DNA of 64,000 nucleotides from the UHGV virus genome UHGV-0390448; one strand, 5' to 3'. The notes below the pieces were generated by a model, which made no database searches, had not been told where the DNA came from, and worked only from the letters and a program-made list of their open reading frames with translations. The position numbers and the translations under genes are program-made. Numbering within the stretch: the stretch's first letter is position 1; each line of letters opens with the position of its first letter. Of this stretch, positions 1 through 64,000 are shown piece by piece. This stretch comes from a virus.

Positions 1-247
1 CTTGTCCGGAGGCTTCCGGAGGCACATTTGGTACGCCTCCTGGGGCATCCTGCGCCGCGCCAACGATTAAAGGTCGGCGCGTGTCTATCCTGCCTTTAGC
101 ATCCAGATAAGGAAATTCGACCCAGACTAAATCGCCGCTGACTGTAGGTGTAAAGGCGTTACCGATAGGCATTTGATACTCTGCCCATGGGAGGTCTTCA
201 TCCGGTACACCGTTCCAGTCAGGCAGTATGCGGACCTGCGCTCGCAT
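1..247 (-). CDS. Partial phage structural protein; ATG at 245-247, C-terminus beyond window start
   Basis: Minus-strand frame open from 247 to position 1 with no in-frame stop (checked by hand); same operon direction as downstream structural genes. Not in ORF track because truncated. Confidence 0.4.
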   Translation of the reverse strand, partial: MRAQVRILPDWNGVPDEDLPWAEYQMPIGNAFTPTVSGDLVWVEFPYLDAKGRIDTRRPLIVGAAQDAPGGVPNVPPEASGQ

Positions 248-291
248 AAGTCCGGCAGGGTGTTTGGTCCCTACGATTTGCGCTCTGCGTT

Positions 292-1272
292 TCACTGGTT
301 GGGTACTCCTAATATCATTCGTGTTGTATAGCCGATCCGGTCTTCAAAATGGGCTACGTTTTTCACCAGCAGCTTACGAGGCAACGATTCGTCCAGCTTA
401 TTTTCCTGGTCGTAACGATACACGAGGATCTCAATAACCATTCCCGGCGTGATGTCGGGATTACCCGCGACCTCAATATCCATTTTGGGTACGAGCGACA
501 ATTGCATATTGCGCAGAGTTTCCATATCCGGATCGGATATATAGCGTATTGGAAGTGAGCTATCGCCATATTCGACATAGCCTTCAGTCATTGAATAGCC
601 GGTAAATCGATACTGAGTATTTGCCGTAACGGCATACTCTTGCTGTATAAGCCTCATTTTTGAAATCGTGTATTCTGCCCTGGGGTTGTTCCCTTCATAG
701 GTGAATGATGATTTAGCTTTCATAAGGTCAGCTAATGTATAAAAGTTAAACTGACCACGGCAGGCCCAGCATAAAGCGCCTTTGTCGCGGGCCATTTCAG
801 ATAGCATTTTGGAGGGTTTTTCCCCGGCGGAAAGATGGTACGTACAGCTTCGTTTCAATGCGCTGGAGGAAACTTTCAGTGTACCGGTATACGTCTTGAA
901 AATGGTATCAGGCGTTTTGTTTGTATGCAGGTTAGCCCGTAGAGCGGGGATCTTAAATATCCGAACGTCTTCACTGACTGCAATGACCGTAATGACATCA
1001 CCAGCCAGCACCGCAGATGTTACGAAAAAAGTTGTTTTAAACGTGCCTGAATTGCCTTGTGGATCACCCATCTCTGCAACCAGTGCTGCGCCGTATTTTG
1101 TTTTCCAGTCATCAATTATGGTGCCGGTAATATCGTGAATTTCCAGTTTCAGCAATGGTGCACGCAGGTTTGCCTTTTCCACATATACGGCAGTGAATAT
1201 CCACTCCCTGGGCACTTTGTTTCCGTTGATGGTAACGGACTGTAGAAAGTATTGCTGTAGCTCCTGGGACAT
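292..1272 (-). CDS. Phage virion structural protein (tail or baseplate region), family not recognised
   Basis: 326-aa ORF, tightly packed with neighbours 1276-2043 and 2040-2912 on the same strand. Confidence 0.6.
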   Translation of the reverse strand: MSQELQQYFLQSVTINGNKVPREWIFTAVYVEKANLRAPLLKLEIHDITGTIIDDWKTKYGAALVAEMGDPQGNSGTFKTTFFVTSAVLAGDVITVIAVSEDVRIFKIPALRANLHTNKTPDTIFKTYTGTLKVSSSALKRSCTYHLSAGEKPSKMLSEMARDKGALCWACRGQFNFYTLADLMKAKSSFTYEGNNPRAEYTISKMRLIQQEYAVTANTQYRFTGYSMTEGYVEYGDSSLPIRYISDPDMETLRNMQLSLVPKMDIEVAGNPDITPGMVIEILVYRYDQENKLDESLPRKLLVKNVAHFEDRIGYTTRMILGVPNQ

Positions 1273-1275
1273 GGC

Positions 1276-2043
1276 TTACCCCATTCTCAGAGAGGTTTCA
1301 GTAATAATTCGTTTCGCGTCCAGCTCCCAGGCCGTGATCACGTCTGCTATAACACTAATTGCCGTTTGTGCAGCATAAATACGCTCTTCCCCAATTGGGG
1401 CTGAAACATCAGTAAAACTGATGTCTTTAGCATCCTGAATCGCGCAAATTAGCGGGACGGGTACTCGTACCAGCGGGGTTGTTGCTGCAAACTGCGTTCC
1501 TGCCATCAAGCGAAGACGTGCTCCTAGCGAATTACACATCAGACTCATGGTCGCCTTATCCGTCGCCATTAACGTAACGTCATACGTCAGATTTGCCTGG
1601 GTGTATTCCAGGGCTACTAAAGGCATACCGCTGCCAGGTTCGCAGAAGTGATCACAGCTTTTGCGGTCTATCTGCTGGTCATTGTTGATATAGCTGATAT
1701 CCATTGAGCGCGAGATATTAATCAGAGGGAGCGCATCGCGATTAATGTTCGGATTCTCTGGCTTTCTCCCTTGCCCGGCATTAGCACGGCGAACCGCTTT
1801 AAGGAACTCGACCGCGTTATCAAAACGGGCAACATAAACACGTTCTGCTGGTGGGCGACTCAGGAATGATGCAAAGCGCCTTTCTTCTTTTGCTGGTTCC
1901 ACCAGCGTTACGTCAGAAAAAATGTCGCTGATTAGCGTAGCAAAAGCGTTATCCACTCTTTCCAGACCAGTTGTCTGGAATTTTCCAGTACGCGTTGTCT
2001 GCCACTCGCCAATGCGGGACAGTAGAGTTTTGTTAGGTGTCAT
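1276..2043 (-). CDS. Phage structural/morphogenesis protein, unknown family
   Basis: 255-aa ORF; 4-nt gap to downstream gene and 4-nt overlap with upstream gene. Confidence 0.6.
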   Translation of the reverse strand: MTPNKTLLSRIGEWQTTRTGKFQTTGLERVDNAFATLISDIFSDVTLVEPAKEERRFASFLSRPPAERVYVARFDNAVEFLKAVRRANAGQGRKPENPNINRDALPLINISRSMDISYINNDQQIDRKSCDHFCEPGSGMPLVALEYTQANLTYDVTLMATDKATMSLMCNSLGARLRLMAGTQFAATTPLVRVPVPLICAIQDAKDISFTDVSAPIGEERIYAAQTAISVIADVITAWELDAKRIITETSLRMG

Positions 2044-2912
2044 TCGATCACTCCGTTTTGAGTGGTATCAAAGTTCCTGGCCGGGATGCAGTAATAAAGG
2101 GAACCAACGTGTTGTGTTCCGTAGCTGAAGATTCGATGCACGTACCACCAGCGGCGGGCGAGGCCATTCGCCATTTCTTCGTTCCATTCCAGGATTGAAC
2201 CAACAGGTACGTTGTTTGCAGCAATACGCAGGATTAGCACTTCATCAGCAAGACCATCCTGTTCTCCATCGGCATCAATGGCATGAAACGAATCCCTTCC
2301 GTCCGGGTTATCCAGGACGTATACGATTTCCGGTTCCAGATAGGTAAGCTCACGCTGGTTGTTGTCCAGTTGCGTGAAAGACTCTTCACCTGTTTCATCG
2401 TTTACGACGCCATAGGTGCCATCAGCCGGGCGATATAAAAGCGCCTCGAATGCGTCAGGGCTTGATTCAATAATGAGCATCCAATCGGCGCGGATCTGGT
2501 CGTTGAACGCTTTGTGTCCGTTATATCGGGTTTTAAGCTGCTGGTTTGGTTGTCTGTTAGCGAGCGATGCCGGTAGGGGGGCGATGTCAGGTTCAATCAC
2601 TTCCGTAACAGAGTCACCAGCATTATCAGGCCAATTATCATGGCGGCTATCTGCTTCGGTGGCAGCGTGTTCTTCCAGAATACTGAATGGCCCTGTACTG
2701 ACCTTCCCATTTTCCGTTGTGCTTCCTTCATTCGCTTCAACCGTCGTTGTCTCTTCTCTCTGCGTGCTGTCATGTTCTGTTCCCTTTCTCATCAGGCTTG
2801 CATCATCAGCAAACCATTCATCAAAACGGCCCATAAGCGTCCTCAAAGGTCGATTTATCAGGTATCGAGGGGCATTGTCAGGAGATTGTGATTTCAATTC
2901 ATATCCCAGCAT
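2040..2912 (-). CDS. Phage protein, acidic, unknown function
   Basis: 290-aa ORF, first gene of the minus-strand block ending at window start. Confidence 0.55.
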   Translation of the reverse strand: MLGYELKSQSPDNAPRYLINRPLRTLMGRFDEWFADDASLMRKGTEHDSTQREETTTVEANEGSTTENGKVSTGPFSILEEHAATEADSRHDNWPDNAGDSVTEVIEPDIAPLPASLANRQPNQQLKTRYNGHKAFNDQIRADWMLIIESSPDAFEALLYRPADGTYGVVNDETGEESFTQLDNNQRELTYLEPEIVYVLDNPDGRDSFHAIDADGEQDGLADEVLILRIAANNVPVGSILEWNEEMANGLARRWWYVHRIFSYGTQHVGSLYYCIPARNFDTTQNGVIE

Positions 2913-2950
2913 GGGACTAAAGTGCTTTACATTGTCCCATATTGGGACTA
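2904..2950. promoter_or_regulatory. TGGGAC-containing inverted and direct repeats upstream of higB; candidate operator
   Basis: atgggac (2911-2917) and gtcccat (2934-2940) form an inverted repeat; ttgggacta repeats at 2942-2950; 30-70 bp upstream of the higB start. Confidence 0.35.
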
Positions 2951-2978
2951 CTATACTTTCAGAGAGAAGGAATCTGTG

Positions 2979-3281
2979 ATGAAAATAATTTCGGTAAAAA
3001 CACTAAGGGATTTCTGGGCGAAGAATCCCGATGCAGAACAGCCATTAAAGGCATGGGTTGATGAAGCAACAAAGGCTGACTGGAAAAATCCGGCTGAGAT
3101 CAAAGAACAGTACCGGACAGCCAGCATCCTTAAAAACAGGCGCGTGGTGTTCAATATTAAGGGAAATGATTACAGGTTAATTGTCGCAATTGCTTATCAG
3201 CGAGGATGGATGTTCGTTAAGTTTATTGGAACACATAAGGAATACGATGCCATTGACGCGGATACAATAGAACTGGAGTAA
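2979..3281 (+). CDS. higB: Type II toxin HigB family (RelE-fold mRNA interferase)
   Basis: About 100-aa product from internal ATG (MKIISVKTLRDFW...), followed 4 nt later by an HTH antitoxin; sequence pattern matches HigB-family toxins from memory. Confidence 0.75.
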   Translation: MKIISVKTLRDFWAKNPDAEQPLKAWVDEATKADWKNPAEIKEQYRTASILKNRRVVFNIKGNDYRLIVAIAYQRGWMFVKFIGTHKEYDAIDADTIELE

Positions 3282-3284
3282 ATC

Positions 3285-3644
3285 ATGAACATTAAACCTA
3301 TCCGTACAGAACAAGATTATGAGGCCGCACTGCGTGCGGTCGAACCGATGTTCGATAACGAACCGGAAATGAACACCCCGGAAGGTGATTTCTTTGAGGT
3401 CATGTGTCTTCTCATTGAGGAGTACGAGAAAAAACATTACCCAATTGAGCCACCATCACCTATTGAAGCCATTAAATTCCGCATGGAACAGCAAGGGCTG
3501 ACCGTGAAGGATCTGGAACCGGCAATTGGTAAGTCAAACCGTGTTTACGAAGTGCTAAATGGAACACGAAATTTAACGTTACCTATGATTCGTCGTTTAC
3601 ATTCCCAGTTTGGCATTCCTCTTGAAAGTTTGGTTGGTGTATGA
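3285..3644 (+). CDS. higA: HigA-family antitoxin, XRE-type HTH in C-terminal half
   Basis: 119 aa; HTH-like segment LTVKDLEPAIGKSNRVYEVLNG; immediately downstream of higB. Confidence 0.75.
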   Translation: MNIKPIRTEQDYEAALRAVEPMFDNEPEMNTPEGDFFEVMCLLIEEYEKKHYPIEPPSPIEAIKFRMEQQGLTVKDLEPAIGKSNRVYEVLNGTRNLTLPMIRRLHSQFGIPLESLVGV

Positions 3645-3646
3645 GT

Positions 3647-3675
3647 TCGGCGGTCTGTATGACCGCCTTTGTTGT
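3647..3675 (+). terminator. Rho-independent terminator after higBA
   Basis: ggcggtc-tgtat-gaccgcc hairpin followed by tttgttgt. Confidence 0.55.
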
Positions 3676-3678
3676 CAA

Positions 3679-4875
3679 TCAAGAACCTTTCTTCACGTAC
3701 TCCATAAACATTTTTTCAGCTTGCTCAGGTGACGTTCCTGTCATGACCAGCGCATCAATGAACGCTTGCTTCTTCAGTGCGAATTGATCGGCAAGGCGTT
3801 GCTGAAGCTCCTTGTTTTTCTGTTTCTCACGTTGCAAGGCTGCTTCTTTTGCTGCTGCCCGTTTTTTTTGTGCATCGGACAACTTTCTGGCCCTGGTCAG
3901 CTGGTCACGTAGCTTGTCAATCTTGCCGTTGTCCTTTGCCAGTTTTGTGCTTAAAGCGGCCTGGCGTTTCTGATAGAGCTTCCATTCACGTTTAGCTGCC
4001 TCAACATTCGTTTTGCTGCTACGGTTTCGATTGAACGCCTTCTCGTCTTCTTTTGTGAAGTGTTTTGTCGTGCGGCGGCGATCGTCACCAAAGGCAACTT
4101 GCGTTGCAGCTTTTTGCAGGGCGCGAGCAATACTCATCTGCCAACTGGCAGACTGTAGTCGTGTCATTGAGTGGATCACATGTTTACAGGCGACGCCTTG
4201 CAGCTTAGGGTTGCGAACTTTTGGATAGGCGTATTCTTTTGGCGGGGCCAGGGCAAAGTTACCCGCAGTGGCGATGTAGCGATACCAGTATTGATGGCGA
4301 CCGCAGTCACAGTCGAAAGACACTCGCCCGGCACACAGTGATTTTGTGACTTTCAGGGCTGATTTATCATCTTCTGCGATGTCATCGACCATCTGATCCC
4401 ATTCTTCAAAACGTACCCGGACAATGTGGTGCTGGTGAACGGATATATCGGACGCTTCCACTCGGATATTAATCACATTGTGACGAAGAGATACGGGCGT
4501 AGCTCTTTTGATACCAGAACCGTCGTCTACGGCGTTATTTGCTCGCTTAATATCGATAGCCTGGCTGGACGCTACCAGTTGTGCGTATGTGATGCCAGCC
4601 GTCTTGCTGTCATATTTTTCGCGTGCTTTGCTTCGCAGCTTTTCGAAGCCTTTCAGATCGTCACGCGTAAAGAACGTGCCGCCTTTCTTTTTCCCCAGCT
4701 TAAGAATGTCTTCGGCTGATTTATTCCTAAGCCTGCCCGGCGTGAGTGTCCTGTGCGCCTGGCGGCGTTTGCGGTTTTGCTCTTTCCTGATGAGTTCAAA
4801 TACGCGTGTGAAATCCTTAGAGGACAGACCGTTAGTGATATATCGCCCGTCCTGATTTTTCAGGAAGTCAGGCAT
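3679..4875 (-). CDS. Hypothetical 398-aa protein with SWIM-like CxC...CxH zinc-finger motif and lysine-rich coiled-coil C-terminus
   Basis: Motif FDCDCGRH...GVACKHVIH; overlaps upstream gene 4868-5197 by 8 nt (operon). Confidence 0.6.
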   Translation of the reverse strand: MPDFLKNQDGRYITNGLSSKDFTRVFELIRKEQNRKRRQAHRTLTPGRLRNKSAEDILKLGKKKGGTFFTRDDLKGFEKLRSKAREKYDSKTAGITYAQLVASSQAIDIKRANNAVDDGSGIKRATPVSLRHNVINIRVEASDISVHQHHIVRVRFEEWDQMVDDIAEDDKSALKVTKSLCAGRVSFDCDCGRHQYWYRYIATAGNFALAPPKEYAYPKVRNPKLQGVACKHVIHSMTRLQSASWQMSIARALQKAATQVAFGDDRRRTTKHFTKEDEKAFNRNRSSKTNVEAAKREWKLYQKRQAALSTKLAKDNGKIDKLRDQLTRARKLSDAQKKRAAAKEAALQREKQKNKELQQRLADQFALKKQAFIDALVMTGTSPEQAEKMFMEYVKKGS

Positions 4876-5197
4876 TTTCTATCTCCGGTGCCGAGCCAGC
4901 GTAATCGCGAATCTTGTTTCTTAGCCATGCTGCGTCAGGAAGAGTTAACGTTGTCCCTACCGGCATTTCTTCCATTTCTGACTCATGGCCCACCAGCACG
5001 CGAAATACCCAGCGCAAATCAGCATTGCCATAGGCGCGATAGGCCGCCAGGTCTGAGCGATAAACCTCATCAATTTTTATCGTGTACTGGAAATTATCGG
5101 AGTGATACTCCGATACCCGCTTGATCATCTCCTGATGGAATAGTGCGCGCAGCACATCGTCTTCAATGCATCGATCGTCGAGCCTGCTGTAACTCAT
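4868..5197 (-). CDS. Small protein with tail-protein-X-like (LysM-like) C-terminal region
   Basis: 109 aa; C-terminal pattern RSDLAAYRAYG...VGTTLTLPD resembles P2 gpX-type LysM-like domain (recalled, not searched). Confidence 0.45.
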   Translation of the reverse strand: MSYSRLDDRCIEDDVLRALFHQEMIKRVSEYHSDNFQYTIKIDEVYRSDLAAYRAYGNADLRWVFRVLVGHESEMEEMPVGTTLTLPDAAWLRNKIRDYAGSAPEIENA

Positions 5198-5289
5198 AAC
5201 AGTTCCTCACAGTCATAACCTGTGGGGAACTGTATGCAGGGTGTGAAATGCGGGAAAGCAGCGTCACCTGGCCTGGTGACGCTGTAAAA

Positions 5290-5571
5290 TTATGCGTGGG
5301 AAAATAATGGACGGATGTTTGGGCGAGCGGTTTGCGAAGCAACCCAAAGCTCATACTGGGATTGCATACCGGTCCACATTTCGGCACTGGTTCCAAGAGC
5401 GGACTCCAGACGAAGTGCCATATCAGCAGAAATACCTGTTTTTTCGTTCAGAATTCGGGAAAGTGCCGTGCGAGTAATGCCTAATGCAGCAGCTGCGTCT
5501 GTGACTGACATGTCTCCCAAATATTCACGAAGAACCGCGCCTGGATGCGCGGGATTATGCATACGACTCAT
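5290..5571 (-). CDS. HigA-family HTH antitoxin-like protein
   Basis: 93 aa starting [18 protein letters not shown], the characteristic N-terminus of HigA-type antidote proteins; 4-nt overlap with upstream HTH gene. Confidence 0.65.
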
Positions 5572-5867
5572 ATGTGGAAAGCAACCCGTTTACCGGTTGG
5601 CAATTCAACGTCCAGACTCAACTTTCCACCCATAGCCTCAACGTAACGTTTAAGCGTTGCTACTTTCAAGTCATTGCCTCGTTGTTCAAGTTTTGTGATG
5701 GCTGGTTGACTAATTCCCATCGCATCGGCAACTGTTTTTTGTGATAACTGAAGCTCCTCTCTCAACATCTGCAATCCGACTTCCAGAATCATTTCATCAG
5801 CCTGCTCTTTGATACGAGCTTGGCTTTCAGGGGATTGCGCAGCAATAACTTCTCTTAGAGTTCTCAT
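5568..5867 (-). CDS. XRE-family HTH protein, probable antitoxin of adjacent RelE/ParE toxin
   Basis: 99 aa; HTH segment [22 protein letters not shown]; start overlaps toxin stop by 1 nt. Confidence 0.65.
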
Positions 5868-6214
5868 TATTTTTTCTCAAGTTCTGCAAGATGGTTGGAA
5901 AATTCGTCGTCTGCAATCCGTATCATTCTTTCGTAGAACTTTTTATCGTTACTCTTATCTCCGGCGCACAGGATTATGGCTTGCCTTACCGGATCAAATG
6001 CGAAGAATGCTCTGATAGGGCGACCAGCGTACTGAATCCGTAACTCCTTCATGTTTTTATGGCGTGAGCCTTTAACTGTGTCGGCATATGGCCTTGATAA
6101 TGAAGGGCCATATGTTTCCAGATTGATCAGGTCAACCAGGATTTTTTCTTTTAATGCAGGTTCCTGTTCCTGGAACCATTCATCAAAAATTTTTCCAAAA
6201 TAAATTTGCCACAT
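5867..6214 (-). CDS. RelE/ParE-superfamily toxin (Gp49-like addiction module killer)
   Basis: 115 aa; toxin-first arrangement followed by HTH partner; perfect palindrome upstream. Confidence 0.65.
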   Translation of the reverse strand: MWQIYFGKIFDEWFQEQEPALKEKILVDLINLETYGPSLSRPYADTVKGSRHKNMKELRIQYAGRPIRAFFAFDPVRQAIILCAGDKSNDKKFYERMIRIADDEFSNHLAELEKK

Positions 6215-6250
6215 AGTTATTCAAAATCCTTTTTAATAAACTACATGTTA

Positions 6251-6285
6251 TAAACTACAGGTTATATCATATAACCTGTAGTTTA
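6251..6285. promoter_or_regulatory. Perfect 17-1-17 palindrome, candidate autoregulatory operator of the RelE/ParE locus
   Basis: taaactacaggttatat-c-atataacctgtagttta; lies 37-70 bp upstream of the toxin start; adjacent direct repeat of aaactaca. Confidence 0.6.
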
Positions 6286-6319
6286 TATTTTCAAGGCCAT
6301 TTTTTATTCGATTTAGCAT

Positions 6320-6973
6320 TTAAAGTATCACGGTATCCTCATCAACTTCTTTCCCTGCCAGTGACTTTGGCTGGGAGGCTGCTGCTTTAACCTTCTCATG
6401 CCCAATAATGGACAGGAACGAGGCCATTATCCCTGCTTTGTTTTCTTTCTCTACCGCTCCTGTCATTTGTTTCAGGTAATCCGCGCTGGCAACATTGTGG
6501 TATACCGTTGCATAGCAGCACAGAATCATCAGGATGTGCTCTGGTCGGATATCTTGCCAGTTAACTCGATAAACCTCTTCACCGTTGCCGTTGTATTCGG
6601 TATCGACGATAGAGTCGGGGATCTCAAATGCCCCTTTGTTCTTGTCAGGCAGGGATAGCAGCCTTTGTAGTTTCAGCTCCCGGTATCTTTCCATGCCGAC
6701 AATGATCGCCGCTCTGCCGTCGGCGTGCCGTGTTTTTAATGTTACCTGACTGGCACCTGTACCGGCTGAAATGGTTGGCGTGATTTCGTCAACCAGCACC
6801 TTAAATTCACTTTTACGCAGCTCGGCAATTGCTGGTGGAATTTTTCGTTTTTGTTCAATAGCAGATGCAGGGAGCGGCTTTACTTTGTCAATTACAAGCG
6901 CGCCGTCTTTCAGGACTGCCGTAGCCATCAGCGGCTTGTTAGTCGAAAGGCTGAATATTGCGATCTTTTGCAT
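6320..6973 (-). CDS. Hypothetical protein, 217 aa
   Basis: ORF with strong hairpin-T7 element just upstream of its start; no family recognised. Confidence 0.5.
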   Translation of the reverse strand: MQKIAIFSLSTNKPLMATAVLKDGALVIDKVKPLPASAIEQKRKIPPAIAELRKSEFKVLVDEITPTISAGTGASQVTLKTRHADGRAAIIVGMERYRELKLQRLLSLPDKNKGAFEIPDSIVDTEYNGNGEEVYRVNWQDIRPEHILMILCCYATVYHNVASADYLKQMTGAVEKENKAGIMASFLSIIGHEKVKAAASQPKSLAGKEVDEDTVIL

Positions 6974-6998
6974 GGCTTTTACTCCACGATAGCAGGCA

Positions 6999-7031
6999 CA
7001 AAAAAAGGCCGCACATGGCGGCCTGCTTTGG
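6999..7031 (-). terminator. Rho-independent terminator, minus-strand orientation
   Basis: ggccgc-acatg-gcggcc stem with a 7-8 nt A-run on the plus strand, equivalent to a U-run on the minus strand. Confidence 0.5.
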
Positions 7032-7238
7032 CGTTATGACTCCCTACCGCGCATCGGCTGAAAGTTAGTCGTCAAAAGAACCTTCAACGGGAGCCGTTTG
7101 CGTAATGGATTTTGTCCAGATTGTGATTTCCAGAATAGTGTCAACAATTTTTTTGAATTTTTTATTCGCTCTGAATTTGGCCTAGGTCATTTTGGCGTAG
7201 ATGTTTGCTTTTGTAACATAAAGCTTCAGTTTGTTTAC

Positions 7239-7862
7239 ATGAAGGATGGTTTTGTGAAGTTAAGGGTTTTGGGAGCAGTGCTCGCGGTTATATTGGGGGG
7301 AGTTTCTCTTAATGCTGCCTATGCAGGCGCGTTACCTGCAAAGTATGAGGCTGGGCTGAAGGTGTTACGAAACGCCAAAACAAACTATACGCCTGATGAA
7401 GTTTCAAACTATTGCCAGAAAGAAAATATCCCACTGAAACCTGTAGAGCCATTCTTTAAAAGCAACATAGAGTTCTGTGTATTTGCGTATGCAGCAGATG
7501 AAACAGGAAAGGCCATACAAAAGACAGGGTATTCCACCAAAGACACAATGTCAGTGTTAAGTAACGGCGTGTTGCAGTTTGAGCTTTATCGTCAGCAAGG
7601 AATGGGAGATCTATTGCAGCCTTTGTATGGTCTAGCATTGGTGCCGGAAGGTCAGCAGTTTCTGATCAAAAAAGGCCTCATGAGGCAGGAAGATGTAGCT
7701 GGTTTCGATGCCATCGTTGCCTATGAAAAACAACTCAAGGAACAGCGCAATAAAAAACCATCTGCCTCATGCGTGCAAAGCAAAACAGCAGAATACAGCG
7801 CAGTGGCTGGGCCTTTAGCCCCACAAATGGCAGAGCAATGGTGTAAACAATACGGGCAATAA
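7239..7862 (+). CDS. Secreted protein with N-terminal signal peptide (moron)
   Basis: Start chosen at internal ATG (MKDGFVKLRVLGAVLAVILGGVSLNAAYA...); the track ORF begins earlier at 7098. Confidence 0.55.
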   Translation: MKDGFVKLRVLGAVLAVILGGVSLNAAYAGALPAKYEAGLKVLRNAKTNYTPDEVSNYCQKENIPLKPVEPFFKSNIEFCVFAYAADETGKAIQKTGYSTKDTMSVLSNGVLQFELYRQQGMGDLLQPLYGLALVPEGQQFLIKKGLMRQEDVAGFDAIVAYEKQLKEQRNKKPSASCVQSKTAEYSAVAGPLAPQMAEQWCKQYGQ

Positions 7863-7882
7863 GTTACGCAGCGGAGGCAGAA

Positions 7883-8275
7883 TTGAAAAGATTAGCTATT
7901 GCTTTATTGGCAGCTTTCCCTTTGATCGCTCACGCCGGGAATTTACAAGTGAAGTGCGGTAGGTTTGATATAAAAATCTATCCGAACGCCATATTTCTGA
8001 ATGGGAATAAGGTCGATAACGCGCACCGGAAAACTGAATCTGACGTAATGAGCTATGTGTTCCAGGAGTATGCCGAGATGGGGGGAACTTACACGTTGTA
8101 CTCGCTGGATGTTCCATCTCGCGGTGATATGACGTTATCTCATCAATGGCAGAACGCCGATGGCGAAGCTCTGCGCGAGGTTAAAACAGAAAAATGTGGC
8201 ACTTTCCATTCTTTTAAAGGGAAAGCGCCCAATGTTAAATCTACGCTTGAAAAACAGCGTGCTGGTGAGCTTTAA
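7883..8275 (+). CDS. Secreted protein with signal peptide, TTG start
   Basis: MKRLAIALLAAFPLIAHA signal-like N-terminus; ggagg RBS 6-10 nt upstream of the TTG. Confidence 0.55.
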   Translation: MKRLAIALLAAFPLIAHAGNLQVKCGRFDIKIYPNAIFLNGNKVDNAHRKTESDVMSYVFQEYAEMGGTYTLYSLDVPSRGDMTLSHQWQNADGEALREVKTEKCGTFHSFKGKAPNVKSTLEKQRAGEL

Positions 8276-8610
8276 ACCCCTTTAATCACGGAGATTTCGT
8301 TTCCCGCACGATAGCGGCGGGGAACGGAACTCTCCATCAGGTCACGAATTACTCCCGCTTCACGCAGTTCCTCTGTCTCCCAGTATCTGTTTGTCACCAG
8401 GTCAAGGCTGGCAATGACTTTATGCCGGTCATTCGGCATTGCTTCTTTTTCAGCCATTATCATCAGTGAGAACTCTTCATCCAGTAGAATTTGATACCAG
8501 ACTTTTGACAGTTCCAACTCTCTAATGAGGGTGAAGCGCCGCTCAATTGTGGCAGCAGAATAAGTGAAATCTATTTTTTTGGTGGCATACATTTTGCTGT
8601 GTCCGGTCAC
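8272..8610 (-). CDS. Hypothetical protein, 112 aa
   Basis: ORF only. Confidence 0.4.
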   Translation of the reverse strand: MTGHSKMYATKKIDFTYSAATIERRFTLIRELELSKVWYQILLDEEFSLMIMAEKEAMPNDRHKVIASLDLVTNRYWETEELREAGVIRDLMESSVPRRYRAGNEISVIKGV

Positions 8611-8649
8611 TTAGTAGTTAAAGCCCCGGCATGACCGGGGCAAAAGCTA

Positions 8650-9576
8650 TTAACTAATAATCCAGTCGGTTGCTGCTACATCTTCTGGCTGCAAATCAAT
8701 CGCACAGATCTTACCGTCGCGAATGGTGCGCCAGTTTTTCCGTGAGCCTCTTTCGGGCCATACCCAGACACTTTCAGGCCAGGATGCTCGACGGCATACG
8801 GTTGCATACCCTGTTTTAATCTTCTCTCTGGCGGTATGCAACGACAGGTTTGCCTTTGGACTTTCAGGCACAGGATGGTGAATGGCCTGAAATAGCCCCA
8901 TCCTGGGATGATACCAGCGTTTGTTACGTGGTTCTGCCTCCGACATAACCTGCTTAAAGGCTTTCCGGAAGGGGGCCAGGGCCACAATGGAACGTCGCGC
9001 AAGCAAACCGTCGGGAGTTAAAAACTCATGCGTATCAGTGGGTATCCGGTAAGCGTTGACCAGGTTACGGCATTTGGCTTCAGTCAGGCCACATTTCGCC
9101 GCCAACTGGCGGTAGCCAATGTAGCCTTCCGGAATATTGCCTTTCTTGATCTGCTCGACGGTTTCAGCGACTTTGGACACTTGTGCCGATACTTCGGCTA
9201 CCTGGGCATTAACAGCGTTGATCCGGCGTTCATGCTCAAGATGCATTTGCGCCATTTCAGCCAGGATTTCGGCTTTTGATTTTAACGGTCCCCTGGCATT
9301 CTCCAGTTCGCGCCAGCGGTCCACCAGCCGGGCGGTGAATTCCGGAGAGAGCTGTGCGACGACAATGATACTATCGCGCTTGCCTTGCTCGCCTTCGAAG
9401 ACGTAATAGCTCGCCGGGCGGCCTGCGGTGGGCTTTTCCTCAATTTGAGGAAAAGATATTACGCCCCGTTCCGCCAGGTGTTCAATGGTGCGTTTAACGT
9501 TATCAGGGCGCTTACCTACCAGTTCCGCGATCTCAATGCTGGTCATTGTCGCTTTTTGAGAGATGGACAGATTCAT
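8650..9576 (-). CDS. Phage regulatory protein, Rha family (antirepressor-like), copy 1, intact
   Basis: N-terminal MTSIEIAELVGKRPDNVKRTIE matches the Rha/Bro-N pattern; paralog of 50112-51016. Confidence 0.7.
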   Translation of the reverse strand: MNLSISQKATMTSIEIAELVGKRPDNVKRTIEHLAERGVISFPQIEEKPTAGRPASYYVFEGEQGKRDSIIVVAQLSPEFTARLVDRWRELENARGPLKSKAEILAEMAQMHLEHERRINAVNAQVAEVSAQVSKVAETVEQIKKGNIPEGYIGYRQLAAKCGLTEAKCRNLVNAYRIPTDTHEFLTPDGLLARRSIVALAPFRKAFKQVMSEAEPRNKRWYHPRMGLFQAIHHPVPESPKANLSLHTAREKIKTGYATVCRRASWPESVWVWPERGSRKNWRTIRDGKICAIDLQPEDVAATDWIIS

Positions 9577-9791
9577 CAGTGCACCTCCACGCAGTTCATC
9601 GGCAGATTCCAGTAATTGAGGATCTCCATCGCATCAAGAGTGAAGCGAGCAGCAAAAATGCAGGGTTCTTCGGGAAGGTATGAGCGCGCTTCTGCTTCGG
9701 TAGCTGCCATGACGCAGATGTAGAGGTGTTTTTGGCAGGAATAGAAACGCCAGATAAATTCAGAATGAGTTGGGGTAGGGATAGTAGCCAT
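9576..9791 (-). CDS. Ash-like small protein, paralog of 51016-51240
   Basis: 71 aa; shares EFIWRF and AATE-EAR motifs with the second copy; start-stop overlap with the Rha gene. Confidence 0.45.
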   Translation of the reverse strand: MATIPTPTHSEFIWRFYSCQKHLYICVMAATEAEARSYLPEEPCIFAARFTLDAMEILNYWNLPMNCVEVH

Positions 9792-10594
9792 ATTGGCAGC
9801 CTCCTTTGACTAAGTTAAGGAGCTACCGCGTGAGGTTCCAATCTCAATGGCGGTAGCACTGACTGGGTTGGAACTACCGGCGTCAAAGGGAACCGGCCTG
9901 CCTTTCGGCAGCCCAGCCAGCACTACCATTGATCTCTGAGCTAAACGCTAAGTATGGCTGTGCGATGGCATGACACAAAAAAAGACGCTTTCGGCGTCTG
10001 TGTCGCCTTTGACATTATCCGGGGTTCCAATCCCGGCACCCGTTTTTCTAAGGTGCCGTAGAAATATACCCCACGATAATGCCTGGGCGCAACAGTCTGT
10101 ATTTTTATGCTTTGGAGGATTTCTTCCGGGCTTGTTTGCAAGCGTAGGCCATTGCTTTAGCTTTCACTTCATCCAGCTTTCCGGTGATCACTTCTTTTCC
10201 GAGAGTGACAAACCAGTCATAGCAACCGCCAGTGATGTTCTGGATTTGAAAGTTGAGGTAGCGAACGGTCATTTTGACACCCCCAGCGCGAGTAAAGAAT
10301 GCAGATTATCGCGTGAGTGGCGGACAATGAGTGATGGGGAAAGACAGTAGTTGTTCATAGTGTAGTGACTCCTTGCTTTCGGAGCCGCCATCGACTGTTC
10401 CACGGTCTGGTGGCGGCGCAATAAAGGCTGGAACACCGTGAGTCAACGGGGGCTTTTCAGCCACCTATATTGCACCGCCATTGGTATGGCGGCGGCAATC
10501 ATACGAAAAACCAAACGGTTTGTCTCAAAAAGTTGACCGGTGTACCAATCGGTTGTGAATGTACAACGGTGAATTTCACAATTCAACTTAAAAT

Positions 10595-10601
10595 GTTAGA
10601 A
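10595..10601. promoter_or_regulatory. gttagaa half-site of the recurrent operator motif
   Basis: atgttagaaaactaattt; at the 3' end of the ref-like gene. Confidence 0.35.
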
Positions 10602-10603
10602 AA

Positions 10604-11221
10604 CTAATTTATTAATTCAGTCACCATCTGATACAACGTCATTTCATCAGCATTGTGCCGCCTGAAATCTGCTTTGCCGCCTATTTTTCCATCAGCATGA
10701 ACAGGGACCAACCAGGGGTATTGCTCGCGTATCTCTGCTGGCGCTGCGTGTTGATGGTGCCATTTACACAAAGGGAGAACGTATTTATGCGCGTTCTCTG
10801 CCGTTCTCCCGAAGATGTGGTGCAGGGATACCACAGGGCTATGCTGTCCGTGCATATGGCAGGCAATGCAGGGGAGGGCACCGATGGCAGTTTGTATCCG
10901 GCGCTCATCTGCTGTGAGTGTTCTGCCTTTCAGGCCGCGTGACGCGCGAGTTTTTTTGACAGGAGCAGAAGCGGCCTTCTCTTTTCTTCGCTGTTCATAT
11001 TGCTTCGCTTTTTCAATTTTCTTTTGCCGATATTCAGGCGATGCGGCTTTTTCTCGCGCACGCTGCTGCTGGCGTTGAGCTTGCTGAAGACGTTTTGCCC
11101 TTTGTTCCTCCCGCCATTTCGGATCAGCCAGTTTTTGCAGGGCTTTTTGTGTCTGTTTCTCCCAATAGCTTTGCTTCATAGAAATACCCGGTTTGTCTAC
11201 ATCGCCGCTATGGTTGATCAA
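10604..11221 (-). CDS. ref: Ref-like HNH endonuclease (recombination enhancement function)
   Basis: Highly basic, low-complexity N-terminal half plus C-terminal CIACHMHGQH...CKWHHQH HNH-like motif, as in P1 Ref. Start may be the internal ATG at 11179 rather than the TTG at 11221. Confidence 0.6.
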   Translation of the reverse strand: MINHSGDVDKPGISMKQSYWEKQTQKALQKLADPKWREEQRAKRLQQAQRQQQRAREKAASPEYRQKKIEKAKQYEQRRKEKAASAPVKKTRASRGLKGRTLTADERRIQTAIGALPCIACHMHGQHSPVVSLHHIFGRTAENAHKYVLPLCKWHHQHAAPAEIREQYPWLVPVHADGKIGGKADFRRHNADEMTLYQMVTELIN

Positions 11222-11222
11222 A

Positions 11223-11256
11223 TGTGTTAGAAAATCAAAATTGATTTTCTAACACA
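11223..11256. promoter_or_regulatory. 34-bp palindromic operator (gttagaa-N14-ttctaac) upstream of ref
   Basis: tgtgttagaaaatcaaaattgattttctaacaca, 16-bp perfect arms. Confidence 0.6.
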
Positions 11257-11296
11257 AAATGAAGATACTTTTTTTCATACGCTATATCAGGAGGTC

Positions 11297-11452
11297 ATGA
11301 TGCTTGTCGCAATAAGTGCAATCCACCAGCAATCCGGTACAGAAATTGGGTTGCTATATGCCCTGTTTTTCACTGTCCTGGCGTTGTTTGAGCTGGGCAT
11401 TGAACTCTTTGCTCTCATCAACTTTTGCGTAACGTTCCTGGGGAAACTTTGA
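11297..11452 (+). CDS. Small hydrophobic protein (51 aa), translationally coupled to the next gene
   Basis: caggagg RBS; predicted MMLVAISAIHQQSGTEIGLLYALFFTVLALFELGIELFALINFCVTFLGKL; stop overlaps next ATG (tgATGg). Below the ORF-track size cutoff. Confidence 0.35.
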   Translation: MMLVAISAIHQQSGTEIGLLYALFFTVLALFELGIELFALINFCVTFLGKL

Positions 11453-12063
11453 TGGCTATACGCATTATGAAAATTTACATCGCGGGTCCGATGACTGGTT
11501 ATCCCGACTACAACCGCACAGCGTTTTTTTCGAAAGCAAAAGAGCTGATGGAGGCAGGGCATATTGTTCTGAATCCGGCGCTGTTACCTGCTGGCCTCTG
11601 CCAGAGCGAATATATGGATATTTGCCTTGCTATGGTGCGTTCGGCTAATGCGGTCTATTTGCTCAAGGGGTGGGAGGAATCAGTTGGCGCTCGTGCAGAG
11701 CACGAGCTGGCTCAAAAGCTGGGGCTGAATGTAATTTATGAGTCACCAACCAACATTGAATGCCAGGTTGCTCCGCATATTTACCGGGAACTGGTCAATG
11801 CACTGCGTGATATCGCTGCTGTATATCACGGCACAGAACAGCTTCGTGAGCGTTTAGCCCATACCATTTCCTATTACCTGTCTGCATCTCATGAGCACAA
11901 GCTCCGTCAGAAGGTAATGATCAAATTTATCATGAGGTTATCGAAATCCCTGGCAAACGCCGATCCAAAGAATCCATTACCGAAAGAGGCAATGAATTAC
12001 CTGAAGTCCTGCAACATTGTTTCTGAAGATGGCGTTCTTTTGGTTAGAAGGAGTTCTGCGTGA
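11452..12063 (+). CDS. DUF4406-like (nucleoside 2-deoxyribosyltransferase-like) protein
   Basis: MKIYIAGPMTGYPDYNRTAF N-terminal pattern; start chosen at the ATG coupled to the upstream small ORF (track ORF begins at 11425). Confidence 0.5.
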   Translation: MAIRIMKIYIAGPMTGYPDYNRTAFFSKAKELMEAGHIVLNPALLPAGLCQSEYMDICLAMVRSANAVYLLKGWEESVGARAEHELAQKLGLNVIYESPTNIECQVAPHIYRELVNALRDIAAVYHGTEQLRERLAHTISYYLSASHEHKLRQKVMIKFIMRLSKSLANADPKNPLPKEAMNYLKSCNIVSEDGVLLVRRSSA

Positions 12064-12377
12064 GCTGGCGGGGATGGGGAAGGGCAGAAATCATGATACT
12101 CCGCCAGTGCGCCGGGACTATGACAGTCGAGGGTATTGGGAGACTGATCGGGCGTACCGGTGGTGCTGTCAGGACTAAAGCGCGGCAATTGCGGATCAGC
12201 ATGATTCTGAAAGGTGACTTTCACCAGTCAGCCAAATACCGGCAGAGCGATATAGAGCTGGCGCGGCAGCTTCATCAGTGTGGCGTTCCCCGCCGTGAGA
12301 TCGCAGAAAAACTCGAAATGCCCCTGGGCATGATTAATCAGTACGTTTATTTCGAAAGGAGAGTGCATGAAGTCTGA
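12060..12377 (+). CDS. Hypothetical protein
   Basis: ORF in a plus-strand array with overlapping stop-start junctions. Confidence 0.45.
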   Translation: MSWRGWGRAEIMILRQCAGTMTVEGIGRLIGRTGGAVRTKARQLRISMILKGDFHQSAKYRQSDIELARQLHQCGVPRREIAEKLEMPLGMINQYVYFERRVHEV

Positions 12378-12870
12378 AGGTTTAACGCCCGCACAACTGG
12401 CAGAGCGTAACGCTGAGTATGTAACGGAAATTTCCCGACTTGAGAAAGAGCGCGCGGCGCTGGCGGCGGAGAATGCACTTGCTCGTAAAGCTGTTCAGGC
12501 ATTCTGTGATGTTGTTGGCGACAACACTGAGATTATCTCCGAGTTGGTTGGGCGAGATGGCGTTCTGGTTATTTTGGAGGCCATGAAAGTAACAGGAAAT
12601 ATGCCAGCCACCGACGCTTTCCTGGCTGAAATACGTGCGGAGGCACGCAACGAGGGGATTAACTACACCGCAAGCCGCCTTGCTGCCGCTTTCAACCACG
12701 GATTTATCAATAAGTCTTTACGTGAAGTTTTCGACGTTACACGCATGATTCTGTCAGCGAAAGAAGAGTTGGCTAATGAACTGCACCCAATTGATGGCCT
12801 GTCCGGTGAATATGCGGAGAAATCCCTTGAAGAATGGGCGGAACAGATTCGCAAAGGAGTTCAGTCATGA
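12367..12870 (+). CDS. Hypothetical protein with ERAALAAENA coiled-coil motif (Ea22/Ead-like)
   Basis: 167 aa; motif recurs in 13841-14548 and 18117-19251. Confidence 0.5.
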   Translation: MKSEGLTPAQLAERNAEYVTEISRLEKERAALAAENALARKAVQAFCDVVGDNTEIISELVGRDGVLVILEAMKVTGNMPATDAFLAEIRAEARNEGINYTASRLAAAFNHGFINKSLREVFDVTRMILSAKEELANELHPIDGLSGEYAEKSLEEWAEQIRKGVQS

Positions 12871-13100
12871 GCATCCGAACTGAACATGGATTTGGTCCGT
12901 CAACGGTCGAAGTCGAATGGCTTGATGATTGCCCTAAGTGCCAGCACGGCAAAGCCAAGGTAACAGGATGGTCGGTAACCAAAGATTCTTTGTGGGCGGG
13001 TGATGAGGCCGTCTGTTCCAAATGCGGTCACAAAGGTGAAATCGATGCTGATGGAGAGAATGCCTGGGTGGAATGGGACGAAATCGAGGAGGCACAATGA
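12867..13100 (+). CDS. Small zinc-ribbon protein
   Basis: Two Cys pairs (CPKC...CSKCGH); internal start MSIRTEH. Confidence 0.45.
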   Translation: MSIRTEHGFGPSTVEVEWLDDCPKCQHGKAKVTGWSVTKDSLWAGDEAVCSKCGHKGEIDADGENAWVEWDEIEEAQ

Positions 13101-13519
13101 GCAACATCGACATCGATACACTGGCGCTGCGTGAGGCGGCAGAAGCAATAAAAATAGCAGCCACACCACAAAAATTGCTGGCATTTCGTATGAAAGTCAC
13201 ACCTCAGGTTGTGCTGGCACTGCTGGATGAACGGGAAAGAAACCAGCAATACATCAAACGCCGTGACCAGGAGAACGAGGATATTGCGCTAACGGTAGGG
13301 AAGCTGCGCGTTGAGCTTGAAGCAGAAAAACAGCGGGCAAAGGTTCTATTTATGGAAAATGCTCGGCTTAAGTCAGGCATAGCCGGTCTGATACACCTCG
13401 GTATTCGATATGCAGATGTTGAGGTCATGAAAATTGCTGGAGATGCCCAGCTTTCTACCCCATGCACTGACAGCATCATAAACAGCATTGCAACAGGCAT
13501 TCGCATCAAAGGAGAGTGA
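13097..13519 (+). CDS. Hypothetical protein
   Basis: ORF; internal start MSNIDIDT. Confidence 0.45.
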
Positions 13520-13520
13520 G

Positions 13521-13844
13521 ATGACCACATCGCATTCTGCAATCACCCAGGAAAAAGTATTTCGCTTGCTCGAACGTCTGGAGGCGCTCGCCACGGAGGA
13601 GGATATATCCCCGGAGATGCTGGTCGAGTGCAGCCGTGTGATATTGCGTCGCAAGAACGACATCGCGCGGCTGACATCTGGCGCACCATCCGTATCAGCC
13701 AGTCCAACGCTTTATTGCAGCTTCTGCAACAAATCCCAGCACACCGTTAAAAAGTTAATTGCCGGGGACAACGTTTTCATCTGCAACGAGTGCGTGAAAG
13801 ATTGCAACAACATTATCCAGGAAGAGCAAAGGGAATCAGCATGA
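13521..13844 (+). CDS. Small protein with ClpX-type C4 zinc-finger-like C-terminus
   Basis: C-terminal [39 protein letters not shown] closely resembles the ClpX N-terminal zinc-binding domain; aggagag RBS. Confidence 0.55.
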
Positions 13845-14548
13845 AATTTTCCAAATTTTCTGAGTTGGTGAATCGTATTTTGTCCAACAACCACAGCCAT
13901 CGTCGCGATATGGATGTAACGATCGTTGTTCATTCGCCTGGCAGCATTGGTTCAACACCTTCAGTTGAGGTTCAGTCAATTCACGCTGGTTTTGATTGGG
14001 ATTCCGGGAAAGTGCTGATTTTCCCAGCACAGCCACTGACCACGCTAACACCAGAACAGATTACTGATATCACGGATAGTGTGCGCAAAGGTCAGTCTTG
14101 GCACGCATACCAGGAATACAAGAAGCATAAAGAGCAGTTGGAAAAATTGTCGATTGAACTGGATGCTGCAAGACGGCGCATTACAGAACTGGAGAGCGAA
14201 CGCGCGGTGCTGGCGGCGGAGAATGCGGAGCTGAAGTCTGTGCACCCTCAACCATTCGGAGCTGAGATGATGAAGGCTCTTGATGCGTATGAGAAGCATC
14301 AGGATGAAGTGCCAGAGACTGGAATGCTCAATGCATTTTTCATCTTGCGCGACAGCATCCGTGTTGAAACCCCAGCCACCGACTCTTTCCTGTCTGAAGT
14401 GCGGGCGCAGGGGGTGGAAATGTTTGCACAGAAATGTAACTCAAAATCCGCACAGTCGCTTGCATCTGATATACGCGATAACTGGAAACTACTCGGTGAA
14501 CATGCAACTGACTTTGCCGATGAGCTTCGAAGAGGAAGCAGCAAGTGA
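13841..14548 (+). CDS. Hypothetical protein with Ea22-like coiled coil
   Basis: [16 protein letters not shown] motif. Confidence 0.5.
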
Positions 14549-14820
14549 ATATCGACACGACAATAACGATCGATACGCTCCTAAATTCCGGTCTGGCACT
14601 TCTCGGTTGGCTTTACATCATGTCCCGTACATGGCGATGGCTGGGTTCCATTTTCCTGAAACAGTGGAAAAAACGGCGCAAACAGGAACTACGCCAGAAG
14701 GCATTAGAAGCGTTCTATGACGCATTTGAACTTGGCAGCATTGAACCAGGCACAACAGCGAGGATAGCGACAAAAGGCGACCTGATGATAGTGATGTTCA
14801 GACAGGAGAAAACAAAATGA
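14545..14820 (+). CDS. Hypothetical small protein, one TM segment
   Basis: ORF; hydrophobic stretch LALLGWLYIM. Confidence 0.4.
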   Translation: MNIDTTITIDTLLNSGLALLGWLYIMSRTWRWLGSIFLKQWKKRRKQELRQKALEAFYDAFELGSIEPGTTARIATKGDLMIVMFRQEKTK

Positions 14821-15041
14821 CAGAACAGACGATGACAAATCGCGAACTTGTTGATGCCGCGATTGAACTTGCTGGCGATTTTTATTCCATGATGGGTTAC
14901 GAGCATCGACCTGGTTTTAAGTATTGGGAGTCACCGCATCCCCAAGAACAACAGGTGTTTGAAATGGCCTGCCGTGCTTTTGAGGTTATTCGCGGTTCTG
15001 ATGTGATGGACGCCGTTGCCGACTTGGAGGATGAAGAGTGA
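14817..15041 (+). CDS. Hypothetical small protein
   Basis: ORF only. Confidence 0.4.
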   Translation: MTEQTMTNRELVDAAIELAGDFYSMMGYEHRPGFKYWESPHPQEQQVFEMACRAFEVIRGSDVMDAVADLEDEE

Positions 15042-15349
15042 GCATCATTGTAGAAATGCCGGTAGAACGTGATGAATATGGCTGCTGGACACATCCGGAG
15101 TATGAAAAGTTTTGTGCAGGGCGTGAATATATTTCAACGGAAGAATTTGACGCATGGTTGAAGGCAAATAATCTTCAGTGGACCATCCAAACTATGGATG
15201 AAGATGATTTTAATCTGGACGCAGATGGTCCCGATATTGCCGCCTGGGAACCGGAGCGACCAGAGGGCGAAGGCTGGTTTGTTGGCTCTATTCATGACAC
15301 TGAAGATGGTCCGGTTTGTGTCTGGCTGCGGGAGAAGGTTGCCGCATGA
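15038..15349 (+). CDS. Hypothetical small protein
   Basis: ORF only. Confidence 0.4.
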
Positions 15350-16032
15350 CCCAGGTGCTGCATGAAGTGAATTTATATAGCCGTATTGATGGTTCAGGCT
15401 ACAGAAACATATGGGTTGTTGGTGATTTGCACGGTTGCTACACCCTACTTATGAATGAACTCCATCGTGTGGATTTTGACCCTACACAGGATTTACTGAT
15501 ATCGGTTGGCGACCTTATCGATCGCGGCACCGAAAATGTTGAATGCCTGGAGCTATTGCAGATGCCCTGGTTTCGGTCGGTTATGGGAAACCACGAGCGA
15601 TTAATGATCGATGCGTTAAGTCCCGCAGGCAACGTGAATAACTGGCTAATGAATGGTGGTCAATGGTTCTTCATGCTGGACGCTGATCGGGAAATATTAG
15701 CCAGGGCGCTGGTGGAGCTGGTAAGACGTTTGCCCTATATCATTGAGTTGAACACCGGGCATGAAACTATCGTTATAGCCCATGCCGACTATCCTGATAA
15801 CGAATACCAGTTTGGTAAACCTGTTAGCGATCTCAATGTTACCTGGCGGCGTGAGCGATTTTATGACGCGGTTGATGGTGTTGGTGGAATGATCACTGGC
15901 GCAGATAGCTTTATTTTCGGGCATACGCCAGTAAACAGCCCGAAATCTTTCTGGAACCAGCACTACATAGACACTGGCGCGGTTTTTTGCGGAAATCTGA
16001 CGCTAAAGCAGGTGAAGGGAGGGCAGTTGTAA
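15346..16032 (+). CDS. Serine/threonine protein phosphatase (lambda-phosphatase-like metallophosphoesterase)
   Basis: GDLHGC, GDLIDRG and GNHE motifs; internal ATG start with gagaagg RBS. Confidence 0.7.
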
Positions 16033-16064
16033 TCCTGAACACATCGTTTATGCACTCAAAATGA

Positions 16065-16094
16065 TGTTAGAATATTGATTTTAATTTTCTAACA
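16065..16094. promoter_or_regulatory. Operator site gttagaa-N14-ttctaac
   Basis: tgttagaatattgattttaattttctaaca; about 45 bp upstream of gene 16137-17132. Confidence 0.55.
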
Positions 16095-16136
16095 GATTAT
16101 TTTACCGCTCGGAACAAAACAGAGTCGGTATACATT

Positions 16137-17132
16137 ATGAGTGCAATAATCACACCTCATTTCGTAAACGGAGCTGGTGTGGCTGTCTTTCCGGTAGACA
16201 AGCCCACCAGTAACTACATTGGCGCAGGTCGCCGTTTCATTATCTCTCCACTTCCGCGTGAACAGGCTGAAAACACGCCAGATGGCGTAGTGGATCTGAA
16301 TTATTCGCTGGTTGCCAACCAGTCTCTGAAACCGTTTTTTCAAAGCGAGCGCGTATTTAACGCGTTGGGCGGTGAAGATTCGCTTGTTCATTGGGTAAGT
16401 TCCAATATCCACGATTGCCAGGCGCACGATAAGCGCGATTGCAGCCACCAGCTAACCACTCATTTCTATAACGGCTCTGCCGTTCGCCTGTGCTGGAAGC
16501 ATGATGCGGAATACATGATGAAGGGGTACGGCAAGCTGGACGACCAGTTATCCCTGAATCGTGCCAACTGGGTTATGAACTGGGCTGCGAGCGAGTTAAA
16601 ACTACCGCCAGAACGCGATCTGAGCATGGTTGAACTCACTTTTTGGGCCATTCGCCGGAATCTGAAAGACGAGCTGCCAGATGAAGCCGGTCGCATTGCA
16701 TTTTGTCAGCCAAAACAGGAAATCCCTACCGGCACACTGAAAGAATCGGATATCACCTGGGAGCACAGCACCCGTGAGCTGGTGGACATAACCGCAGAGC
16801 AGATCGTCAACCTGTCTGTAGATGAGGATTCCGGCCTGCTGTATATGCGCCGACCAAAAGCGGTTCTCGGTAAAAGCCCGGCTTATCTCCGGTTTGTGAT
16901 TTCTCGTCCGTGCATCGGATGCGGTGGCAAAGTTAATCACCCGTTCATGTACCGCGCCCGCTCGTTAAACGAACACGATCGCTGGGCCGTTCCTCTTTGC
17001 GATGAATGCGCCAGAAGCGCAGAAAACGATGTCCGGGCATGGGAAAAAACACATGGCATACGCCTTTACGTAGCCGCTAACCAGCTTTTCGACTTCGCCA
17101 TCGAGCGCGGAGTGATCACGTTCAATAACTGA
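16137..17132 (+). CDS. Hypothetical protein with C-terminal Cys cluster (CIGCGG...CDEC)
   Basis: 331 aa, preceded by an operator site. Confidence 0.5.
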   Translation: MSAIITPHFVNGAGVAVFPVDKPTSNYIGAGRRFIISPLPREQAENTPDGVVDLNYSLVANQSLKPFFQSERVFNALGGEDSLVHWVSSNIHDCQAHDKRDCSHQLTTHFYNGSAVRLCWKHDAEYMMKGYGKLDDQLSLNRANWVMNWAASELKLPPERDLSMVELTFWAIRRNLKDELPDEAGRIAFCQPKQEIPTGTLKESDITWEHSTRELVDITAEQIVNLSVDEDSGLLYMRRPKAVLGKSPAYLRFVISRPCIGCGGKVNHPFMYRARSLNEHDRWAVPLCDECARSAENDVRAWEKTHGIRLYVAANQLFDFAIERGVITFNN

Positions 17133-17136
17133 TGGA

Positions 17137-17871
17137 GTGGATCAAAAAATGAAAGAACGCGGGATGATTTTTAACGATGAAATGGTCCGGGCCATCCTCG
17201 AAGGAAGAAAAACGCAGACTCGCCGACCTGTAAAAAATGTCAGGGCCGATAACTGCCTAGTTATCCGTAAACCGACAAAGAAACGCAATGGTGTCTATAC
17301 CCACGTTATGGATGCACCTGAACATGGTTTATGCCCGTTCGGTAACGTTGGTGATCGCATATGGGTCCGTGAAGCGTGGGCGATATTAGGCAATGAGGAT
17401 GGTTGCAGTGTGGACTGGAACGACAACCTTTGTCGTGGCGATGAGAAGAACGCAGCAAGGATTTATCGGGCCAGTTGCGAGCAAAAGCCTGGTGATTACG
17501 GCTTATGGTCGATACCCGATGATGCCGACTGGAAACCTCACACTGTGAATGAAAAGTTTGATGGCGGGTGGTGTCCATCAATTCACATGCCGCGATGGGC
17601 ATCACGCATTCTGTTGGAGATTACCAACGTGCGCGTTGAGCGGTTGAACGATATCAGCGAATGCGATGCAGGGGCTGAGGGCGTTCCGCCTGCTGGAAGT
17701 TTGCTTCCTGATTACCCGGAAACATTCCTTACTCCCAAGGGGGATTTCGCAATGGCCAAGGTTGCGTTCCAGCGTCTGTGGGAATCCATCTATGGTGAAG
17801 AAAGCTGGAACACTAATCCCTGGGTATGGGTAATCGAGTTTAAGCGTATTCAGGGGGCAACCTGTGAGTGA
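17137..17871 (+). CDS. Hypothetical phage protein (possible ASCH/PUA-like fold; uncertain)
   Basis: N-terminal MVRAILEGRKTQTRR and GDRIWVREAW pattern. Confidence 0.45.
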   Translation: MDQKMKERGMIFNDEMVRAILEGRKTQTRRPVKNVRADNCLVIRKPTKKRNGVYTHVMDAPEHGLCPFGNVGDRIWVREAWAILGNEDGCSVDWNDNLCRGDEKNAARIYRASCEQKPGDYGLWSIPDDADWKPHTVNEKFDGGWCPSIHMPRWASRILLEITNVRVERLNDISECDAGAEGVPPAGSLLPDYPETFLTPKGDFAMAKVAFQRLWESIYGEESWNTNPWVWVIEFKRIQGATCE

Positions 17872-18130
17872 GTCAAAATGCCAAATTAATGGCAACAAGA
17901 TAGAACCGTGCGCGGCGTTGGCACAATCCCTGGAGCATGACGCTGAATACACGACGCGAAAAGGTCTGCTGAAATACAAAATCTATAACCATGCATTAAT
18001 TCATTCACAAGACCTGATCATGCTGCGGTCAGGCGAGTTTTCTAAATCGCCGATTCGAATTTCATTTTGCCCGTTCTGTGGTGAAAGTCTGAAAACGTGG
18101 GAAGCGGAGGCAACCAGTGAGCAAAATTAA
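17864..18130 (+). CDS. Hypothetical small protein
   Basis: ORF only. Confidence 0.4.
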   Translation: MSESKCQINGNKIEPCAALAQSLEHDAEYTTRKGLLKYKIYNHALIHSQDLIMLRSGEFSKSPIRISFCPFCGESLKTWEAEATSEQN

Positions 18131-18575
18131 CTATCAAGAACTGCGCGAGGCGGCGGAACAGGCAACGCAAGATGAATGGGTAGCATATATTTTGCCGGGT
18201 CATAACGGCATTTATCCTGCGCGCACGTCTGAGGGTAGGCATTGCGGATACTTTATTGACTGGCCTGGCATTGATGGACAAAGGAATGCTGGTGCTAATG
18301 CCCGTTATATCGCGGCTATCCCACCAAAAGTTGCGCTGGCACTCCTGGGCGAAATTAAGCGCCTGGAAGACACAAATATTGATGCCATGTGCCGAATTGC
18401 AGAACTGGAGAGCAATCGCGCGACGCTGGCGGCGGAGCAGCGTATTCAGATTGCAATAAATGAACTGGTTGCTCTGGCCCCGTGCCTGGATAAAAGAGCG
18501 ATGGATGCACTCTCTGTGACTGTGGTGCACCTGTATAAACTGATTAATAAGGAGGCAACCAGTGAGCGAAATTAA
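18117..18575 (+). CDS. Ead/Ea22-like protein, paralog A
   Basis: MSKINYQELREAAEQATQ N-terminus, paralogous to 18562-19251. Confidence 0.5.
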   Translation: MSKINYQELREAAEQATQDEWVAYILPGHNGIYPARTSEGRHCGYFIDWPGIDGQRNAGANARYIAAIPPKVALALLGEIKRLEDTNIDAMCRIAELESNRATLAAEQRIQIAINELVALAPCLDKRAMDALSVTVVHLYKLINKEATSERN

Positions 18576-19251
18576 TTACCAGGCACTGCGTGAGGCGGCA
18601 GTGAAAGCAACGTGGGGAGACTGGGACTCATATAAACCACACCGTGGCGCACGTGGTTATGAGGTCCGACTAAGTAGTCAGGCCATTGCGCAACACGTTC
18701 TGAAAAACAACGCTGAATTTATTGCTGCCTTTAATCCAAAGGTTGCTTTGGCACTACTGGATGAGATCAACGCATTAGAGGAAACGCGTATCAACGATGT
18801 TTGCCGTATTGCGGAACTAACAAAACAACTGGAGTCGGCAAAATCAAAACTCAACGAGCAGCGCGAGCTTTACGAGGGAGTAATCGCGGATGGAGGTAAG
18901 CGCATAGCAGAACTGGAAAAACAATGCGCTGAATCGGAGCGAAAAGCATTAAGCAACTTTGAAGAGTGTGCTGCGATGGCTGAACGTATCGAAGAGTTGG
19001 AGCAGGCCAACACAAGACAGGACGCCAATATAAACCACCAGCAGGAGGGCGTGACTCAATCAGTCACCCGATACATATATCACTACAACGCAGTGAATGG
19101 TTCTGACTCTATGTCTGGAATTGCGCGGTTAAGTTTCATGATCAAATCACAATCTGACCTTGAAGAACTTAAAAGCGCGCTTAGGAATATTGGTGGTTTC
19201 CGTGCGAAAGCAATTAACTCTCTTTCATATCTTGGATGTGAGGAAGAATAG
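18562..19251 (+). CDS. Ead/Ea22-like protein, paralog B
   Basis: MSEINYQALREAAVKATW N-terminus. Confidence 0.5.
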   Translation: MSEINYQALREAAVKATWGDWDSYKPHRGARGYEVRLSSQAIAQHVLKNNAEFIAAFNPKVALALLDEINALEETRINDVCRIAELTKQLESAKSKLNEQRELYEGVIADGGKRIAELEKQCAESERKALSNFEECAAMAERIEELEQANTRQDANINHQQEGVTQSVTRYIYHYNAVNGSDSMSGIARLSFMIKSQSDLEELKSALRNIGGFRAKAINSLSYLGCEEE

Positions 19252-19257
19252 CAAACG

Positions 19258-19791
19258 ATGAAAAAAGGATTTAAAGATAATTTCGGTGCAGCGCAAAACA
19301 CTGGAGAAATCATTGACGCATTTAATGGGGAGGAAATGCCCACTTTATTCAGAAAAGAATATCCGCGAAAGAGTAGAGCAATAGAATTGCTGTTTATCAT
19401 TCTGTTTTTCGTGTTGCTGATACCAATAGCCTCAATATTAGTGACTGTTCTAATGGGAAGAGTATTTGAACCGTTAGTTGAACTGTATATCGATATAGTG
19501 TGGACCCCATTCAGGAAGCTACACAATAAAATTAACCCACATAAGGAAACAGATATGGCAACTTTGACAAAAGAAGATCGTTTTACCAAAAAACAAATCG
19601 CCGAGGCAAAAATCCTCGATAACAACGGAACCTACTTCATCAACGGTTCTATTCTTCCTGTTTATATCAATGAGGATGGAGACACTTACCTTATTGAAGA
19701 GTACGAAAAAGGCGAGCCGAGCGAACACCTCATTAAAGATTTGTTCGCGGATGGCGTTATTGTTGCGGTTAATCCAATCGGATACAACTGA
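19258..19791 (+). CDS. Hypothetical membrane protein
   Basis: TM segment LLFIILFFVLLIPIASILVTVLMG. Confidence 0.45.
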   Translation: MKKGFKDNFGAAQNTGEIIDAFNGEEMPTLFRKEYPRKSRAIELLFIILFFVLLIPIASILVTVLMGRVFEPLVELYIDIVWTPFRKLHNKINPHKETDMATLTKEDRFTKKQIAEAKILDNNGTYFINGSILPVYINEDGDTYLIEEYEKGEPSEHLIKDLFADGVIVAVNPIGYN

Positions 19792-19801
19792 GGCATAATT
19801 T

Positions 19802-20182
19802 ATGACCACTTTAACCGACAAAGAACTGATTAAAGAAATCAAAGAGCGCATAGGCAGTCTGGACGTGCGAGACGATATTGAGCGCCGTGCTTATGAAATT
19901 GCTCTGGCATCACTGGAAGCAGAGCCGGTGGCGTGGCTTCATTCAGACAATGGCTTAGGTATTCCGGCAATAACGAGGAGTAAAAACATTGCTGACAGTT
20001 GGTTATCAAAGGGTTGGTATGTTCAGCCGCTATATATAGCCAAGCCAGTGCCAGTTGTACCGGAAGAAAAACCAATGCCTAACCCTCTTAGCAGGTACGC
20101 GGTTGATGCTGTTGCCGCTATTGCAGAGGTGAGAGGCTGGAACGCCTGTCGTGCCGCCATGCTTCATGGTAAAGGAGAGTGA
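19802..20182 (+). CDS. Hypothetical protein
   Basis: ORF only. Confidence 0.45.
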   Translation: MTTLTDKELIKEIKERIGSLDVRDDIERRAYEIALASLEAEPVAWLHSDNGLGIPAITRSKNIADSWLSKGWYVQPLYIAKPVPVVPEEKPMPNPLSRYAVDAVAAIAEVRGWNACRAAMLHGKGE

Positions 20183-20183
20183 T

Positions 20184-20393
20184 ATGGCTATTGCCGCAAG
20201 TTACACCATGCATCTCTATTGTGACTGCCGCCAGTGTACGGAAGGTGTATATCCAGTGCCAGACTTCGGTGAGTATATCGGTACGTCATGGTCTGGCTGT
20301 GCAAAAGAGGCACGTAAGGATGGCTGGCGAATAAGCAAAGACAAAACACGTGCTTTTGCGCCAGGGCATAAAGTTTTAAGGATTAACAAATGA
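20184..20393 (+). CDS. Hypothetical small Cys-rich protein
   Basis: Internal ATG with aaaggagag RBS; CDCRQC motif. Confidence 0.45.
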   Translation: MAIAASYTMHLYCDCRQCTEGVYPVPDFGEYIGTSWSGCAKEARKDGWRISKDKTRAFAPGHKVLRINK

Positions 20394-21328
20394 CCACTAT
20401 TACCAAAGAGTTCACCAAAGAGCAGTTGATTGAGCAGGCTAAGAAGAATATTGAGGTTCTTCGAGTTGCGGTGGAAAGAGTCCCAGGCGCTTATGATGCG
20501 GCGGTTATTCATCTCAAGCTGGCTGAAATTACGCTGGCATCGCTGGAAGCAGAGCCTGTTCTGTATCAGTCCTGCACACGCCCCACCTGGAATAGCGGAG
20601 TTCCGTGGACGGAATGGAAAGAACGTAGTCGTGAGGGCTACGAAGACGATTTGCGCTTTACAGACACGCCTGACCATGCCGGTTGGATAAACAAATGTCG
20701 AAAACTATATACCACTCCGCCAGCACCGATAGCGTTAGAGGCCATTGAAAACGCAATTGAATATATCCGCAGTATCGCTTTTCACATCGATGAAGACGAT
20801 TACCACGGCAAGCATATTGCGTATTTCATGCGACAAGCACTGGTCTGGCTGGAAGGGCATTCATGCAGCAACGACAGACAGGGTAAAGCCGAGAATCAAC
20901 CAGTACGCGGCAACCAGACTGCCGAATCCAATCGCGGTAATGAGTGGACCGGCAATCCTGATATTGATAACGCCATCATCATGCTCGATCGCATAGATAC
21001 GCTGGAAAGTTGCGATGATGACCGTATTGAGGCGGTTAAGGCTGTTTTGCGTAGACTGGCTGGCAACTATCCGGTAACTCCGGATGGTTGGATAAGCTGT
21101 AGTGAGCGAATGCCAGAAATGGGAGAGCGACAATGCTATGTGTTAGCAGCTGACTTTAAAAACAACTACCCACCAAACATCCCCAACACTCAGGTCGGCG
21201 TATATGGCGACTGGTTTAATGATGGCAATCCCACTTGGGATGACGGTGATGGCGAAGACCTGTATCTCAAAGAGGTAACCCACTGGATGCGGCTACCGGA
21301 ACCGCCGCAGGAGGTTAACCGTGGCTAA
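20390..21328 (+). CDS. Phage protein with C-terminal DUF551-like domain
   Basis: C-terminal VTHWMRLPEPP pattern. Confidence 0.5.
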   Translation: MTTITKEFTKEQLIEQAKKNIEVLRVAVERVPGAYDAAVIHLKLAEITLASLEAEPVLYQSCTRPTWNSGVPWTEWKERSREGYEDDLRFTDTPDHAGWINKCRKLYTTPPAPIALEAIENAIEYIRSIAFHIDEDDYHGKHIAYFMRQALVWLEGHSCSNDRQGKAENQPVRGNQTAESNRGNEWTGNPDIDNAIIMLDRIDTLESCDDDRIEAVKAVLRRLAGNYPVTPDGWISCSERMPEMGERQCYVLAADFKNNYPPNIPNTQVGVYGDWFNDGNPTWDDGDGEDLYLKEVTHWMRLPEPPQEVNRG

Positions 21329-21504
21329 CCTGCAACTTATCCTCAAAGGTGAAAAGATTTGAGGATTCGCATCATTAATAACACCGACAAGCATCCGGAA
21401 GATTATTTGGATTGCTCGTTAGCAGAGCGCGTGGAATTGATATAAGAAAATCTCCGCACATCGGCAACACACAGCTAAATATGTTCGCAATAAAGGGTAA
21501 ATCA

Positions 21505-21906
21505 ATGGCTAAATTTCGGAGAACTATTATTTTTCTGGCAATGTTATCTGCCTGCCATTTATCACATGCATCGGTTATTGTTGCAACCGCCGCAACAACG
21601 GCAGCAATTAGCGCCTCAGCCGCAAGCGAGCAGGAGCAACGCACTGCAATCAATGCATCCGCAAATACTACCACTGTAGCAGTCACGCAAGATAAGCCAA
21701 ATATAGGCTTTGTTACTTGCGGAAAACGGTATGGAGAGACGGTCGGTTCTCTTGGTTGCGCAGTGTGGCATGACGAACGAGCAGAAATTCCGTGGAAATC
21801 ATGGCCTGGTTACATTCTTGGCGAAAAGATACCCACCAGCTATGAAGTAAATGCTATTTCGTTCGATCAATATAACAGAGTCGCAACGGTCTACTTTTCT
21901 TATTAA
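21505..21906 (+). CDS. Secreted protein with signal peptide
   Basis: MAKFRRTIIFLAMLSACHLSHA; aaggg RBS; track ORF begins earlier at 21412. Confidence 0.5.
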   Translation: MAKFRRTIIFLAMLSACHLSHASVIVATAATTAAISASAASEQEQRTAINASANTTTVAVTQDKPNIGFVTCGKRYGETVGSLGCAVWHDERAEIPWKSWPGYILGEKIPTSYEVNAISFDQYNRVATVYFSY

Positions 21907-21912
21907 CACGGA

Positions 21913-22212
21913 GTGATTATGTGGCGCGGTAATAATCATGGCAGAAGCCATATGATACTTACCGAATATAAGCTAGACCACAAAACCAATAAATCACGCT
22001 CAGTATATTTGCTTCGGCACAATAGCCGCGTAAGGAATACCGTGCTGGAGCAAAATCTGACCGTTGAAATGGATAATTTCGGGAATTTCAGGCCAACAAT
22101 ATCGCTTGATGATTTCCCACGTGGTTTAAGCGAAAGAGAAGCAATGCTGAAATTAGCAGAATGGCTACAAAGATTGAGTATTGTTATTGAAGATAACTGG
22201 AGTCAACCATAA
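21913..22212 (+). CDS. Hypothetical protein
   Basis: ORF only. Confidence 0.4.
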   Translation: MIMWRGNNHGRSHMILTEYKLDHKTNKSRSVYLLRHNSRVRNTVLEQNLTVEMDNFGNFRPTISLDDFPRGLSEREAMLKLAEWLQRLSIVIEDNWSQP

Positions 22213-22388
22213 TGAAAAACAGAAAGAAATTTTGGATTACTTTTTTGTTTGTATGCCTTTGTGGTTTATTTATTTTATTAGCTGGTGGTGTTAAATGGGG
22301 TACGGTGGGGTGTGGTTTTTGGAGCGGGGTTACTCTTTTCGCAGCCTGGCTTATTGCCAACTTTGAGTCAGGCGGAGGGTATTGGTAA
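22212..22388 (+). CDS. Small membrane protein (58 aa), candidate
   Basis: ATG overlaps upstream stop (taATG); two hydrophobic segments. Below the ORF-track cutoff. Confidence 0.3.
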   Translation: MKNRKKFWITFLFVCLCGLFILLAGGVKWGTVGCGFWSGVTLFAAWLIANFESGGGYW

Positions 22389-22408
22389 GTGGTCTTATTC
22401 CCCACTTC

Positions 22409-22460
22409 ATAACGGATATCACTCTCGTGATAACGGATATTCCAATTTTGATAACGGATA
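22409..22460. repeat. Three direct repeats of ATAACGGATA at 21-bp phasing
   Basis: Copies at about 22409, 22430 and 22451, just upstream of the ATG at 22468. Confidence 0.55.
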
Positions 22461-22467
22461 AGGCCAA

Positions 22468-22677
22468 ATGAAGCATTTTTTAAGACTGGCATTTGTTCTG
22501 GCGCTATTTGCTCCTCCGGCTGCAATGGCTGGAGAACAGCAACATTGCACAAAAGAGAATGAACACCCTTTCATCGTTATTCAATGTGATGACGGAACGG
22601 TGACAGTAGTTAATGTAAGGGATAAACGTGCAGCCGTATGCCGTAAAGGCGAACCATGCAAGGAAATAAAACTATGA
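22468..22677 (+). CDS. Small secreted Cys-containing protein
   Basis: MKHFLRLAFVLALFAPPAAMA signal peptide; 69 aa. Confidence 0.5.
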   Translation: MKHFLRLAFVLALFAPPAAMAGEQQHCTKENEHPFIVIQCDDGTVTVVNVRDKRAAVCRKGEPCKEIKL

Positions 22678-23471
22678 CTAAAATCACTAAATTTCGCATA
22701 TCAGAGATTATTGCACGCATCGAAATGTATGGACACGGCGCTGGATACACGGCAGATGAGGTATTGGAGCTTGCCCAAATAGCGTTAGCAACCTGCAAAG
22801 ACGGTGAGAGTATAAAGCTGATTGACTTGTTGGTGCTGGAGCTGCCAAAGCGTGGAGGGTGGCCTGATGATGTGCTCGATTGTCGCATGGTTAGAGAGGA
22901 CTGCTGTGAACCATCATATGGTTTCTTTGCTTTTGGCTCTGATCCAGCGAAAAGCCCGCGTGGGCGCAATTTTTGCCTTGAGGTCAGGCTTCCGATAAGT
23001 AACCTTGATCGCGAGGAATACACGGAAATAATTTCGCGCAAACAATACGAAGAGGCTCTTGAAGCATCCAATAAGTTAAATTTTGAGCAATGGCTGGGGC
23101 AACAACGCGAAAAAATCGACCTGGACTGCGGTTGTGTGTCTACTGAAACATTCATGCACTGGCTGCGAGTAGCCTATGAATCTGGCAACCGTCTGGATAC
23201 TCATCCACAAGAGGTGCCGAAGCCAAGAGTAAGCACAACTCTGGAAAGGAGCTATCTTGAAACTGCATTAAAGATTAAGGCAGGCCATACGCTAGGCGTC
23301 ATTGATGCCATGTTGGTTCATGAAATGGCGAAGGCTTTACTACCAGAAATTCCCGCGAATACGCCTACGCAAGTTCTGGCGCTAATGAACCAACACAATC
23401 TGCCCAGGGAAGCATTCTGGTGCTTTGACCATGAACAGTGGAGATACTCATGCTATGAATGCCGGTATTAA
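22674..23471 (+). CDS. Hypothetical protein
   Basis: ORF; internal start MTKITKF with aggaaa RBS. Confidence 0.5.
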   Translation: MTKITKFRISEIIARIEMYGHGAGYTADEVLELAQIALATCKDGESIKLIDLLVLELPKRGGWPDDVLDCRMVREDCCEPSYGFFAFGSDPAKSPRGRNFCLEVRLPISNLDREEYTEIISRKQYEEALEASNKLNFEQWLGQQREKIDLDCGCVSTETFMHWLRVAYESGNRLDTHPQEVPKPRVSTTLERSYLETALKIKAGHTLGVIDAMLVHEMAKALLPEIPANTPTQVLALMNQHNLPREAFWCFDHEQWRYSCYECRY

Positions 23472-23527
23472 TGATGACTGGTGAGCTTGTAGTTCTGGCT
23501 ACCCGCAGTACCCCTGGTTACTACAAA

Positions 23528-23878
23528 TCATTGTAGTGGGTGGCATTTAACGAAATCGATCACCCTATCCTGAACTTCAGAAAGAAGGGCTTTTTCACGC
23601 GCCAGGACGTCAGGATATTGACGTTCTGGCCTTACCAGATGCCGGAGCTTCCCATTAAGCAGAATGGCCTCAGAAAACACTTTTACGCTGTGCTTTATCC
23701 CCTCTGTTTCACTTTTCAGCGTCAAAATAAAGCGCAATTGCTTATTAGCCTGATTCAGATTCAATACACGAATTTGCAGTTCGTCTATGCTGTTTCGCAA
23801 TGGGATTGATGCCACCACACTGGTGCAGTCTCTGATTGTCTGAATTGAACGGCTAACATTGAGAACGTTATTGTGCAT
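23528..23878 (-). CDS. Hypothetical protein
   Basis: ORF only; lone minus-strand gene in a plus-strand block. Confidence 0.35.
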   Translation of the reverse strand: MHNNVLNVSRSIQTIRDCTSVVASIPLRNSIDELQIRVLNLNQANKQLRFILTLKSETEGIKHSVKVFSEAILLNGKLRHLVRPERQYPDVLAREKALLSEVQDRVIDFVKCHPLQ

Positions 23879-23910
23879 GTGCCTGATCCACTAACTCCTG
23901 GAGGTTTCTT

Positions 23911-24162
23911 GTGTCAGATCGAAATATAGCAGCTAAAAGCCAGGAAGAGCGAGACAAGGTGAACGTAGACCTTGCCGCCAGCGGCGTTGCTTACAAAGAA
24001 CGGCTGAATATACCTGTGATTGCAGAGCAGGTGGCCCGTGAGCAACCGGAAAACCTGCGCGCATATTTCATGGAACGGCTACGGCACTACCGGCAGTTAA
24101 GCCTCCAGTTGCCAAAAGGGAGCGATCCGGTGTATCAGAACGAGGATGCACCAAAAAAATAA
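23911..24162 (+). CDS. Hypothetical protein, GTG start
   Basis: ggagg RBS before the GTG. Confidence 0.4.
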
Positions 24163-24187
24163 CGGCAAGATGGGGGAGACATTAAAC

Positions 24188-24538
24188 ATGCTTAACTATC
24201 ACGACAACACGCGTTCTATGCAGACAATCCGCACCAATACAGCGGTGGTTGATAGCTTTCCTGTACATACCCAAGGCCGTGAAGATACCGTGGAAGTGCG
24301 ACGCATGTTGTGTCGCCGGTCACCAGGCCACCAGCACTTCATCGTAACGTTTAAAAGCGATGTAGAGCGCGCCGAAAAAATCTCTAACTCCACATCTCTG
24401 GTTAAGCCGTTGGCGGAGGTTATTGTGCGCAACAATAAGGCGCGCTTTGTCCTTGAGGAGCATCATTCTGATTTTAATGAAAAAATCGAGTCAAGCATTT
24501 TGCAATATATGAATGGCACGTTCACGCCACCAATGTGA
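24188..24538 (+). CDS. Hypothetical protein
   Basis: Internal ATG with gggggaga RBS. Confidence 0.45.
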   Translation: MLNYHDNTRSMQTIRTNTAVVDSFPVHTQGREDTVEVRRMLCRRSPGHQHFIVTFKSDVERAEKISNSTSLVKPLAEVIVRNNKARFVLEEHHSDFNEKIESSILQYMNGTFTPPM

Positions 24539-24637
24539 TTAGCCCCCAGCGTGGCGCGCGTACAAACCCCGCTTTCACAAACTATGCCTTTTCAATGTAT
24601 ACTGTATGAATAAACAGTATTATTGAGGTAAAACGCT

Positions 24638-25027
24638 ATGGGCTTCCCTTCTCCTGCGGCGGATTATGCAGAGAGCCGTATTTCTCTTGATCAGCAACTA
24701 ATCAGACATCCTTCAGCAACCTACTTCATGCGGGCGGCAGACAGCCATCACCGTGAGGGAATATTGCAGGGTGCTTTGCTGGTGGTTGATTCCTCACTTA
24801 CTCCGGTTGATGGTTCACTGCTTATATGCGCTATGGAGGGGGAATATCGCGTAAAAAGATACCGGAAGTATCCGCGCCAGCACCTGGAGGATTTAAGAAC
24901 CGGGAAGAAAGAGGCGTTACCAGTAGATGACGATGGATACACGGGCAGTAATGCTGTTTTTGGTGTGATCACTCATGTCATCAATGATGCCCGAAGTGGG
25001 GAATTTGATGATTGTCCGGTGATTTAA
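24638..25027 (+). CDS. humD: HumD, UmuD-prime-like SOS mutagenesis protein
   Basis: GFPSPAADYAE...HPSATYF UmuD-family pattern; sits immediately before phd-doc as in P1. Confidence 0.7.
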   Translation: MGFPSPAADYAESRISLDQQLIRHPSATYFMRAADSHHREGILQGALLVVDSSLTPVDGSLLICAMEGEYRVKRYRKYPRQHLEDLRTGKKEALPVDDDGYTGSNAVFGVITHVINDARSGEFDDCPVI

Positions 25028-25099
25028 GCTGCAAAGTGCTGGTGCTTTATGCCTGTGAAGTTTATAGTTGTGTACACATAACGAGTACACGAGGTGTTT

Positions 25100-25321
25100 A
25101 TGCAATCCATTAACTTCCGTACCGCGCGCGGCAACCTTTCTGAAGTGCTCAACAATGTTGAAGCCGGGGAAGAGGTTGAAATCACCCGCAGAGGCCGTGA
25201 GCCAGCAGTAATTGTCAACAAGGCTACTTTTGAAGCCTACAAAAAAGCGGCGCTGGATGCCGAATTTGCATCCCTGTTTGACACTCTGGACTCCACCAAC
25301 AAGGAACTGGTTAACCGATAA
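25100..25321 (+). CDS. phd: Phd antitoxin (prevent-host-death)
   Basis: [39 protein letters not shown] is essentially the P1 Phd sequence as I recall it. Confidence 0.85.
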
Positions 25322-25701
25322 TGAGGCATATATCACCGGAAGAACTTATTGCGCTTCATGATGCGAATATAAACCGCTACGGCGGCCTGCCGGGAATGTC
25401 AGATCCGGGTAGGGCAGAGGCCATTATCGGGAGAGTTCAGGCCAGAGTTGCCTACGAAGAGATCACCGACCTTTTCGAAGTCTCCGCCACCTACCTGGTG
25501 GCTACTGCGAGAGGGCATATATTCAATGATGCCAATAAGCGTACCGCGCTAAACAGTGCGCTGCTATTTCTACGCCGTAACGGTATACAGGTATATGATT
25601 CTCCCGTGCTGGTGGAACTTGCGGTTGGGGCTGCAACTGGTGAAATCCCCGTATCTTCAGTAGCGGAGAAACTACGTGAACTATATGGTTCCAATATTTG
25701 A
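25321..25701 (+). CDS. doc: Doc toxin (death-on-curing, Fic-fold kinase)
   Basis: [48 protein letters not shown] matches P1 Doc. Confidence 0.85.
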
Positions 25702-25734
25702 AAAGAAGCCCGCTCAACCAGGCGGGCTTCCTAC
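25701..25734. terminator. Hairpin between convergent doc and 25737-26843
   Basis: gaagcccgc-tcaaccag-gcgggcttc; T-run on the minus-strand side. Confidence 0.5.
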
Positions 25735-25736
25735 TA

Positions 25737-26843
25737 TCACTCAATGATTTTTTCTGCTGTCAGCCAGCTAATTTCTTGCCTGTCTTTCGGCGGTTTTAGC
25801 ATGTGGGCGTATTCAGCGACATTCTCCCACGGAATTGTTTTTGCCCACTCAACGATAGCATTGTGATCTGCAGTGAAGAGTGGAATGGTGTGCGATTTCA
25901 ACCACTCTAATGTTGTAACGCCATGTTTTTTTGCGTGGTGCTGTGCATGATGCCGGGCTATCACTTGTAATGGCATTGTCCATTCACTACCATCAGGCAT
26001 CGAAAAGCGCATTGTTTTCGGCATATCTGATTCAAGAACAGCCTCCCGAATACCCGGGAACTCACCAAGAACCATGCGACGGTAATCATCGCCGATTTTA
26101 CCACCATACATTTCTGCAATCCCATCAAGATAATCTTGAGTAAGCAGAGGTGATTCTTCTGCGTTCAGCTTGATGGCTGTATAAATACCACATGGATTTT
26201 CTTCAGTTTTTGCACGACCATGATGGGAATCGTAAAAGTGTCCATGTTCCTCCTCTGGAGGAGCGGACATTAAAAGTATACGTGAATCGTCACTCACTAA
26301 AGATGCTCTTAACATCCCGAATAGCCGATAGCTTACAAGAGCCGCGTCCATAACAATGATCAAAAGATGTTCAGCATAATATCCGGCTACATCTTCCTCA
26401 TAATTTAGGCGATATGGTTTAATTTCGCAGCCCCAAGATTTTTGGTAACGATGATTGAGGCCATTTTGGTCGATTTGAAAATACTCTCCCAGTAATGGCG
26501 CTTTTGTATTAGCTTTCTCCCAATACATATTCATGAGTGAGAGAGTTACCATTCCATTACGCTCAAAGTCTGGAGCGACCATGACCGTTTTAGACTCAGG
26601 CATCAGGATCGTATAAAGGATACAAATGATAGCCAGAGCAGACTTATGTCCTATCCCAGTCGGTGTGGTAACGCTGACTGCTGAACCTTTTTGTTGAATC
26701 GCTTCAACAATTAATTTTTGCTGGTGGGTTAACTTAACCCCCATCAACTCTTCTGCTGCTAATGCCCAGTCATGGCTATATTTGCTTACCAGCTCTCTCC
26801 ACTCTGGTAATTCGGTGATGTTTTTAGGCGTCAGCATCAGCAT
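25737..26843 (-). CDS. Terminase-large-subunit-like ATPase paralog with degenerate Walker motifs
   Basis: Aligns by eye to PacB-like 32192-33700: TGIGHKSALAI vs SGHGTGKSSLTA; HLLIIVMDAA vs HLLLILDEAS; HFYDSHHGRAKTEENP vs YFYESHHSRAKAEGNP. Only 368 aa. Confidence 0.6.
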   Translation of the reverse strand: MLMLTPKNITELPEWRELVSKYSHDWALAAEELMGVKLTHQQKLIVEAIQQKGSAVSVTTPTGIGHKSALAIICILYTILMPESKTVMVAPDFERNGMVTLSLMNMYWEKANTKAPLLGEYFQIDQNGLNHRYQKSWGCEIKPYRLNYEEDVAGYYAEHLLIIVMDAALVSYRLFGMLRASLVSDDSRILLMSAPPEEEHGHFYDSHHGRAKTEENPCGIYTAIKLNAEESPLLTQDYLDGIAEMYGGKIGDDYRRMVLGEFPGIREAVLESDMPKTMRFSMPDGSEWTMPLQVIARHHAQHHAKKHGVTTLEWLKSHTIPLFTADHNAIVEWAKTIPWENVAEYAHMLKPPKDRQEISWLTAEKIIE

Positions 26844-27630
26844 CCTCCGCTACCTCTGCCTCCACATCTGCCGCGACTTCATCGGACTGTTCTTCTTTGG
26901 CCTGTTCTGCAATCGCCGCACGGCATTTCGCCCTGGCTGTAGCGATAGCCTCAACTTTCACGTCATTAGGAATACTTGAGGTGACATACATATCCAGTTC
27001 TTCAGCACGGAATACTGTTTTGCCCAGGAATTCATCAAGCATCCAGGTTAAGGAAAAGTCGCAGGAAATCAGGTCTACTTCGCCTTCCGCGCCGTTTGGG
27101 AAATGGATAAATATCTGTTTGCCCAGGCCAAGCACGCGACAAGCAGCCATCATTACTGCAAGTTCCAGGTCTTTGTTTTCACCTGCTACTGGTTGATCCA
27201 CACCAGTAATAGTGCCGTTCAAATGGATATTATATGGCTGATATTTAGAGATACGTTCTACACGCCATGTGCCGGTTAAGGTTCCCTGGCGGAAGATTAT
27301 CGGCGTGACCGAAAGCGACAGCTCTCGAATGAGTTGTTGCGCTATGGCTGGGTCATACAGGGGATCTAACGCGATGCATCCATAAGACTGCGCCAGTTCA
27401 AACAATTCTTCCTGTGTGCACTGAATGCCTCTTGCCGTAATAAAACGTCTGACTCCCGTTTTTCCGTCACGCCAGATAGCAATGCCATTCTCACTATCTA
27501 ACTCTTCGTCTAAGCCCAGGTATGTAAGGATGGTTCGCTCAATGGTGGCAAAGGGCAGGGACATATCATCGTTTACATCCACCAGCAGGCCGTTACGCAG
27601 GCGATATTGAATGTTTTTGGTATTTTCCAC
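26824..27630 (-). CDS. Hypothetical protein with acidic C-terminal tail
   Basis: 268 aa; overlaps the downstream gene start. Confidence 0.5.
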   Translation of the reverse strand: MENTKNIQYRLRNGLLVDVNDDMSLPFATIERTILTYLGLDEELDSENGIAIWRDGKTGVRRFITARGIQCTQEELFELAQSYGCIALDPLYDPAIAQQLIRELSLSVTPIIFRQGTLTGTWRVERISKYQPYNIHLNGTITGVDQPVAGENKDLELAVMMAACRVLGLGKQIFIHFPNGAEGEVDLISCDFSLTWMLDEFLGKTVFRAEELDMYVTSSIPNDVKVEAIATARAKCRAAIAEQAKEEQSDEVAADVEAEVAEDADADA

Positions 27631-27636
27631 GTTAAA

Positions 27637-28299
27637 TCACTCCACAACAAACCAGTCACAGGCCAGCAGGTCGCCAACTGAAGGCACCCACGGAACAACT
27701 ACACCTTGTGCATTTTTTAAGGCGAAATAAGCACCATACGGAACGAGGTCGCCGGGGAAATATCCCTTAATGGCTTCCATTCGTGCCGGGTACTGTCCTT
27801 CAGGAACCAGCCAGCAGAATTGGTTTTCGCCGTTCCACCCGCGTCGAGCAACTTTCTTGCCATCCTTCAGCCACATCAGCGCGTCAGAAAAGTCGGCTGC
27901 TTCAAGGTCGATTTCTTCTTGTAGAGTAGCGATACCGCCAGCAGAAATAGTTACGTCCCTGGCTGTAATGAATGTCACCCCATTGTGACCTTCAATGCTG
28001 AGCAATGTCCCATTTTCGAAGGCGTCGTTAACCCGGCTATAGCATTTTTCAAATGCTTTCTCTGGCACATAGACCAGATAGCCATTTTCAGCAGTGACGA
28101 GATATCCTCCTATTTGCGGGCGGAATTTTTCCAAGAACACACCATCAACACGAAGCGTCATTCCTTTTGGCTCAACGACTTCGATACTGCCAAAAATGGG
28201 CGCATAATCTTCGCCGACAATAACAATATCTTTGATTTTCGATGCCCGAATGATGCTGTGGCATTTGTATTTGGGGAACACCTGAAAAGTGCTGACCAT
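27637..28299 (-). CDS. Phage protein with DUF2829-like C-terminal domain
   Basis: C-terminal MWLKDGKKVARRGW...DLLACDWFVVE pattern. Confidence 0.45.
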   Translation of the reverse strand: MVSTFQVFPKYKCHSIIRASKIKDIVIVGEDYAPIFGSIEVVEPKGMTLRVDGVFLEKFRPQIGGYLVTAENGYLVYVPEKAFEKCYSRVNDAFENGTLLSIEGHNGVTFITARDVTISAGGIATLQEEIDLEAADFSDALMWLKDGKKVARRGWNGENQFCWLVPEGQYPARMEAIKGYFPGDLVPYGAYFALKNAQGVVVPWVPSVGDLLACDWFVVE

Positions 28300-28313
28300 A
28301 ATCCTTCCTCTAC

Positions 28314-28808
28314 TTAAAACTTTTCGTACTGAAGCGGTGTACGCTTGATTTCAACGCGGCCTTCCGATGTGCTACCAAAACCACCAGCACCTCGCTCTGT
28401 TTCATCGAGTTCATCAACTTCTACCAGCGATACCGGTTCAACACGCTCAAAAATGCCTTGCATGACCGCCATTCCAGGCTTGAGGCAAACACCTTCACCA
28501 CCGGGATCTGTAATCAGTTTTGCCATGATTTCACCGCGATAATCGGCGTCGATAATTCCTACGCAGTTAGCCAGGCGCGTATGCTTTTTGCAGCCCAATC
28601 CGGAACGAGGATAAAGTTTCAGACACCAACCAGGAGGGATCGCCATAGCGAGGCCGGTATGCACCCACCAGCTTGAGGAAATAGCGCCATTGCTATCGAT
28701 ACCAGGCGTTATTTCAACAGCAACAAAATCCATCGCCGCCGATCCGGCGGTGGCGTAAACGGGGAGTTTTGCCGCCGGATGAAGGCGTTTCACTTTCACG
28801 TTAATCAT
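28314..28808 (-). CDS. dut: dUTP diphosphatase (trimeric dUTPase)
   Basis: RSGLG, IIDADYRGE and GGFGSTS motifs. Confidence 0.7.
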   Translation of the reverse strand: MINVKVKRLHPAAKLPVYATAGSAAMDFVAVEITPGIDSNGAISSSWWVHTGLAMAIPPGWCLKLYPRSGLGCKKHTRLANCVGIIDADYRGEIMAKLITDPGGEGVCLKPGMAVMQGIFERVEPVSLVEVDELDETERGAGGFGSTSEGRVEIKRTPLQYEKF

Positions 28809-29293
28809 TGCTTTTTAGCTCTCCGGGTAAATGTATAAATCCGGCGTTTGATATGCGGAGCGGTCGGAACGGAGACGCAGGTATTCTCGATAACACCTTG
28901 CTCCTCCAGCGATCGCACAGCACGCAAGAACTGTGATGCATCGCCACCGCCAGATAGCCAGAATTTGCGGGCATAGACGCTGCCATTACGGATAATTTCT
29001 GCGATCACCCGCGCTTGCGTCTGGCTTTCTCGATAGCCAAAGAGTTCTCTTGCCTCTCCTTGTGGGATAGCCAACTGATAGCCTTTCCCGCTACGGTGAC
29101 GGACAAAACCGTGAGCAATGAGGTTCTTCAGCTCATTTCGGGTGCGGATACACCCGTACTCAGGGAACTGTGTGTTGATATCACCAGGCTTATGCCATTC
29201 ATCAGGGCTATCAGCCAGGAGGGACAGAAGTTTCCCTGACAGCTCAGGATTAGTGGTTGGATAGCAGTTCAGGGATGGGTAGTAAGTTTTCAT
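28805..29293 (-). CDS. Hypothetical protein
   Basis: ORF with overlapping junctions on both sides. Confidence 0.5.
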   Translation of the reverse strand: MKTYYPSLNCYPTTNPELSGKLLSLLADSPDEWHKPGDINTQFPEYGCIRTRNELKNLIAHGFVRHRSGKGYQLAIPQGEARELFGYRESQTQARVIAEIIRNGSVYARKFWLSGGGDASQFLRAVRSLEEQGVIENTCVSVPTAPHIKRRIYTFTRRAKKQ

Positions 29294-29634
29294 TTGCGCC
29301 CCCTTGCCGGATAGCGCCCGGCATTTGCATCAGGGGCAATGAAGCCGCTGGTGGGGCGAGTGAAAACATGGTTAATTTTCTCGGTCATAGCGCGATAATT
29401 TTCCTGATAGTGGGCCAGGAGTTTTTCAGCAGCAATGACGGTTACTTTCCGGACGTAGCGTTCAGCTTCCTCCAGATTTCGCCAGTTTTTTTCGAGGGTA
29501 AACACGGGAACGGCATCAAGTCCGGTCATAACACCGAACACCACGACCGCCTGGTCGCGCTTAACGCCCGCAGTGAAGGTTATGGTGTAACCGTCAACAG
29601 TGAAGCGTTTTGATTCCGTAATACGATTGTGCAA
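29290..29634 (-). CDS. Hypothetical protein, first gene downstream of cre
   Basis: 114 aa; occupies the position of P1 cra. Confidence 0.45.
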   Translation of the reverse strand: MHNRITESKRFTVDGYTITFTAGVKRDQAVVVFGVMTGLDAVPVFTLEKNWRNLEEAERYVRKVTVIAAEKLLAHYQENYRAMTEKINHVFTRPTSGFIAPDANAGRYPARGRK

Positions 29635-29692
29635 AGTACCCTCCGCAATAGGCGAGGGTACTTTACATTAAAATGCACTGTCTAAAAAGATT

Positions 29693-29699
29693 GTTAGAA
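29693..29699. promoter_or_regulatory. gttagaa half-site at the 3' end of cre
   Basis: ttgttagaaaattaattcagg. Confidence 0.3.
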
Positions 29700-29706
29700 A
29701 ATTAAT

Positions 29707-30735
29707 TCAGGAATCCATCAGGCGACTATTTGCACCAACGGATGCCCCGCTACGGCGCAAATATCGCATAAGTGTTTCGGGCTTTTTCCATGTGCCTTCC
29801 TGCATGATCTCGACCATTGACACCTGTTTCTCAGCCATATCAATTGCCGCACCAACACGCGCACTATGACCTGTCCACGTCCGGTATCTTCCTTTGTTCG
29901 GCGTGGCATCTCGCTTATTCAGCAATCCCCAGGCATCGCTGAATATTTTCTCCATCGCAGGAGCAGTAAGAGGCGTTGTCGTGATTCTGGCTTTATTACT
30001 GCGGTGTATTGGCGGGAATAGCACCGCGTCCGGATGTTCACGAAGTCCGGACACCTCCAGCCAGTCGTTTAGCACGGCGGTAGTGCAACGAGAAAGCACC
30101 TTATCAAGTCCGGCGGCGGTCGTGATGGTCTTCGTGTGTGAAATATGCAGCGTTACAGTGTCACCTGTTTGGTCCAGATCTCCGACACGGATGCGCGAGA
30201 TTTCTGACATACGCATCAGGGTATTGTATGCCACGAAGAGAAACGCCCGATTGCGCAGGTCCACCAGCCGCTCGGAACGGGACAGCAATACGTCGAGCAA
30301 TTTCAGATCATCCCACCGCAACGGTATAGCCTGGCCTGTACGCTCGCCTTTTTCCGTTGCCGCTTCGCGCCGGATGCGCCGCATGGCCAGAGATACACTT
30401 TTATCGTCTGACAGCGGCGGTAGGCCGCATTGCGAAAGCAGCATGTTAAGCATGGCATAGTGCTTATCAATGGTGGTCGAAGCCAGATCGGCTTCATGCA
30501 ACTGGAGAAGATACTCGCGGGCCATTTCCGGCGTAATCGGGAACCAGGGGCGCTGGCGCGAATTACACCACCGCGCCCAGGAATGAAAGACCAGACGGAG
30601 ATCACGAAGTGTATTTGGGGCATAAGCTCCCTGGTCGTTCATGAACTGCATAAAGTTTTTTGCAGCTTCCTGGTATTCGGTGCCAATATCGCGCAGAAAA
30701 CCGCCAGAACCGCCGGAGATAACTAGTTCACCCAT
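29707..30735 (-). CDS. cre: Cre-like tyrosine site-specific recombinase
   Basis: 342 aa; blocks WFPITPEMAREYLLQL, AYNTLMRMSEISRIRVGDL and WTGHSARVGAAIDMA align to P1 Cre (WFPAEPEDVRDYLLYL, AYNTLLRIAEIARIRVKDI, WSGHSARVGAARDMA). Confidence 0.85.
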   Translation of the reverse strand: MGELVISGGSGGFLRDIGTEYQEAAKNFMQFMNDQGAYAPNTLRDLRLVFHSWARWCNSRQRPWFPITPEMAREYLLQLHEADLASTTIDKHYAMLNMLLSQCGLPPLSDDKSVSLAMRRIRREAATEKGERTGQAIPLRWDDLKLLDVLLSRSERLVDLRNRAFLFVAYNTLMRMSEISRIRVGDLDQTGDTVTLHISHTKTITTAAGLDKVLSRCTTAVLNDWLEVSGLREHPDAVLFPPIHRSNKARITTTPLTAPAMEKIFSDAWGLLNKRDATPNKGRYRTWTGHSARVGAAIDMAEKQVSMVEIMQEGTWKKPETLMRYLRRSGASVGANSRLMDS

Positions 30736-30886
30736 GAAACTATTAAACCTCTATATACAGATGACGCTACGTGAAAAATAGAAAACTGACAGGGTAGTTA
30801 TAAGTTAATTTTCAAAATTCAAGCCTTTGATTCGAGGCATGATTTTTCATCCTTGTCAATACTACCTGTTTACTGGAGATTATAGC

Positions 30887-30920
30887 CTAACTTTAAATAA
30901 TGCCAATTATTTAAAGTTAG
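30887..30920. other. lox-like recombination site, 13-bp inverted arms with 8-bp asymmetric spacer
   Basis: ctaactttaaata-atgccaat-tatttaaagttag; arms 9/13 identical to loxP, spacer begins ATG like loxP; about 150 bp upstream of the cre-like start. Confidence 0.6.
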
Positions 30921-31089
30921 AAATCGGGACTTTTTTCCCAAAAAAACACCGGCAAGATCACTTCGCAAATCTGTCAGCCATGCGGTAGCCGTTTCCTGGT
31001 TACATTTTCTAATAGGAACAATCAAAAAAAAGCGGTTTTATCCTTTACTCACCTTGTTATTCAGCATAAATTTGTCACAGGACTTTTAT

Positions 31090-31096
31090 GTTAGAA
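31090..31096. promoter_or_regulatory. gttagaa half-site about 20 bp upstream of the candidate repressor gene
   Basis: atgttagaaaactaaat. Confidence 0.4.
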
Positions 31097-31116
31097 AACT
31101 AAATCGAGTAGGAATA

Positions 31117-32154
31117 ATGAGTAAGAAGTCGATCGAGAATGAGTACAAACGGTTCCTGCAAACCGCTGAACGGTGGAAAGAGCTGGTGGTCGCAAACTCT
31201 GTTTTCCATGATACCAGTTACGTTGGCGAGGAATTTCGCCATGTTGCATTAACACATGATCCGGCTGTATTAGAAGAAGCTGAAAAATGCATAGCCGAAT
31301 GGAAAGCCTTTGTTGATCTGTGTCGCAAGGATGATGACAAAGCCTCAAACATTGTTGAGTCGGTTTATTTACCGATCCCATTCATTGTTGAGGATACTAA
31401 TCAGAGTACGCATATCGTTATGCAAAGCGCAACCACAACGAGAACATTTACGCGCGAAGACCTGCTGAAAAAATACGATAAAACTATAAAGAAAAGCATG
31501 AAAAACAGGATCTTTTCACAGGTTGTCGGTGCGCTTGAAGAAGAACGCAGATTCTTCGCCGCAGAACGTGAGGGCGAGGTATACCGCGCAAGAAAAGAAG
31601 GTTATACCGATGTGGTGATTACCACCAATATCGAGGGCAACAATGGACTTTCACGCTTCAGAGTGGGTACGCACGGTGCGCTGATCTTTGCAAAAAAAGC
31701 AAACACAGAGATTCCCGTTGTTAACAACGTTGGTGAGCGCCGCACCCTTACCATTTACACTGGCATTAAACCGCTTCCGTGCGGACTTCTCGGCGAATTT
31801 GACCTTTATCGGGTTCGTGACCTGGAAAAGCAGCAGCCAAGCTATGTCGTGAAGTCATATATCCTGAGAAACATTGATATCCGCAATCAGAGTTTAAAAA
31901 ACAAATCAGAGAAAATGCTGTCCGAAGCCGATCCAGCCATACACCAGATCGTTAGCCGGAAAATTCAAGAAGCTAAAGATGCAATGGCAAGGCTGGATAA
32001 AATGGACCTGGAACTACTGGAAGTTATGATTGCCTCCGGCGATGACCTGACAGGCATCCGCCTTACTGAAGCCAGGAAAAAATACGGTAAAAGCGTTGAA
32101 GAACGCTATGGGTACACATTCACACAAACGATGTACGCGGCAAAACTCTGGTAA
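31117..32154 (+). CDS. Candidate immunity repressor, positional analogue of P1 c1; family not recognised
   Basis: 346 aa from MSKKSIENEY; convergent with pacB and between pacB and lox, where P1 has c1; own terminator. No similarity to P1 C1 recognised from memory. Confidence 0.5.
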   Translation: MSKKSIENEYKRFLQTAERWKELVVANSVFHDTSYVGEEFRHVALTHDPAVLEEAEKCIAEWKAFVDLCRKDDDKASNIVESVYLPIPFIVEDTNQSTHIVMQSATTTRTFTREDLLKKYDKTIKKSMKNRIFSQVVGALEEERRFFAAEREGEVYRARKEGYTDVVITTNIEGNNGLSRFRVGTHGALIFAKKANTEIPVVNNVGERRTLTIYTGIKPLPCGLLGEFDLYRVRDLEKQQPSYVVKSYILRNIDIRNQSLKNKSEKMLSEADPAIHQIVSRKIQEAKDAMARLDKMDLELLEVMIASGDDLTGIRLTEARKKYGKSVEERYGYTFTQTMYAAKLW

Positions 32155-32170
32155 TCGCAAGCCACCCACA

Positions 32171-32194
32171 AGCCCCGAATCGCCGGGGCTTTTA
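32171..32194 (+). terminator. Rho-independent terminator after the candidate repressor
   Basis: agccccg-aatcgc-cggggct followed by tttt. Confidence 0.55.
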
Positions 32195-33700
32195 AATGTC
32201 AATATCAGGAATATCCACTTCTGCCAACACCTGATCGCGGAATGTTGCTAGTTCTGCGCCAATGTCTTCATTAGCAGGCACGTAATCCACCAGCATAGTG
32301 AAGCAGTAGGTATCCCATCTGTCCGGCGACTTGATGTTTAACTTCTGCCGCATGTGCTCCTTGCGCATCATCGCCACCTTCCCTTCTTCGTTAAGCATAT
32401 ACGGGATTTTTGATGCCTGATCGGCAGTTTTGGGGTCACTATCGATACGCATACGCCCTGATTTAATGGCATCCCCTGCCATAATATTGGCGTAAGCACG
32501 CTGATTGACAAAGCGTTCTCTGTCTCTTAGCGCAAACATAGGTTTACCCCAACGGATGCGAACGGGATTAGCACCACGGCGGACAAGCTGCGCACACGTA
32601 TCTGAACCAAAGCCATCAGCATCCACAGCAATGGTGATGTTCGGGTATTTATCAGGAGTGCATTCGTTATAGATAAAGTCGGCAAAAGCCAACGGGTCCA
32701 TAGTGCCTGGCATCTCCAGTATCTTAAAGTTCACAACACGTCGTTTCTCACGATAACCGGATACTTTGCATATATTGAGCACCGATTTGTCGCGACCATT
32801 ACCGACGTCAGCGGTCGCTACCCAGCCCCAATCTTTCTCCAGCAACACTTTACGCCGTGCGGCGCGGTCGCACTCATCACGACCAAGCAAATACCCGTTA
32901 ATTGCACGCGGGAACTGGCCCAGCACCTTAACCATGTACTCCAGCGAATCCCTGCCGCCGTACTCCAGCAATTTCTCACGAATAAAGCTCGGTTCAACGA
33001 ATGGAGATTCTTCAGAGTTAAGGACTATTGCCGTCCAGACTCCTTCCGGATTGCCTTCTGCCTTTGCCCTTGAATGGTGGGATTCATAAAAGTAACCGCT
33101 TGGACGCGTAGGCTGGGAAAGCATGAGCATACGGTTATCTTTCTGCGTTAACGCCCCCGTCATGACGTTAATCGCCTTATCTGATATGCCCGATGCTTCA
33201 TCAAGGATTAGCAGTAAATGCTCCGCGTGCTCCCCCGCCAGTGCCTCTTCGTTACCGAGTCGATAACCTTTACAGAGCACTTCCCATATCCCTTTACGGG
33301 AACGCTCATAAAACATGGTGTCAGACAGGACAAAATAGGTCTGTAACCAGCCGTGGCGCTTAACAGCATTCGCCCAAAACTGTTTCACGTATTTGAATAC
33401 GCCTGTTTTTACCTGGCCTATTTTGTTCGCAACAATAATGACGCGGGCGTCGGGGAACAGGATCATAAAAATTAGTAGCAACATCGCGGTAAGGGACGAC
33501 TTACCCGTTCCGTGTCCGGACGTAACGGTCGTCCTGCTCCCCGTCTCCTGCACTGACTGAATGATCTGCTGCTGCTGGTGGGAGGGGAACATCCCAAAAA
33601 TATCGACAACCGCCTGGGTAAAGTTGTATCGATACCTGATAACCATATCGCGCCAACGTGGATCACTGGTGACGCACTTAATCTTACGACCACCAGCCAT
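32192..33700 (-). CDS. pacB: Terminase large subunit (PacB-like)
   Basis: Walker A-like TSGHGTGKSS, Walker B LLLILDEASGI; 502 aa; follows pacA. Confidence 0.8.
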   Translation of the reverse strand: MAGGRKIKCVTSDPRWRDMVIRYRYNFTQAVVDIFGMFPSHQQQQIIQSVQETGSRTTVTSGHGTGKSSLTAMLLLIFMILFPDARVIIVANKIGQVKTGVFKYVKQFWANAVKRHGWLQTYFVLSDTMFYERSRKGIWEVLCKGYRLGNEEALAGEHAEHLLLILDEASGISDKAINVMTGALTQKDNRMLMLSQPTRPSGYFYESHHSRAKAEGNPEGVWTAIVLNSEESPFVEPSFIREKLLEYGGRDSLEYMVKVLGQFPRAINGYLLGRDECDRAARRKVLLEKDWGWVATADVGNGRDKSVLNICKVSGYREKRRVVNFKILEMPGTMDPLAFADFIYNECTPDKYPNITIAVDADGFGSDTCAQLVRRGANPVRIRWGKPMFALRDRERFVNQRAYANIMAGDAIKSGRMRIDSDPKTADQASKIPYMLNEEGKVAMMRKEHMRQKLNIKSPDRWDTYCFTMLVDYVPANEDIGAELATFRDQVLAEVDIPDIDI

Positions 33701-35064
33701 TAGTCATCCTCCGGCTGGTCTATCGCAATCTCGTCATCTACAGCATCAAAACCGGTATCCCCCGCGTCATAATCACCGTAGATATCAGCCGTGGCGGAAG
33801 GGTCTATATTCAGGTCTTCATCATTGGCCTCAAATTCACCGGCTTTACGTTCTCCGTTCCGGTCGTAATCCCCCATCCCAAGCCTATCAACGATTTTCGC
33901 TACTTCAGCCCGGCGTTGTGCAAGCCATTGTGGGAGTCCAGCTTGTTGCTCGGCAAACTGCTTCGCCTCTTTATCCAGTTGCTCATCATCAACATCGTTA
34001 ACGTCAGAAACCGGAGGCTCCAGAAGTGAGATCGCTTTTGCCGCTCGTGCCGCCAGGATAGCCGGGACACTGACGCCCTGCCGCTCGATATATTCAGCAA
34101 CGCCTATATCGTCCAGCTCCTCGCGCTCACGCATACGTATAGCGGCGGCGATAACTCTGGCGGCGCGTGCGTCAGCGCCAATGCGATACTCAATCTCTTT
34201 GCCACGCTGCTCGGCTTGCAGGCGAGTAATCGCCAGTTTTTCTCTGGCCTCAGCCTCTCTGAATGCCTGCTGGCGCGCGCCCTGCGCAAGTTTTTCATCC
34301 CCCTGGCGTAGCTTCTGCTCGGTCTGGTAGATGGCAGCCAACCTACTGATAAAGTCATTCATGTAGTAGGCCGCATCGCTTATTAGGCCGAGAAGACGCT
34401 GCCCTGGGTGCATTCCCTCTGGCTGTGTATCGCCGAGGGCGTCAATCTCTTCCTGTAGTCGTTCCGCTTCCTGGTCAACGATGGCCTGATACTGAATTGC
34501 TCGTTCCTGCGCCATCTGTATCGCAAGTCGTAAATGTTCAGTCGCGCCGTTCTTCATCATCTCACGGGCGACGTTGGTGGCAGGCAAAGTGGCGCTTTGA
34601 GCTGATGAGTCAGGGATCATTTGCAATGATCCCTTGTTTCGTTGGGCTTTTTCGCTGCTTTTAGGGATCATTTCCCCCATTTCATCACAAAATGATCCCC
34701 TTACATCCTTGTGTATCTTATTGTTATTACTTGGCTTTTCTTTGTGATCCGCATTTTGTTTTTGCGGCATGGCGCGGAATCGTCCACCAGCTAACGATTT
34801 GTCAGTTTTTGTAAATTCTGTGCTTTTATCAGCCTTTTTTTGCTCTTTTTTTGGGCTTGTGGCGCTACTTTTTGCGCGCTGTTTTGTACTTTTCCCGGCA
34901 GCCTTAGCTTTCGCTTTAACCTCGTTTTTTTTCATATTGAGATGCTTTCTGGCGGTGTTAAAGCTGAGGTCATGCTGCTCGCAATATTCTTTTATGGTGA
35001 TCCCGGTTTCTTCTCTTAACTCCAGGAACTTAGCTCGATGCGCTTCCCAGTTAATTAACGTCAT
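33700..35064 (-). CDS. pacA: Terminase small subunit (PacA-like); contains pac-like repeats
   Basis: Position upstream of pacB with start-stop overlap; N-terminal HTH-like region; internal GATC repeat cluster. Confidence 0.6.
   Translation of the reverse strand: MTLINWEAHRAKFLELREETGITIKEYCEQHDLSFNTARKHLNMKKNEVKAKAKAAGKSTKQRAKSSATSPKKEQKKADKSTEFTKTDKSLAGGRFRAMPQKQNADHKEKPSNNNKIHKDVRGSFCDEMGEMIPKSSEKAQRNKGSLQMIPDSSAQSATLPATNVAREMMKNGATEHLRLAIQMAQERAIQYQAIVDQEAERLQEEIDALGDTQPEGMHPGQRLLGLISDAAYYMNDFISRLAAIYQTEQKLRQGDEKLAQGARQQAFREAEAREKLAITRLQAEQRGKEIEYRIGADARAARVIAAAIRMREREELDDIGVAEYIERQGVSVPAILAARAAKAISLLEPPVSDVNDVDDEQLDKEAKQFAEQQAGLPQWLAQRRAEVAKIVDRLGMGDYDRNGERKAGEFEANDEDLNIDPSATADIYGDYDAGDTGFDAVDDEIAIDQPEDD
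34612..34700. other. Candidate pac site: four GATC-centred heptamers as two inverted pairs
   Basis: agggatcatt/aatgatccc at about 34612-34633 and again at about 34664-34699, inside pacA; P1 pac is built from Dam-site hexamer repeats within pacA. Confidence 0.45.
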
Positions 35065-35453
35065 AGGGAAGCCTCACGTTTTTTCACAGCGGCGTTCCAT
35101 AGCTGGTTAGTCATCGCCACCAACTGACGCTGCTCCTTTCGTAATTGAGCTTCTATCTTTCGGTTGGTGTTTTTCACCAACAGCCGACCGAATTCAGGAG
35201 TGCGCCCGCGCACCTTGAACTGGTATCCATTCAGGCCATGTAGCCAATATTTCCGGGGGTATACGCGGTCGTCTATTTCGCAAATGGCACGACTGGAACG
35301 AACAAAAAAACGTATGATGTTATTTACGTTTACGCGCGACACATGAAGGTGAGGATATTGTGCTTTTGCACGGCTGGTGATTTCGGTGACCGTCAGATAG
35401 CAGTCAGCCCTGATCATGATATCCGCTATTTCGGCGCTACTGATTTGCTCCAT
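35061..35453 (-). CDS. Hypothetical protein at the position of P1 lpa (late promoter activator); unverified
   Basis: 130 aa immediately upstream of pacA; degenerate operator site upstream. Confidence 0.35.
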   Translation of the reverse strand: MEQISSAEIADIMIRADCYLTVTEITSRAKAQYPHLHVSRVNVNNIIRFFVRSSRAICEIDDRVYPRKYWLHGLNGYQFKVRGRTPEFGRLLVKNTNRKIEAQLRKEQRQLVAMTNQLWNAAVKKREASL

Positions 35454-35530
35454 TTATCCCCCGGATAGAAAAAGACCGAGGGGATGATAATCAGCTTGTT
35501 AATACTGAGAAGACTGTCAAAAACATGATG

Positions 35531-35558
35531 TATTAGAAAATTAATATTAACTTACTAA
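35531..35558. promoter_or_regulatory. Degenerate operator site attagaa-N14-tactaac
   Basis: Same 7-14-7 spacing; upstream of 35061-35453. Confidence 0.4.
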
Positions 35559-35560
35559 CA

Positions 35561-35944
35561 CTACCAGCGGGATAAACGAACAACATGCTTAACTTTTGCC
35601 TCCCACTTCCCTTTATGTTTGTTGATCACCGCCTGCGCCATCTTCAGACTGGCTTCAAAATCGGCTTTTCGACCACTATTGCCCACCAGCAACGCTCCGT
35701 CTATTTCGGGTAAGCATAAGTAATCCTGCTCGACGGTAAGCGGCATTGATGATGTAACCTGGCAGGCTTTCCATCTGAAGCGTATGCGCACACTCCTGAC
35801 TGACATCACGACATAACCTGATATTGTGCTCTTGTGTCCGGCGTCTGTGCGTGTAGCCTTGCATGATGTTATCTTGCAGGTGATGATGTCCCAACCAATG
35901 TGCATCGCATCCTCAATGCGTAATTTAGTAGCCTCGTACATCAA
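35561..35944 (-). CDS. Hypothetical protein
   Basis: ORF only. Confidence 0.45.
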   Translation of the reverse strand: MMYEATKLRIEDAMHIGWDIITCKITSCKATRTDAGHKSTISGYVVMSVRSVRIRFRWKACQVTSSMPLTVEQDYLCLPEIDGALLVGNSGRKADFEASLKMAQAVINKHKGKWEAKVKHVVRLSRW

Positions 35945-36516
35945 AAAACCTCCCAGTCAGTAGCGATAATATCGACACCAGTTGCAAACCAGTCTGTCTG
36001 CGCCTGTAAATCCCCATTCATCATTACCAGGCGAGGCATAACCATCACATCACAACCTTCAACAATATCGAATGCCTCTTCCGGCAGGAATTCGACGAGC
36101 TTTTCTTTGCTGCCAACACTGCCACGGAGCATCGATATATAGCTCCCTTTAGGCCATGATGTTCGCCGGGCATCAAGCCCCTTCATCATCCAGTAAAAGG
36201 CCGATGAGAACGGGATGTTCTTTTTGGCGATGAGCACGTTATTCGCTTCTGTGTACTTCAGGAACTTAACTAACCTTACCATCGACTCGGATAACGCAAT
36301 GTACGGCTCATGATTGATTGCTGACACGCTTACGCCGTGCAGTCCAACACTTACCACTGTCATATCACCGTTCTGTGCGGTTTCGATGTTGACGCCTTTA
36401 CGAACTAACGCTGCATAAAGCTCCTCGCGCTTTTGCGTCCAGCATTCTCGTCGCCCTATAAAGTCACTCAAAACGAGATCATCTTCTGAATACGCGTTAT
36501 CGTTCGCCGTTAACAT
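35941..36516 (-). CDS. Hypothetical protein, possible DUF2829-like C-terminus
   Basis: C-terminal DWFATGVDIIATDWEVF. Confidence 0.45.
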   Translation of the reverse strand: MLTANDNAYSEDDLVLSDFIGRRECWTQKREELYAALVRKGVNIETAQNGDMTVVSVGLHGVSVSAINHEPYIALSESMVRLVKFLKYTEANNVLIAKKNIPFSSAFYWMMKGLDARRTSWPKGSYISMLRGSVGSKEKLVEFLPEEAFDIVEGCDVMVMPRLVMMNGDLQAQTDWFATGVDIIATDWEVF

Positions 36517-36970
36517 AACGTCTCCTTTTTTACACGCGCGACTATCCCCCGGCTGAACCGGTAGTGACGTCGTAAATTCGTATTAATTAAGGGTTACAGC
36601 CTGAGCGGCTATATGATGAATTGAAAGGAGTTGTGGCGGTGGTGCCTCCACCTGCCAGGTTAGCCACGCCCGGCGACGACACTTATCAGAACGTAGTGAA
36701 TGAAAATGGCTTCGTCACGAGCGCATAGCCGCAATTACCACAACGGAGAAGGCGCTCGTATTAATTAAACACCTTTTCCTGTTGTACGCCGTGCTATTCC
36801 GGCTGTCACACCGAATCGCCAGGATGGTGAGTCCCTGAGTCCGCTACCCTACCAACGGTGACTTGCACATTCCGGCTACCTGATGTGCCCATGCAGTGTT
36901 AGTAAGGCACCTAACAGCTACACCAGACCGCTAACGACGCATGTGCCATACGCCGTGTTACAACCAAATG

Positions 36971-37046
36971 TGGTGGCCCCTACCGGACTTGAACCGGTGA
37001 CCGTGCGATTATGAGTCGCCCGCTCTAACCACTGAGCTAAAGGGCC
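36971..37046 (-). tRNA. tRNA with CAU anticodon, most similar to tRNA-Ile2 (lysidine type); Met not excluded
   Basis: Reverse complement GGCCCTTTAGCTCAGTGGTTAGAGCGGGCGACTCATAATCGC...GGTTCAAGTCCGGTAGGGGCCACCA resembles E. coli ileX; CCA encoded. Confidence 0.8.
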
Positions 37047-37063
37047 AGATTACTGTTAATTAC

Positions 37064-37192
37064 GCTTACGCTTTTTGCCAGAACCGCGTAAGGCTTTTGC
37101 CGCTTGCTCTACCCCGTATGCAACCACCAGCAGAAACAATAATGTCCACTCCGGGTTTTTATCGGCAAACGCCCAAAAATCCATCACTTGCA
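37064..37192 (-). CDS. Small membrane peptide (about 42 aa) inside the tRNA operon, candidate
   Basis: aaggtgg RBS 7 nt before ATG; predicted MDFWAFADKNPEWTLLFLLVVAYGVEQAAKALRGSGKKRKRN. Below the ORF-track cutoff. Confidence 0.4.
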
Positions 37193-37474
37193 GCCACCTT
37201 TTAAGACAAACGCCATTGCTGTTAGGTTGCGGTGCCGGGTGCCTCCCGGTGACGTTAACCAGTTAACAATTAACGCCGGATCACTTATGGATTCTCGTTA
37301 CGCCAGTAAAAAGACCACCTTTACTGTTTTAACTGTTCCGCGTGCGCTTAGCCGCATTCACCGCAATGGTAAGAGCATTTGGCTGACTGGGCGGCGATGA
37401 CGCCTGTACGCATTTGGTGATCCGGTTCTGCTTCCGGCATTCGCTTAATTAGCCAAATACTCTTAACGTTGCGA

Positions 37475-37561
37475 TGGCGGAGAGTAATGGAATCGAACCA
37501 TCATCGCTTGGGCGACGGGACGGTTTTCAAGACCGCTTGAGCACCATGCTCCCTACTCTCC
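37475..37561 (-). tRNA. Atypical type-II tRNA, Ser-like (UGA anticodon)
   Basis: Anticodon arm GCGGT-CTTGAAA-ACCGT as in E. coli serT, long variable arm, T-loop TTCGATT, CCA encoded; D-arm non-canonical. Confidence 0.5.
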
Positions 37562-37719
37562 AGTGATTGTGGTGGTCGGTGCTGATCTCCGACTGCGCCT
37601 CTTTTTTTCATAGCCCATAAGGCCGGTCAGTGCGCTTGATGACTGAGGCATCGATATTTACTACGCCGCCTCGTTGCCATAGGGCGGACTTGCGCGCCAG
37701 CAACGCGCATTCACCACAA

Positions 37720-37793
37720 CGGTAAGGGTACTTCGTAGGGATTCGAACCCTCTGCCAAGCACGGCGATCTCCGACGTCGCAAAATACCCTTAC
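37720..37793 (-). other. tRNA-like fragment: perfect T-arm inside a 10-bp inverted repeat, no acceptor pairing or CCA
   Basis: GGTAAGGGTA...AGGG-TTCGAAT-CCCT...TACCCTTACC on the minus strand; cannot be folded into a canonical cloverleaf. Confidence 0.3.
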
Positions 37794-37802
37794 CTGTTGT
37801 GT

Positions 37803-37878
37803 TGGTGCCGGTTAACGGACTCGAACCGCTGACATCCTGCTTACAAGGCAGGCGCTCTACCAACTGAGCTAAACCGGC
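37803..37878 (-). tRNA. tRNA-Thr (UGU)
   Basis: GCCGGTTTAGCTCAGTTGGTAGAGCGCCTGCCTTGTAAGCAGG...GGTTCGAGTCCGTTAACCGGCACCA; canonical cloverleaf. Confidence 0.85.
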
Positions 37879-37882
37879 AATT

Positions 37883-37969
37883 TGGTGGGGAGTGATGGAG
37901 TCGAACCATCCGAGTCGCAATGACAGTAGATTTACAGTCTACCCCGCTACCCCTACGGACTAACTCCCC
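37883..37969 (-). tRNA. Type-II tRNA, Tyr-like (GUA anticodon), atypical D-arm
   Basis: Anticodon arm GTAGA-CTGTAAA-TCTAC, long variable arm, T-arm GATGG-TTCGACT-CCATC, CCA encoded. Confidence 0.55.
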
Positions 37970-37974
37970 TAAAT

Positions 37975-38051
37975 TGGCGATGGTGGGTGGATTCGAACCA
38001 CCGACCGACAGCTTAGAAGGCTGCTGCTCTATCCTACTGAGCTACACCATC
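37975..38051 (-). tRNA. tRNA-Arg (UCU)
   Basis: GATGGTGTAGCTCAGTAGGATAGAGCAGCAGCCTTCTAAGCTG...GGTTCGAATCCACCCACCATCGCCA; resembles E. coli argU. Confidence 0.8.
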
Positions 38052-39366
38052 ACTTGCCGGGTACGTCTCCGGCGAGGGCTTCCACCTCCGTATGCTTTTC
38101 GGCGCACCGCGCCCTGGCTGCAATTCGGTAACAGGGGATACACAACCCTGGCTTCCAGCGTGATTAGCGCCTTCAGCATGACGGGATATACCCGTTACAA
38201 GACATTATTCCAGAAAGCCATTAACCAATGGCTGTTACGCGGGAAGGACGTAACAGGTAAGGGCGCTGACCAGAAAGACCTGACCCTTCTCATTCATCTG
38301 GTTAATCACACCGGCGCCCTTGCCTGTTATGCCTCCCCGTTCCCTAATACACAGACGGGGACACTCTGCGGTCGATTTTTTGACGGGGGACGACTCATAC
38401 CCCGTGGCGTCAGGCTTCTTAGGCCGCTACCATCATCAGATCATCGTTTGCATTTACTTTAATGGTCGGGTTCTAAACCGCCGCAAAGTCGCTAACCATG
38501 ACGAAAACACTGAAAAAACACCCACCCGAAGGTGGGCAAATATCCCACTCGCGGTATTGCCACTTAGGCGTATGGTCAACCTGGCAACTCGGTGTCCTCA
38601 ACGGGGAAGGAATAACCCCGCCATACTTACCGCCGCGCCTGTCGCGGTTATCGCTACGTATCAACATAAAAGCCGACTGCCTGAGCAAGATTCACTTTCA
38701 AAGGCCCGCAGAAAGGAATCCATAGTCGGCTTTTATCTTGAAGCGGCTCTCTCTCCGCCCGTCACCGTCCTATCCCGGTTGTCGCGTTTGCCACGCCAGC
38801 CGTAACGAGGTTTAAAGTCTTTTCACGTTTTCATCACTCGACTGCCGTCTATGGCTGTTCGTTGCAGCGGGGGTGCCTCCCCCTGGGGATATCCCCGGCC
38901 TTACCCCCATTCTTTCAAAACACAATGCAAGGCCACATCCGCATAGGTGCATTACCGCAACGTTAAGGAGACTCAGAGTCAGCAAAATAAGAGGAAAACC
39001 CAACTCTGCGCCTCCTTAACGTTGAGGATGTGCACTGATGATGACCCGATGCAGCCTGGCCCACTTAACATACTCACTGCCAGATCATCATCAATGAACA
39101 CCTTAAAAAGACCTTCCGTGGCTCAAGTCACTGTCGTTTACTCCGTAAAATGCTCTCGCTGAAACCACTTTACGCACTAAACCTGCCGGGCATGTATTTG
39201 CACGGTGCCGGAGCTTTCCCTTACCTTAAAATTTACTTTCTAACACTTAAGTTTGTTTGATGCTGGTGGGGGAAGACAATGAAGTGACTATCAAACCCGC
39301 AAGCGACATGGGAAGCTCCCCACCAGCACGAAAAATTCTATGTTAAGTTAATTCCATAATCAACAT
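38052..39366 (-). other. About 1.3-kb ORF-free, inverted-repeat-rich region between the tRNA cluster and an operator site; candidate transcribed leader or structured ncRNA
   Basis: Only short, overlapping, low-complexity ORFs in all frames; long-range inverted repeats, e.g. acgttaaggag/ctccttaacgt (about 38959-39022), tgatgatga/tcatcatca (about 39036-39095), aaaagccgact/agtcggctttt (about 38670-38733). Confidence 0.25.
39238..39244. promoter_or_regulatory. ttctaac half-site
   Basis: tttactttctaacacttaag. Confidence 0.3.
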
Positions 39367-39394
39367 GTTAGAAAGATAATTTTAGTTTTCTAAC
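39367..39394. promoter_or_regulatory. Operator site gttagaa-N14-ttctaac
   Basis: atgttagaaagataattttagttttctaacac; between the 3' end of 39398-40606 and the ORF-free region; positioned to control minus-strand transcription into the tRNA cluster. Confidence 0.55.
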
Positions 39395-39397
39395 ACA

Positions 39398-40606
39398 TTA
39401 TTTCCCGTAAAGATTTTCAACTCCACCGTTCTTCTTATCCCACTCGTTCGCCCATACCCGGCAAGCATCAATTATTTCCTGACGTCGATCGCCCTGCATG
39501 AACGGAATGCTTTCATGAAAGCTGCTTGGAATGCAGGCCACACTGAACACTGTATCAAACTCAGTCTGCTTGATTGCCTCCAACGTCTCTGGACGCATTT
39601 TCAATTCGTCGATCGGTGCATCCTTAGAGTCCATAATCCGGCGATGTAAGCGTGGAAAATCCGTTTCAAGGTACGCCATAATTTTATCTGCCAGACATTC
39701 GTCTATGTCGGTATTCCAGTCAGTTTCGAAGCCAGGAATTCGGTAGTAAAGCGGCGCTCCCCATACTGACGGGATCACATCCATCGTCAGCAGGCGGCTG
39801 GTTCTGATTTGCTGATGGTAATTTGCCGTCAGCAACGCTTCGCCACGTTGCCCAGTCTCCGCGACCAGACCATGCGGAAACTCATGGATATAGGCAATAG
39901 CTTCTCTTCCGTCATACATTAGCGGGAATGTCTCTGGCCTTTGCCCCATGCCACAGGCGCGATTCAGATCATGACCAAGCTCTGAGCACTCTCGTTTCAA
40001 TGTTTCAATAATGCTCTGCGCCGCTGCTAACTTTTTACGCAGTGTGACGAGTTCGCCTTGATACTCAACGCATTGCTGATTTAGCTTGGTTAAACGCTCT
40101 TTTAGTTCCCGACGCTCTCTTTTCAGCGTGCGGTTATCTTTCTCCGCAACATCCAGTCGTTTTGTCAGGCTTGGCGGATAGTCTTTTTTGTAACGACTCA
40201 AATCGACTTCAGCAGATTTGCGCAGTGTATTTGCCTGCTCAAGACGCGCCTCCAGATTGCCGATCTCATTACGCATATTCGCGGCAAATTGATTAACAGC
40301 ATCCCCCAGGCTTTCAACTGTCGCTGATACACCAGTGACTTGAGAAAAACGGATCAAGCCATCATTAACGGCTTGCTGATATTCCTCAAACTGATCCACC
40401 AGCTTATTGTAATCAACTGCCCCATCATCAAGGAGCTGGTTGATTTCCGCCACCAGGTTATCTGTAGTGGCAATGACGCTCTCATGCAGTCGCTTTGACA
40501 GGTCATCGCCCGGATTTCGTTTCTGTATAAGCGCGATTTGTGTCCGCAGCGTTTCAATTGCGGTTGAGATGATCTCCAGGCTTGATGATTCTACTTGCTG
40601 ACTCAT
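39398..40606 (-). CDS. Hypothetical 402-aa protein, N-terminal coiled coil plus C-terminal globular domain
   Basis: Single-gene unit: half-site upstream, terminator further upstream, full operator site downstream. Confidence 0.55.
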   Translation of the reverse strand: MSQQVESSSLEIISTAIETLRTQIALIQKRNPGDDLSKRLHESVIATTDNLVAEINQLLDDGAVDYNKLVDQFEEYQQAVNDGLIRFSQVTGVSATVESLGDAVNQFAANMRNEIGNLEARLEQANTLRKSAEVDLSRYKKDYPPSLTKRLDVAEKDNRTLKRERRELKERLTKLNQQCVEYQGELVTLRKKLAAAQSIIETLKRECSELGHDLNRACGMGQRPETFPLMYDGREAIAYIHEFPHGLVAETGQRGEALLTANYHQQIRTSRLLTMDVIPSVWGAPLYYRIPGFETDWNTDIDECLADKIMAYLETDFPRLHRRIMDSKDAPIDELKMRPETLEAIKQTEFDTVFSVACIPSSFHESIPFMQGDRRQEIIDACRVWANEWDKKNGGVENLYGK

Positions 40607-40632
40607 GTTTGTTCCCTTTCTTGAAATTAGTT

Positions 40633-40639
40633 TTCTAAC
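40633..40639. promoter_or_regulatory. ttctaac half-site in the promoter region of 39398-40606
   Basis: Minus-strand reading atgttagaaaactaattt, same as the sites at 10595 and 31090. Confidence 0.4.
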
Positions 40640-40682
40640 ATATTTTATTAGTATGCAATTTCAATAAAAAGACTCAGGCAAC

Positions 40683-40709
40683 AAAAAACCCGCCAACTGG
40701 CGGGTTTAT
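40683..40709. terminator. Bidirectional rho-independent terminator
   Basis: aaaaaa-cccgcc-aact-ggcggg-ttt. Confidence 0.6.
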
Positions 40710-40715
40710 GACCGT

Positions 40716-41042
40716 TTAGACGTGTTGGAGTAGCATGTATGCCATATAAATCAAAGCTATCAGTACGACAACTACCTCTGAAATTCTAAGCGCGCGCTTT
40801 ACTATCTGCCGCTCACCGTGGGGTATACCATCCGAGTATTCCTGATCCGTCATTTTCCCCAGCCAGCTTACCGATAACAGAGCTGCATTCTCACTCATCT
40901 CAAGTTCACTTACGGCCTCTCGTATAAGTGGAGCGGTTACTTTCCTGGAAGCAACTTTCATAGTTATGCTTCTGGTTCTTCCGGCGTCATCAGCAAACGT
41001 CAGATTTACGTGGTGTTTTCTGCTCAATGAACAAACTCCCAA
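40716..41042 (-). CDS. Small tail-anchored membrane protein
   Basis: C-terminal TM VVVVLIALIYMAYMLL; real start may be the internal Met (MKVASRK). Confidence 0.4.
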   Translation of the reverse strand: MGVCSLSRKHHVNLTFADDAGRTRSITMKVASRKVTAPLIREAVSELEMSENAALLSVSWLGKMTDQEYSDGIPHGERQIVKRALRISEVVVVLIALIYMAYMLLQHV

Positions 41043-41224
41043 TCATTGGCTTTCGCGCTTTCCGGGGTAATGCATACCTTGTCGCCGGTAACTATGTTTC
41101 GAGCCTCTAATGCCCCATCATCCATCTTTTTAAGCTCTATACAGAAAGAATGAGGCCATGAGCAGCGACGAGCAACAACGTTAGCACCGGCAGGGATAAG
41201 TTCAGCCACGTTAAGTAAACGCAA
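41024..41224 (-). CDS. Hypothetical small protein
   Basis: 66-aa ORF overlapping the downstream gene start. Confidence 0.35.
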   Translation of the reverse strand: MRLLNVAELIPAGANVVARRCSWPHSFCIELKKMDDGALEARNIVTGDKVCITPESAKANDWEFVH

Positions 41225-41238
41225 AACGATTTCTCCGT

Positions 41239-41685
41239 TTAATCAAGATTTACATATTCCGTGATAGCTTTTATGGCTTCATCGGCACTGCGCGCCTCAA
41301 AGCAGTAATAGCCTGCTTCCGTGAGGCGGGTCATCCAGACGAGCTGTTCGGGAGTCAGACGGTTTCTCCCGTGCTTCATCTCAATGCGCATTCCGTGATA
41401 CCCACCACGAGCAAGGTCAATAGAAAGGTCCGGATAGCCCTTCTTCTGACCTTCTGCCACCATCTTAATGGCTGTCCTTTTGCCTCTCAGGCCGCCGTTC
41501 GGTGTTGAGTGTGTGTGTTCATACACGTATCGCATGTTGCGATACAGCCAATCCAGAACGCGAACCTGTTCGTAATGTTCGTAATTCCTTTTTAGTAAGT
41601 CAGGATTTCTTTCTAACTCTCTTAGTGCAGCAGCGTGCGGGGATATTTCAGAATACGCACTATGATGCCTGCGTCTTCGCATCAA
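41239..41685 (-). CDS. VRR-NUC domain nuclease
   Basis: KGYPDLSI...RIEMKHGRNRLTPEQ pattern of PD-(D/E)xK VRR-NUC proteins; operator half-site at its start. Confidence 0.6.
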   Translation of the reverse strand: MMRRRRHHSAYSEISPHAAALRELERNPDLLKRNYEHYEQVRVLDWLYRNMRYVYEHTHSTPNGGLRGKRTAIKMVAEGQKKGYPDLSIDLARGGYHGMRIEMKHGRNRLTPEQLVWMTRLTEAGYYCFEARSADEAIKAITEYVNLD

Positions 41686-41687
41686 AT

Positions 41688-41694
41688 TTCTAAC
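41688..41694. promoter_or_regulatory. ttctaac half-site immediately upstream of the VRR-NUC gene
   Basis: atcaaatttctaacacaaac. Confidence 0.35.
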
Positions 41695-41871
41695 ACAAAC
41701 TTCCTGAAATCATGATCACGATAATAACAAGAGCGTTAGTTTTATCAAAACCGGGTGAAATACTACTAAAGAGATAGGCGGATGCAACAGGTCGGACTTG
41801 TTTTTAGAGTAAATGGTGATGCGGGTCAACAAGCCGGGTAAATTGTATGTCATTTACCCAACTTGTTATTT

Positions 41872-42132
41872 TTAATGGTTTATTTTATCCGGTTCGTTAA
41901 TTTCTGTAACCGCCTTGTCGATAGCGATCATCCATCCTTCATAGGATAAATCATCAACAAGGCCCACCAGCTTATCGTCAGTGTGCGGAAAATAAATCCA
42001 TCCCCATTTCGAAGGGTTTTCTATATGCCGCAGGGTAAATACCCGCTTATAACGGTGGTATTCAAGGGCGTATCCCTTCCCTTGTGAGTACGCTTTTAAG
42101 TCGTCGATCGTAAACCTACGATTCTTTCGCAT
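41872..42132 (-). CDS. Hypothetical small protein
   Basis: 86 aa; 3-nt gap to upstream gene. Confidence 0.45.
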   Translation of the reverse strand: MRKNRRFTIDDLKAYSQGKGYALEYHRYKRVFTLRHIENPSKWGWIYFPHTDDKLVGLVDDLSYEGWMIAIDKAVTEINEPDKINH

Positions 42133-42134
42133 AG

Positions 42135-42569
42135 CTACCCCATGATTCGATATTTCTCTATCGACTCGTCGTAACTTGTGTACACGTATGGCTCTGTATC
42201 ATCAGCATAAGGCGCGACTTCCAGAGCATGAACGGGATTGTATACCGCGTCATTTTCCAGGCGATCGCTCGAATACAGATGCCCGGCTAAAACCGTAAGC
42301 GCCGGGCGACTCATTTTGTAGATCTCTGCCACATCACTATCTACAACTTGTCCAAATGATATGTCGCCGCGCTCCAGCAATAACGTTTTAAGCGCAGGCC
42401 ACCACGGGCCATAAAGGTGATAAAGCTGTGGATCTCGTTTCAGCCTTTCCACCATACCATCCAGATATGCATCCAGAAACGCCTCTTCACTCCTGCCATT
42501 GAGCGCCTGCGGCAAAATATCCTCAAGGTAGGATTCCGTCGGTTTTACAGTGTCAATTAATGTCGTCAT
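42135..42569 (-). CDS. Hypothetical protein, first gene downstream of the DarB-like gene
   Basis: 144 aa. Confidence 0.5.
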   Translation of the reverse strand: MTTLIDTVKPTESYLEDILPQALNGRSEEAFLDAYLDGMVERLKRDPQLYHLYGPWWPALKTLLLERGDISFGQVVDSDVAEIYKMSRPALTVLAGHLYSSDRLENDAVYNPVHALEVAPYADDTEPYVYTSYDESIEKYRIMG

Positions 42570-42605
42570 TCAAATCCGGCCCCGGCTGGGGCCGCTCCTT
42601 ATCTG

Positions 42606-45600
42606 TTAAGCCGCATCGGCGATTATTTTACGCAATTCATCTACCGAGTAACGCGTAGATACCATCCACGCCGGACGGTCAAAGTCCACATCCGCGACCG
42701 GATTCACTTCAAAATTCCAGAAACGCCCGCCAATCTTCTTAATCGCGTCTTTGGCGTTCCGTATTGTCGAGGAACCTGGTTGGTCGGCAATGAGATAAAC
42801 CGCGCCAACGTCCTCGCTGACGCTCCACCAGCGCCCGCGAACACGCGCCTTAGCGCGAATAGGCTTATCATTAACCACAATGATATAGTCATCATTCGCC
42901 GCTTCATCAGCTCTGGCTTCAGCCTCTGCCGCCTGCTCTTCTCTTTTGCTTTCAGCCTGTTCAAGCCTTTCCGCGATCTCTGATTCGGTGGCCCCGCCGT
43001 TTTTCAGCGATACAAAGTCTTGCCACGTTGCTGATTTGAGCGCATCCGGCAACTCATTCACATAGTCACCGTCTTTCAACTCACGGGCGCGGCGGGTAGC
43101 CATTTCTACCAGGCGATTAACAGAAACAGCATCAGCAAAATCGTCCTTACTAATGTGTTTTTCATCAAATGCATTGATGACAGCCCCCACCTTAATCCAC
43201 TGTGCTGCCGGTGATTCCAGGGGGTTATCAGCCTGGACAATGGCGAGTTTCGCTCCATCTACCCCATTATTCGCCAACTGTTCCAGTGCCGCCCATCCAT
43301 CTGCATCACTGAGTGATTTATATTGCTCAAACAATGCATCGCGCCAGGCCACCAGCGCAGAACGTGTTTTTTCGATCTTCGTCTTAATTTTCGCGATCTT
43401 GACCTGATTAAACATCCGTTCAATATCATCGATATTGCTAAAGGCTTTCATCCTGCCCTTGAATAAACGGTATGCCAGCACGGTCCTCCAGAATGATTCC
43501 AGACCTTCTCCGGACGGTTTGCGGAACAAGCTAAGAATATCTTCAGAAGTGACTTTATTAAGCGAACGACCTGACAGACCACGCCCAGCCATCCAGTTTT
43601 CGAACTCCTGGGCAACATCATCCATCGTTGCCTGTGCGCCCCATGCCTGCATTCCCTGGATGTAATCATACCCATACAATGCCTGGAGGAATCCCTCACC
43701 GTCCACGATATTCAGCGGGTTATCACTGGCTTGTATTTTTGCCACTTCACGCTTCAGCGCCTCATCGTTGCCATCTGGATATATCCATCGTTCAGGTGCT
43801 ATATCCGATGCTCGCCCGATTTTTTGGCCTATCACGCCATCATAGGCCGATGACAGCGCGATCTGACCATCATCTGTGCGATATGCCCAGTATTTAATAG
43901 CTGACCCACCGCCCCATGCATTACCAGGTTTACCAGCAATAACATTCATTACCCCATTGCGAATAGCATCATAGAACTGATCGCGAGTAAGTATTGTTGA
44001 TAGCTGGTGGCACTGAACACCACGCGCAGCCGTTGCGCGCGATTCAGCTACCCCCTCTTCAAAAGTTACCGCTTCAATCACAGAGTCAAACGGCAATGTA
44101 ACGATTGACCCTGGTGATCGAGCGTAACGACTTGCTCTATCCAGCCAGGCGATACGGCAGATGTACTGTGCTTTTTCACCGTCAATTTTTTCCACCCGGA
44201 CAATCGCTGTTGTTTCGCGATCATCAATGACTGCACGGTAATAACTACCTTTATGCAACAGGATATTCTTGTCAGTGCGCATATATTCCTGTGGGTTCTG
44301 AATAACATCGATACTGATATCCAGCACACCAGACTTAATAGCGCGCTCCACATCACCACGAGAGCGTTTCATTATGGTATCCGCGTCTTTTGCCCTGGTG
44401 ATCGCAAACCGCAGCACCCGCGCACGTTTTCTGTAGCTACTCAACTGCTCAAGCGCGTATTTTTGCCCATTCCTGTTCGTGCCCGCTTTTATCAGGTCGT
44501 CAAGATTGCGCTGGTAATACTCTATCTGTTCCATCGCGCTTTTCAGTTCTGTCTCCATCATGCCGATATCTTTTCCAGCGGCGTTTGCCGCTTTCAGGTA
44601 GATATCGAGAGCATTGTTGGCCTCGCGCTGTGCTTTCAGTTTCAGACGTTCTTCACGCTCTTGCGCCTGGCGAGCCATGATTGCGCGGCGTTCTTCCGGG
44701 TTTGCCGCCAGCATAATGGCGCGTTCATCAGCATCATCCGCATCACCATTGGCGATCTCTGACATGTCGGAGGTCATCACCATCTTGATCCAGTCTTTCT
44801 TACGTTTCAGCGTATCCAGACGGAAGTCGTCGAATGTGCCTTTGCCACAATAGTAGTGAACATTGACCTTCTCTTGCGGTGAACCTACGCGCGCACCGCG
44901 CCCATTTCGTTGGTCGATACTGGCTGGTGTCCAGGGTAGTGTCAGGTGGTGGATATCGGTTGTCCCGATATGCAGGTTAATACCTACTTCAGCCTTCTTG
45001 TTACAGATAATGATGCGCGTGCGCCCTTCGTTATAGTCGGCGGCAATGCCTTCCATACCCTCAAGGCCAGCATCATTTTTAGCTGAGAGATAATCCTCAT
45101 ATTGGGCAAGTTTGCTGTAGTAGGTTTCCCATGCCCCTTCTTTGTATTCACCGTTTTTATTCGGAGTAGGTTCAGTCGGCTTATTCACCTTCTTCAGCTT
45201 GATGCCGCCAGCCTGGCTAACGGTCGTCGCATTGATAATGCCTATCTCCTGCTCCGGCATTTGCAGTGCACTGGCGATAATACGGCGCAGCTTCTGGTGC
45301 TGGGCTTTTTCATCAATGAAGACAATTTGTTTACCGTTCTTCAGACCTTCACGAAGGTTTTCGATCAGCGCGGCATACTTCGGCGGGATGGGGTGTGATA
45401 CCTGCTGCAGATCAATCCCGGCGGCAGCAATGGCCTTCAGTATTTCAGCTTCCAGTTCAATGCTGGCACGTATTTCAACATGCGCCGGATGTTCACTAAA
45501 GGTGGTCTTCACTACCTTACTGGTGCGCGTACTAACCAGCCCACCAGCGCCGTCTTCTTCGGCCTCGTCTGCATCATCTGCCACTTTACCGCCAGCTACT

Positions 45601-48600
45601 TTTGGCAGGGCATCAGCAATAGCTTTTACCTTGTCTGCAAGCTCAACGGGGAACTGGAATGTAATCGCACTGGCATACAGATCCGGATCTATAGCAACCT
45701 TATCCATGTCGCGGATGATGGAGAAGATGAAATCATCCGGTTTTTCGTTTGTGATATGCCCGTTTTCATCAACCGTCAGCGCATCTTTACTACTTAACTC
45801 CTGTGCACGCTTACGAAGCTCTTCATAAGCAGCCTCCTGCTCCCCTGTCATCGGGATCTGCAAGGTATTCTCGACAATATCAGGGATTTTAACCGTCGCC
45901 CCGACGTCCGCAGCAGTCTTCAGAGTAGTCCAGCGATGGAAAATACCACGCAGGCCATCAAGGTTCTGGAAGCCAACCAGCCCCTGCTTCTCTTCCACTT
46001 CCCCGGAAATTTTCTGGACCTGAACTGTGGCTGTTTTGCCAAACACACGAACGAAATCATCAGGCGTAATGATGCCCATGCGCATCCACTCTTCCTGCGG
46101 AATGACAGTAGACAGCATGTTGAAGGCATCAATCGGACTGTTCACCAGCGGAGTTGCCGTCAGCATGACTACACCACGCCCGTTGTTGCGTTTCATCATG
46201 TACGCAGCTTTTACAGCCATGTCGCGGGCCATCTTGGATACTGCCGGGTTAGGCAAATATGCCAGTTGTCCCGCTTCACGCCCGGCATTAAAGGAGTTGC
46301 GGTAGTTATGCCCCTCGTCGGCAATCACGCTATCGAAGTTCATATCCTCAAAGTACGGGATATTCTGCTTCTTCGTTGTACCGGTATTCGCGGCCTGATC
46401 CTTAATCTTGTTCTTCTTCTGCGCATCACGGTGTTTACCAGACGCCAGGTCAAGACGCCCCATTTCCACAGCATTAAAGACAGCTTGCTGTGAGTTCTCC
46501 TCGATGGTTTTTTCTCGTAGCGGGATAGACGCGAATTGTTCTTTTGTCATGATGACCGTTCGCCAATTTGACGACGGGATCATGTTCATGCGCTGAACGA
46601 TAACGGCGCTGGCGGACTCTTTCACAACATTTCTGGTAAGAGGCTGCCCGTTACTGTCGAGGCGGGGTTCGCCATTTTCATCAAGCACCGGCGCGGTCAG
46701 AATATTGCCGTCTTCATCACGAACTTCATCCAGACCGATAAACATCATATTGGCGAAGGCATCAGCACTGTAGAAGCTCTGTGCCTCGTGATACCAGTTC
46801 TGATAAACCGCCTTCGGAACAACAATACACGTGCGTTTAGTGCGGCCTGTTTCGAAGTTATACGCCTCAAGCGCAAGCGCGGTCGTGGTTTTACCCAGCC
46901 CGGTACCAAATCCCATGATGCCGCGCCCATCTTCTGACAAGCGCCGAACTTCTTCATTCTGATAAGTCAGAGGAATGCGCTTTCCACTAATCCCTTCCAG
47001 GCCAAGCGGTGCGTTAGAGTGCGTGAACGGAATGAAGCCATTGAATGCGTCGTTATACTCGCGGGCTATCTGATCCGCCTGCGGGTGGGTGCGTAACCAG
47101 TCGTTAAAACTAACTTCCAGTTGAGCAATTTTATCCAGGTACTCGTTAGCGTTCTGCCCACGCGGTTTAACACCGTTCAGGTAGTTTTCTAACTGGTTCA
47201 GGAAGCCGTCTTTATTGTTGGCCTTCTTGAACTCATTCCCGTTTTTGCCGTTTACGGTTCGTAGCTGATAGCCGGTAAATACCCCGTCCTTACCTTCGTA
47301 ATCGTCCGGAGATACCAGAATGCCATCGACGACCTTCAGATCAGGTTCAGTGTACTTAAACTCGTCATAGCCCTGCTCTGCCAGGAACTCTTTTATCAAG
47401 CGGCGATCCAGCCAGCGGGCGTTCAGATTAACGGTGACTTTATTTAGTGGCGTGAAAATGCGTTTCTCTTCGATTTTCGCCAACTGACGCTCAAAGTTCG
47501 ATTTCTGCTCACCTGTTGACGCATCACGCCAGCCCATCAGCAATGCTGTTTTGGTTGCAATATCGCCGCTGGTGGCGCGGTCCATCGGCAGCAGGCAGCC
47601 ATACCCATCAATAGCGATATCATCAAATTTCGCCAGGTATTCAAGGGCCGCGTCGTCGTCCTCTGGCAGTTCACCAGCAAACGCCTCACGAAAGTCGCCC
47701 AGCGTTATAGGATTAAGGGCTACATCACTGAAAAGATGTGCTATCACTTGTTCCGGACGTGTAAAGTCAATACCGGCAGCACCATCCGTTACATCAAGTC
47801 GCCCTGCCAGAAGGTCAGAAGTGGAACCATCCTGTTTCACGTTGCCAGTGAACGTCATCCAGTTTTTAGCTCCAGCTTCTGCAAGCCCATTCAGCTTAAT
47901 CGCGTGCGGTGGTCCATACTTCGCAACTTCTGCTGCCGCCAGGCGGGATGCATCTGCCAGTTTGTCATCAACGTTCACCCCCAGGTTACGCAAATCAAGT
48001 GCCTTGTTGATCAACTGCCCTATCAACGCACCGCGCATAACGCGCTCCCTATCTTTTTCTCGCTGTTTGCCAGCAAAGCGAATCATTGCTGCCACTTCAT
48101 CACTGACAACCGATGGATAGTCGGACGCGATCGCCGATATCTGGTCCCATGACAAAGCCAGAATCCCGTTTGTTGACTGGAACGCGATCTGCAGATCGCC
48201 AAACGTCGAAACACCATATCGACTTACATCAAGCGCGGAGGATTTGGTTGTCGTGTCCTTAACCCATTTCAGGCCATCAAACTCATGCCAGATACCGCCT
48301 ACAAGGCGCTTATCCCCTACTTTTGCGCCCTGCCATGCCTGGGTAGTTACTCCGAGCAAATCCCAATTAATACGGCTTTCAAAGCGGCGTGATAGAGCGG
48401 TTTTCATCGACTCATTGGATACACGGCCATCCTTTTTCACCACCAGGGTATTGCGGAAGCTGGTGCGTTCCATGTCGCCATAAACAAATCGCTTCCCTTC
48501 GGTTGTAAACCATTTCCCTTTGAGGAAGGAATCCCAAAGGACGTTTGCCGATTTGAGCGTTGCATCATCCGTGTCGGGGATCATCTCCAGGAAGGTTTCC

Positions 48601-49457
48601 GGGTGTTTACGCAATACCCATACGTCCACCACGGTATCTGTACCGGATTCGCTGAACGTACCAGAAGGCATACGATGCGCGCCCAAAAATTCCGCCTTAC
48701 GGCTGACTTTATCGCGCAATTTTTTGTATTTCGTACCATCGGTCATGCCATTCGGCACCACCAATACAATTAGTCCACCAGGCTTAACCTTGTCGATCGT
48801 GCGCAGCACAAAGTAATTGCCAACGTTCTTCTCGTTTGCATATGCCGGATCAAGCCCGGCGACACCGGAACGCCCTTCACCAAACGGTACGTTACCAACA
48901 GCGTGATCATACATTGCGTCTTTCGCCGCCAGCGCCTCAAACGCCCCGATATTCACATCGTCTTCCGGGTGCAAAAGCTGGTTTATTCGACCGGAAATCG
49001 GAGACAGTTCGGCGCTGGTCATTATCATGCCCTGCCGTTTTGTCTCCTGGAAAATACCTGTGCCTGCTGACGGTTCCAGTACGTGACCGCTATCAATACC
49101 GTAGTCGCCGAAGAGATCCCATATACCTTCTGCCATAAACTGTGGCGTATAGTATTCGTATTGGCTGCCCTCACCATCTGTCAGGCCGCCTTCACCGGTA
49201 TACCCGGCAAGAATCTGGCGCTGTTCGTCAGTTAATTTCGCCCCATCGAAGCCGGGCGGAAGGGAATTAAGAAGATCTACTGCGGCGTTGTTTGCTGCCC
49301 GGCGTGTTTTCTGAATACTGACGCCATCGACTTTCTTAACGCCAAAGGTCACTACAGCTCGCGGTTTATGCAACCGACTAACAATTTCAATCAGCGCCCC
49401 AATGCTGGTGGCCTGGCTAATTGAATCAATTATTTTGTCCAAAGGAAGCCCCCTCAA
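42606..49457 (-). CDS. darB: DarB-like giant virion antirestriction protein (N6-adenine methyltransferase plus SF2 helicase)
   Basis: 2283 aa; MTase motifs VLEPSAGTGIF and GNVPFG; helicase motifs GFGTGLGKTTTA, ADEGHNYRNS, MLTATPLVNS; size and domain order match P1 DarB (about 2255 aa). Confidence 0.75.
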   Translation of the reverse strand: MRGLPLDKIIDSISQATSIGALIEIVSRLHKPRAVVTFGVKKVDGVSIQKTRRAANNAAVDLLNSLPPGFDGAKLTDEQRQILAGYTGEGGLTDGEGSQYEYYTPQFMAEGIWDLFGDYGIDSGHVLEPSAGTGIFQETKRQGMIMTSAELSPISGRINQLLHPEDDVNIGAFEALAAKDAMYDHAVGNVPFGEGRSGVAGLDPAYANEKNVGNYFVLRTIDKVKPGGLIVLVVPNGMTDGTKYKKLRDKVSRKAEFLGAHRMPSGTFSESGTDTVVDVWVLRKHPETFLEMIPDTDDATLKSANVLWDSFLKGKWFTTEGKRFVYGDMERTSFRNTLVVKKDGRVSNESMKTALSRRFESRINWDLLGVTTQAWQGAKVGDKRLVGGIWHEFDGLKWVKDTTTKSSALDVSRYGVSTFGDLQIAFQSTNGILALSWDQISAIASDYPSVVSDEVAAMIRFAGKQREKDRERVMRGALIGQLINKALDLRNLGVNVDDKLADASRLAAAEVAKYGPPHAIKLNGLAEAGAKNWMTFTGNVKQDGSTSDLLAGRLDVTDGAAGIDFTRPEQVIAHLFSDVALNPITLGDFREAFAGELPEDDDAALEYLAKFDDIAIDGYGCLLPMDRATSGDIATKTALLMGWRDASTGEQKSNFERQLAKIEEKRIFTPLNKVTVNLNARWLDRRLIKEFLAEQGYDEFKYTEPDLKVVDGILVSPDDYEGKDGVFTGYQLRTVNGKNGNEFKKANNKDGFLNQLENYLNGVKPRGQNANEYLDKIAQLEVSFNDWLRTHPQADQIAREYNDAFNGFIPFTHSNAPLGLEGISGKRIPLTYQNEEVRRLSEDGRGIMGFGTGLGKTTTALALEAYNFETGRTKRTCIVVPKAVYQNWYHEAQSFYSADAFANMMFIGLDEVRDEDGNILTAPVLDENGEPRLDSNGQPLTRNVVKESASAVIVQRMNMIPSSNWRTVIMTKEQFASIPLREKTIEENSQQAVFNAVEMGRLDLASGKHRDAQKKNKIKDQAANTGTTKKQNIPYFEDMNFDSVIADEGHNYRNSFNAGREAGQLAYLPNPAVSKMARDMAVKAAYMMKRNNGRGVVMLTATPLVNSPIDAFNMLSTVIPQEEWMRMGIITPDDFVRVFGKTATVQVQKISGEVEEKQGLVGFQNLDGLRGIFHRWTTLKTAADVGATVKIPDIVENTLQIPMTGEQEAAYEELRKRAQELSSKDALTVDENGHITNEKPDDFIFSIIRDMDKVAIDPDLYASAITFQFPVELADKVKAIADALPKVAGGKVADDADEAEEDGAGGLVSTRTSKVVKTTFSEHPAHVEIRASIELEAEILKAIAAAGIDLQQVSHPIPPKYAALIENLREGLKNGKQIVFIDEKAQHQKLRRIIASALQMPEQEIGIINATTVSQAGGIKLKKVNKPTEPTPNKNGEYKEGAWETYYSKLAQYEDYLSAKNDAGLEGMEGIAADYNEGRTRIIICNKKAEVGINLHIGTTDIHHLTLPWTPASIDQRNGRGARVGSPQEKVNVHYYCGKGTFDDFRLDTLKRKKDWIKMVMTSDMSEIANGDADDADERAIMLAANPEERRAIMARQAQEREERLKLKAQREANNALDIYLKAANAAGKDIGMMETELKSAMEQIEYYQRNLDDLIKAGTNRNGQKYALEQLSSYRKRARVLRFAITRAKDADTIMKRSRGDVERAIKSGVLDISIDVIQNPQEYMRTDKNILLHKGSYYRAVIDDRETTAIVRVEKIDGEKAQYICRIAWLDRASRYARSPGSIVTLPFDSVIEAVTFEEGVAESRATAARGVQCHQLSTILTRDQFYDAIRNGVMNVIAGKPGNAWGGGSAIKYWAYRTDDGQIALSSAYDGVIGQKIGRASDIAPERWIYPDGNDEALKREVAKIQASDNPLNIVDGEGFLQALYGYDYIQGMQAWGAQATMDDVAQEFENWMAGRGLSGRSLNKVTSEDILSLFRKPSGEGLESFWRTVLAYRLFKGRMKAFSNIDDIERMFNQVKIAKIKTKIEKTRSALVAWRDALFEQYKSLSDADGWAALEQLANNGVDGAKLAIVQADNPLESPAAQWIKVGAVINAFDEKHISKDDFADAVSVNRLVEMATRRARELKDGDYVNELPDALKSATWQDFVSLKNGGATESEIAERLEQAESKREEQAAEAEARADEAANDDYIIVVNDKPIRAKARVRGRWWSVSEDVGAVYLIADQPGSSTIRNAKDAIKKIGGRFWNFEVNPVADVDFDRPAWMVSTRYSVDELRKIIADAA

Positions 49458-49594
49458 AACCGTTAAATCCGCCTTAAGCGGTTCGGTTTGAGAGGGTATG
49501 GAGAATGTTATTTTCAGGGATGAACGACACTACCGTCAAAATCACATACTCACCATAGTTTGCCTACTTATTAACCCATGAGCGGGAGAAATAT

Positions 49595-50080
49595 ATGGCA
49601 AACATTGAACCTCGCTGGCTTATTGAGGCCCGTAAAAATATTGGAGTCACCGAAATAAAAGGAGCGAAACACAATCCTGAGATCGTTCAGTTCTGGCGGG
49701 ATATTAAGCGCAGCGGAATTAAAGACGACGAAACGCCGTGGTGCGCTGCATTTGTTGGTGCAATGCTGGAACGTGTAGGTATCCGCTCAACAAGATTTGA
49801 GTCGGCAAAATCCTATCTGGATTGGGGCGAGAAATTAGATACACCGGCATACGGATGTATCGTTGTATTTACTCGCGCAGGCGGTGGGCATGTAGGCTTT
49901 GTTGTCGGACGCCGCGCCAATGGCGATCTGCTTGTCTTGGGTGGGAACCAGGGGGATGCTGTTAATATTCGCGCATTCCCAACATCAAGAGTGTCTGGCT
50001 ATCGCTGGCCTGCTGGCGAACCACGCAATACAGCTCTGTTACCAGTCGGAGACGCAGCAACCTCAACTAATGAGGCATAA
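49595..50080 (+). CDS. CHAP/NlpC-P60-like cysteine peptidase (TIGR02594-like), putative cell-wall hydrolase
   Basis: Conserved Cys (PWCAAFV) and His (GGGHVGFVVG) spacing; lone plus-strand gene. Confidence 0.5.
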   Translation: MANIEPRWLIEARKNIGVTEIKGAKHNPEIVQFWRDIKRSGIKDDETPWCAAFVGAMLERVGIRSTRFESAKSYLDWGEKLDTPAYGCIVVFTRAGGGHVGFVVGRRANGDLLVLGGNQGDAVNIRAFPTSRVSGYRWPAGEPRNTALLPVGDAATSTNEA

Positions 50081-50103
50081 AAAAGCCCCGGCCTGGCCGG
50101 GGC
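50081..50103 (-). terminator. GC-rich hairpin with U-run on the minus strand
   Basis: gccccggcc-t-ggccggggc preceded by aaaa on the plus strand. Confidence 0.45.
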
Positions 50104-50111
50104 ATCACACT

Positions 50112-51016
50112 TCAAGTTACGATCCAATCATTACCGACTGCATCCGCCGTCGATAAATCGACTTCCCGGATCTGGTATCCATTAACACAAAACCATCCAG
50201 TAGTAGAGCTATTATCAGGCCAGACCCATACACCAACACTCCATGCTTTACGGCGGCACACTTCAGCCTGTCCTTCCCTGATTTTTTTTACCGCCTGCAT
50301 GATGTCCATCACTCGCCTCCCCAACCGATCACCTGGAATTGTCCCATCCTTGGGTGATACCAGCGTTTTCCTCGGTGTTCAGCCTCCGACATCATCAGGT
50401 TAAAGGCATTCATGAAGGGAGATAAGGCCACAATAGTACGACGCGACAATACCCCCTCTGGCGTCAAAAACTCATGCGTATCAGTGGGTATCCGGTAAGC
50501 GTTGACCAGGTTGCGGCATTTGGCTTCAGTCAGGCCGCATTTTGCCGCCAACTGGCGGTAGCCAATGTAGCCTTCCGGAATATTGCCTTTCTTGATCTGC
50601 TCGACGGTTTCAGCAACCTGGCTAACCTTTGACTCAACAACATGAAGCCGCTTTTGCTGCTGAACTGCATTTGCAGCCATTGCAGCGATCATCTCTATTT
50701 CGGTCAACGGCTGGCGTACTTGTTCTTCCAGTTCGCGCCAGCGGTCCACCAGCCGGGCGGTGAATTCGGGAGAGAGCTGCGCGACGACGATAATGCTATC
50801 GCGCTTGCCTTGCTCGCCTTCGAAGACGTAAGCCTCAACACTACGTCGTAGTCCTAAGTTATTGATTTTTTCGAAAACCTCAATTTGAGGACGAACAATA
50901 ACGCCACCTTTGGCTAATGTCTCAATAGTGCGTTTCACATTGTCATGACGTTTTCCCACCAGCTCCGCAATCTCAATGCTGGTCATTGATGGTTTTTCGA
51001 GAATGCAGATATCCAT
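50112..51016 (-). pseudogene. Rha-family regulatory gene, copy 2, split into two overlapping ORFs by a frameshift
   Basis: ORFs 50309-51016 (235 aa) and 50112-50324 (70 aa) together align to the intact 308-aa copy at 8650-9576; frame switch falls just after the shared WYHPRMG-FQ motif, near 50325-50345. Confidence 0.5.
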
Positions 51017-51240
51017 CAGTGAGCCTCCGCAATGCAGGGATTAGTAATATTGCGATACCAGGGGTTAGTGTTTGGTTGTGGGGAAGTAGAGAAACGACCA
51101 GTGAGCACGCCATACTGATCAGGGATCAGAGAACGGGCTTCTTTTTCAGTTGCGGCAATTGCGAAGTGATCGCAGTGTTTTTGCAGGGAGTGAAAACGCC
51201 AGATGAATTCTGGACGTGAGCAAGGATTGGCATTAACCAT
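51016..51240 (-). CDS. Ash-like small protein, copy 2
   Basis: 74 aa; paralog of 9576-9791. Confidence 0.45.
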   Translation of the reverse strand: MVNANPCSRPEFIWRFHSLQKHCDHFAIAATEKEARSLIPDQYGVLTGRFSTSPQPNTNPWYRNITNPCIAEAH

Positions 51241-51570
51241 AGTTACGGCCTCACTAACAGGTTTAACAACCTGCTACCCGCTGCTAAACAGGTGGCAGGA
51301 CGTGACGGGGTTAGCAGACTGGCGTTAGTGAAACCAGCAGGCCGAAGCCTCCCCATCACGCCCCACCATAATTTGGGCGTAACGCGGTTTTACGGACACA
51401 AAAATACCGCAATATCGGATATCTGCGGTTGTCCGCACTAACATTCAGGCTGCTAAACCCGGTCGCAGAATTTGCTACGACGGCATGAATATAAGCCTGA
51501 ACATTAGAAAGATCAACAGAATTTTTATCAGATGCTGTTTTTTAGTGACGATATAAATCATACATTCTTG

Positions 51571-51598
51571 ATTAGAAACATCAATTTAATTTTCTAAC
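51571..51598. promoter_or_regulatory. Operator site attagaa-N14-ttctaac upstream of the Ash-Rha module
   Basis: gattagaaacatcaatttaattttctaacat; about 330 bp upstream of the Ash start. Confidence 0.5.
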
Positions 51599-51656
51599 AT
51601 ACATTTTCGAGCGATGAAATTCCCGCCGCACGGTTATTGTACAGTCAATCGCAACA

Positions 51657-52616
51657 TCATCCCCGAAAGCCCTCCGGAATTGACCAGTCTTCCCGGTCAA
51701 ATTCAGACCGATAGCCACGCTGTTTCATCAGGTCAAATGCTTCATTGATGGTTGCACATCCCTGGGAAGCAGAATAATCCATAGAGAAATCCAGGGCGCT
51801 GGATCGTTTGGGCTTATTCACTGTGGTAGCACTACGTAACCATGCAAATTTTTTTGCCAGTTTTTCAGCGGTACGATACAGAGCCTGCCGTTTTGCGAAC
51901 CCCTCGTCTGAACGACGCTTTGCAGCTCTCGCTTTTGCCGCCGCCAAACAGTGGTTGGTATGTTCTTCCCTGATTACTGTTTTTTTATCCAGCAAGCCAT
52001 TATCCGCTTGAGAACTATCTGCTGGTGAAGCCTTTGGCTGAACCGCGCATGATCTTTCTCTTCTTTTGGCTATAGAGTGACTCTTATTTTCTATTGGCTG
52101 TTCATTTTGAACATGGGGGGACTTGTTCAATTTGAACAGGGGGTGCCCAGTTTCAAAAAAATAACGAACCTTTGAAATCAACTGCTTAACCAGTTTTGTG
52201 GCGTTGGCAAATTTGATGCCCTGCTTACTCCCTATCTCCATTGCTACATGAATGAAGTGGAGAAATTGTGTTGTAAACCGGTACACGTTACACACCTGAG
52301 CATTGTTATTCGCTACCTGATGCTGCTTAACAAGCATTCCGCACTTCGTCGCTTCAGTAAATGCCCGGCGCACAGTAGAAATACTGCGTCCTGTAATCTC
52401 GGACATATCAGCATATGAGCGACGGATCATGTATTCATCGGTAGCTCCTGCCAGGTTGGCGAACTCGGCAATAATGGCGCTATGTGAAGGGGAAAGAAAA
52501 CCGCTATGACGAGCAAAAAAACTCAACTGATGACCTTTGATTTTTTTGTGGTATTCAGTGTTGTTTTTATACTCAGAAGTGTTGAAAGTAACTGAAACTG
52601 AATTTAAAATACTCAC
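51657..52616 (-). CDS. Putative replication initiator (RepL-like, winged-helix); tentative
   Basis: 319 aa; HTH-like segment EITGRSISTVRRAFTEATKCGMLVK; operator half-site in its leader, as for the C1-controlled kilA-repL replicon of P1. Confidence 0.35.
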   Translation of the reverse strand: MSILNSVSVTFNTSEYKNNTEYHKKIKGHQLSFFARHSGFLSPSHSAIIAEFANLAGATDEYMIRRSYADMSEITGRSISTVRRAFTEATKCGMLVKQHQVANNNAQVCNVYRFTTQFLHFIHVAMEIGSKQGIKFANATKLVKQLISKVRYFFETGHPLFKLNKSPHVQNEQPIENKSHSIAKRRERSCAVQPKASPADSSQADNGLLDKKTVIREEHTNHCLAAAKARAAKRRSDEGFAKRQALYRTAEKLAKKFAWLRSATTVNKPKRSSALDFSMDYSASQGCATINEAFDLMKQRGYRSEFDREDWSIPEGFRG

Positions 52617-52677
52617 CAGATAGTTCCGTGAAAAATCTATCTACCGTATAAATCTATGCCAGTGGATTTATACACCC

Positions 52678-52710
52678 AAAAGCCGCTACTCAGCGGCTTT
52701 TGCTTTTTTT
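52678..52710 (+). terminator. Plus-strand rho-independent terminator inside the Rep-like leader
   Basis: agccgct-actc-agcggct followed by tttgcttttttt; no plus-strand CDS upstream. Confidence 0.45.
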
Positions 52711-52789
52711 GGCAGTCGCTACCGGAGCAGTGACCGCGATCCTACTCGATCACGTGCCGTCGGATCAACAGTGTATAAAAACACACTGT

Positions 52790-52796
52790 GTTAGAA
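52790..52796. promoter_or_regulatory. gttagaa half-site upstream of the Rep-like gene
   Basis: ctgtgttagaaaattaagc. Confidence 0.4.
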
Positions 52797-52815
52797 AATT
52801 AAGCTAGCTTTTAGC

Positions 52816-53814
52816 TCACATCCTCTTAGACACAAAGATCAGCGGAGTCACCGTCTTGTTCTCTTTCACCGGTATTTCTTGTTGTTTATTGGCTGATATT
52901 GGCAGACCATAAGTGGCATTAGCCCCCAGGGATTCAAGCATCGCTGCGACAATGCGTGCATCATCCTCTGACTGCATACGGCAGAGCGCCCGGCGCTGTT
53001 CTGCGCTGATAAAAACAGGCATTTCCTGGATAGCATCACGCAAAATACGGCGGCATTTCTTCGCGTTCTCCCCCTGGCTTTCCATCATCGCGGCCTGGTC
53101 GCGTAGTTTGTCGCGAAGCTGCATATTTTCCACTTCAAGATGTATCAGTTCCGACTCCAGAACTTCACGTTGTGCTGATTCGAGTATGGCTTGCTGACTC
53201 TTCATTGCTGAAAAGTGGTGAACCAGATCCGTAGCAGCATTATCGGTAAAACCTTGTTCGATAAGTGCCGCATGAATCGCCGCGTCGCGTTCTTCTGCTG
53301 ATTCAAGCATCAGGCTTTTCTTGTCGAGGCTGATATAGTTAGGCACAGTTACGTAATCAAAACCGTGAAAAGACTTTACCAGGGATACAGAGTAATCTGG
53401 ACCAGATGTAGCCCATGACCAACCACCTGCGCCAGAATTAATCATACCCTGAACAATACGTCCGGTGTCCGTATCCAGTATTTCCTGTGTATGGGTAACA
53501 ATGCCGTTGTCGTCAATTGAAATATCGATAGTCCTGTTTGACGGCACGTTCTCCAATACAACAGGCTTCCCATCTACCATCACAACAGAGACTTCCGGCA
53601 AGTCCAGGCTTTTCGTTTTGTTATAGTGCATCGCCCGGCGACCATGACCGTAATAACCATACATCTCACCCAGTGCGATACGCTCTTTTGTTTCTGGCGA
53701 GTTGAATGTGTCTCGTACCGACTGGATAACGTAATTGCGATTGTTCTGAGGTGTGTGTTTGCGGATTTTCTCTACCAGGGAGAAGCGATCCGTAACGGTA
53801 TTCAGTGATTGCAT
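52816..53814 (-). CDS. Putative head maturation protease or scaffold (Pro-like); tentative
   Basis: 332 aa, directly downstream of the portal-like gene; coiled-coil C-terminal half. Confidence 0.35.
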   Translation of the reverse strand: MQSLNTVTDRFSLVEKIRKHTPQNNRNYVIQSVRDTFNSPETKERIALGEMYGYYGHGRRAMHYNKTKSLDLPEVSVVMVDGKPVVLENVPSNRTIDISIDDNGIVTHTQEILDTDTGRIVQGMINSGAGGWSWATSGPDYSVSLVKSFHGFDYVTVPNYISLDKKSLMLESAEERDAAIHAALIEQGFTDNAATDLVHHFSAMKSQQAILESAQREVLESELIHLEVENMQLRDKLRDQAAMMESQGENAKKCRRILRDAIQEMPVFISAEQRRALCRMQSEDDARIVAAMLESLGANATYGLPISANKQQEIPVKENKTVTPLIFVSKRM

Positions 53815-53827
53815 TATTTCCCTCCGG

Positions 53828-55513
53828 TTAATTATTGCTCATCACAAATTTTGCAAAGTTGATTAATTGTTCTTGCGTCCAGTTTTCCGGATCGTCACCG
53901 GACGACAACGGCGCGGATTCGTACATACCATGCTCGTTGTTTTGCTCTGATTCATTCGCCTTAAACTCTTTGATCATTACGTTGAGAGTGTCATCGTCGA
54001 TACGAAGCTGTTCGGTGAACAGATAACGCATAAACGCGTCGCTACCCGCCAGTTTCGGGTTGTTCTGGATCTGGTCCATTATTTGCGAGATGACAGCTAC
54101 GAAGTTGGCGCGCGCATCCAGCTCTCGGTTTTCCTCTTCCTGGATAGCTGTGTTCATTGAGTTGAATTGCACGTCATAAGGACGGTTTTTTTCGGTGTAA
54201 ACCTTCCCGTATTTATAAGCGAGGTGAATGTCATGAAGCCGATAAATAGTCCGCTGGGCGGCCTGTCTGATCCAGTTCGCGCGTAATGCGGCCTGGATAG
54301 CTGTTTGCTGCCAACCGCCTTCTCCAAGTCCACCACTCATCTGATCAGCCCAGCCAAGCATTGTTGCGTCAATACCGAGGCTTGCCGCGAGCTGTCGGAG
54401 ATGAAACATAACGTCTTCGATACCACTGATATCTGCGGGTATAGATTGCGTATCAATGGTGATCCCGTTCTTCCCATCCCCCATGACAGGTATCAGATGG
54501 TTAAGTACAGATGGGAGAGCATTAGAATTAATCGACCGTTGCGCTACGAGGTCGCTATGACGCTTCAGTGCCTGGCTGACCCCGCGCGTATAATTCGCCG
54601 CGTTTACCGGATCTATCGTGTTCGTTGTGAGTGCAATCAGGCGATCAATTTTTGCAGCGTTGTTTCGCGTTGCTTTCAGCGCAGCAAGCGCGGCACATAA
54701 ATTCAGGTAGGGTTCATAACTGTATTCAAGAAACGACGTACCGTAGTTCTGCGTCTCCATTAACGGCTTGTCCTGCTGTTCACTAAGCAAGGAATAGCCG
54801 TTAGTGCCGTAAGTTACTGGCATTACTTTATGCTGAGGCGTCCAGTACGGGTTTTTCATGGAAACCAGATTCCACGGTTCGGTTATAACTCTGCGCAAAG
54901 TATGCGTATCCAGAATGTAATCGCCGCTGAATCCGACAAGTTGGCTACCGCGATAAAACTCCTGAACGAAATGAGGGAGCGTGTAATAGCTCGACTCAAT
55001 TCCAGTTATCCCCTTCCCTTGCTCTGCATATGGACGGATATACGACACACCGAAAATAGCCATGATCATGGCCCACGATGGAAGGCCATCATTAATCATT
55101 GAGCTTAAATCAGCGGTCAATTCCTCACATCGACTTACAGCCTCCTTATCCGCCCCATTTTTCGGAGCGAGAATAAATGCGAGGCCTGTTTTTTTTGATG
55201 GAGCCAGAGAATGCGCAATGTGAATGTTTAATGCTGTGGAGATAGTCGGACTTTTCGCCATCGTCTCCAGTATGTTGTATTTTTGCAGGCGGTCACTCGG
55301 TAATTCTGCCGATATAGATACTGTATCCGCCGCGCTTGTCATGCCATCGCTATTGCTCCCCAGGATGCCAGGACGCAAGGCGGACAGGCCAGAACGAGCA
55401 ACGACGCTATGCCCGCTCGCAAATACGACCGGATCGGCAGGCGTAACATCACCACCGCTGAAGGCTTTCTTCAATGCCGACAGAAAGCCCTTGTTTTTGT
55501 CTTTCGTTGCCAT
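53828..55513 (-). CDS. Putative portal protein (Prt-like); tentative
   Basis: 561 aa, acidic C-terminus, followed by a protease/scaffold-like gene. Confidence 0.4.
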   Translation of the reverse strand: MATKDKNKGFLSALKKAFSGGDVTPADPVVFASGHSVVARSGLSALRPGILGSNSDGMTSAADTVSISAELPSDRLQKYNILETMAKSPTISTALNIHIAHSLAPSKKTGLAFILAPKNGADKEAVSRCEELTADLSSMINDGLPSWAMIMAIFGVSYIRPYAEQGKGITGIESSYYTLPHFVQEFYRGSQLVGFSGDYILDTHTLRRVITEPWNLVSMKNPYWTPQHKVMPVTYGTNGYSLLSEQQDKPLMETQNYGTSFLEYSYEPYLNLCAALAALKATRNNAAKIDRLIALTTNTIDPVNAANYTRGVSQALKRHSDLVAQRSINSNALPSVLNHLIPVMGDGKNGITIDTQSIPADISGIEDVMFHLRQLAASLGIDATMLGWADQMSGGLGEGGWQQTAIQAALRANWIRQAAQRTIYRLHDIHLAYKYGKVYTEKNRPYDVQFNSMNTAIQEEENRELDARANFVAVISQIMDQIQNNPKLAGSDAFMRYLFTEQLRIDDDTLNVMIKEFKANESEQNNEHGMYESAPLSSGDDPENWTQEQLINFAKFVMSNN

Positions 55514-55745
55514 GATTCACCGCAAAAGGTTTCCGATTTCGTGGCAGCTTATCCAGTGTGTGATTTCATCAGTAATTTTTCGTTGTTTTCACCATATGCT
55601 GATGTTTTTTCATATGCGGAAATGCTTTTCCAAAAACGCAACAACCAAACAAAGAAGTCATGTTTATAAACATTTTTGTTGTGTTTTATATCTTTCGTGT
55701 TACTATTCTTGCCGCCCATGATGGATAAATTGCATAAGGAAACTT

Positions 55746-55928
55746 GTGAAGTATTCAGAGTTCAAACGCTGGTTAATCCAGCAAGGGGCAGAGTTCAGGA
55801 AAGCGCCTGGTGGCGGCAGTCATCAGAAAGTGAACCTGAACGGAAAGCGGTCGGTTTTCCCGGACCACGGTTCAAAGGAAATGCCTGAACCGCTACGCAA
55901 GAAAATAATGAAGGACCTGGGGCTTTAA
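55746..55928 (+). CDS. hicA: HicA toxin
   Basis: MKYSEFKRWLIQQGAEF...GGGSHQKV...FPDHGSKEMPEPLRKKIMKDLGL; close to E. coli HicA. Confidence 0.8.
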   Translation: MKYSEFKRWLIQQGAEFRKAPGGGSHQKVNLNGKRSVFPDHGSKEMPEPLRKKIMKDLGL

Positions 55929-55958
55929 GCCCCAGCCTTTTTCACTAGGAGCTTCTCT

Positions 55959-56390
55959 ATGTTTAACTATCCGGTAAAACTGGAGCGCGACGACAAAACC
56001 GGCGCGTATGTCGTATCATGCCGCGACCTACCATTGTTTAATTCCGTGGGTGACTCAGTTGAAGAAGCGTTGCTTGAGGCTGGTTATGGATTGGTCGCAG
56101 CGGTTGCGATTGAGATTGAAGAACGCCGACCTGTTCCCACTGGTAGCGAGCCAAAAGAAGGTGAGTACGTTGTCTCTTTGCCAGTGCTACCAGCAATGAA
56201 GGCTGCACTCCACAACGCGATGATAGAAACCGGCACACGCAAAGCAGAGTTGGCGCGCAAACTCGGCAAAAATGGAACACAGATTGATCGGCTTCTCGAC
56301 GTCGAACATTCATCGAAAGTTGAAACTGTCGAGCTGGCACTGCATCAACTGAATAAAAATATCGCCGTATCTGTCACACCAATGCGGTGA
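55959..56390 (+). CDS. hicB: HicB antitoxin with C-terminal HTH
   Basis: 143 aa; RNase-H-like N-terminal part and C-terminal TRKAELARKLGKNGTQIDRL HTH. Confidence 0.8.
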   Translation: MFNYPVKLERDDKTGAYVVSCRDLPLFNSVGDSVEEALLEAGYGLVAAVAIEIEERRPVPTGSEPKEGEYVVSLPVLPAMKAALHNAMIETGTRKAELARKLGKNGTQIDRLLDVEHSSKVETVELALHQLNKNIAVSVTPMR

Positions 56391-56502
56391 CTGCTCCCCG
56401 CCCTGGCTGGGCGAGGATTTACGGGGTATTTGTTAAAAACGCTCTATTCAAAGAAGAAATACCGAATCCCCCGGAGGTTATCCGGGGTGTCCGGTCGCCA
56501 GG

Positions 56503-57888
56503 TCAGGTTTCCAGCCCAAAATCGCTTTGTTCTGTTTTGGCTTCGAACATCGTGAAGTTAAGCCCTTTCCCCTCTCCATGTTCCAGTTCAATCTCATTAG
56601 AAACAGCGGTCAAAATACTACGTAGATCGACATCTCCACCGCCGAACATATCGCCCAACGCCTGCTGTTTATGAATCAGTTCGTCGTTGATTTTTTGTGC
56701 CATTTTTTTGAATGCAGCCCCCATGCGCTTCGCGCTTCGATTATTTGCCACGATGAATAGCGCCAACGCCTCAGCTTCCGGCGTGCTATCACCGAAGAGT
56801 CCGCGCTGGGCTATCACCTCTTCCACCGCCTGACCGTTATCTTTGGCTTCACGAACAAGGTTAATCGCATCCTGGAGTGCTGCTATAGCCTGTTTATCCA
56901 GGCCGTTCACCTGCTCTATACCATCAACCAGACCAGTTACAGCATCATGATGTGCATCGCCAGAAATCGACTGCATTTGCGCAAAGTCACTGGCTGCTGT
57001 ATTAAGCGCGGTCAGGATATTGCGCATTTCCGGATCCGGTTCTTCCGCCACAAGCCGAACAAGTCGCTCATCCTTATAGGCTTTGGCAAAAATCGCATTC
57101 TGAATGCGATCGATAAGCTGTTTCGTTGGACGTCCATCGGCTGTAAGCAAACCTGCCGTCGCGGTATCGCCTATTTCGTGCAAAAACGCACGAATAAACG
57201 CATCATTGGACCGCGCCAGTAGATTGCCATCATCTGAAGGATTAAATAGCGCCATGACGCTCTCAGTGAGAAATTGCGCATCCGCATACGCTTTCTCACT
57301 TGCAGCCATCTCTTGCAGATCGCTGATGTTTGAGTCGCGTGCAAATTGAGCACGATCAACGTCAGTGAGGCGCTCGCGAACCAGTACAGGCATCACCATT
57401 GCCCTGACGTCTTCGGGATTAAGGCCAAACTCTTTAGCGTGATCGATAAGATATTGTCGGTAATCTTCAGCCTGCCCTTGTTCATAAGCACGCCAGATTC
57501 CCATGCTTCGACCATTACCAGACTCAACGACATTATCCGGACCAACAATCGGGGAACCATGACTACTCATACCCGAATCAGTGAGTTGTGCCGGGCGTAA
57601 ATTGGCGGCGATACGGTTAACCTGGAGCTTACTTGACAGTCGGGTGCGATCGCGAGGCTGGAGTTCCTCCGGAAATGACGGATTTATACTTCCGTCCAGG
57701 TTGTTAGAAATGATGAGCTTTTTGGCATCAATAACCTTGAACGCTGTTTTAACTTCGTCGCCTTTGCTGGTGACGACATAGCTGCTACGCCCCAACTTCG
57801 TCTCTTGCTTTTCAAGAGATGACACCACAGCGATAACCCCCTCAATGTTCGCTGCGGCTAGAAGTGCTGATGTTACGTTTTGAGTCAC
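56503..57888 (-). CDS. Hypothetical virion-associated protein (possibly Dar/Ddr-like by context)
   Basis: 461 aa; last gene of the minus-strand block that starts at the tail fibre. Confidence 0.5.
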   Translation of the reverse strand: MTQNVTSALLAAANIEGVIAVVSSLEKQETKLGRSSYVVTSKGDEVKTAFKVIDAKKLIISNNLDGSINPSFPEELQPRDRTRLSSKLQVNRIAANLRPAQLTDSGMSSHGSPIVGPDNVVESGNGRSMGIWRAYEQGQAEDYRQYLIDHAKEFGLNPEDVRAMVMPVLVRERLTDVDRAQFARDSNISDLQEMAASEKAYADAQFLTESVMALFNPSDDGNLLARSNDAFIRAFLHEIGDTATAGLLTADGRPTKQLIDRIQNAIFAKAYKDERLVRLVAEEPDPEMRNILTALNTAASDFAQMQSISGDAHHDAVTGLVDGIEQVNGLDKQAIAALQDAINLVREAKDNGQAVEEVIAQRGLFGDSTPEAEALALFIVANNRSAKRMGAAFKKMAQKINDELIHKQQALGDMFGGGDVDLRSILTAVSNEIELEHGEGKGLNFTMFEAKTEQSDFGLET

Positions 57889-57979
57889 AATTAACCACCT
57901 TTCTGTAAAAAAGGCAGTGTAAAAAGTGTGTTATTTCGCTGACTATTTTAAGAAGAAAGGGGCATTCTGCCCCTCTCTT

Positions 57980-58351
57980 TTACGCTGCATACCCGTTAGC
58001 TGAAACCCAGTTTACGGTCTGTTCTTTGGCCTGGTCGAGTGTCAAAAATTCACCAATATATTGAGATATGCCTCTCAAAGCATCGATGAACTCCATTTGT
58101 GATGATTTAGTAAATGCACCACTAAGGAAGTCAACAACAATTTTAGGCGTTTCTTGTGCCGCCGGTTGCACTTCCTCTTCTTGCTGTTGCGCTGGATTAT
58201 TCGATGAACCAAGCCCCAGCTTCATCATCACTTCAACTATCCGCACGCCAATAGTGACACGTTGTACCGCAGTCGCGCTTTTTTGCGCTGACATCAGCTC
58301 AGACAGTTCTTTGCCTAAGCTAAGGCGCTCCGTTACTGATATTTTCACCAC
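57980..58351 (-). CDS. Hypothetical protein
   Basis: 123 aa; overlaps upstream gene by 7 nt. Confidence 0.45.
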   Translation of the reverse strand: MVKISVTERLSLGKELSELMSAQKSATAVQRVTIGVRIVEVMMKLGLGSSNNPAQQQEEEVQPAAQETPKIVVDFLSGAFTKSSQMEFIDALRGISQYIGEFLTLDQAKEQTVNWVSANGYAA

Positions 58352-60303
58352 ACGCCCCCTTGTTGTATCTCTGCCAAAATGTTGATCAGGTGATCGGCTG
58401 CCGCACCAACAAGTGACTCGTTCTCATCATATCGACCTGCGTTGATAAGAACATTAGCTGCCTCCTGAATGCGATCAAACTCCGCTCTAATCACCGTCAA
58501 ATCACGGGACGTAAACTGCAACGGCACGGATTTCAGATATTCCAGCGCACTGTCCGCCTCCTGATCAGCCTCACTAACGACTGGCCCATCTGAACCTGTA
58601 TCAGATTCTTGGGGGGATTCAGGTTCAGACTCAGGTACTGGTACTGGTTCTGGTACTGCTTCCGGTGCCTGATCTAATGTCTGTTCAGCTTCGACTACTT
58701 CTGATTGATTCTGAAGCGCGTCATAGATATCCATTATAAAAAGGTTCTCCCCATCTCCAAGTGGATAAGCGACGTTAGGAAATGCTTTGCGGAAGAGGAT
58801 TTTTATCTGCGCCTTAAAGGTTTTCAAGTCGCTTCCAAACAGATCAACATAGCCATCAATATGGTTCGACATACTGGACGCAACCAATTCGCCTGCAATC
58901 TCTTTCAATTCATCGTCACCAGGGAGATATAGCAACTCGTACTGACTGACTTCTTCGTCTGTCAGTTTGCGGTCATACGTAATGATTCCGTGACGAGCAT
59001 ATTCGTAATACGGATCAGCCTGATCAGGACGGTCAAGTACAGCTTTATTTCCTTCAGGAACCGCACCAACACCCGCCGGGCGAGATTGGAGCGCATAGCG
59101 ATATTTACCAACCTCCAGGGGATCAGGATGTGATTCTGGTTGTGGCTCCTGTTCAGGCTGCGGCTGATCAGTTGGCTCAGGCTGGCCCGGCAACACATCC
59201 ACTTTGTATTGATCAGCATTATGTTCACGATAGGCTTTAAGTAATTTGGTTGCAGCGTCCGCTGAACTCCCACCTTTAACAGCACTGACATCAATACTGA
59301 AATTGCCTTCTGGTGCCTCAATCGTGACAAAGCTATCACTGCCTGACGTGACATACTTAACTACAGCACCATTATCCAGCGTTGTTTGGCCTTCTGTAGC
59401 AAGATTATGTTTTATGTGTCGCAGTTGATCATTGAAGGCACGCTCTTTAGTTCCTTGGCTCTTAGCTGACAATAAATTATCGCGTTTAGCCTGCAATTCC
59501 GCGTTAAGGGCTTTTTGTGCGTCTAATTTATTCTGCATATCATTGAGTGTTGAGCGTTTCTCTGCCAGCCTCCGCTGTGCGTCTTCAACCTGCTCAATCA
59601 GCACAGAACGTTCTTCTGCCAGCTTGTCGGCTTCATTGAGATACCCCTCAATATCAGCCTTCATTTTGTCCTGGCGCTCCTTTGCTTTTTTGAATTTTGC
59701 ACTATTACGCTCAATGAGGTTAGAAAGCGCCTGGCATACCTGGCTCAGAGATACATCACGCCCACCGATTGGCGCAACAACATGCGTAACGTTTCTTTTG
59801 TTAAGAAGAAACTGAAACGCAACCAGCTCGTCATCCCCTTTAATTCTTGTGCCGTCTGCGGTTGGAGAATGGAAAATTATGCTTGTCGTTTGCCCATCGG
59901 TTAGAGGTATTTGTGCTGTTACAACAGGGATATTTGCAACCCGGCGCACGCGCCCAATGATTGCCCCACCGATACTATTACGTCCGTCTTCATATTCACC
60001 TGCCTCATCCGTACCCGCAGCAATGTCAGTGCCATTCAGGCCGCGATTAAGCGCCCGGACGAATGCTCGCATTGTTTGCGCTAACCGCAATTTTGTTGTG
60101 GTTATAGCTTCGAACATTGCCTCATTGGTAGTTACCAAAATTTCGTTGCCCATATAGGCCAGCTCGATATCCTCCAGAGTCGCAGGCTCGATAAGTAAAT
60201 CATCCTCGGTGATATCTTCCGCCACCCAACGATTAGGCGTATATCCAGTGAGCGTATCTGCAAAAGTGGACTGGATATTTATTCGAATAGGTTTCTTTAT
60301 CAT
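58345..60303 (-). CDS. Large hypothetical virion protein, DarA-like by size and context; unverified
   Basis: 652 aa (P1 DarA is about 640 aa); lies downstream of the holin-like pair; coiled-coil and Pro/Glu-rich linkers. Confidence 0.5.
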   Translation of the reverse strand: MIKKPIRINIQSTFADTLTGYTPNRWVAEDITEDDLLIEPATLEDIELAYMGNEILVTTNEAMFEAITTTKLRLAQTMRAFVRALNRGLNGTDIAAGTDEAGEYEDGRNSIGGAIIGRVRRVANIPVVTAQIPLTDGQTTSIIFHSPTADGTRIKGDDELVAFQFLLNKRNVTHVVAPIGGRDVSLSQVCQALSNLIERNSAKFKKAKERQDKMKADIEGYLNEADKLAEERSVLIEQVEDAQRRLAEKRSTLNDMQNKLDAQKALNAELQAKRDNLLSAKSQGTKERAFNDQLRHIKHNLATEGQTTLDNGAVVKYVTSGSDSFVTIEAPEGNFSIDVSAVKGGSSADAATKLLKAYREHNADQYKVDVLPGQPEPTDQPQPEQEPQPESHPDPLEVGKYRYALQSRPAGVGAVPEGNKAVLDRPDQADPYYEYARHGIITYDRKLTDEEVSQYELLYLPGDDELKEIAGELVASSMSNHIDGYVDLFGSDLKTFKAQIKILFRKAFPNVAYPLGDGENLFIMDIYDALQNQSEVVEAEQTLDQAPEAVPEPVPVPESEPESPQESDTGSDGPVVSEADQEADSALEYLKSVPLQFTSRDLTVIRAEFDRIQEAANVLINAGRYDENESLVGAAADHLINILAEIQQGGVW

Positions 60304-60941
60304 GCATCTTCCTCCAGGCGCGCTATTTCTTCTTTCAATACGCGAGTTTTCGCCAGTTCCTGCGCCATCTCGGTTCTAATGATTTCAGTTTCTCTTGTTG
60401 CGCGGTCTGAATTACCTTGCACCTGATTTAATTTTTCTTTGGCCCTTTCAATATCCTCGCGGATCGCATCGCGAGATTCCTTTGCCTCTGCTAGTTTCTG
60501 CGCATTGGACTTAACGCCTTTTATTTTCTTATTCCCATCATCAATATCTTTCGCCGCACGAGCTAACTTACGCGCCAATGATTTCTGAAATGATGATGCG
60601 CCTTTATTAAATAAAGCAGCCAGTGATTGCCCTAAAGCCGTCAGCGTTTTAACAGGCTTGAAAGGAACAATTTTTCCGTTCAGTTTTACACCAGAAATAT
60701 CACCAGTATCATTAACCTGAACGTCCATCGTCTGCTCATCGATTCCGATAAGGGTAAACGTGCGCGTCATGATCCCGTCTTTCTTCCTGCCATTACTGGC
60801 GGGGATCACCCTCGCTATCTTGTAGCCTCCTTTACCGATTTCTTTGACGAGTTTTGCCAGCCCCTTTTCGTTTAACTCATCATAATTAAGAAGAACATAA
60901 TTAGACTTATTTGACATTCCAGTCTCCTTCACACTTTTCAA
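60300..60941 (-). CDS. Hypothetical protein with coiled-coil C-terminus
   Basis: 213 aa. Confidence 0.5.
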   Translation of the reverse strand: MKSVKETGMSNKSNYVLLNYDELNEKGLAKLVKEIGKGGYKIARVIPASNGRKKDGIMTRTFTLIGIDEQTMDVQVNDTGDISGVKLNGKIVPFKPVKTLTALGQSLAALFNKGASSFQKSLARKLARAAKDIDDGNKKIKGVKSNAQKLAEAKESRDAIREDIERAKEKLNQVQGNSDRATRETEIIRTEMAQELAKTRVLKEEIARLEEDA

Positions 60942-61353
60942 TCATAAACTGGCGTTCTATGCAGTCATTGATAGGGAAAATGCGATAAAGCGGATTCAGG
61001 CGGCAATTACCGTTAGTCAATGTGACCTTAAGATCCCACTTCGCTGGCTCAAGATATTTCGTGTCGATGAGCAAATATTCTTCTCTCTCACCACGTTTTG
61101 ATGCGTCAACTGGTCTTGTTTTCCCCGAAATAACCACAGATGGATTTTTCAAGTCCTGCAACCAATATTCGATTTGTGCATTGCTTACCCAGCTTCGCTT
61201 AACGCGAAGCGACACAGGAAACGCTATAGCAGACTCTTTCACTACAGCTTCGCCAATGCTCAAAATATCAACACTTTTGCGACGAAATAAGAAACGGTCA
61301 ATAACGGCAACAAATGCCATGATAAAAATGAAATAATTTCCAAAGTCACCCAT
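60907..61353 (-). CDS. Membrane-anchored protein, LydB-like antiholin candidate
   Basis: N-terminal TM YFIFIMAFVAVI; 148 aa, immediately after the holin-like gene. Confidence 0.35.
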   Translation of the reverse strand: MGDFGNYFIFIMAFVAVIDRFLFRRKSVDILSIGEAVVKESAIAFPVSLRVKRSWVSNAQIEYWLQDLKNPSVVISGKTRPVDASKRGEREEYLLIDTKYLEPAKWDLKVTLTNGNCRLNPLYRIFPINDCIERQFMIEKCEGDWNVK

Positions 61354-61679
61354 TACTTCTCTCCACCTTTTCCCCCACTCGCTATTACGCTCAAGAGATT
61401 CAAGACGTTACTAGCTCTGGACTTCAAGCCCTGTAAAATTTCACTTCCGTTGTTACTGGCAATCAGAACAACGCAGTAAATGATGCCTTCCGGCCATTCA
61501 TAGCTATCAGCCACCCAAAACCCCGCAAGCCCGGCAGTTACCGCAGTAAACAATTCACTCGCGAGGTTGAGCAGTGACGCAGAAATGCGCCCGTCTCTAA
61601 CTCCGAGAAGGAATACGCCGGTTCCACTCAGCAGGGATGTTATGACTGCTACAGCCAGATTTTCATAATCTGCAAACAT
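61353..61679 (-). CDS. Putative holin (LydA-like)
   Basis: 108 aa with three hydrophobic segments and a charged C-terminus. Confidence 0.45.
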   Translation of the reverse strand: MFADYENLAVAVITSLLSGTGVFLLGVRDGRISASLLNLASELFTAVTAGLAGFWVADSYEWPEGIIYCVVLIASNNGSEILQGLKSRASNVLNLLSVIASGGKGGEK

Positions 61680-61761
61680 ACCCCTCCAGAAATGACGTTT
61701 AACGCGGCTTCAACTTATCCAGTTTGTTATTTCCCGACTAAATGCCATTCACACAAAATGG

Positions 61762-62010
61762 ATGCATATGATGGCCCGGTGGTCCGTAAACCTCGTCACT
61801 CAGAGCGTGGAGGATGCCAAACTCGCGTATCAACAAAATGGTCCAAACACGGCTTTAAAGAGAAATACGCTTGAATGCGCAAGATGTGAGCTGATTCTTG
61901 AGGACAAAATGATGACATGTGAGTCTTCACAAGCGTCATTCAGTGAATATAATGCCCCCCTCTCAGATACTACTAACTGGGTGTTCATTATGCCCGCCGT
62001 CATTGACTAG
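61762..62010 (+). CDS. Hypothetical small protein
   Basis: ORF whose stop lies in the loop of a strong plus-strand terminator; start uncertain. Confidence 0.35.
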   Translation: MHMMARWSVNLVTQSVEDAKLAYQQNGPNTALKRNTLECARCELILEDKMMTCESSQASFSEYNAPLSDTTNWVFIMPAVID

Positions 62011-62026
62011 ACGGCGGGCTTTTTTT
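61992..62026 (+). terminator. Rho-independent terminator
   Basis: gcccgccgt-(10-nt loop)-acggcgggc followed by ttttttt. Confidence 0.55.
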
Positions 62027-62141
62027 GTGTCGAAGGACAGCATTGCTCAAAAAAATCACAAAACTGCACGCTAATGAAGCCCTCAACAAAAGAGGGCTTG
62101 AAATATCAAAAAAACAGTGCTGATTGGATTGTTATGATTGT

Positions 62142-62564
62142 TTATGCAGGCATCTCAGGCCATGAGATATCTGCATCAACAGAAGTGTCAACTCTATTAA
62201 GAAGAACTCTATACCTCTTTAACTTTGTCAACATTTCTATTTCCTCATCAGTGGCAATATCCATATCAACAGCATCCTGAAGCGTTGATATTTTTATGCT
62301 CACATCATTAATAAGACTACTTTTGGTGTTTTCAGCAATGCTGACTCTATCCTCTAAGCTCATAGGTTGTGGGTCAGATAACATTGGATAACCATCGCCA
62401 TTTGCAATTATTATTTTCCCATTGCCATACCCTGATAACAATTCATCATATAAGTCATCAGGTATATGTACAGCATCGGACGGCCATGAACCGTTTTTAT
62501 CGTAATCTTCTTTTAGTCTATCGTCGTAGAAACCACCAGTATCTTTGCTGTAATACTTTGCCAT
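62142..62564 (-). CDS. Tail fibre assembly chaperone (Tfa)
   Basis: C-terminal LKRYRVLLNRVDTSVDADISWPEMP matches the conserved Tfa C-terminus; directly downstream of the tail fibre gene. Confidence 0.7.
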   Translation of the reverse strand: MAKYYSKDTGGFYDDRLKEDYDKNGSWPSDAVHIPDDLYDELLSGYGNGKIIIANGDGYPMLSDPQPMSLEDRVSIAENTKSSLINDVSIKISTLQDAVDMDIATDEEIEMLTKLKRYRVLLNRVDTSVDADISWPEMPA

Positions 62565-62595
62565 TTAAAAACCTTCATTCTAATTAACTATATTT

Positions 62596-64000
62596 TTAAT
62601 ACCCATAAGCAACATACTGTGCATATACTTTATCAGTGGAGCTACTTTTTACTGTAAAACCAGTGGCTGAGTTGTTGTATGTATAAAGAATTGCATTAAC
62701 AGCATTCCCGCTATTAGGTGAAATCACAACTACCGCACACGCCTCAGGAAAAGCAGTCGGAAATTTAACTACGCTTCCTGGAGTAACAGCCGCTATAATC
62801 CCCCACTGCATCATCACCTTAGTTGATGTATCCTTATGCCATCCATGAATGTTAGCATATGCAGTGTTTTTAGCCTGATATTTTGTGTTGAAATTACTAT
62901 AGTTACCAGGGGTAATCTGACCAACGGCAGATAAATTCCCCATAACCCTTACATGACCATCAGCACGTCCTAATTCTACGCGACCATCACCGCCATCTAT
63001 CTTTAATGGAGTGTAAACGACATCACCATTAACATTTTGCCCAGTGGTTGATATCTGGAAACTATATCCAGTATTAGTTATTAGGAATCCATAGTTATTA
63101 TTATAAGTTAGGCGTATAGCATTTTGGCTGCTGGATATAATTTCACCGGTAACAGTACCACCTGTTGTTGGTAACGCACCAACATGACTTGCCGTTAATG
63201 TGATATCTGCAGAACCATCAAAAGCCACGCCACTTATTTTTCTGGCAGTTTTTAACTTTGTAGCTGTAGCTGCATTGCCACTTGTATTTTGATTCCCGGC
63301 AATATTAACGCCCGGAAGATTGATGTTTGCTGAACCATCAAACGAAACCCCGCCTATTGTGCGTGCTGTTTGCAGTTTTGTGGCAGTTGCAGCATTACCG
63401 GTAGTGCTCTGATTGCCTGTTTTATTCACGCCCGGCAGGTCGATGTTTGCGGTGCCATTAAATGAAACACCACCAATAGTTCTTGCCGTTTGTAATTTCG
63501 TTGCAGACGCCGCGTTTCCGGTTGTGTTCTGGTTGCCCGTGGTATTTACACCAGGGATGGAATCTTTCGATGTGTAGACCTGCGCCCACTCAGACCAACT
63601 AGCTGTATCAGTATCTCGTCGCGAACGTACATGTACAGGCGCATGAGCACCACTTGTACCGCTCCAACCTATGAACAACTCGCCTTCACCAGCGGCTGTT
63701 GCGCCCTTAAGATGAAGCACATTCCCGTAAGCAGAAGGATAGCCGTTGTTGTACGCCTCATACATCTGCAATCCAGTGGTAGCACCTTGCGTTGTACTGG
63801 TGAGCGCAGTAACACGCCCTCTGGACGTAATTGTTGGTATCGAAATGTTCGCAGAACCATCAAAGTTAACACCGTTGATTGTGCGGGCTGTTTGCAGTTT
63901 TGTAGCGGTTGCAGCATTACCTGTTGTGTTCTGGTTACCAGCAATGTTCACACCCGGCAGGTTGATATTGGCGCTGCCATCAAATGCCACCCCGCCGATT
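62596..64000 (-). CDS. Tail fibre protein, 5'-truncated at window end, with tandem peptide repeats
   Basis: At least six copies of a roughly 29-aa unit (PGVNxxGNQxTTGNAATATKLQTARTIxGVSFDGSANI); reading frame is still open at position 64000. Confidence 0.75.
   Translation of the reverse strand, partial: IGGVAFDGSANINLPGVNIAGNQNTTGNAATATKLQTARTINGVNFDGSANISIPTITSRGRVTALTSTTQGATTGLQMYEAYNNGYPSAYGNVLHLKGATAAGEGELFIGWSGTSGAHAPVHVRSRRDTDTASWSEWAQVYTSKDSIPGVNTTGNQNTTGNAASATKLQTARTIGGVSFNGTANIDLPGVNKTGNQSTTGNAATATKLQTARTIGGVSFDGSANINLPGVNIAGNQNTSGNAATATKLKTARKISGVAFDGSADITLTASHVGALPTTGGTVTGEIISSSQNAIRLTYNNNYGFLITNTGYSFQISTTGQNVNGDVVYTPLKIDGGDGRVELGRADGHVRVMGNLSAVGQITPGNYSNFNTKYQAKNTAYANIHGWHKDTSTKVMMQWGIIAAVTPGSVVKFPTAFPEACAVVVISPNSGNAVNAILYTYNNSATGFTVKSSSTDKVYAQYVAYGY

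Follow-up and report, generated by a model that had tools for sequence, protein, structure and literature searches.

Phage P1 serves as a model, and phage-plasmids of the P1-like kind are widespread and carry resistance genes. In the P1 virion, gp6 is the baseplate hub (PMC12810830), gp26 is a six-fold plug between the hub and the wedges, as resolved by cryo-EM (PMC12810830; bioRxiv 10.1101/2025.07.21.665459), gp7 is the stopper ring of the head-tail connector (PMC12810830) and gp24 is the tail terminator (PMC12810830, PMC9024508). The channel through the connector is unusually wide, measuring 40 Å or more, and the stopper leaves it unclosed (PMC12810830). The product of gene 25 is modelled in neither cryo-EM study (PMC12810830; bioRxiv 10.1101/2025.07.21.665459). 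By LC-MS/MS of P1 virions, gp25 was represented by only 2 peptides, a signal that was weak but reproducible and similar to that of the 6-copy gp7, and it had no HHpred match above 50% (PMC9024508). According to the gene tables of PMC9024508 and PMC10695390, gene 25 is essential and is known from amber mutants that are defective in morphogenesis and have unstable tails; it is grouped there with gene 7 and, to some extent, gene 24 under ‘tail stability’, whereas gene 26 is listed as ‘baseplate’. When gene 25 was knocked down by CRISPRi, plating fell only about 10-fold (PMC10695390), and chaperone-type roles have been proposed for gp7, gp16 and gp25 (PMC9024508). Two cryo-EM atlases and a virion proteome left gp25 as the one product of genes 26-25-7-24-6 that had no assigned position in the virion and no fold prediction.

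The window analysed here, a 64,000-nucleotide stretch of the virus genome UHGV-0390448, is that of a D6-like, P1-family phage-plasmid; over the region, it is 82% identical to phage D6 at the nucleotide level. Its gene order is mat-[TA]-26-25-[higBA]-7-24-6, with genes 26-25-7-24-6 on the minus strand, and the gene pair under study is the 26/25 part of a conserved late operon of the P1 type, mat-26-25-7-24-6(-5). Gene 26 (5197..4868, minus strand, ATG start, 109 aa) and gene 25 (4875..3679, minus strand, ATG start, 398 aa) overlap by 8 nt (4868..4875, minus strand, ATGCCTGA, read from the sequence), with the gene 25 ATG (4875-4873) 2 nt upstream of the gene 26 TGA (4870-4868). This start/stop overlap suggests translational coupling, and each gene has a Shine-Dalgarno-like GAGGA or GGAGA 6 nt 5′ of its start codon. 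A sigma-70 promoter scan gave no convincing promoter for gene 26 and a total count not above that of shuffled sequences, the P1 late promoters being outside the models of the tool.

The pair is flanked by two toxin-antitoxin cassettes. The mat gene, which D6 and, by synteny comparison, most related lineages have directly 5′ of gene 26, is represented here by a 217-aa homologue (6320..6973, minus strand; D6 annotation, phrog_1837 E 6e-92). Between it and gene 26 lies a block (5290..6214, minus strand) encoding a Gp49-like toxin (5867-6214, minus strand; Pfam Gp49 E 1e-21), an HTH antitoxin (5568-5867, minus strand) and a HigA-like HTH protein (5290-5571, minus strand), the two HTH proteins matching HTH_3 (E 2e-9 and 1.5e-10 for the pair). 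A higB and higA cassette (2922..3644, plus strand; HigB_toxin E 5e-34 and HTH_3) lies between genes 25 and 7, with a probable higB start codon, ATG, at 2979. Other lineages have no cassette at this point, gene 7 coming immediately after gene 25. On the basis of the D6 annotation and the gene order of these other lineages, the cassettes are insertions around the 26/25 pair, and gene 25 is not the insertion. The initial annotation had described a two-gene operon between two toxin-antitoxin loci, and the shared strand, the 8-nt overlap and the HigB and Gp49 matches on the left and right bear this out.

Downstream of the higBA cassette, the operon continues with gene 7 (2040..2912, minus strand, 290 aa, net charge −28; PDB 9ums_B Gp7 E 6e-43), gene 24 (1276..2043, minus strand, 255 aa; PDB 8jan_y Gp24 E 4e-18) and gene 6 (292..1272, minus strand, 326 aa; PDB 9vzk_1 Gp6 E 2.8e-75). 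The last of these is the gpD/gp27-type baseplate hub, of the class of P2 gpD, Mu gp44 and T4 gp27, its family profile matching P2 gpD over 149 columns (hhalign E 3.5e-4); the hub is encoded three genes downstream of gene 25. Each of gp26, gp7, gp24 and gp6 thus matches a solved P1 virion chain, and gp25 is the only product of 26-25-7-24-6 without a PDB match: its PDB sequence search returned a single spurious hit, a pectin lyase (E 0.048), and its PDB profile search returned nothing. Pfam searches with the gene 26 and gene 25 products and four neighbours yielded nothing at E < 0.1, and NCBIfam yielded nothing meaningful.

Homology shows the 109-aa protein to be P1 gp26, the LysM-like plug of the gp53/gpX type by which the wedge ring is fixed to the hub. 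It matches P1 Gp26 (PDB 9ay5_S/9vzk, E 2.4e-18) and phrog_1269, ‘baseplate wedge subunit’ (E 1e-35), and the two counterpart genes in D6 are annotated ‘similar to P1 gene 26 / gene 25’. The LysM-like, tail-protein-X pattern initially noted in this protein is supported as a family-level property: the window protein itself has no Pfam match to Phage_gp53 or Phage_tail_X, and among 29 family members Phage_gp53 was matched by nine (best E 1.8e-5) and Phage_tail_X by four (best E 1.1e-3). Aligned with hhalign, the family gave E 8e-4 against T4 gp53 and about 1e-3 against P2 gpX, the latter over the LysM-like segment. At 109 aa, the protein falls between gpX (67 aa) and T4 gp53 (196 aa) in length.

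The 398-aa protein is the orthologue of P1 gp25. It aligns over residues 2-396 with phrog_1722, ‘tail stability protein’ (E 2.4e-195), and is 96% identical to D6 orf74 and 56% identical to P1 gp25 (tblastn, E 6e-112 for P1). The earlier suggestion that the two genes are genuine tail-assembly genes is upheld, their orthologues being the already known P1 genes 26 and 25. The protein shares full-length homology, operon position and an invariant CxC...CKH core with both P1 gp25 and D6 orf74, and differs from the former in its diverged C-terminal 60 residues, the tblastn alignment ending at residue 334. The locus differs from those of P1 and D6 in that the inserted higBA splits gene 25 from gene 7. 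The gp25 family comprises 649 clusters at 50% identity, with fixed synteny across hundreds of phage lineages. Of the 25 diverse lineages listed (31 clusters in all), most have genes 7-24-6 after gene 25, and in 20 of the 26 clusters listed (again of 31 in total) the gene immediately 5′ of gene 25 is a gp26-like one in the same orientation, the gap between the two ranging from −17 to +17 nt. The tightest linkage of gene 25 in the P1 supergroup is accordingly with the baseplate protein gp26 and not with gp7. In the Acinetobacter ABMM1 group, the 92-aa protein encoded upstream of gene 25 belongs to phrog_1269 (E 4e-34), and the genes downstream of gene 25 showed no homologue of gp7 or gp24. In databases, gp25 goes by the generic name ‘tail protein’, and one homologue is annotated ‘transcriptional regulator MvaT’.

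The architecture of gp25 is three-part. The N-terminal region (residues 1-90; 4606..4875, minus strand) is basic (net +13) and mostly helical, with AF2 helices at 19-39, 54-60 and 71-87. The globular core (residues 91-262; 4090..4605, minus strand) consists of a three-stranded beta-sheet followed by a SWIM-type finger. The C-terminal region (residues 263-398; 3682..4089, minus strand) is a Lys/Arg-rich helical tail with net charge +17, in which 36 of 136 residues are K or R and 19 are D or E, and with AF2 helices at 291-314, 318-378 and 383-396. The finger carries the motif CDC-x38-CKH (residues 189-232; 4180..4311, minus strand), whose putative zinc ligands are C189 (4311-4309), C191 (4305-4303), C230 (4188-4186) and H232 (4182-4180); from these four positions we infer the binding of one zinc ion. 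The motif arose in 3 of 20,000 composition-preserving shuffles of gp25 (1.5e-4).

This Cys/His signature is the most conserved feature of gp25. The four residues are invariant in alignments of 28, 32 and 66 sequences, down to about 22% identity, and C, C, C and H occupy these positions in 261/261 complete homologues; the other three of the 264 family sequences that cover the finger are truncated fragments. The SWIM-type signature reported for the 398-aa protein by the initial annotation is therefore real. That annotation named, as the outcome that would speak against its reading, a confident gpD/gpN match with unconserved Cys/His positions; the opposite was found, with no such match and with invariant ligand positions. 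Pfam SWIM (PF04434) gave no match to the window protein and was the most recurrent sub-threshold family among its relatives, detected in 6 of 32 gp25 members; the best homologue scores (E 0.034-0.18, 11.8-14.2 bits) lie below the gathering cut-off of 19.6. Structure comparison agrees, the top match of the gp25 core being the SWIM domain of human ZSWIM8 (PDB 9rwz), and phage proteins named SWIM-type are among the BFVD matches. The gp25 finger shares with SWIM zinc fingers the CxC...CxH pattern, a CKH at the start of a helix and a preceding beta-sheet, and differs from typical examples in a longer spacer (36-38 residues), with an additional helix and a conserved FPKIRNP loop inside it. Neither a precedent for a SWIM zinc finger in a phage tail or neck operon nor a report linking SWIM with phage P1 was found in the literature searched.

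Charge is a second conserved property. The window gp25 (45.6 kDa, pI 10.1) has a net charge of +37, and all members of the family are very basic (median +34, range +14 to +51, n = 131). The gp7 family, encoding the adjacent stopper, is always very acidic (median −30, n = 88), and the gp26 family is mildly acidic (median −3.4). The signs of the gp25 and gp7 charges are universal, and their sizes do not co-vary (Spearman −0.26, P = 0.17, n = 30); this comparison gives no evidence that the two proteins form a direct pair.

Short-form homologues of gp25 with a CxCPDF...CKH motif were found in Bacillus phages HSE3 (gp067) and SP-15 (gp038), Listeria phage LIS04 and Streptococcus phage GXN1. Their genes sit between a gp13-like adaptor gene and the sheath gene, in the neck and tail-completion block of these Gram-positive myophages; in HSE3, the genes between adaptor and sheath are typed as tail-completion and sheath-stabilizer. 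The short forms match phrog_4315 and phrog_1722 (E 2e-13 to 9e-10), with a BFVD structural match as well, and score E 0.034 and 0.18 against Pfam SWIM. Unlike gp25, they are only 181-289 aa long, lack the basic N- and C-terminal arms, are not strongly basic and have no adjoining gp26-like gene. HSE3 gp067 used as a database query recovered only 14 relatives. Maribacter and Motura phages also encode weaker SWIM-like proteins, in a setting of DNA-metabolism genes. The invariant SWIM-type core, the conserved extreme positive charge and the short relatives found among the neck genes of unrelated myophages turn the label ‘function unknown’ into testable questions.

Since it has no PDB match, no cryo-EM model and only 2 peptides in the virion proteome, gp25 is no repeated, ordered building block of the tail; nor, by profile comparison, is it the hub. 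Our preferred explanation as a whole, which joins the identification of genes 26 and 25 to a neck-proximal role for gp25, has a probability of about 0.5, with the step to a role drawn from genetics, synteny and charge. Under it, gp25 would be a low-copy or transient morphogenetic factor, working with the acidic stopper gp7 and the terminator gp24 at the end of the tail nearest the head and helping to lock or complete the tail and to allow stable head-tail joining. The zinc finger would be a rigid interaction module, and the highly basic arms would bind an acidic partner, which may be gp7, the neck or tube lumen, or the DNA end. This role is suggested by the ‘tail stability’ class that the P1 gene tables give to gene 25, gene 7 and partly gene 24, the last two now known as stopper and terminator, by the position of genes 7-24-6 after gene 25 and by the short forms in the neck block. 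Counted against it are the linkage to gp26, the ABMM1 arrangement, the missing charge co-variation, the short forms that are not strongly basic and the modest CRISPRi effect.

The linkage to gp26 admits a different reading, in which gp25 assists the plug as its partner or assembly chaperone. Translated from the overlapping genes in a fixed ratio to gp26, it would help to load gp26 or to join wedges to the hub during baseplate assembly and would then leave the particle, like T4 gp51 or T4 gp26. We hold this to be somewhat improbable. The immediate 5′ position of a gp26-like gene in 20 of the 26 listed clusters, which extends to the distant Acinetobacter group, is what it would predict, as are the pairing of a mildly acidic gp26 with a basic gp25 and the absence of gp25 from the solved baseplate, and a chaperone-type role for gp25 has been put forward (PMC9024508). 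However, the short forms occur in a neck block away from gp53-like or baseplate genes, the P1 gene tables separate gene 26 (‘baseplate’) from gene 25 (‘tail stability’), and the operon mixes baseplate and neck genes, so that adjacency is no proof of interaction.

A further alternative, which we regard as unlikely, places a few copies of gp25 inside the virion as a DNA-binding protein of the neck channel or DNA end, where it would help to retain or position the genome end and would be ejected with the DNA, in function an analogue of T4 gp2 or Mu N. Its zinc finger is of a type that occurs in DNA-associated proteins, but SWIM domains also mediate protein-protein contacts; the net charge is high throughout the gp25 family, but the short forms lack the basic arms. 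A few copies would vanish in symmetrised maps and would fit the weak, reproducible LC-MS/MS signal, which could equally be carry-over. Also in its favour are the wide channel and non-closing stopper of P1 (PMC12810830), and T4 genes 4, 2 and 3 likewise adjoin gene 53; against this, the phenotype given in the P1 gene tables is a tail defect and not a DNA or head defect. T4 gp2 (DNA end protector), Mu gp43/N and the hub assembly factors T4 gp51 and gp26 are comparable to gp25 in being low-copy or non-structural yet required to complete the particle, and in having genes next to gp53-like or hub genes. They are functional analogues only: gp25 resembles T4 gp2 and Mu gp43 in neither sequence nor profile, and T4 gp2 has no cysteines. 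[quoted passage not shown] If true, this would define a new class of neck-lumen or pilot protein common to P1-like phage-plasmids and, in the short form, to large Gram-positive myophages.

Homology of gp25 to a hub, terminator, end-protector or circularization protein was rejected, the family profiles being negative against T4 gp2, gp3 and gp4, P2 gpD, gpU, gpR, gpS and gpX, and Mu gp43. With hhalign, the gp25 family scored a probability of 0.2% against P2 gpD (E 0.33-0.35) and 0.07% against Mu gp43 (N, the DNA circularization protein).

That gp25 is an accessory, non-morphogenetic nucleic-acid-binding protein, a regulator or moron among tail genes, is very unlikely. It would account for a basic zinc-finger protein encoded between two mobile cassettes, for the homologue named MvaT and for the DNA-metabolism setting of the Maribacter and Motura proteins; but the cassettes are the insertions, the gene keeps its synteny across hundreds of lineages and, in the P1 gene tables, its amber mutants are morphogenetically defective. 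Gene 25 is a core syntenic morphogenetic gene, and its very basic product may bind DNA. The proposal that an X-like protein is followed by a D-like one stands for its first half only, since a gpD/gpN-like hub, plausible from a small LysM-like protein preceding a protein of about 400 aa labelled ‘tail protein’, is barely credible for a product with hhalign probabilities of at most 0.2%, a core that folds as SWIM and is not gp27-like, and an operon whose hub is gp6. The outcome does away with the gpD-like reading and corrects the database labels of gp25, the generic ‘tail protein’ and, in one phage, ‘MvaT regulator’.

As the initial annotation held, two minus-strand ORFs lie between two toxin-antitoxin (TA) loci, gene 26 (109 aa, 5197..4868) and gene 25 (398 aa, 4875..3679), the latter carrying a CxC...CxH motif. 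The gene 25 ATG (4875-4873) sits within the end of gene 26, whose TGA is at 4870-4868 (junction ATGCCTGA), and GAGGA or GGAGA stands 6 nt 5' of both starts. Escherichia phage D6, which is related to P1, shares 82% identity with 73% of bases 1-8000; its annotation describes this pair as 'similar to P1 gene 26' and 'similar to P1 gene 25', with mat before it and genes 7, 24, 6 and 5 after it. The two products match phrog_1269 (109 aa; E 1e-35) and phrog_1722 (398 aa; E 2e-195), and portal, terminase, DarB-like and tail-fibre genes are found elsewhere in the window. The window is a P1-type phage-plasmid, and genes 26 and 25 are already known and present in public databases.

Across 242 related loci, representing 31 gp25 clusters at ~60% identity, a gp26-like gene lies immediately 5' of gene 25 (gap -17 to +17 nt) in 20 clusters among the 26 listed, and the order mat-26-25-7-24-6 is found in most diverse lineages. 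Because this order recurs, both TA cassettes of the window are insertions into a conserved operon. One, a HigB_toxin (E 5e-34) and HTH antitoxin on the plus strand (2922-3644), is an opposite-strand insertion between genes 25 and 7; late transcription must read through higBA in antisense to get to gene 7. Morons seem to enter preferentially here: D6 holds different cargo at this site (a RelE gene, two HigA-like genes and one hypothetical gene), while other lineages have gene 7 straight after gene 25. The other cassette (5290-6214, minus strand) places a Gp49-like toxin (E 1e-21) and two HTH proteins, an antitoxin and an extra HigA-like protein, between mat and gene 26, an interval holding only two tiny ORFs in D6. 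Just past the HigA-like gene, with ~60 nt still to go before gene 26 starts, a minus-strand hairpin (5260-5283) with a perfect 9-bp stem, AGCGTCACC-AGGCCA-GGTGACGCT, followed by GCTTTCCCGCATTTC, may terminate the TA transcript.

The gpX-like pattern first noticed in the 109-aa protein proved genuine. The protein aligns with Gp26 as solved in the P1 baseplate (9ay5_S, 9vzk; E 2.4e-18), its LysM-like segment aligns with P2 gpX (E 1e-3), and among 29 diverse family members 9 match Pfam Phage_gp53 and 4 match Pfam Phage_tail_X. Two cryo-EM studies describe P1 gp26 as a six-fold 'plug' fixing the wedges to the hub, and both relate it to T4 gp53 (PMC12810830, bioRxiv 10.1101/2025.07.21.665459).

The motif of gp25, the 398-aa protein, also held up: when the protein was shuffled 20,000 times, CDC-x38-CKH (residues 189-232) arose just 3 times. 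The gp25 family comprises 649 clusters (50% identity) at E<1e-3, and an alignment of 32 sequences, 22-50% identical to the query, has only 11 invariant columns, four of which are C189, C191, C230 and H232. C,C,C,H was read in all 261 complete sequences, the remaining 3 of the 264 covering the finger being truncated fragments, and all but 5 of the 264 (259) have a spacer of 36-38 residues. Several results favour a SWIM fold. Residues 88-265 are modelled confidently (pLDDT 94.6, pTM 0.90), and BFVD yields phage proteins named 'SWIM-type domain-containing protein' by UniProt. Short homologues have the canonical CxCPDF...CKH form, and Pfam SWIM is the commonest recurring sub-threshold match across the family. 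As gp25 falls short of formal Pfam SWIM membership and zinc binding is putative, we describe the core as a finger of SWIM type that is divergent and carries a long insert.

The model of the whole protein (pLDDT 79) places this core between a helical N-terminal region, which is basic, and long C-terminal helices. The net charge of gp25 is +37 (pI 10.1; family median +34, n=131), and the adjacent stopper, gp7, is acidic throughout its family (median -30, range -11 to -45, n=88); in magnitude, the gp25 and gp7 charges are not correlated. In Xanthomonas phage Rb1, the gp25 homologue (L004, 6800-7879) is labelled 'transcriptional regulator MvaT', probably a mis-annotation due to its Lys-rich tail. 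The window gp7 (2040-2912, minus strand; net charge -28) has ~95 additional, very acidic N-terminal residues relative to solved P1 Gp7, the match beginning at residue 97.

Short gp25 homologues of Gram-positive myophages (Bacillus HSE3 and SP-15, Listeria LIS04 and Streptococcus GXN1) are encoded between a gp13-like adaptor gene and the sheath gene, an interval that in HSE3 includes genes typed as tail-completion and sheath-stabilizer. P1 genetics placed gene 25 in a 'tail stability' class with gene 7 and partly gene 24 (PMC9024508, PMC10695390). The products of genes 7 and 24 have since been identified as stopper and terminator, respectively (PMC12810830); the window gp7 and gp24 (1276-2043) match these solved proteins. 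For gp25 alone, neither sequence nor profile search found a PDB counterpart, and the protein is unmentioned in either P1 structure paper (PMC12810830, bioRxiv 10.1101/2025.07.21.665459). The P1 proteome study detected 2 gp25 peptides in virions, and its HHpred search gave nothing >50% (PMC9024508). Because genetic grouping, synteny, the neck position of the short forms, absence from the symmetric maps and a weak virion signal agree, we conclude that gp25 most likely works at the head-proximal tail end, with a probability of about 0.5, and is either transient or present in few copies.

Two less likely readings are live rivals. In one, gp25 would be a partner of gp26 or a chaperone of baseplate assembly, in keeping with how tightly genes 26 and 25 are linked. 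In the other, slightly less likely still, it would be a DNA-end or neck-channel protein ejected with the genome, which would fit the charge of gp25 and the P1 connector channel, unusually wide at 40 A (PMC12810830); gp25 has no homology to T4 gp2. The earlier suggestion of a D-like protein fails, and gp25 is not the hub: the gp25 family profile shows no similarity to P2 gpD or Mu gp43/N (probabilities 0.2% or less), and the hub is gp6 (292-1272), which matches solved P1 Gp6 (E 3e-75) and, by family profile, P2 gpD (E 3.5e-4).

The SWIM-type core, conserved charge and neck-module relatives appear undescribed so far, our literature search having found no paper connecting SWIM with phage P1, and they open the role of gp25 to direct testing. 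The SWIM domain by itself leaves the role unfixed, because small SWIM-like proteins weakly similar to the short form, in Maribacter phage Colly_1 (L249, 4779-5264) and Achromobacter phage Motura (L250, 4764-5183), are encoded amid DNA-metabolism genes (ligase, sigma factor, dUTPase, SSB and RecA), a separate, non-structural use of the finger in large phages.

phrog_1053 (function unknown) matches the gene immediately 5' of the HSE3 SWIM gene (L243, 4747-5676) and, in ABMM1-like phages of Acinetobacter, the one that comes directly after the sheath gene (L087, 17955-18722); its product may be a further neck or tail protein travelling with the SWIM module. CRISPRi of P1 genes 25 and 26 lowered plating only ~10-fold, though amber mutants exist, and without polarity on genes 7-24-6-5 (PMC10695390). 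Given this mild, non-polar effect, an internal promoter could lie between P1 genes 25 and 7, exactly at the window's TA insertion point. The window also encodes a 2283-aa DarB-like methyltransferase/helicase antirestriction protein (42606-49457, minus strand; phrog_1685, phrog_10089) and a DarA-like 'released upon infection' protein (58345-60303).

Follow-up and report, generated by a model that had tools for sequence, protein, structure and literature searches.

Why is a toxin gene of the RelE/ParE superfamily followed by two different helix-turn-helix (HTH) genes on an Escherichia coli phage-plasmid? The element in question is D6-like (P1-related), and the window, by which we mean the whole 64-kb stretch of DNA that was analyzed, carries three small minus-strand genes whose coordinates, order, and start-stop overlaps had been given in a preliminary description and match the list of open reading frames (ORFs) exactly. 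That description left a choice between one toxin with two antitoxin or regulator partners and a second toxin-antitoxin (TA) pair that had lost its toxin. Our results point to a locus that is very probably a chimera of two ordinary type II TA modules, in which a foreign pair overwrote a resident higB and higA was left over. The genes and the borders of the slot that they occupy are as follows.

4868-5197, minus strand: homologue of P1 gene 26 (baseplate), the downstream border of the slot (D6 annotation)
5259-5284, minus strand: GC-rich inverted repeat just 3' of higA, a possible weak terminator from the higBA locus (repeat scan)
5290-5571, minus strand: orphan higA (93 aa), the third cistron, antitoxin of a probably displaced HigB(PF05015)/HigA pair (TIGR02607)
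5568-5867, minus strand: XRE-HTH gene (99 aa), putative cognate antitoxin and autorepressor (HTH_3, HTH_37)
5867-6214, minus strand: toxin gene (115 aa), Gp49-domain (HigB2-type), RelE/ParE superfamily (PF05973 profile)
5573-6319, minus strand: incoming cassette of 747 bp, with promoter, putative operators, toxin, and antitoxin and no terminator (alignment break against pEC361_3)
6320-6973, minus strand: homologue of P1 mat (maturation control), the upstream border of the slot (D6, L001, and L002 annotations)

Domain searches of all three proteins yielded a Gp49 toxin, an HTH_3/HTH_37 middle protein, and a HigA third protein. Specifically, the toxin matched Pfam Gp49 (PF05973) with 76.9 bits (cutoff 23.9; E = 1.3e-21) over profile positions 1-89 of 90. 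It had no match in the PDB by sequence, the relation being seen through fold comparison: a Foldseek search of the PDB with its AlphaFold2 model (pLDDT 93.7) retrieved Streptococcus pneumoniae HigB (6af3/6af4; TM 0.72-0.77), RelE, and Vibrio cholerae HigB2 (5jaa), and the best fold matches were RelE or HigB toxins without exception, at TM values of 0.77 or below. As modeled, then, the toxin has a RelE-like alpha/beta fold. The middle protein consists of an N-terminal stretch of ~30 aa followed by the HTH at 32-88, and its sequence matches in the PDB are Mycobacterium tuberculosis HigA3 (6lty) and HigA2 (7ewc). With an HTH_3/XRE domain, an N-terminal extension, and putative operator repeats over its own promoter, its sequence is that expected of a cognate antitoxin that also represses its own operon. 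The HigA-like nature of the 93-aa protein, proposed earlier from the sequence, was upheld by the NCBIfam profile TIGR02607 (antidote_HigA), against which it scored 97.9 bits where the equivalog cutoff is 47.7; its PDB sequence matches are GraA (6f8s), Pseudomonas aeruginosa HigA, and Proteus vulgaris HigA (4mcx). The toxin gene shares 1 nt (TAATG) with the XRE gene, which in turn shares 4 nt (ATGA) with higA, the XRE stop TGA overlapping the higA ATG. The inverted repeat behind higA was not called in a terminator scan because of its poor T-run.

The history of the third cistron can be read from sister plasmids. In pEC361_3 and pAPEC201603, the same slot holds a canonical higB(PF05015)-higA pair, which is also found on IncF plasmids, and a PF05015 HigB stands immediately upstream of higA in the sister plasmids L001-L003. 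The HigA protein of the window is 100% identical to that of pEC361_3, where a PF05015 HigB precedes it; in the window, the place upstream, under the shared promoter, is taken by the Gp49 toxin and the XRE gene instead. Aligned with pEC361_3, the window matches at 3689-5572 (97.8%) and 6320-9000 (95.5%), with nothing between. The cassette thus delimited ends at the stop codon of the mat homologue on one side and at the higA ATG on the other, has a GC content of 40.2% against 50.4% for higA, and at its junction with higA the native Shine-Dalgarno sequence of that gene (GAGGAA) was lost. A HigB hidden elsewhere does not account for the orphan: between 5571 and 5568, there is no room for an overlooked toxin ORF, given the overlap of the XRE stop with the higA start, and a tblastn search of the 64-kb window for a hidden or degraded copy, with the HigB (PF05015) of pEC361_3 as query, gave nothing significant (best E = 0.049, at 41.5 kb). 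The absence of the cognate HigB, and the proposal that a second TA pair lost its toxin while the orphan was kept, are hence borne out, the latter by the higB-higA pairs of the sister plasmids; that the toxin was merely lost is the part that did not stand, as a Gp49-XRE module appears to have displaced it. On the evidence of this alignment, we read the cassette at 5573-6319 as a nonhomologous replacement of higB and its promoter, the direction, from higB to cassette, being inferred from the wide distribution of the HigB-HigA pair and not from a rooted phylogeny.

The chimeric arrangement is widespread among draft assemblies, in which it was located solely through exact-protein look-ups. The exact toxin was matched in 251 contigs, each of which bears the name E. 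coli or Escherichia, the exact XRE protein in 266, and the exact HigA in 246. All 30 sampled sister loci carry the same triple in the same gene order, with differing neighboring cassettes, and differ by 0-16 SNPs over 1.1 kb; their contigs range from about 64 to 137 kb, most being about 92 kb. Neither junction varies among the 30, and therefore the replacement happened once. The identical triple was absent from phages, from PLSDB plasmids, and from 5,426 complete E. coli genomes, where the higA part alone gave matches, and we found no description of this tripartite operon in the literature.

The incoming pair is self-sufficient, as it is a two-gene module everywhere else. In each of the 86 relatives checked (six close ones and 80 species-level relatives of the toxin), the order is toxin first, as in the window, with a 99-100-aa XRE orthologue directly after it, and several relatives have an intrinsic terminator directly 3' of the XRE gene. 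The pair also brought its own control region, which contains the following features.

6289-6294, minus strand: predicted -35 hexamer TTGAAA of the operon promoter (sigma-70-like site scan)
6266-6271, minus strand: predicted -10 hexamer TATGAT, at the palindrome center (sigma-70-like site scan)
6271-6286, minus strand: putative operator site 1, ATAAACTACAGGTTAT, within the 17-nt promoter spacer (16-bp ATAA-N8-TTAT)
6250-6265, plus strand: putative operator site 2, repeating site 1 exactly in inverted orientation, immediately downstream of the -10 hexamer
6236-6251, plus strand: putative operator site 3, with a single mismatch and sharing 2 bp with site 2
6249-6287, both strands: perfect 19-1-19 palindrome formed by sites 1 and 2 in inverted orientation (100% complementary)

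The promoter TTGAAA-17-TATGAT (10/12 matches) is the sole sigma-70-like minus-strand site within 5100-6400, and no promoter of higA's own was found inside the XRE gene. It is overlaid by the three 16-bp sites, the inverted two of which make up the palindrome. The preliminary description had rightly seen a perfect palindrome here, which is longer than the 17-1-17 structure it placed at 6251-6285. No other perfect short-loop palindrome in the window is as long, about 1e-6 of that size being expected by chance, and its center, at 6268, falls within the -10 hexamer. We do not read it as an RNA hairpin or terminator, since transcription is predicted to start within it and only one arm would be transcribed. 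Single changes are present in the palindrome of sister copies; in one of them (L022), a symmetric double change (6254 and 6282) leaves it still perfect and turns both sites into ATAACC-N4-GGTTAT. Matches of the operator type number three in the whole window, all at this locus, where 0.44 would be expected by chance. An equivalent of the site in the promoter spacer (ATAA-N8-TTAT) was found in 6/6 aligned two-gene relatives, four of which have the same TTGAAA with 17-nt spacing, while the other two have TTGCAA or TTGTAA.

Both halves of the locus have well-known counterparts. With the Gp49-domain HigBA systems (Acinetobacter baumannii pAB120 HigBA2, M. tuberculosis HigBA2/HigBA3, and Tad-Ata), the incoming pair shares a toxin-first operon, a PF05973 RelE-fold toxin, an XRE-HTH antitoxin of about 100 aa, and operators overlapping the promoter, which in the window are putative. 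It differs from them in lacking a terminator and being fused to a foreign third cistron, and its sites 1 and 2 are inverted and 21 bp apart, center to center, where the second site of the relatives lies 26-28 bp from the first, so that a perfect 39-bp palindrome results, with a third site beside it. Its direct donor is absent from the databases searched, in which the closest toxin shares 83% identity and the closest DNA about 75%. The third gene, in turn, encodes a complete antitoxin of the canonical HigB(PF05015)-HigA(TIGR02607) family (Rts1/P. vulgaris HigBA, Pseudomonas putida GraTA, and P. aeruginosa HigBA), whereas the toxin, promoter, putative operator, and ribosome-binding site of such a pair are all missing from the window. 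Orphan or anti-addiction antitoxins are known from the chromosomal ccd of Erwinia chrysanthemi, directed against F-plasmid CcdB, from Klebsiella, and, four in number, from Bartonella pVbh. Unlike those, the orphan of the window resides on a mobile element instead of a chromosome and is a coupled cistron on the very module that seems to have displaced its toxin, a displacement that can be reconstructed base by base.

Taken together, these observations suggest the following course of events. A canonical higB-higA pair would first have occupied the slot that the mat and gene-26 homologues flank, and a single recombination would have swapped the higBA promoter and higB for a complete foreign module. 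By analogy with the family, XRE dimers, with the toxin as corepressor, would bind the sites and autorepress the operon, while the toxin would be a RelE-fold mRNA endonuclease neutralized by the N-terminal segment of the antitoxin; the pair may provide post-segregational killing, competitor exclusion, or both. For Gp49-domain HigBA, the toxin-first order has been published, as has an antitoxin that represses its own operon while the toxin acts as corepressor (PMC5906591). higA would be a passenger: with its own promoter, putative operator, and Shine-Dalgarno sequence gone, HigA synthesis would depend entirely on transcripts of the new operon that read through into higA and on coupled translation, and its expression may be very low because the gene has no recognizable Shine-Dalgarno sequence. 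That higA survived the swap is what addiction would predict, given that recombinants also losing higA would be poisoned because HigB protein would still be present. Any HigA still made should neutralize the HigB of sibling D6-like or IncF plasmids.

A similar picture emerges at another slot of D6-like plasmids (slot B). In D6 and in L002, L009, and L032, a PF05015 HigB and HigA pair has replaced a PF09907 toxin, whose 119-aa antitoxin has become an orphan; the breakpoint falls 7 nt upstream of the ATG of this antitoxin. In D6, orf70-72 read as a toxin followed by two HigA genes, and the orphan sits behind a terminator. The pN/pS values at slot B are low (0.04-0.06), but they are not creditable to the orphan state, because an orphan allele there is identical to a paired allele and alleles move between the two states. 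Judged by its sequence, slot B repeats the pattern: the toxin already in place gives way to an incoming pair, and its antitoxin stays behind.

Could HigA nevertheless belong to the operon in which it now resides? The locus would then be a genuine three-component system, with HigA as a second antitoxin or dedicated regulator like PaaR in PaaR-PaaA-ParE, and indeed three overlapping cistrons share one promoter, and a set of three operator sites could conceivably accommodate two DNA-binding proteins. The PaaR-PaaA-ParE systems of E. coli O157:H7 prophages and the toxin-antitoxin-chaperone (TAC) systems likewise comprise three small co-transcribed genes, among them a RelE/ParE-superfamily toxin and an HTH protein; in these systems, the third gene accompanies the pair in a conserved manner and is required for regulation or to keep the antitoxin stable. 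In the window, by contrast, the gene order is different and the third gene stems from another TA family, its product being identical to the partner of a PF05015 toxin; moreover, it is absent from all relatives, as none of the 86 has an intact third HTH cistron and their candidate third ORFs lack an HTH domain. Further, the operator type is conserved in two-gene relatives without HigA, the two HTH proteins of the window are unrelated outside the HTH (BLASTP E = 0.008 over 28 aa), and a separate regulator is unneeded because the XRE antitoxin has its own HTH. With two-gene relatives throughout, often with a terminator after the XRE gene, the earlier suggestion of one toxin with two partners is not supported; we consider the three-component reading largely refuted already and extremely unlikely to be true. 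A different use for HigA would be to control the transcription of other genes, on the plasmid or in the host, given that HigA-family proteins are DNA-binding repressors and that regulatory roles of orphan antitoxins have been proposed (PMC7192599). However, the putative HigA operator, a 12-bp palindrome of the canonical higBA promoter (TGTGTATACACA), has no match, even with one mismatch allowed, in the 64-kb window, which is about 28 kb short of the whole plasmid, and such re-use appears quite improbable.

If the chimera reading is retained, the persistence of higA can still be understood in more than one way. The gene may be a neutral recent relic that has no present function and will decay, having been kept for the survival of the recombinant or as a homology arm in cassette exchange, a reading to which we give nearly even chances. 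It fits a young event, as indicated by the few SNPs among the 30 copies and their identical junctions, as well as the loss of the higA promoter, putative operator, and Shine-Dalgarno sequence; HigA fragments adjoining Gp49-XRE cassettes in two other species (L098 and L106) show that such remnants decay, and Klebsiella has many orphan antitoxins whose surroundings match those of a valid pair on the non-toxin side alone (PMC7192599). It fits less well with the in-frame ATGA overlap, which is the arrangement expected for continued expression, with the recurrence of the pattern at slot B, where substantial synonymous divergence is accompanied by few amino-acid changes, or with the intact higA of all 30 copies, although this last point says little on selection because the copies are so similar. 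Alternatively, orphan HigA could be actively maintained as an immunity (anti-addiction or anti-defense) gene, a role proposed for orphan antitoxins in theory and reviews (PMC3415908, PMC7354431, PMC7192599). The triple would then kill cells that lose it and protect cells that lose an incompatible sibling or IncF plasmid bearing HigBA, and so prevail over competing plasmids or evade abortive infection based on HigB. What we find is an antitoxin separated from its toxin, with the cognate toxin on competing replicons of the same host: D6-like and IncF plasmids of E. coli commonly carry a HigB with 96-100% identity to the toxin that partners HigA in pEC361_3 (the three most frequent alleles occur in 388, 208, and 56 contigs). 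Immunity would also suit the identity of the orphan protein to a paired allele, a fusion that keeps the full-length higA ORF coupled to the upstream cistron, the reassortment of the tripartite form with different flanking cassettes in about 250 contigs, the independent origin of the same architecture at slot B, and the six differences among orphan higA haplotypes of the mat/gene-26 slot, four of which are synonymous and two nonsynonymous. Yet the divergence among copies is too small to detect purifying selection, the low pN/pS at slot B is not creditable to the orphan state, higA has neither a Shine-Dalgarno sequence nor its own promoter, the slot B orphan of D6 lies behind a terminator, and the triple is missing from the complete E. 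coli genomes and PLSDB plasmids. We regard active maintenance as somewhat less likely than not.

All three genes and the operator come from well-known families, and therefore no new biochemistry is expected of this locus; annotators should also be wary of reading a three-component system into every toxin gene that precedes two HTH genes. Its value lies in the junction, a base-precise and population-wide record, in about 250 E. coli contigs, of a module displacing a toxin while the old antitoxin survived. A more general idea, which we offer tentatively and consider rather unlikely, is that D6-like phage-plasmids upgrade their addiction modules repeatably, with the incoming pair overwriting the resident toxin, the kept antitoxin being co-expressed as immunity, and siblings being displaced. 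If this were true, an upgraded plasmid would displace incompatible siblings that carry the old toxin without killing the host while imposing a new addiction, and the two slots would be natural snapshots of a TA arms race between plasmids, which has been predicted by theory and rarely documented at the sequence level. The locus is well suited to testing the idea that addiction limits which parts of a TA locus can be deleted without loss of viability, as well as the idea that orphan antitoxins may serve as immunity in plasmid-plasmid or phage-host competition.

Between homologues of P1 mat (6320-6973) and P1 gene 26 (4868-5197), the window carries three overlapping genes in which, judged by sequence, a complete toxin-antitoxin module is shown to have been joined with exact boundaries to the antitoxin of another, forming a chimera:

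6214-5867, minus strand: toxin ORF, 115 aa, PF05973 Gp49 domain
5867-5568, minus strand: XRE antitoxin ORF, 99 aa, HTH_3 and HTH_37 domains
5571-5290, minus strand: higA ORF, 93 aa, NCBIfam TIGR02607 'antidote_HigA'

The toxin and XRE ORFs share one base (TAATG) and the XRE and higA ORFs four (ATGA). Together with profile searches of the toxin (76.9 bits to PF05973; cutoff 23.9) and the third protein (97.9 bits to TIGR02607; cutoff 47.7), this confirms the preliminary description of a toxin followed by two different, overlapping HTH proteins, the last of HigA type. Modelled with AlphaFold2 (pLDDT 93.7), the toxin matched only RelE-superfamily toxins in the PDB, specifically S. pneumoniae HigB (TM 0.72-0.77), RelE, and V. 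cholerae HigB2. The XRE protein has sequence matches to M. tuberculosis HigA2 and HigA3, while the third protein matches the GraA, P. aeruginosa HigA, and P. vulgaris HigA structures, and the two are unrelated outside the helix-turn-helix. The toxin-XRE pair adds a new member to the Gp49-domain HigBA family, whereas the HigA encoded by the third gene is of the standard kind. Rare toxin variants (P0003, P0008, P0011, and P0012; 1-2 contigs each) carry P37S or Y35S, at nearly invariant residues, or an FFA deletion (residues 70-72, three residues of a conserved strand), and may represent toxin-inactivating mutations.

The flanks of the locus match pEC361_3, a non-mobilizable E. coli plasmid of 90 kb, at 95-98% identity, and the P1-related phage D6, which has no toxin-antitoxin genes in this slot, at 87%. 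In pEC361_3 and a second sister plasmid, pAPEC201603, the same slot holds a canonical pair of two 93-aa proteins, a PF05015 HigB and, after it, a HigA; such a pair is also found on IncF plasmids; the HigA of pEC361_3 is 100% identical to that of the window. Homology with pEC361_3 spans 3689-5572 and 6320-9000, and the intervening 747 bp (5573-6319) have no counterpart there, their place being taken by 624 bp comprising higB and its promoter. The breakpoints fall at the mat stop codon and just 5' of the higA ATG; higA has lost its native ribosome-binding site (GAGGAA), and its start codon is overlapped by the XRE stop. The GC content is 40% in the inserted segment, 50% in higA, and 47-50% in the backbone. 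Neither a cognate HigB, whose absence had been remarked upon from the sequence, nor the putative HigA operator TGTGTATACACA was found in the window. The canonical higB-higA in the same slot of sister plasmids supports the earlier proposal that a second pair lost its toxin and the orphan antitoxin was kept. A GC-rich hairpin (CCGCGC-N6-GCGCGG, 5535-5552) lies 19 nt into higA, is followed by a T-containing stretch, and has a counterpart in the higA of canonical pairs; it may be incidental or could reduce expression.

Contigs encoding the identical protein number 251 for the toxin, 266 for XRE, and 246 for HigA, all of them labelled E. coli or Escherichia; canonical HigB alleles are found in 388, 208, and 56 contigs. 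The triple was found in no complete E. coli genome or PLSDB plasmid. Among 30 sister loci fetched via exact protein match, on contigs of ~64-137 kb (most about 92 kb) with differing neighbouring cassettes, every one had the 115-99-93 triple in the same slot. Both junction sequences were identical in all 30, which shows that there was a single event, with later spread or reassortment. These copies differ by 0-16 SNPs across 1,131 bp, and higA is intact throughout, with two protein variants; six nucleotide differences (4 synonymous, 2 non-synonymous) separate its haplotypes.

Gene organization in relatives shows the incoming pair to be self-sufficient. The four close relatives on plasmids and in a Yersinia phage each consist of two genes, with an XRE protein of exactly 99 aa; in three of them, an intrinsic terminator sits directly 3' of the XRE gene. 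Two chromosomal relatives likewise have two genes. At 80 further loci (one per species), the XRE gene invariably lies 3' of the toxin, and no ORF starting beside its stop codon encodes an HTH domain. The third gene is thus foreign to the architecture of the family, and the other option first put forward, a toxin with two antitoxin or regulator partners, was rejected. In Shimwellia blattae (L039-L041, 1501-2150), a close relative of the pair (toxin identity 81%) is embedded in a type I-E CRISPR-Cas locus, with cse1 on one side and cas3 on the other.

The perfect palindrome reported upstream is present, with arms of 19-1-19 (6249-6287) rather than 17-1-17. No other perfect short-loop palindrome in the window is as long (about 1e-6 of this size expected by chance), and a near-copy of its half unit lies at 6236-6251. 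The minus strand of 5100-6400 has a single sigma-70-like site, TTGAAA-17-TATGAT (6294-6266), around which three operator sites are arranged:

6286-6271: operator site 1, inside the 17-nt promoter spacer
6265-6250: operator site 2, an exact inverted copy of site 1, directly after the -10; 21 bp centre-to-centre
6251-6236: operator site 3, overlapping site 2

The perfect 39-bp palindrome is made up of a quasi-palindromic operator present twice, in inverted orientation. Six relatives of the toxin-XRE pair have the same layout: a TTGAAA (or TTGCAA/TTGTAA) -35 hexamer, a 17-nt spacer holding an inverted repeat of 16 bp (ATAA-N8-TTAT), a -10 hexamer of TATAnT or a close variant, and, 26-28 bp beyond the first, another repeat of this kind. 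The palindrome is the module's own putative operator and, because the predicted transcription start falls inside it, would act on DNA rather than RNA. In A. baumannii, the promoter of a Gp49-domain HigBA is repressed by its antitoxin, with the toxin as corepressor (PMC5906591), and by analogy the window operon is probably repressed by XRE in the same manner. Sister locus L022 has symmetric substitutions at the equivalents of 6254 and 6282, one per arm, which keep the palindrome perfect and turn each operator site into a perfect ATAACC-N4-GGTTAT; L020 shares just one of these substitutions. An A-to-C change at 6267, within the -10 hexamer, is found in L009 and the L011 group. Elsewhere in the window, the second longest perfect palindrome (16-2-16, 11223-11256; TGTGTTAGAAAATCAA/TTGATTTTCTAACACA) lies immediately upstream of a Ref-like RecA-dependent endonuclease ORF (10604-11221, minus strand), and five tRNA genes (Met, Ser, Thr, Tyr, and Arg) cluster at 36971-38051 on the minus strand.

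At a second slot, the window holds a toxin with its antitoxin, and the overwriting pattern recurs in related elements:

2895-3688: second-slot region, between P1 gene 25 and gene 7 homologues
2979-3281, plus strand: PF09907 HigB toxin
3285-3644, plus strand: 119-aa HTH antitoxin, partner of the PF09907 HigB

Here, D6 (orf70-72; L038, 1515-2642), pAPEC201603 (L002, 467-1594), and sister loci L009 and L032 instead carry a PF05015 HigB and a 112-aa HigA, then a terminator and, beyond it, the same 119-aa antitoxin without its toxin, at 95% nucleotide identity to that of the window; the breakpoint lies 7 nt 5' of its ATG. In pEC361_3, the slot holds a YjaZ-like gene. The two slots together indicate that the resident promoter and toxin give way to an incoming pair while the resident antitoxin stays, and that this has arisen at least twice in the plasmid family. 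L009 and L032 have orphan-containing triples at both slots, and hence two orphan antitoxins each.

Decayed forms of the pattern are seen in two other species. In Pelistega indica (L098, 2624-2770), a TIGR02607-type HigA C-terminal remnant, ETWLKMQLDYDLWQAEQ, directly 3' of the XRE stop of a Gp49-XRE pair resembles what such an overwriting would leave after decay. In the gammaproteobacterial MAG UBA6940 (L106), truncated HigA N-termini of E. coli K-12 type (MQIKPIKTEQDYQAAL...) flank a Gp49-XRE cassette on both sides (1466-1720 and 2685-2876), which suggests insertion into higA or a higA duplication.

From family knowledge, the toxin would be a ribosome-dependent mRNA endonuclease, the XRE antitoxin would neutralise it and repress the promoter, and the pair would stabilise the plasmid or exclude competitors. 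The anatomy of the junction implies that higA would depend entirely on the new promoter for its transcription and on coupling to the XRE cistron for its translation. Under addiction logic, a recombinant losing higA along with higB would be poisoned by residual HigB; survivors would keep the antitoxin, which could explain why both independent events stop at an antitoxin start codon.

The present role of the orphan is a separate matter. That it is a young neutral relic has, in our estimation, slightly less than an even chance. Somewhat less likely is selection for immunity, directed against HigB from D6-like siblings or IncF plasmids or against a HigB-based defence. Orphan antitoxins, including the anti-addiction idea (PMC7192599, PMC7354431, PMC12548467), and the theory of antitoxin-only 'resistant' genotypes in plasmid conflict (PMC3415908) are established. 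Orphan copies of the 119-aa antitoxin show 9-13 synonymous and 2 non-synonymous differences (pN/pS about 0.05), but one of the orphan alleles also occurs, unchanged, in the paired state; alleles thus move between states, and the low ratio is not attributable to selection on orphans. Regulatory re-use or a genuine three-component system is unlikely. The triple does not qualify as a three-component toxin-antitoxin system, nor, in the absence of a HigB, as a HigBA pair.

In the literature, of which our coverage was incomplete, we found no published account of an orphan as the coupled third cistron of a displacing module, or of toxin replacement recurring at two slots in one phage-plasmid family. 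The parts are ordinary, and their arrangement is an informative evolutionary scar, one that would be of greater interest if the orphan HigA gives immunity in plasmid competition.

What the first reader, a model, noticed from the sequence alone, without database searches (positions are those of the whole stretch)
8650..9791. Two divergent Ash-Rha (immI-like) modules in one element, the second frameshifted
Modules at 8650-9791 and 50112-51240 encode paralogous Ash-like and Rha-family proteins with conserved central regions but divergent termini. Copy 2 of the Rha gene is split into 235-aa and 70-aa ORFs that jointly align to the intact copy; the frame change falls just after the conserved WYHPRMG-FQ motif (about 50325-50345). 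Copy 2 has an upstream operator site; I did not find one near copy 1. This could reflect a decaying duplicate, a programmed frameshift, or a sequencing error.
Basis: seen in the sequence. Interest (0 to 1): 0.5.

Follow-up and report, generated by a model that had tools for sequence, protein, structure and literature searches.

The report
Two immI operons; split antirepressor is native
This D6-like plasmid prophage carries two complete antisense-RNA-controlled "anti-immunity" operons, and the apparent frameshift in the second is a conserved boundary between an antirepressor-like gene and a separate 65-residue gene, not damage or a sequencing error.

Summary
The window is about 90% identical to phage D6, a P1 relative. 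Both modules are full P1-type immI operons. Each has a C1-operator-like site, upstream a1/b1 target sites, a C4 antisense RNA, a2/b2 target sites, an icd-like gene and a Rha-type "ant" gene. The small ORFs are Icd-like, not Ash. The two C4 RNAs have different recognition loops, and each loop matches only its own targets. Copy 1 does have an operator-like site, at 10594-10609.

In copy 2 the 235-aa gene ends in TGATG, which starts a 65-aa ORF preceded by GGGAGG. This layout is annotated in D6 (orf18 and orf17). It holds in 22 of 24 sequences (this window, D6 and 22 IMG/VR loci) at 89-98% nucleotide identity. In the two exceptions the TGATG junction is unchanged. Nearly all of the closest protein clusters are 235 aa long. 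There is no slippery heptamer.

The 65-aa protein is homologous to the last 65 residues of copy-1 Ant. Its predicted fold resembles Tad2/DUF2829. In other phage-plasmids it is a stand-alone gene directly downstream of C4.

The duplication is already described for D6-like plasmids. The link between Tad2-like proteins and C4 control is a modest new lead.

The parts
10594..10609 (-). C1-operator-like site (D6-type motif AATTWRTTTTCTAACA) upstream of the module-1 transcription unit. It overlaps the stop codon of the ref-like gene.
   Evidence: Perfect match. The motif occurs 20 times with up to 3 mismatches against 2.5 expected. It sits at the same position in D6 and in plasmid L026.
9978..10056 (-). 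isrK-like RNA element ending in a terminator-like hairpin. It carries the upstream (a1/b1-type) target copies for C4-1: TTGGAAC at 10030-10024 and GTCAAAGG at 10013-10006.
   Evidence: Rfam RF01394, 62.7 bits against a gathering score of 50. Exact complements of both C4-1 loops. Terminator-like site at 9999-9983.
9846..9933 (-). C4 antisense RNA, copy 1 (C4-1)
   Evidence: Rfam RF01695, 77.1 bits against a gathering score of 45, full-length model match.
9803..9841 (-). icd-1 leader with C4-1 targets a2 (TTGGAAC, 9841-9835) and b2 (GTCAAAGG, 9810-9803, running into the AAGGAGG Shine-Dalgarno sequence)
   Evidence: Exact 7- and 8-nt complements of the C4-1 loops. C4-2 has no match here. Sequence.
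9576..9791 (-). icd-like gene 1 (71 aa). Its stop overlaps the ant-1 start (TGATG).
   Evidence: NCBIfam NF033153, 49.4 bits. 56% identical to P1 Icd. phrog_1426.
8650..9576 (-). ant-1, a Rha-type antirepressor-like gene (308 aa): N-terminal winged-helix/Rha domain, coiled coil, conserved central domain, proline-rich linker, fused Tad2-like C-terminal domain (8653-8847)
   Evidence: PF09669, 30.6 bits. phrog_63 'anti-repressor Ant', E 2e-62. The C-terminal domain aligns to the copy-2 65-aa ORF.
8623..8641 (-). GC-rich hairpin (GCCCCGG-TCATG-CCGGGGC) closing module 1. It is homologous to the module-2 terminator.
   Evidence: Sequence. Conserved block in the alignment of the two copies.
51584..51599 (+). 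C1-operator-like site overlapping the -35 of the distal promoter-like site of module 2
   Evidence: One mismatch to the motif. Perfect in D6 at the same place. Promoter-like sites at 51584-51557 and 51516-51488. P1 has the same arrangement of Oc4 and P2c4.
51436..51494 (-). a1/b1 upstream target element for C4-2: TTAGCAG at 51456-51450 and GTTAGTG at 51442-51436
   Evidence: Rfam RF03163, 53.9 bits against a gathering score of 46.7. Exact complements.
51288..51373 (-). C4 antisense RNA, copy 2 (C4-2)
   Evidence: Rfam RF01695, 70 bits. This region is about 90% identical to P1 and P7 c4-icd.
51251..51287 (-). icd-2 leader with C4-2 targets a2 (TTAGCAG, 51287-51281) and b2 (GTTAGTGA, 51258-51251, running into the GAGG Shine-Dalgarno sequence)
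   Evidence: Exact complements of the C4-2 loops. C4-1 shows no complement of its recognition loops here; its only 7-nt match comes from its 3' stem strand, positions 76-82.
51016..51240 (-). icd-like gene 2 (74 aa). Its stop overlaps the ant-2 start (TGATG).
   Evidence: NF033153, 40 bits. dN/dS 0.04.
50309..51016 (-). ant-2, a Rha-type antirepressor-like gene (235 aa) equivalent to D6 orf18. It ends ...WYHPRMGQFQVIGWGGE*.
   Evidence: PF09669, 36.7 bits. D6 annotation. 235 aa in 22 of 24 sequences and in 117 of the 120 closest clusters. dN/dS 0.23.
50112..50309 (-). 65-aa Tad2/DUF2829-like gene, equivalent to D6 orf17. Its ATG shares the A of the ant-2 TGA, and GGGAGG lies 6 nt upstream.
   Evidence: phrog_7385, full length, E 1e-46. 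Conserved junction. Fold searches. Pfam PF11195 below threshold.
50085..50103 (-). Intrinsic-terminator-like hairpin (8 G-C pairs followed by TTTTTT) closing module 2 after the 65-aa gene

Best explanation
The element is a phage-D6-like, P1-family plasmid prophage with two complete and mutually orthogonal immI-type operons.

Layout of each operon: a C1-operator-like site, upstream a1/b1 target copies, a C4 antisense RNA, a2/b2 targets (b2 runs into the icd Shine-Dalgarno sequence), an icd-like leader gene, a Rha-type antirepressor-like gene and a terminator.

Inferred mechanism, by analogy with P1. In the lysogen C1 shuts the promoter. C4 RNA processed from residual transcripts pairs with a2/b2 and blocks icd translation. 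Because each stop overlaps the next start (TGATG), blocking icd also blocks everything downstream. On derepression the genes are translated in series. Each C4 recognises only its own leader, so the two operons are controlled independently.

The 'frameshift' in module 2 is the native gene boundary. The C-terminal 65-residue domain that is fused to Ant in module 1 is made in module 2 as a separate, translationally coupled polypeptide. This is a gene fission or fusion polymorphism of one domain.

That domain has a Tad2/DUF2829-like fold. It is an autonomous unit, because in other phage-plasmids it is the only gene placed directly behind C4.

What is shown: the anatomy, its conservation, the RNA complementarities, the homologies and the fold resemblance. 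What is inferred: that transcription and translation behave as in P1, that the Rha-type proteins act as antirepressors, and what the 65-aa protein does. My best guess for the 65-aa protein is that it partners Ant-2, or that it binds a small molecule or immune signal as an early-expressed function.
For: - Identity of the element: about 90% nucleotide identity to phage D6 over both modules. D6 has the same gene sets, including orf18 (235 aa) and orf17 (65 aa).
- RNA parts: two C4 RNAs, a c4-a1b1 element and an isrK-like element pass Rfam gathering scores. The same elements are found in D6.
- Orthogonality: each C4 has exact 7-8 nt complements of both loops upstream and downstream in its own module. 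Neither C4's loops match the other module's leader or upstream target element.
- icd: both small ORFs pass NF033153.
- Operators: the motif is enriched 8-fold (20 sites against 2.5 expected) and is present upstream of both modules. It is conserved at the same positions in D6 and in plasmids.
- Split conserved: the 74/235/65-aa layout with the GGGAGG-N6-ATG and TGATG junction holds in 22 of 24 sequences at 89-98% identity. In the two exceptions (a 5-aa in-frame deletion in ant, a 1-bp deletion inside the small ORF) the junction is unchanged. 117 of the 120 closest Ant-2 clusters are 235 aa long, some of them seen on roughly 60 to 195 contigs each. PGAP calls the 65-aa gene and does not flag the Rha gene as a pseudogene.
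- No slippery heptamer.
- Selection: dN/dS is 0.04 for icd and 0.23 for ant2.
- Real frameshifts look different. In copy 1 of other genomes they are one-base changes, for example a C5 run expanded to C6.
- Domain homology: gapless alignment at 37% identity.
- Stand-alone homologues P0005 and P0006 lie 45-53 nt downstream of a C4 RNA, with a b2-type complement beside their ribosome-binding site.
Against: - dN/dS of the 65-aa ORF is only about 0.5-0.6, based on few substitutions. Purifying selection on it is therefore not demonstrated within the D6 group.
- The family is tiny. There are 7 hits in 1.84 billion representatives, three of them truncated variants.
- PF11195 is never reached at Pfam's gathering score (best 23.9 bits against 25). 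A small family profile does not find Tad2 sequences in the PDB. Foldseek E-values are weak (0.0035 to 0.3) and the models are only moderately confident (pLDDT 81 and 67).
- The D6-type Ant proteins show no significant similarity to P1 Ant1 or KilA. 'Antirepressor' is therefore a positional inference.
- No expression data were available.
- A terminator-like hairpin inside the isrK-like element lies between the module-1 operator and C4-1. No strong promoter was found near that operator.
Confidence: 0.82

Rival explanations
1. Old, fixed pseudogenisation. Module 2 is a decaying duplicate whose ant gene lost its C-terminal domain through an ancient indel. The 65-aa ORF is then a non-functional remnant that has not yet picked up stop codons.
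For: dN/dS of the small ORF is about 0.5-0.6 with few substitutions. Truncated or frameshifted variants of the small ORF exist (P0002, P0003, P0007; L024). An A8 run lies inside the ORF.
Against: The junction carries a Shine-Dalgarno sequence, an ATG and a stop/start overlap, the same design as the icd/ant junction, and this is invariant across all 24 sequences. ant2 and icd2 are under purifying selection. The ORF lies inside the transcription unit, ahead of a conserved terminator. Diverged homologues (32-40% identical) keep the same 11 invariant residues as free-standing, C4-controlled genes. Sporadic frameshifts are seen in copy 1 rather than copy 2.
Confidence: 0.08
2. Programmed -1 ribosomal frameshift or transcriptional slippage. 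It would join the 235-aa and 65/70-aa frames into a roughly 300-aa Ant-2 in a fraction of translation events, giving two isoforms as P1 does with Ant1 and Ant2.
For: The second frame is open for 69 nt upstream of the ant-2 stop. The fused architecture exists in copy 1. P1 makes two Ant isoforms.
Against: There is no X XXY YYZ heptamer and no homopolymer run in the overlap. The GGAGG sits at the right distance for initiation at the ATG, not upstream of a slip site. The two P1 isoforms come from in-frame starts, not from frameshifting.
Confidence: 0.04
3. A sequencing or assembly error in this window created the split.
For: None beyond the general possibility.
Against: The same layout occurs in phage D6, in 21 further IMG/VR loci, in plasmids from many laboratories and in hundreds of contigs. 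The two copies differ by 16 nt in the linker, not by one base.
Confidence: 0.01
4. The split is functional, but the 65-aa protein has no small-molecule role. It would be only the detachable oligomerisation or partner-binding domain of the antirepressor, and the Tad2 resemblance would reflect a shared small alpha/beta fold.
For: It is fused to Ant in copy 1 and in phrog_63 members. It is translationally coupled to Ant-2. Tad2 itself is an oligomerisation-prone fold, a homotetramer (bioRxiv 10.1101/2023.05.01.538930). Sequence-level support for Tad2 membership is below threshold.
Against: In L028 and L029 it stands alone behind C4 with no Rha-type gene in the same unit. That argues for an activity of its own.
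Confidence: 0.35

Closest known systems
Phage P1/P7 immI operon (Oc4/Op51, P51a/b, a1 b1, c4, a2 b2, icd, ant1/ant2)
   Same: Same order of parts. The operator overlaps the distal promoter's -35. There are two tandem promoter-like sites (module 2). The C4 RNA fits the same covariance model. 7- and 8-nt a/b targets sit on both sides of c4, with b2 at the icd ribosome-binding site. The icd homologue is translationally coupled to the next gene. Module 2's c4-icd region is about 90% identical to P1 and P7.
   Different: There are two such operons in one genome, with different C4 specificities. The effector is a Rha/Roi-type protein with no detectable similarity to P1 Ant1/Ant2 or KilA. An extra Tad2-like domain or gene is present. 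The operator consensus differs: the P1 17-mer is absent and AATTWRTTTTCTAACA is present. Module 1 uses an isrK-like element in place of the Rfam a1b1 element.
Phage D6 orf19-orf18-orf17 and orf83-orf82, and D6-like plasmid prophages such as pYU39_89
   Same: Orthologous at about 90% nucleotide identity. Gene lengths are the same or nearly so, the 235+65 split is the same, and so are the C4, a1b1 and isrK elements. PMC6799933 already notes a second c4-icd region in a D6-like plasmid.
   Different: The N-terminal (DNA-binding) part of both ant genes is strongly diverged from D6, at 45-68% nucleotide identity. D6 annotates orf17 only as hypothetical. I could not read the D6 genome paper.
Gifsy-1 isrK-orf45-anrP locus of Salmonella (PMC4825925)
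   Same: An isrK-family RNA with a leaky terminator lies upstream of a short leader ORF. That ORF is coupled by an overlapping stop/start to an antirepressor-like gene. The isrK sequence pairs with downstream RNA.
   Different: Here a bona fide C4 RNA lies between the isrK-like element and the leader ORF, and the leader ORF is icd-like. Whether Gifsy-1 'orf45' hides a C4-like RNA was not tested.
Tad2 / DUF2829 (PF11195) phage sponge proteins, and AcrIIA7
   Same: Small alpha1 + five-strand antiparallel sheet with a short helix before the last strand. Tad2 proteins are the top fold-search hits for two family members. The family has an RRxxW motif after helix 1 and a DW motif at the C-terminus. 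It is phage-encoded and placed where it would be expressed early.
   Different: At 65 aa it is shorter than Tad2 (about 89 aa); the window protein lacks the alpha2 loop. It falls below Pfam's gathering score. The Asn after the conserved Trp (SPO1 Tad2 W25-N26) is Ser or Pro here, judged by eye. It is fused or coupled to a Rha-type regulator and is under C4 antisense control. No binding data exist.

Membership tests
P1-type immI operon | C4 antisense RNA gene within the operon leader | tested here: met
   RF01695 at 77.1 and 70 bits against a gathering score of 45, full-length matches in both modules.
P1-type immI operon | Two short target sites (a, b) complementary to the C4 loops, present upstream (a1/b1) and downstream (a2/b2) of c4, with b2 at the ribosome-binding site of the first gene | tested here: met
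   Exact 7-8 nt complements for both modules, specific to the cognate C4. Layout as annotated in P1.
P1-type immI operon | icd homologue as first gene, translationally coupled to the antirepressor gene | tested here: met
   NF033153 above its cut-off for both. 39-56% identical to P1 Icd. TGATG overlaps.
P1-type immI operon | Antirepressor homologous to P1 Ant1/Ant2 | tested here: not met
   BLASTP of window Ant-1 against P1 Ant1 gives only a 67-residue coiled-coil stretch at E 0.015. Against KilA it finds nothing. The proteins are Rha/Roi-type instead.
P1-type immI operon | C1-repressor operator controlling the operon promoter | tested here: inconclusive
   The P1 operator 17-mer is absent. 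A D6-type motif is 8-fold enriched and lies upstream of both modules, overlapping the -35 in module 2. Binding by C1 was not tested.
Rha family regulators (Pfam PF09669) | Score at or above Pfam's gathering threshold | tested here: met
   30.6 bits (Ant-1) and 36.7 bits (Ant-2) against 29.9.
Tad2 / DUF2829 (Pfam PF11195) | Score at or above Pfam's gathering threshold (25 bits) | tested here: not met
   Best family member 23.9 bits (P0005). Window ORF 15.9 bits. Copy-1 C-terminal domain 11.1 bits. The alignments are full-length, and PF11195 is the top or second hit in every member.
Tad2 / DUF2829 (Pfam PF11195) | Tad2 fold (alpha1 + antiparallel beta1-beta5 with a short helix before beta5) | tested here: met
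Tad2 / DUF2829 (Pfam PF11195) | Ligand-contacting residues (SPO1 Tad2 W25, N26, W73, D79) and sequestration of an immune signal | not tested
   The residues are named in bioRxiv 10.1101/2023.05.01.538930. I made no residue-level structural superposition. Binding needs an experiment.
Programmed -1 ribosomal frameshift site | Slippery heptamer X XXY YYZ in the zero frame within the region where both frames are open | tested here: not met
   None in the 69-nt overlap, and no homopolymer run of 5 or more there.
isrK RNA (Rfam RF01394) | Score at or above the gathering threshold | tested here: met
   62.7 bits against 50 at 9978-10056(-). 59.1 bits at the same place in D6.

The most novel reading that the evidence does not exclude
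The 65-residue protein, and the C-terminal domain of Ant-1, would be a miniature Tad2-type sponge for a host immune signalling molecule. P1-family and other phage-plasmids would have placed it under C4 antisense/immI control in three interchangeable forms: fused to the antirepressor, translationally coupled behind it, or alone. immI modules would then deliver an anti-defence function together with anti-immunity at the moment of derepression or superinfection.
Probability: 0.25. Interest if true: 0.6.

Novelty: new member of a known kind. Interest (0 to 1): 0.3.

Why it matters
The main practical result is negative. The 'frameshifted' gene should not be annotated as a pseudogene or corrected as an error. 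It is a conserved two-gene arrangement.

Three points are of some biological interest.
1. A single prophage keeps two antisense-RNA immunity circuits that do not cross-talk. This is a natural example of orthogonal C4/target pairs, the feature that distinguishes P1 from P7 immunity.
2. The same 65-residue domain is found fused, split and solitary behind C4 RNAs. This marks it as a real effector of these circuits.
3. Its Tad2-like fold suggests a testable link between prophage anti-immunity switches and counter-defence against signalling-based host immunity.

The isrK-like element holding the a1/b1 sites also hints that the Salmonella IsrK system and the P1 C4 system are versions of one mechanism.

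Tried and rejected
- P1 C1 operator consensus ATTGCTCTAATAAATTT: no match with up to 3 mismatches. The repeat TTGATNTTTCTAAT seen by eye upstream of copy 2 was not enriched (5 against 2.5 expected) and was dropped in favour of AATTWRTTTTCTAACA.
- RNA.duplexfold energies for C4/target pairs were uninformative, because long spurious duplexes formed. They were replaced by exact-complement mapping.
- Word-indexed protein search with the 65-aa ORF gave only 3 hits. The exhaustive HMM search gave 7. The family is genuinely small.
- phmmer and a family profile against PDB sequences did not find Tad2.
- The genome-contig scan with the domain alignment returned one irrelevant locus.
- The D6 genome paper (Gilcrease and Casjens 2018) is not held. 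I could not check what its authors say about orf17/orf18 or the second immI region.
- The idea that a fused copy-2-type Ant exists: the 306-aa hits turned out to be recombinants of a copy-2 N-terminal half with a copy-1 C-terminal half.
- Gene conversion between the two copies: within-genome identity of the central block (96-98% in the window, 91-95% in D6) is barely higher than cross-genome identity (90-95%). This is suggestive only.
Full report
**1. What is in the sequence**

- Module 1, on the minus strand: a 71-aa ORF at 9576-9791 and a 308-aa ORF at 8650-9576.
- Module 2, on the minus strand: a 74-aa ORF at 51016-51240, a 235-aa ORF at 50309-51016, and a small ORF at 50112-50324. The small ORF is 70 aa from TTG and 65 aa from the ATG at 50309.

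A nucleotide alignment of the two modules and a sliding identity profile show a mosaic. Two central blocks are 91-98% identical (roughly 9388-9330 and 9148-9030 in copy 1). The rest is 45-60% identical, which is close to unalignable. The last 65 residues of the 308-aa protein align without gaps to the 65-aa ORF at 37% identity. The factual core of the finding is therefore correct.

**2. What the element is**

Megablast places both modules in Escherichia phage D6, a P1-family plasmid prophage, at about 90% identity. About 100 D6-like plasmids in PLSDB carry both modules.

D6 itself is annotated with orf19 (icd-like), orf18 ("putative anti-repressor, similar to HK97 Roi", 235 aa) and orf17 (hypothetical, 65 aa) in one place. 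It has orf83 (icd-like) and orf82 (anti-repressor, 313 aa) in the other. A published analysis of a D6-like Salmonella plasmid already remarks on a second region homologous to c4 and icd (PMC6799933).

**3. Both modules are complete immI-type operons**

- Rfam at gathering thresholds finds a C4 antisense RNA in each module: 9846-9933 at 77 bits and 51288-51373 at 70 bits.
- It finds the c4-a1b1 target element upstream of the second (51442-51494).
- It finds an isrK-family RNA upstream of the first (9978-10056). The same four elements are found in D6.
- The small ORFs pass NCBIfam's Icd-like model. They share the EFIWRF...AATE.EARS core with P1 Icd. They are not Ash-like.
- The "ash family protein" that PGAP annotates in relatives is a 39-aa ORF lying over the C4-1 RNA gene. 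It is probably a spurious call.

Mapping exact complements shows that the C4-1 loops (GTTCCAA, CCTTTGAC) match TTGGAAC and GTCAAAGG twice. One pair is in the icd-1 leader, where the second site runs into the AAGGAGG ribosome-binding site. The other pair is inside the isrK-like element.

The C4-2 loops (CTGCTAA, TCACTAAC) match TTAGCAG and GTTAGTG(A) in the icd-2 leader and in the a1b1 element. Neither C4's recognition loops match the other module's leader or upstream target element. The only cross-module matches of 7 nt or more come from stem or inter-loop segments of the C4 RNAs, not from the recognition loops. This is the a1/b1 - c4 - a2/b2 design annotated in P1, present twice with different specificities.

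**4. Operators**

The P1 operator 17-mer is absent. A related asymmetric motif, AATTWRTTTTCTAACA, occurs 20 times with up to 3 mismatches, against 2.5 expected. Several sites form inverted pairs in front of genes that are C1-controlled in P1, such as ref.
- One perfect copy lies at 10594-10609(-), at the head of the module-1 transcription unit.
- A one-mismatch copy lies at 51584-51599(+). It overlaps the -35 of the distal of two tandem promoter-like sites in front of module 2. P1's Oc4 overlaps P2c4 in the same way.
- Both sites are conserved in D6 and in plasmids.

However, the site is about 660 nt upstream of C4-1. Two small ORFs and a terminator-like hairpin inside the isrK-like element lie between them. 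Read-through is inferred by analogy with Gifsy-1 isrK (PMC4825925).

**5. The 'frameshift'**

The junction reads GGT TGG GGA GGC GAG TGA TGG, so the ant-2 stop overlaps the ATG of the 65-aa ORF as TGATG. GGGAGG ends 6 nt before that ATG. The icd/ant junctions have the same TGATG design.

Relative to copy 1, the linker is 16 nt shorter and otherwise unalignable. This is not a one-base lesion.

I examined 24 sequences: this window, D6 and 22 IMG/VR loci, at 89-98% identity. In 22 of them the layout is 74/235/65 aa with an identical junction apart from one or two silent changes. The exceptions are a 5-codon in-frame deletion in ant and a 1-bp deletion inside the small ORF.

Of the 120 closest Ant-2 protein clusters, 117 are 235 aa long, several of them seen on roughly 60 to 195 contigs each. 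One is 232 aa long. The two 306-aa exceptions are recombinants that join a copy-2 N-terminal half to a copy-1 C-terminal half within the conserved central block. In plasmids PGAP annotates the 235-aa gene as an intact Rha-family regulator and calls the 65-aa gene after it.

The two frames are both open for 69 nt. That stretch contains no X XXY YYZ heptamer and no homopolymer run.

Nei-Gojobori estimates of dN/dS are 0.04 for icd-2, 0.23 for ant-2 and about 0.6 for the small ORF. The last value rests on about a dozen substitutions and does not by itself show constraint.

Genuine frameshifts do occur in this gene family, but in copy 1 of other genomes. They look as expected: single-base changes, for example a C5 run expanded to C6, with the flanks aligning at high identity.

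**6. The 65-residue domain**

It matches phrog_7385 over its full length (E 1e-46), and it matches the C-terminus of phrog_63 "anti-repressor Ant".

An exhaustive HMM search of 1.84 billion representatives finds only 7 relatives:
- a fused 313-aa Ant;
- three truncated variants;
- two diverged free-standing proteins, P0005 (96 aa) and P0006 (68 aa), which keep all 11 invariant residues (I, G, CRR, W, W, P, D, DW);
- one marginal hit, an 825-aa protein at E 6e-4.

P0005 and P0006 are encoded on roughly 90-kb contigs, one of which carries ParM-type partition genes. Neither has an adjacent Rha-type gene. In both cases the gene starts 45-53 nt downstream of a C4 RNA that is itself preceded by an a1b1 element. 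The complement of the C4 b-loop lies next to the gene's ribosome-binding site.

The domain therefore occurs in three arrangements behind C4: fused to Ant, coupled after Ant, and alone. That is hard to reconcile with a dead remnant.

**7. Fold**

Every family member hits Pfam PF11195 (Tad2-like, formerly DUF2829) along its full length, but below the 25-bit gathering score. The values range from 23.9 bits (E 6e-5) for P0005 down to 11.1 bits for the copy-1 domain.

An AlphaFold2 model of the window protein (pLDDT 81) has one helix, four strands, a short helix and a last strand. This is the topology described for Tad2, without the alpha2 loop.
- Foldseek against the PDB returns Tad2 structures as the top 12 hits (probability 0.91-0.98, E 0.08-0.3).
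- A second model, of P0005 (pLDDT 67), returns Tad2 as the top 18 hits (probability 0.95-1.0, E 0.0035-0.06, 19-26% identity).

A small family profile does not retrieve Tad2 sequences from the PDB. I conclude that the domain is very probably a short DUF2829-fold relative. Whether it binds a signalling nucleotide is untested.

**8. How it most likely works**

Shown: the parts list, their conservation and the RNA complementarities.

Inferred from P1 (features, plus my own knowledge of the P1 immI literature):
- C1 represses the promoter.
- C4 is cut out of the transcript and pairs with a2/b2.
- icd translation is blocked, and with it the coupled downstream genes.
- Loss of C1 and C4 control lets Icd, Ant and the small protein be made in series.

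With two non-cross-reacting C4 RNAs, the prophage can keep two effectors under separate control.

The Rha-type proteins are called antirepressors only by position. They are unrelated to P1 Ant1 and KilA by BLASTP, and they carry a winged-helix DNA-binding N-terminus. That N-terminus is the most variable part between this element and D6.

**9. Verdict**

The duplication and the orf18/orf17 split are already present in the D6 record, and the duplication is noted in the literature. The finding as stated is therefore an ordinary, already-described feature that was misread as a frameshift.

The added value is:
- the demonstration that the split is a conserved fission;
- the orthogonality of the two C4 circuits;
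- the operator in front of module 1;
- the equivalence of the isrK-like element with a1/b1;
- the Tad2-like assignment of a domain that recurs behind C4 RNAs.

Noticed in passing
window 9978-10056 (-): The isrK-family RNA directly upstream of C4-1 contains exact complements of both C4-1 loops, so it takes the place of P1's a1/b1 element. In Gifsy-1, isrK is followed by 'orf45', which is conserved at the nucleotide level but not the protein level and pairs with IsrK, and then by the antirepressor gene anrP. That locus may be the same a1b1-c4-leader-ant design.
   Followed up: partly
L028 3752-4291 and L029 3746-4207: In two other roughly 90-kb phage-plasmid contigs, an a1b1 element and a C4 RNA are followed directly by a free-standing Tad2-like gene (P0005, P0006). 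There is no icd or ant gene there.
   Followed up: partly
window 9810-9929 (-); L026 2510-2629: The 39-aa ORF that PGAP names 'ash family protein' (WP_001396852) lies almost entirely within the C4-1 RNA gene. It is probably a spurious protein call.
   Followed up: partly
window-wide, e.g. 11225-11254, 16065-16094, 29692-29707, 35531-35560, 39366-39395, 40625-40640, 52789-52804: A D6-type operator-like motif, AATTWRTTTTCTAACA, occurs 20 times against 2.5 expected. Several sites are overlapping inverted pairs, for example in front of the ref-like and repL-like genes. The P1 operator 17-mer is absent.
   Followed up: partly
L046, L053, L054, L057, L058, L078 (copy-1 ant in other genomes): Six of about 27 IMG/VR copy-1 ant genes carry single-base frameshifts at three different positions. 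Four of them share a C5-to-C6 run expansion. So copy 1, not copy 2, shows sporadic disruption, or homopolymer sequencing errors.
   Followed up: partly
P0122, P0125 (306 aa): Natural recombinant Ant proteins join the copy-2 N-terminal half to the copy-1 C-terminal half, with the crossover inside the near-identical central block. That block acts as a recombination joint between the paralogues.
   Followed up: partly
L080 (phage RCS47 103405-103819 and flanks): The P1-like phage RCS47 has a second region 89% identical to window 9643-10057, which spans the isrK-like element, C4-1 and the 5' part of icd-1. It is unannotated in the record and lies between pacB and an extra 'ant' gene next to c1. 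Second immI-like modules are therefore not restricted to D6-like elements.
   Followed up: no
window 50282-50289 (-): An A8 run lies inside the 65-aa ORF (codons V-K-K-I). Truncated variants of the protein in public data (P0002, P0003, P0007) show that indels do occur in this ORF, but I did not map where they fall.
   Followed up: no
window 36974-38051 (-): A cluster of four tRNA genes.
   Followed up: no
window 42606-49457 (-) and 49595-50080 (+): A 2283-aa DarB-like methyltransferase/helicase ORF, and a TIGR02594 peptidoglycan-hydrolase-like gene convergent with module 2, as in D6 orf15 and orf16.
   Followed up: no
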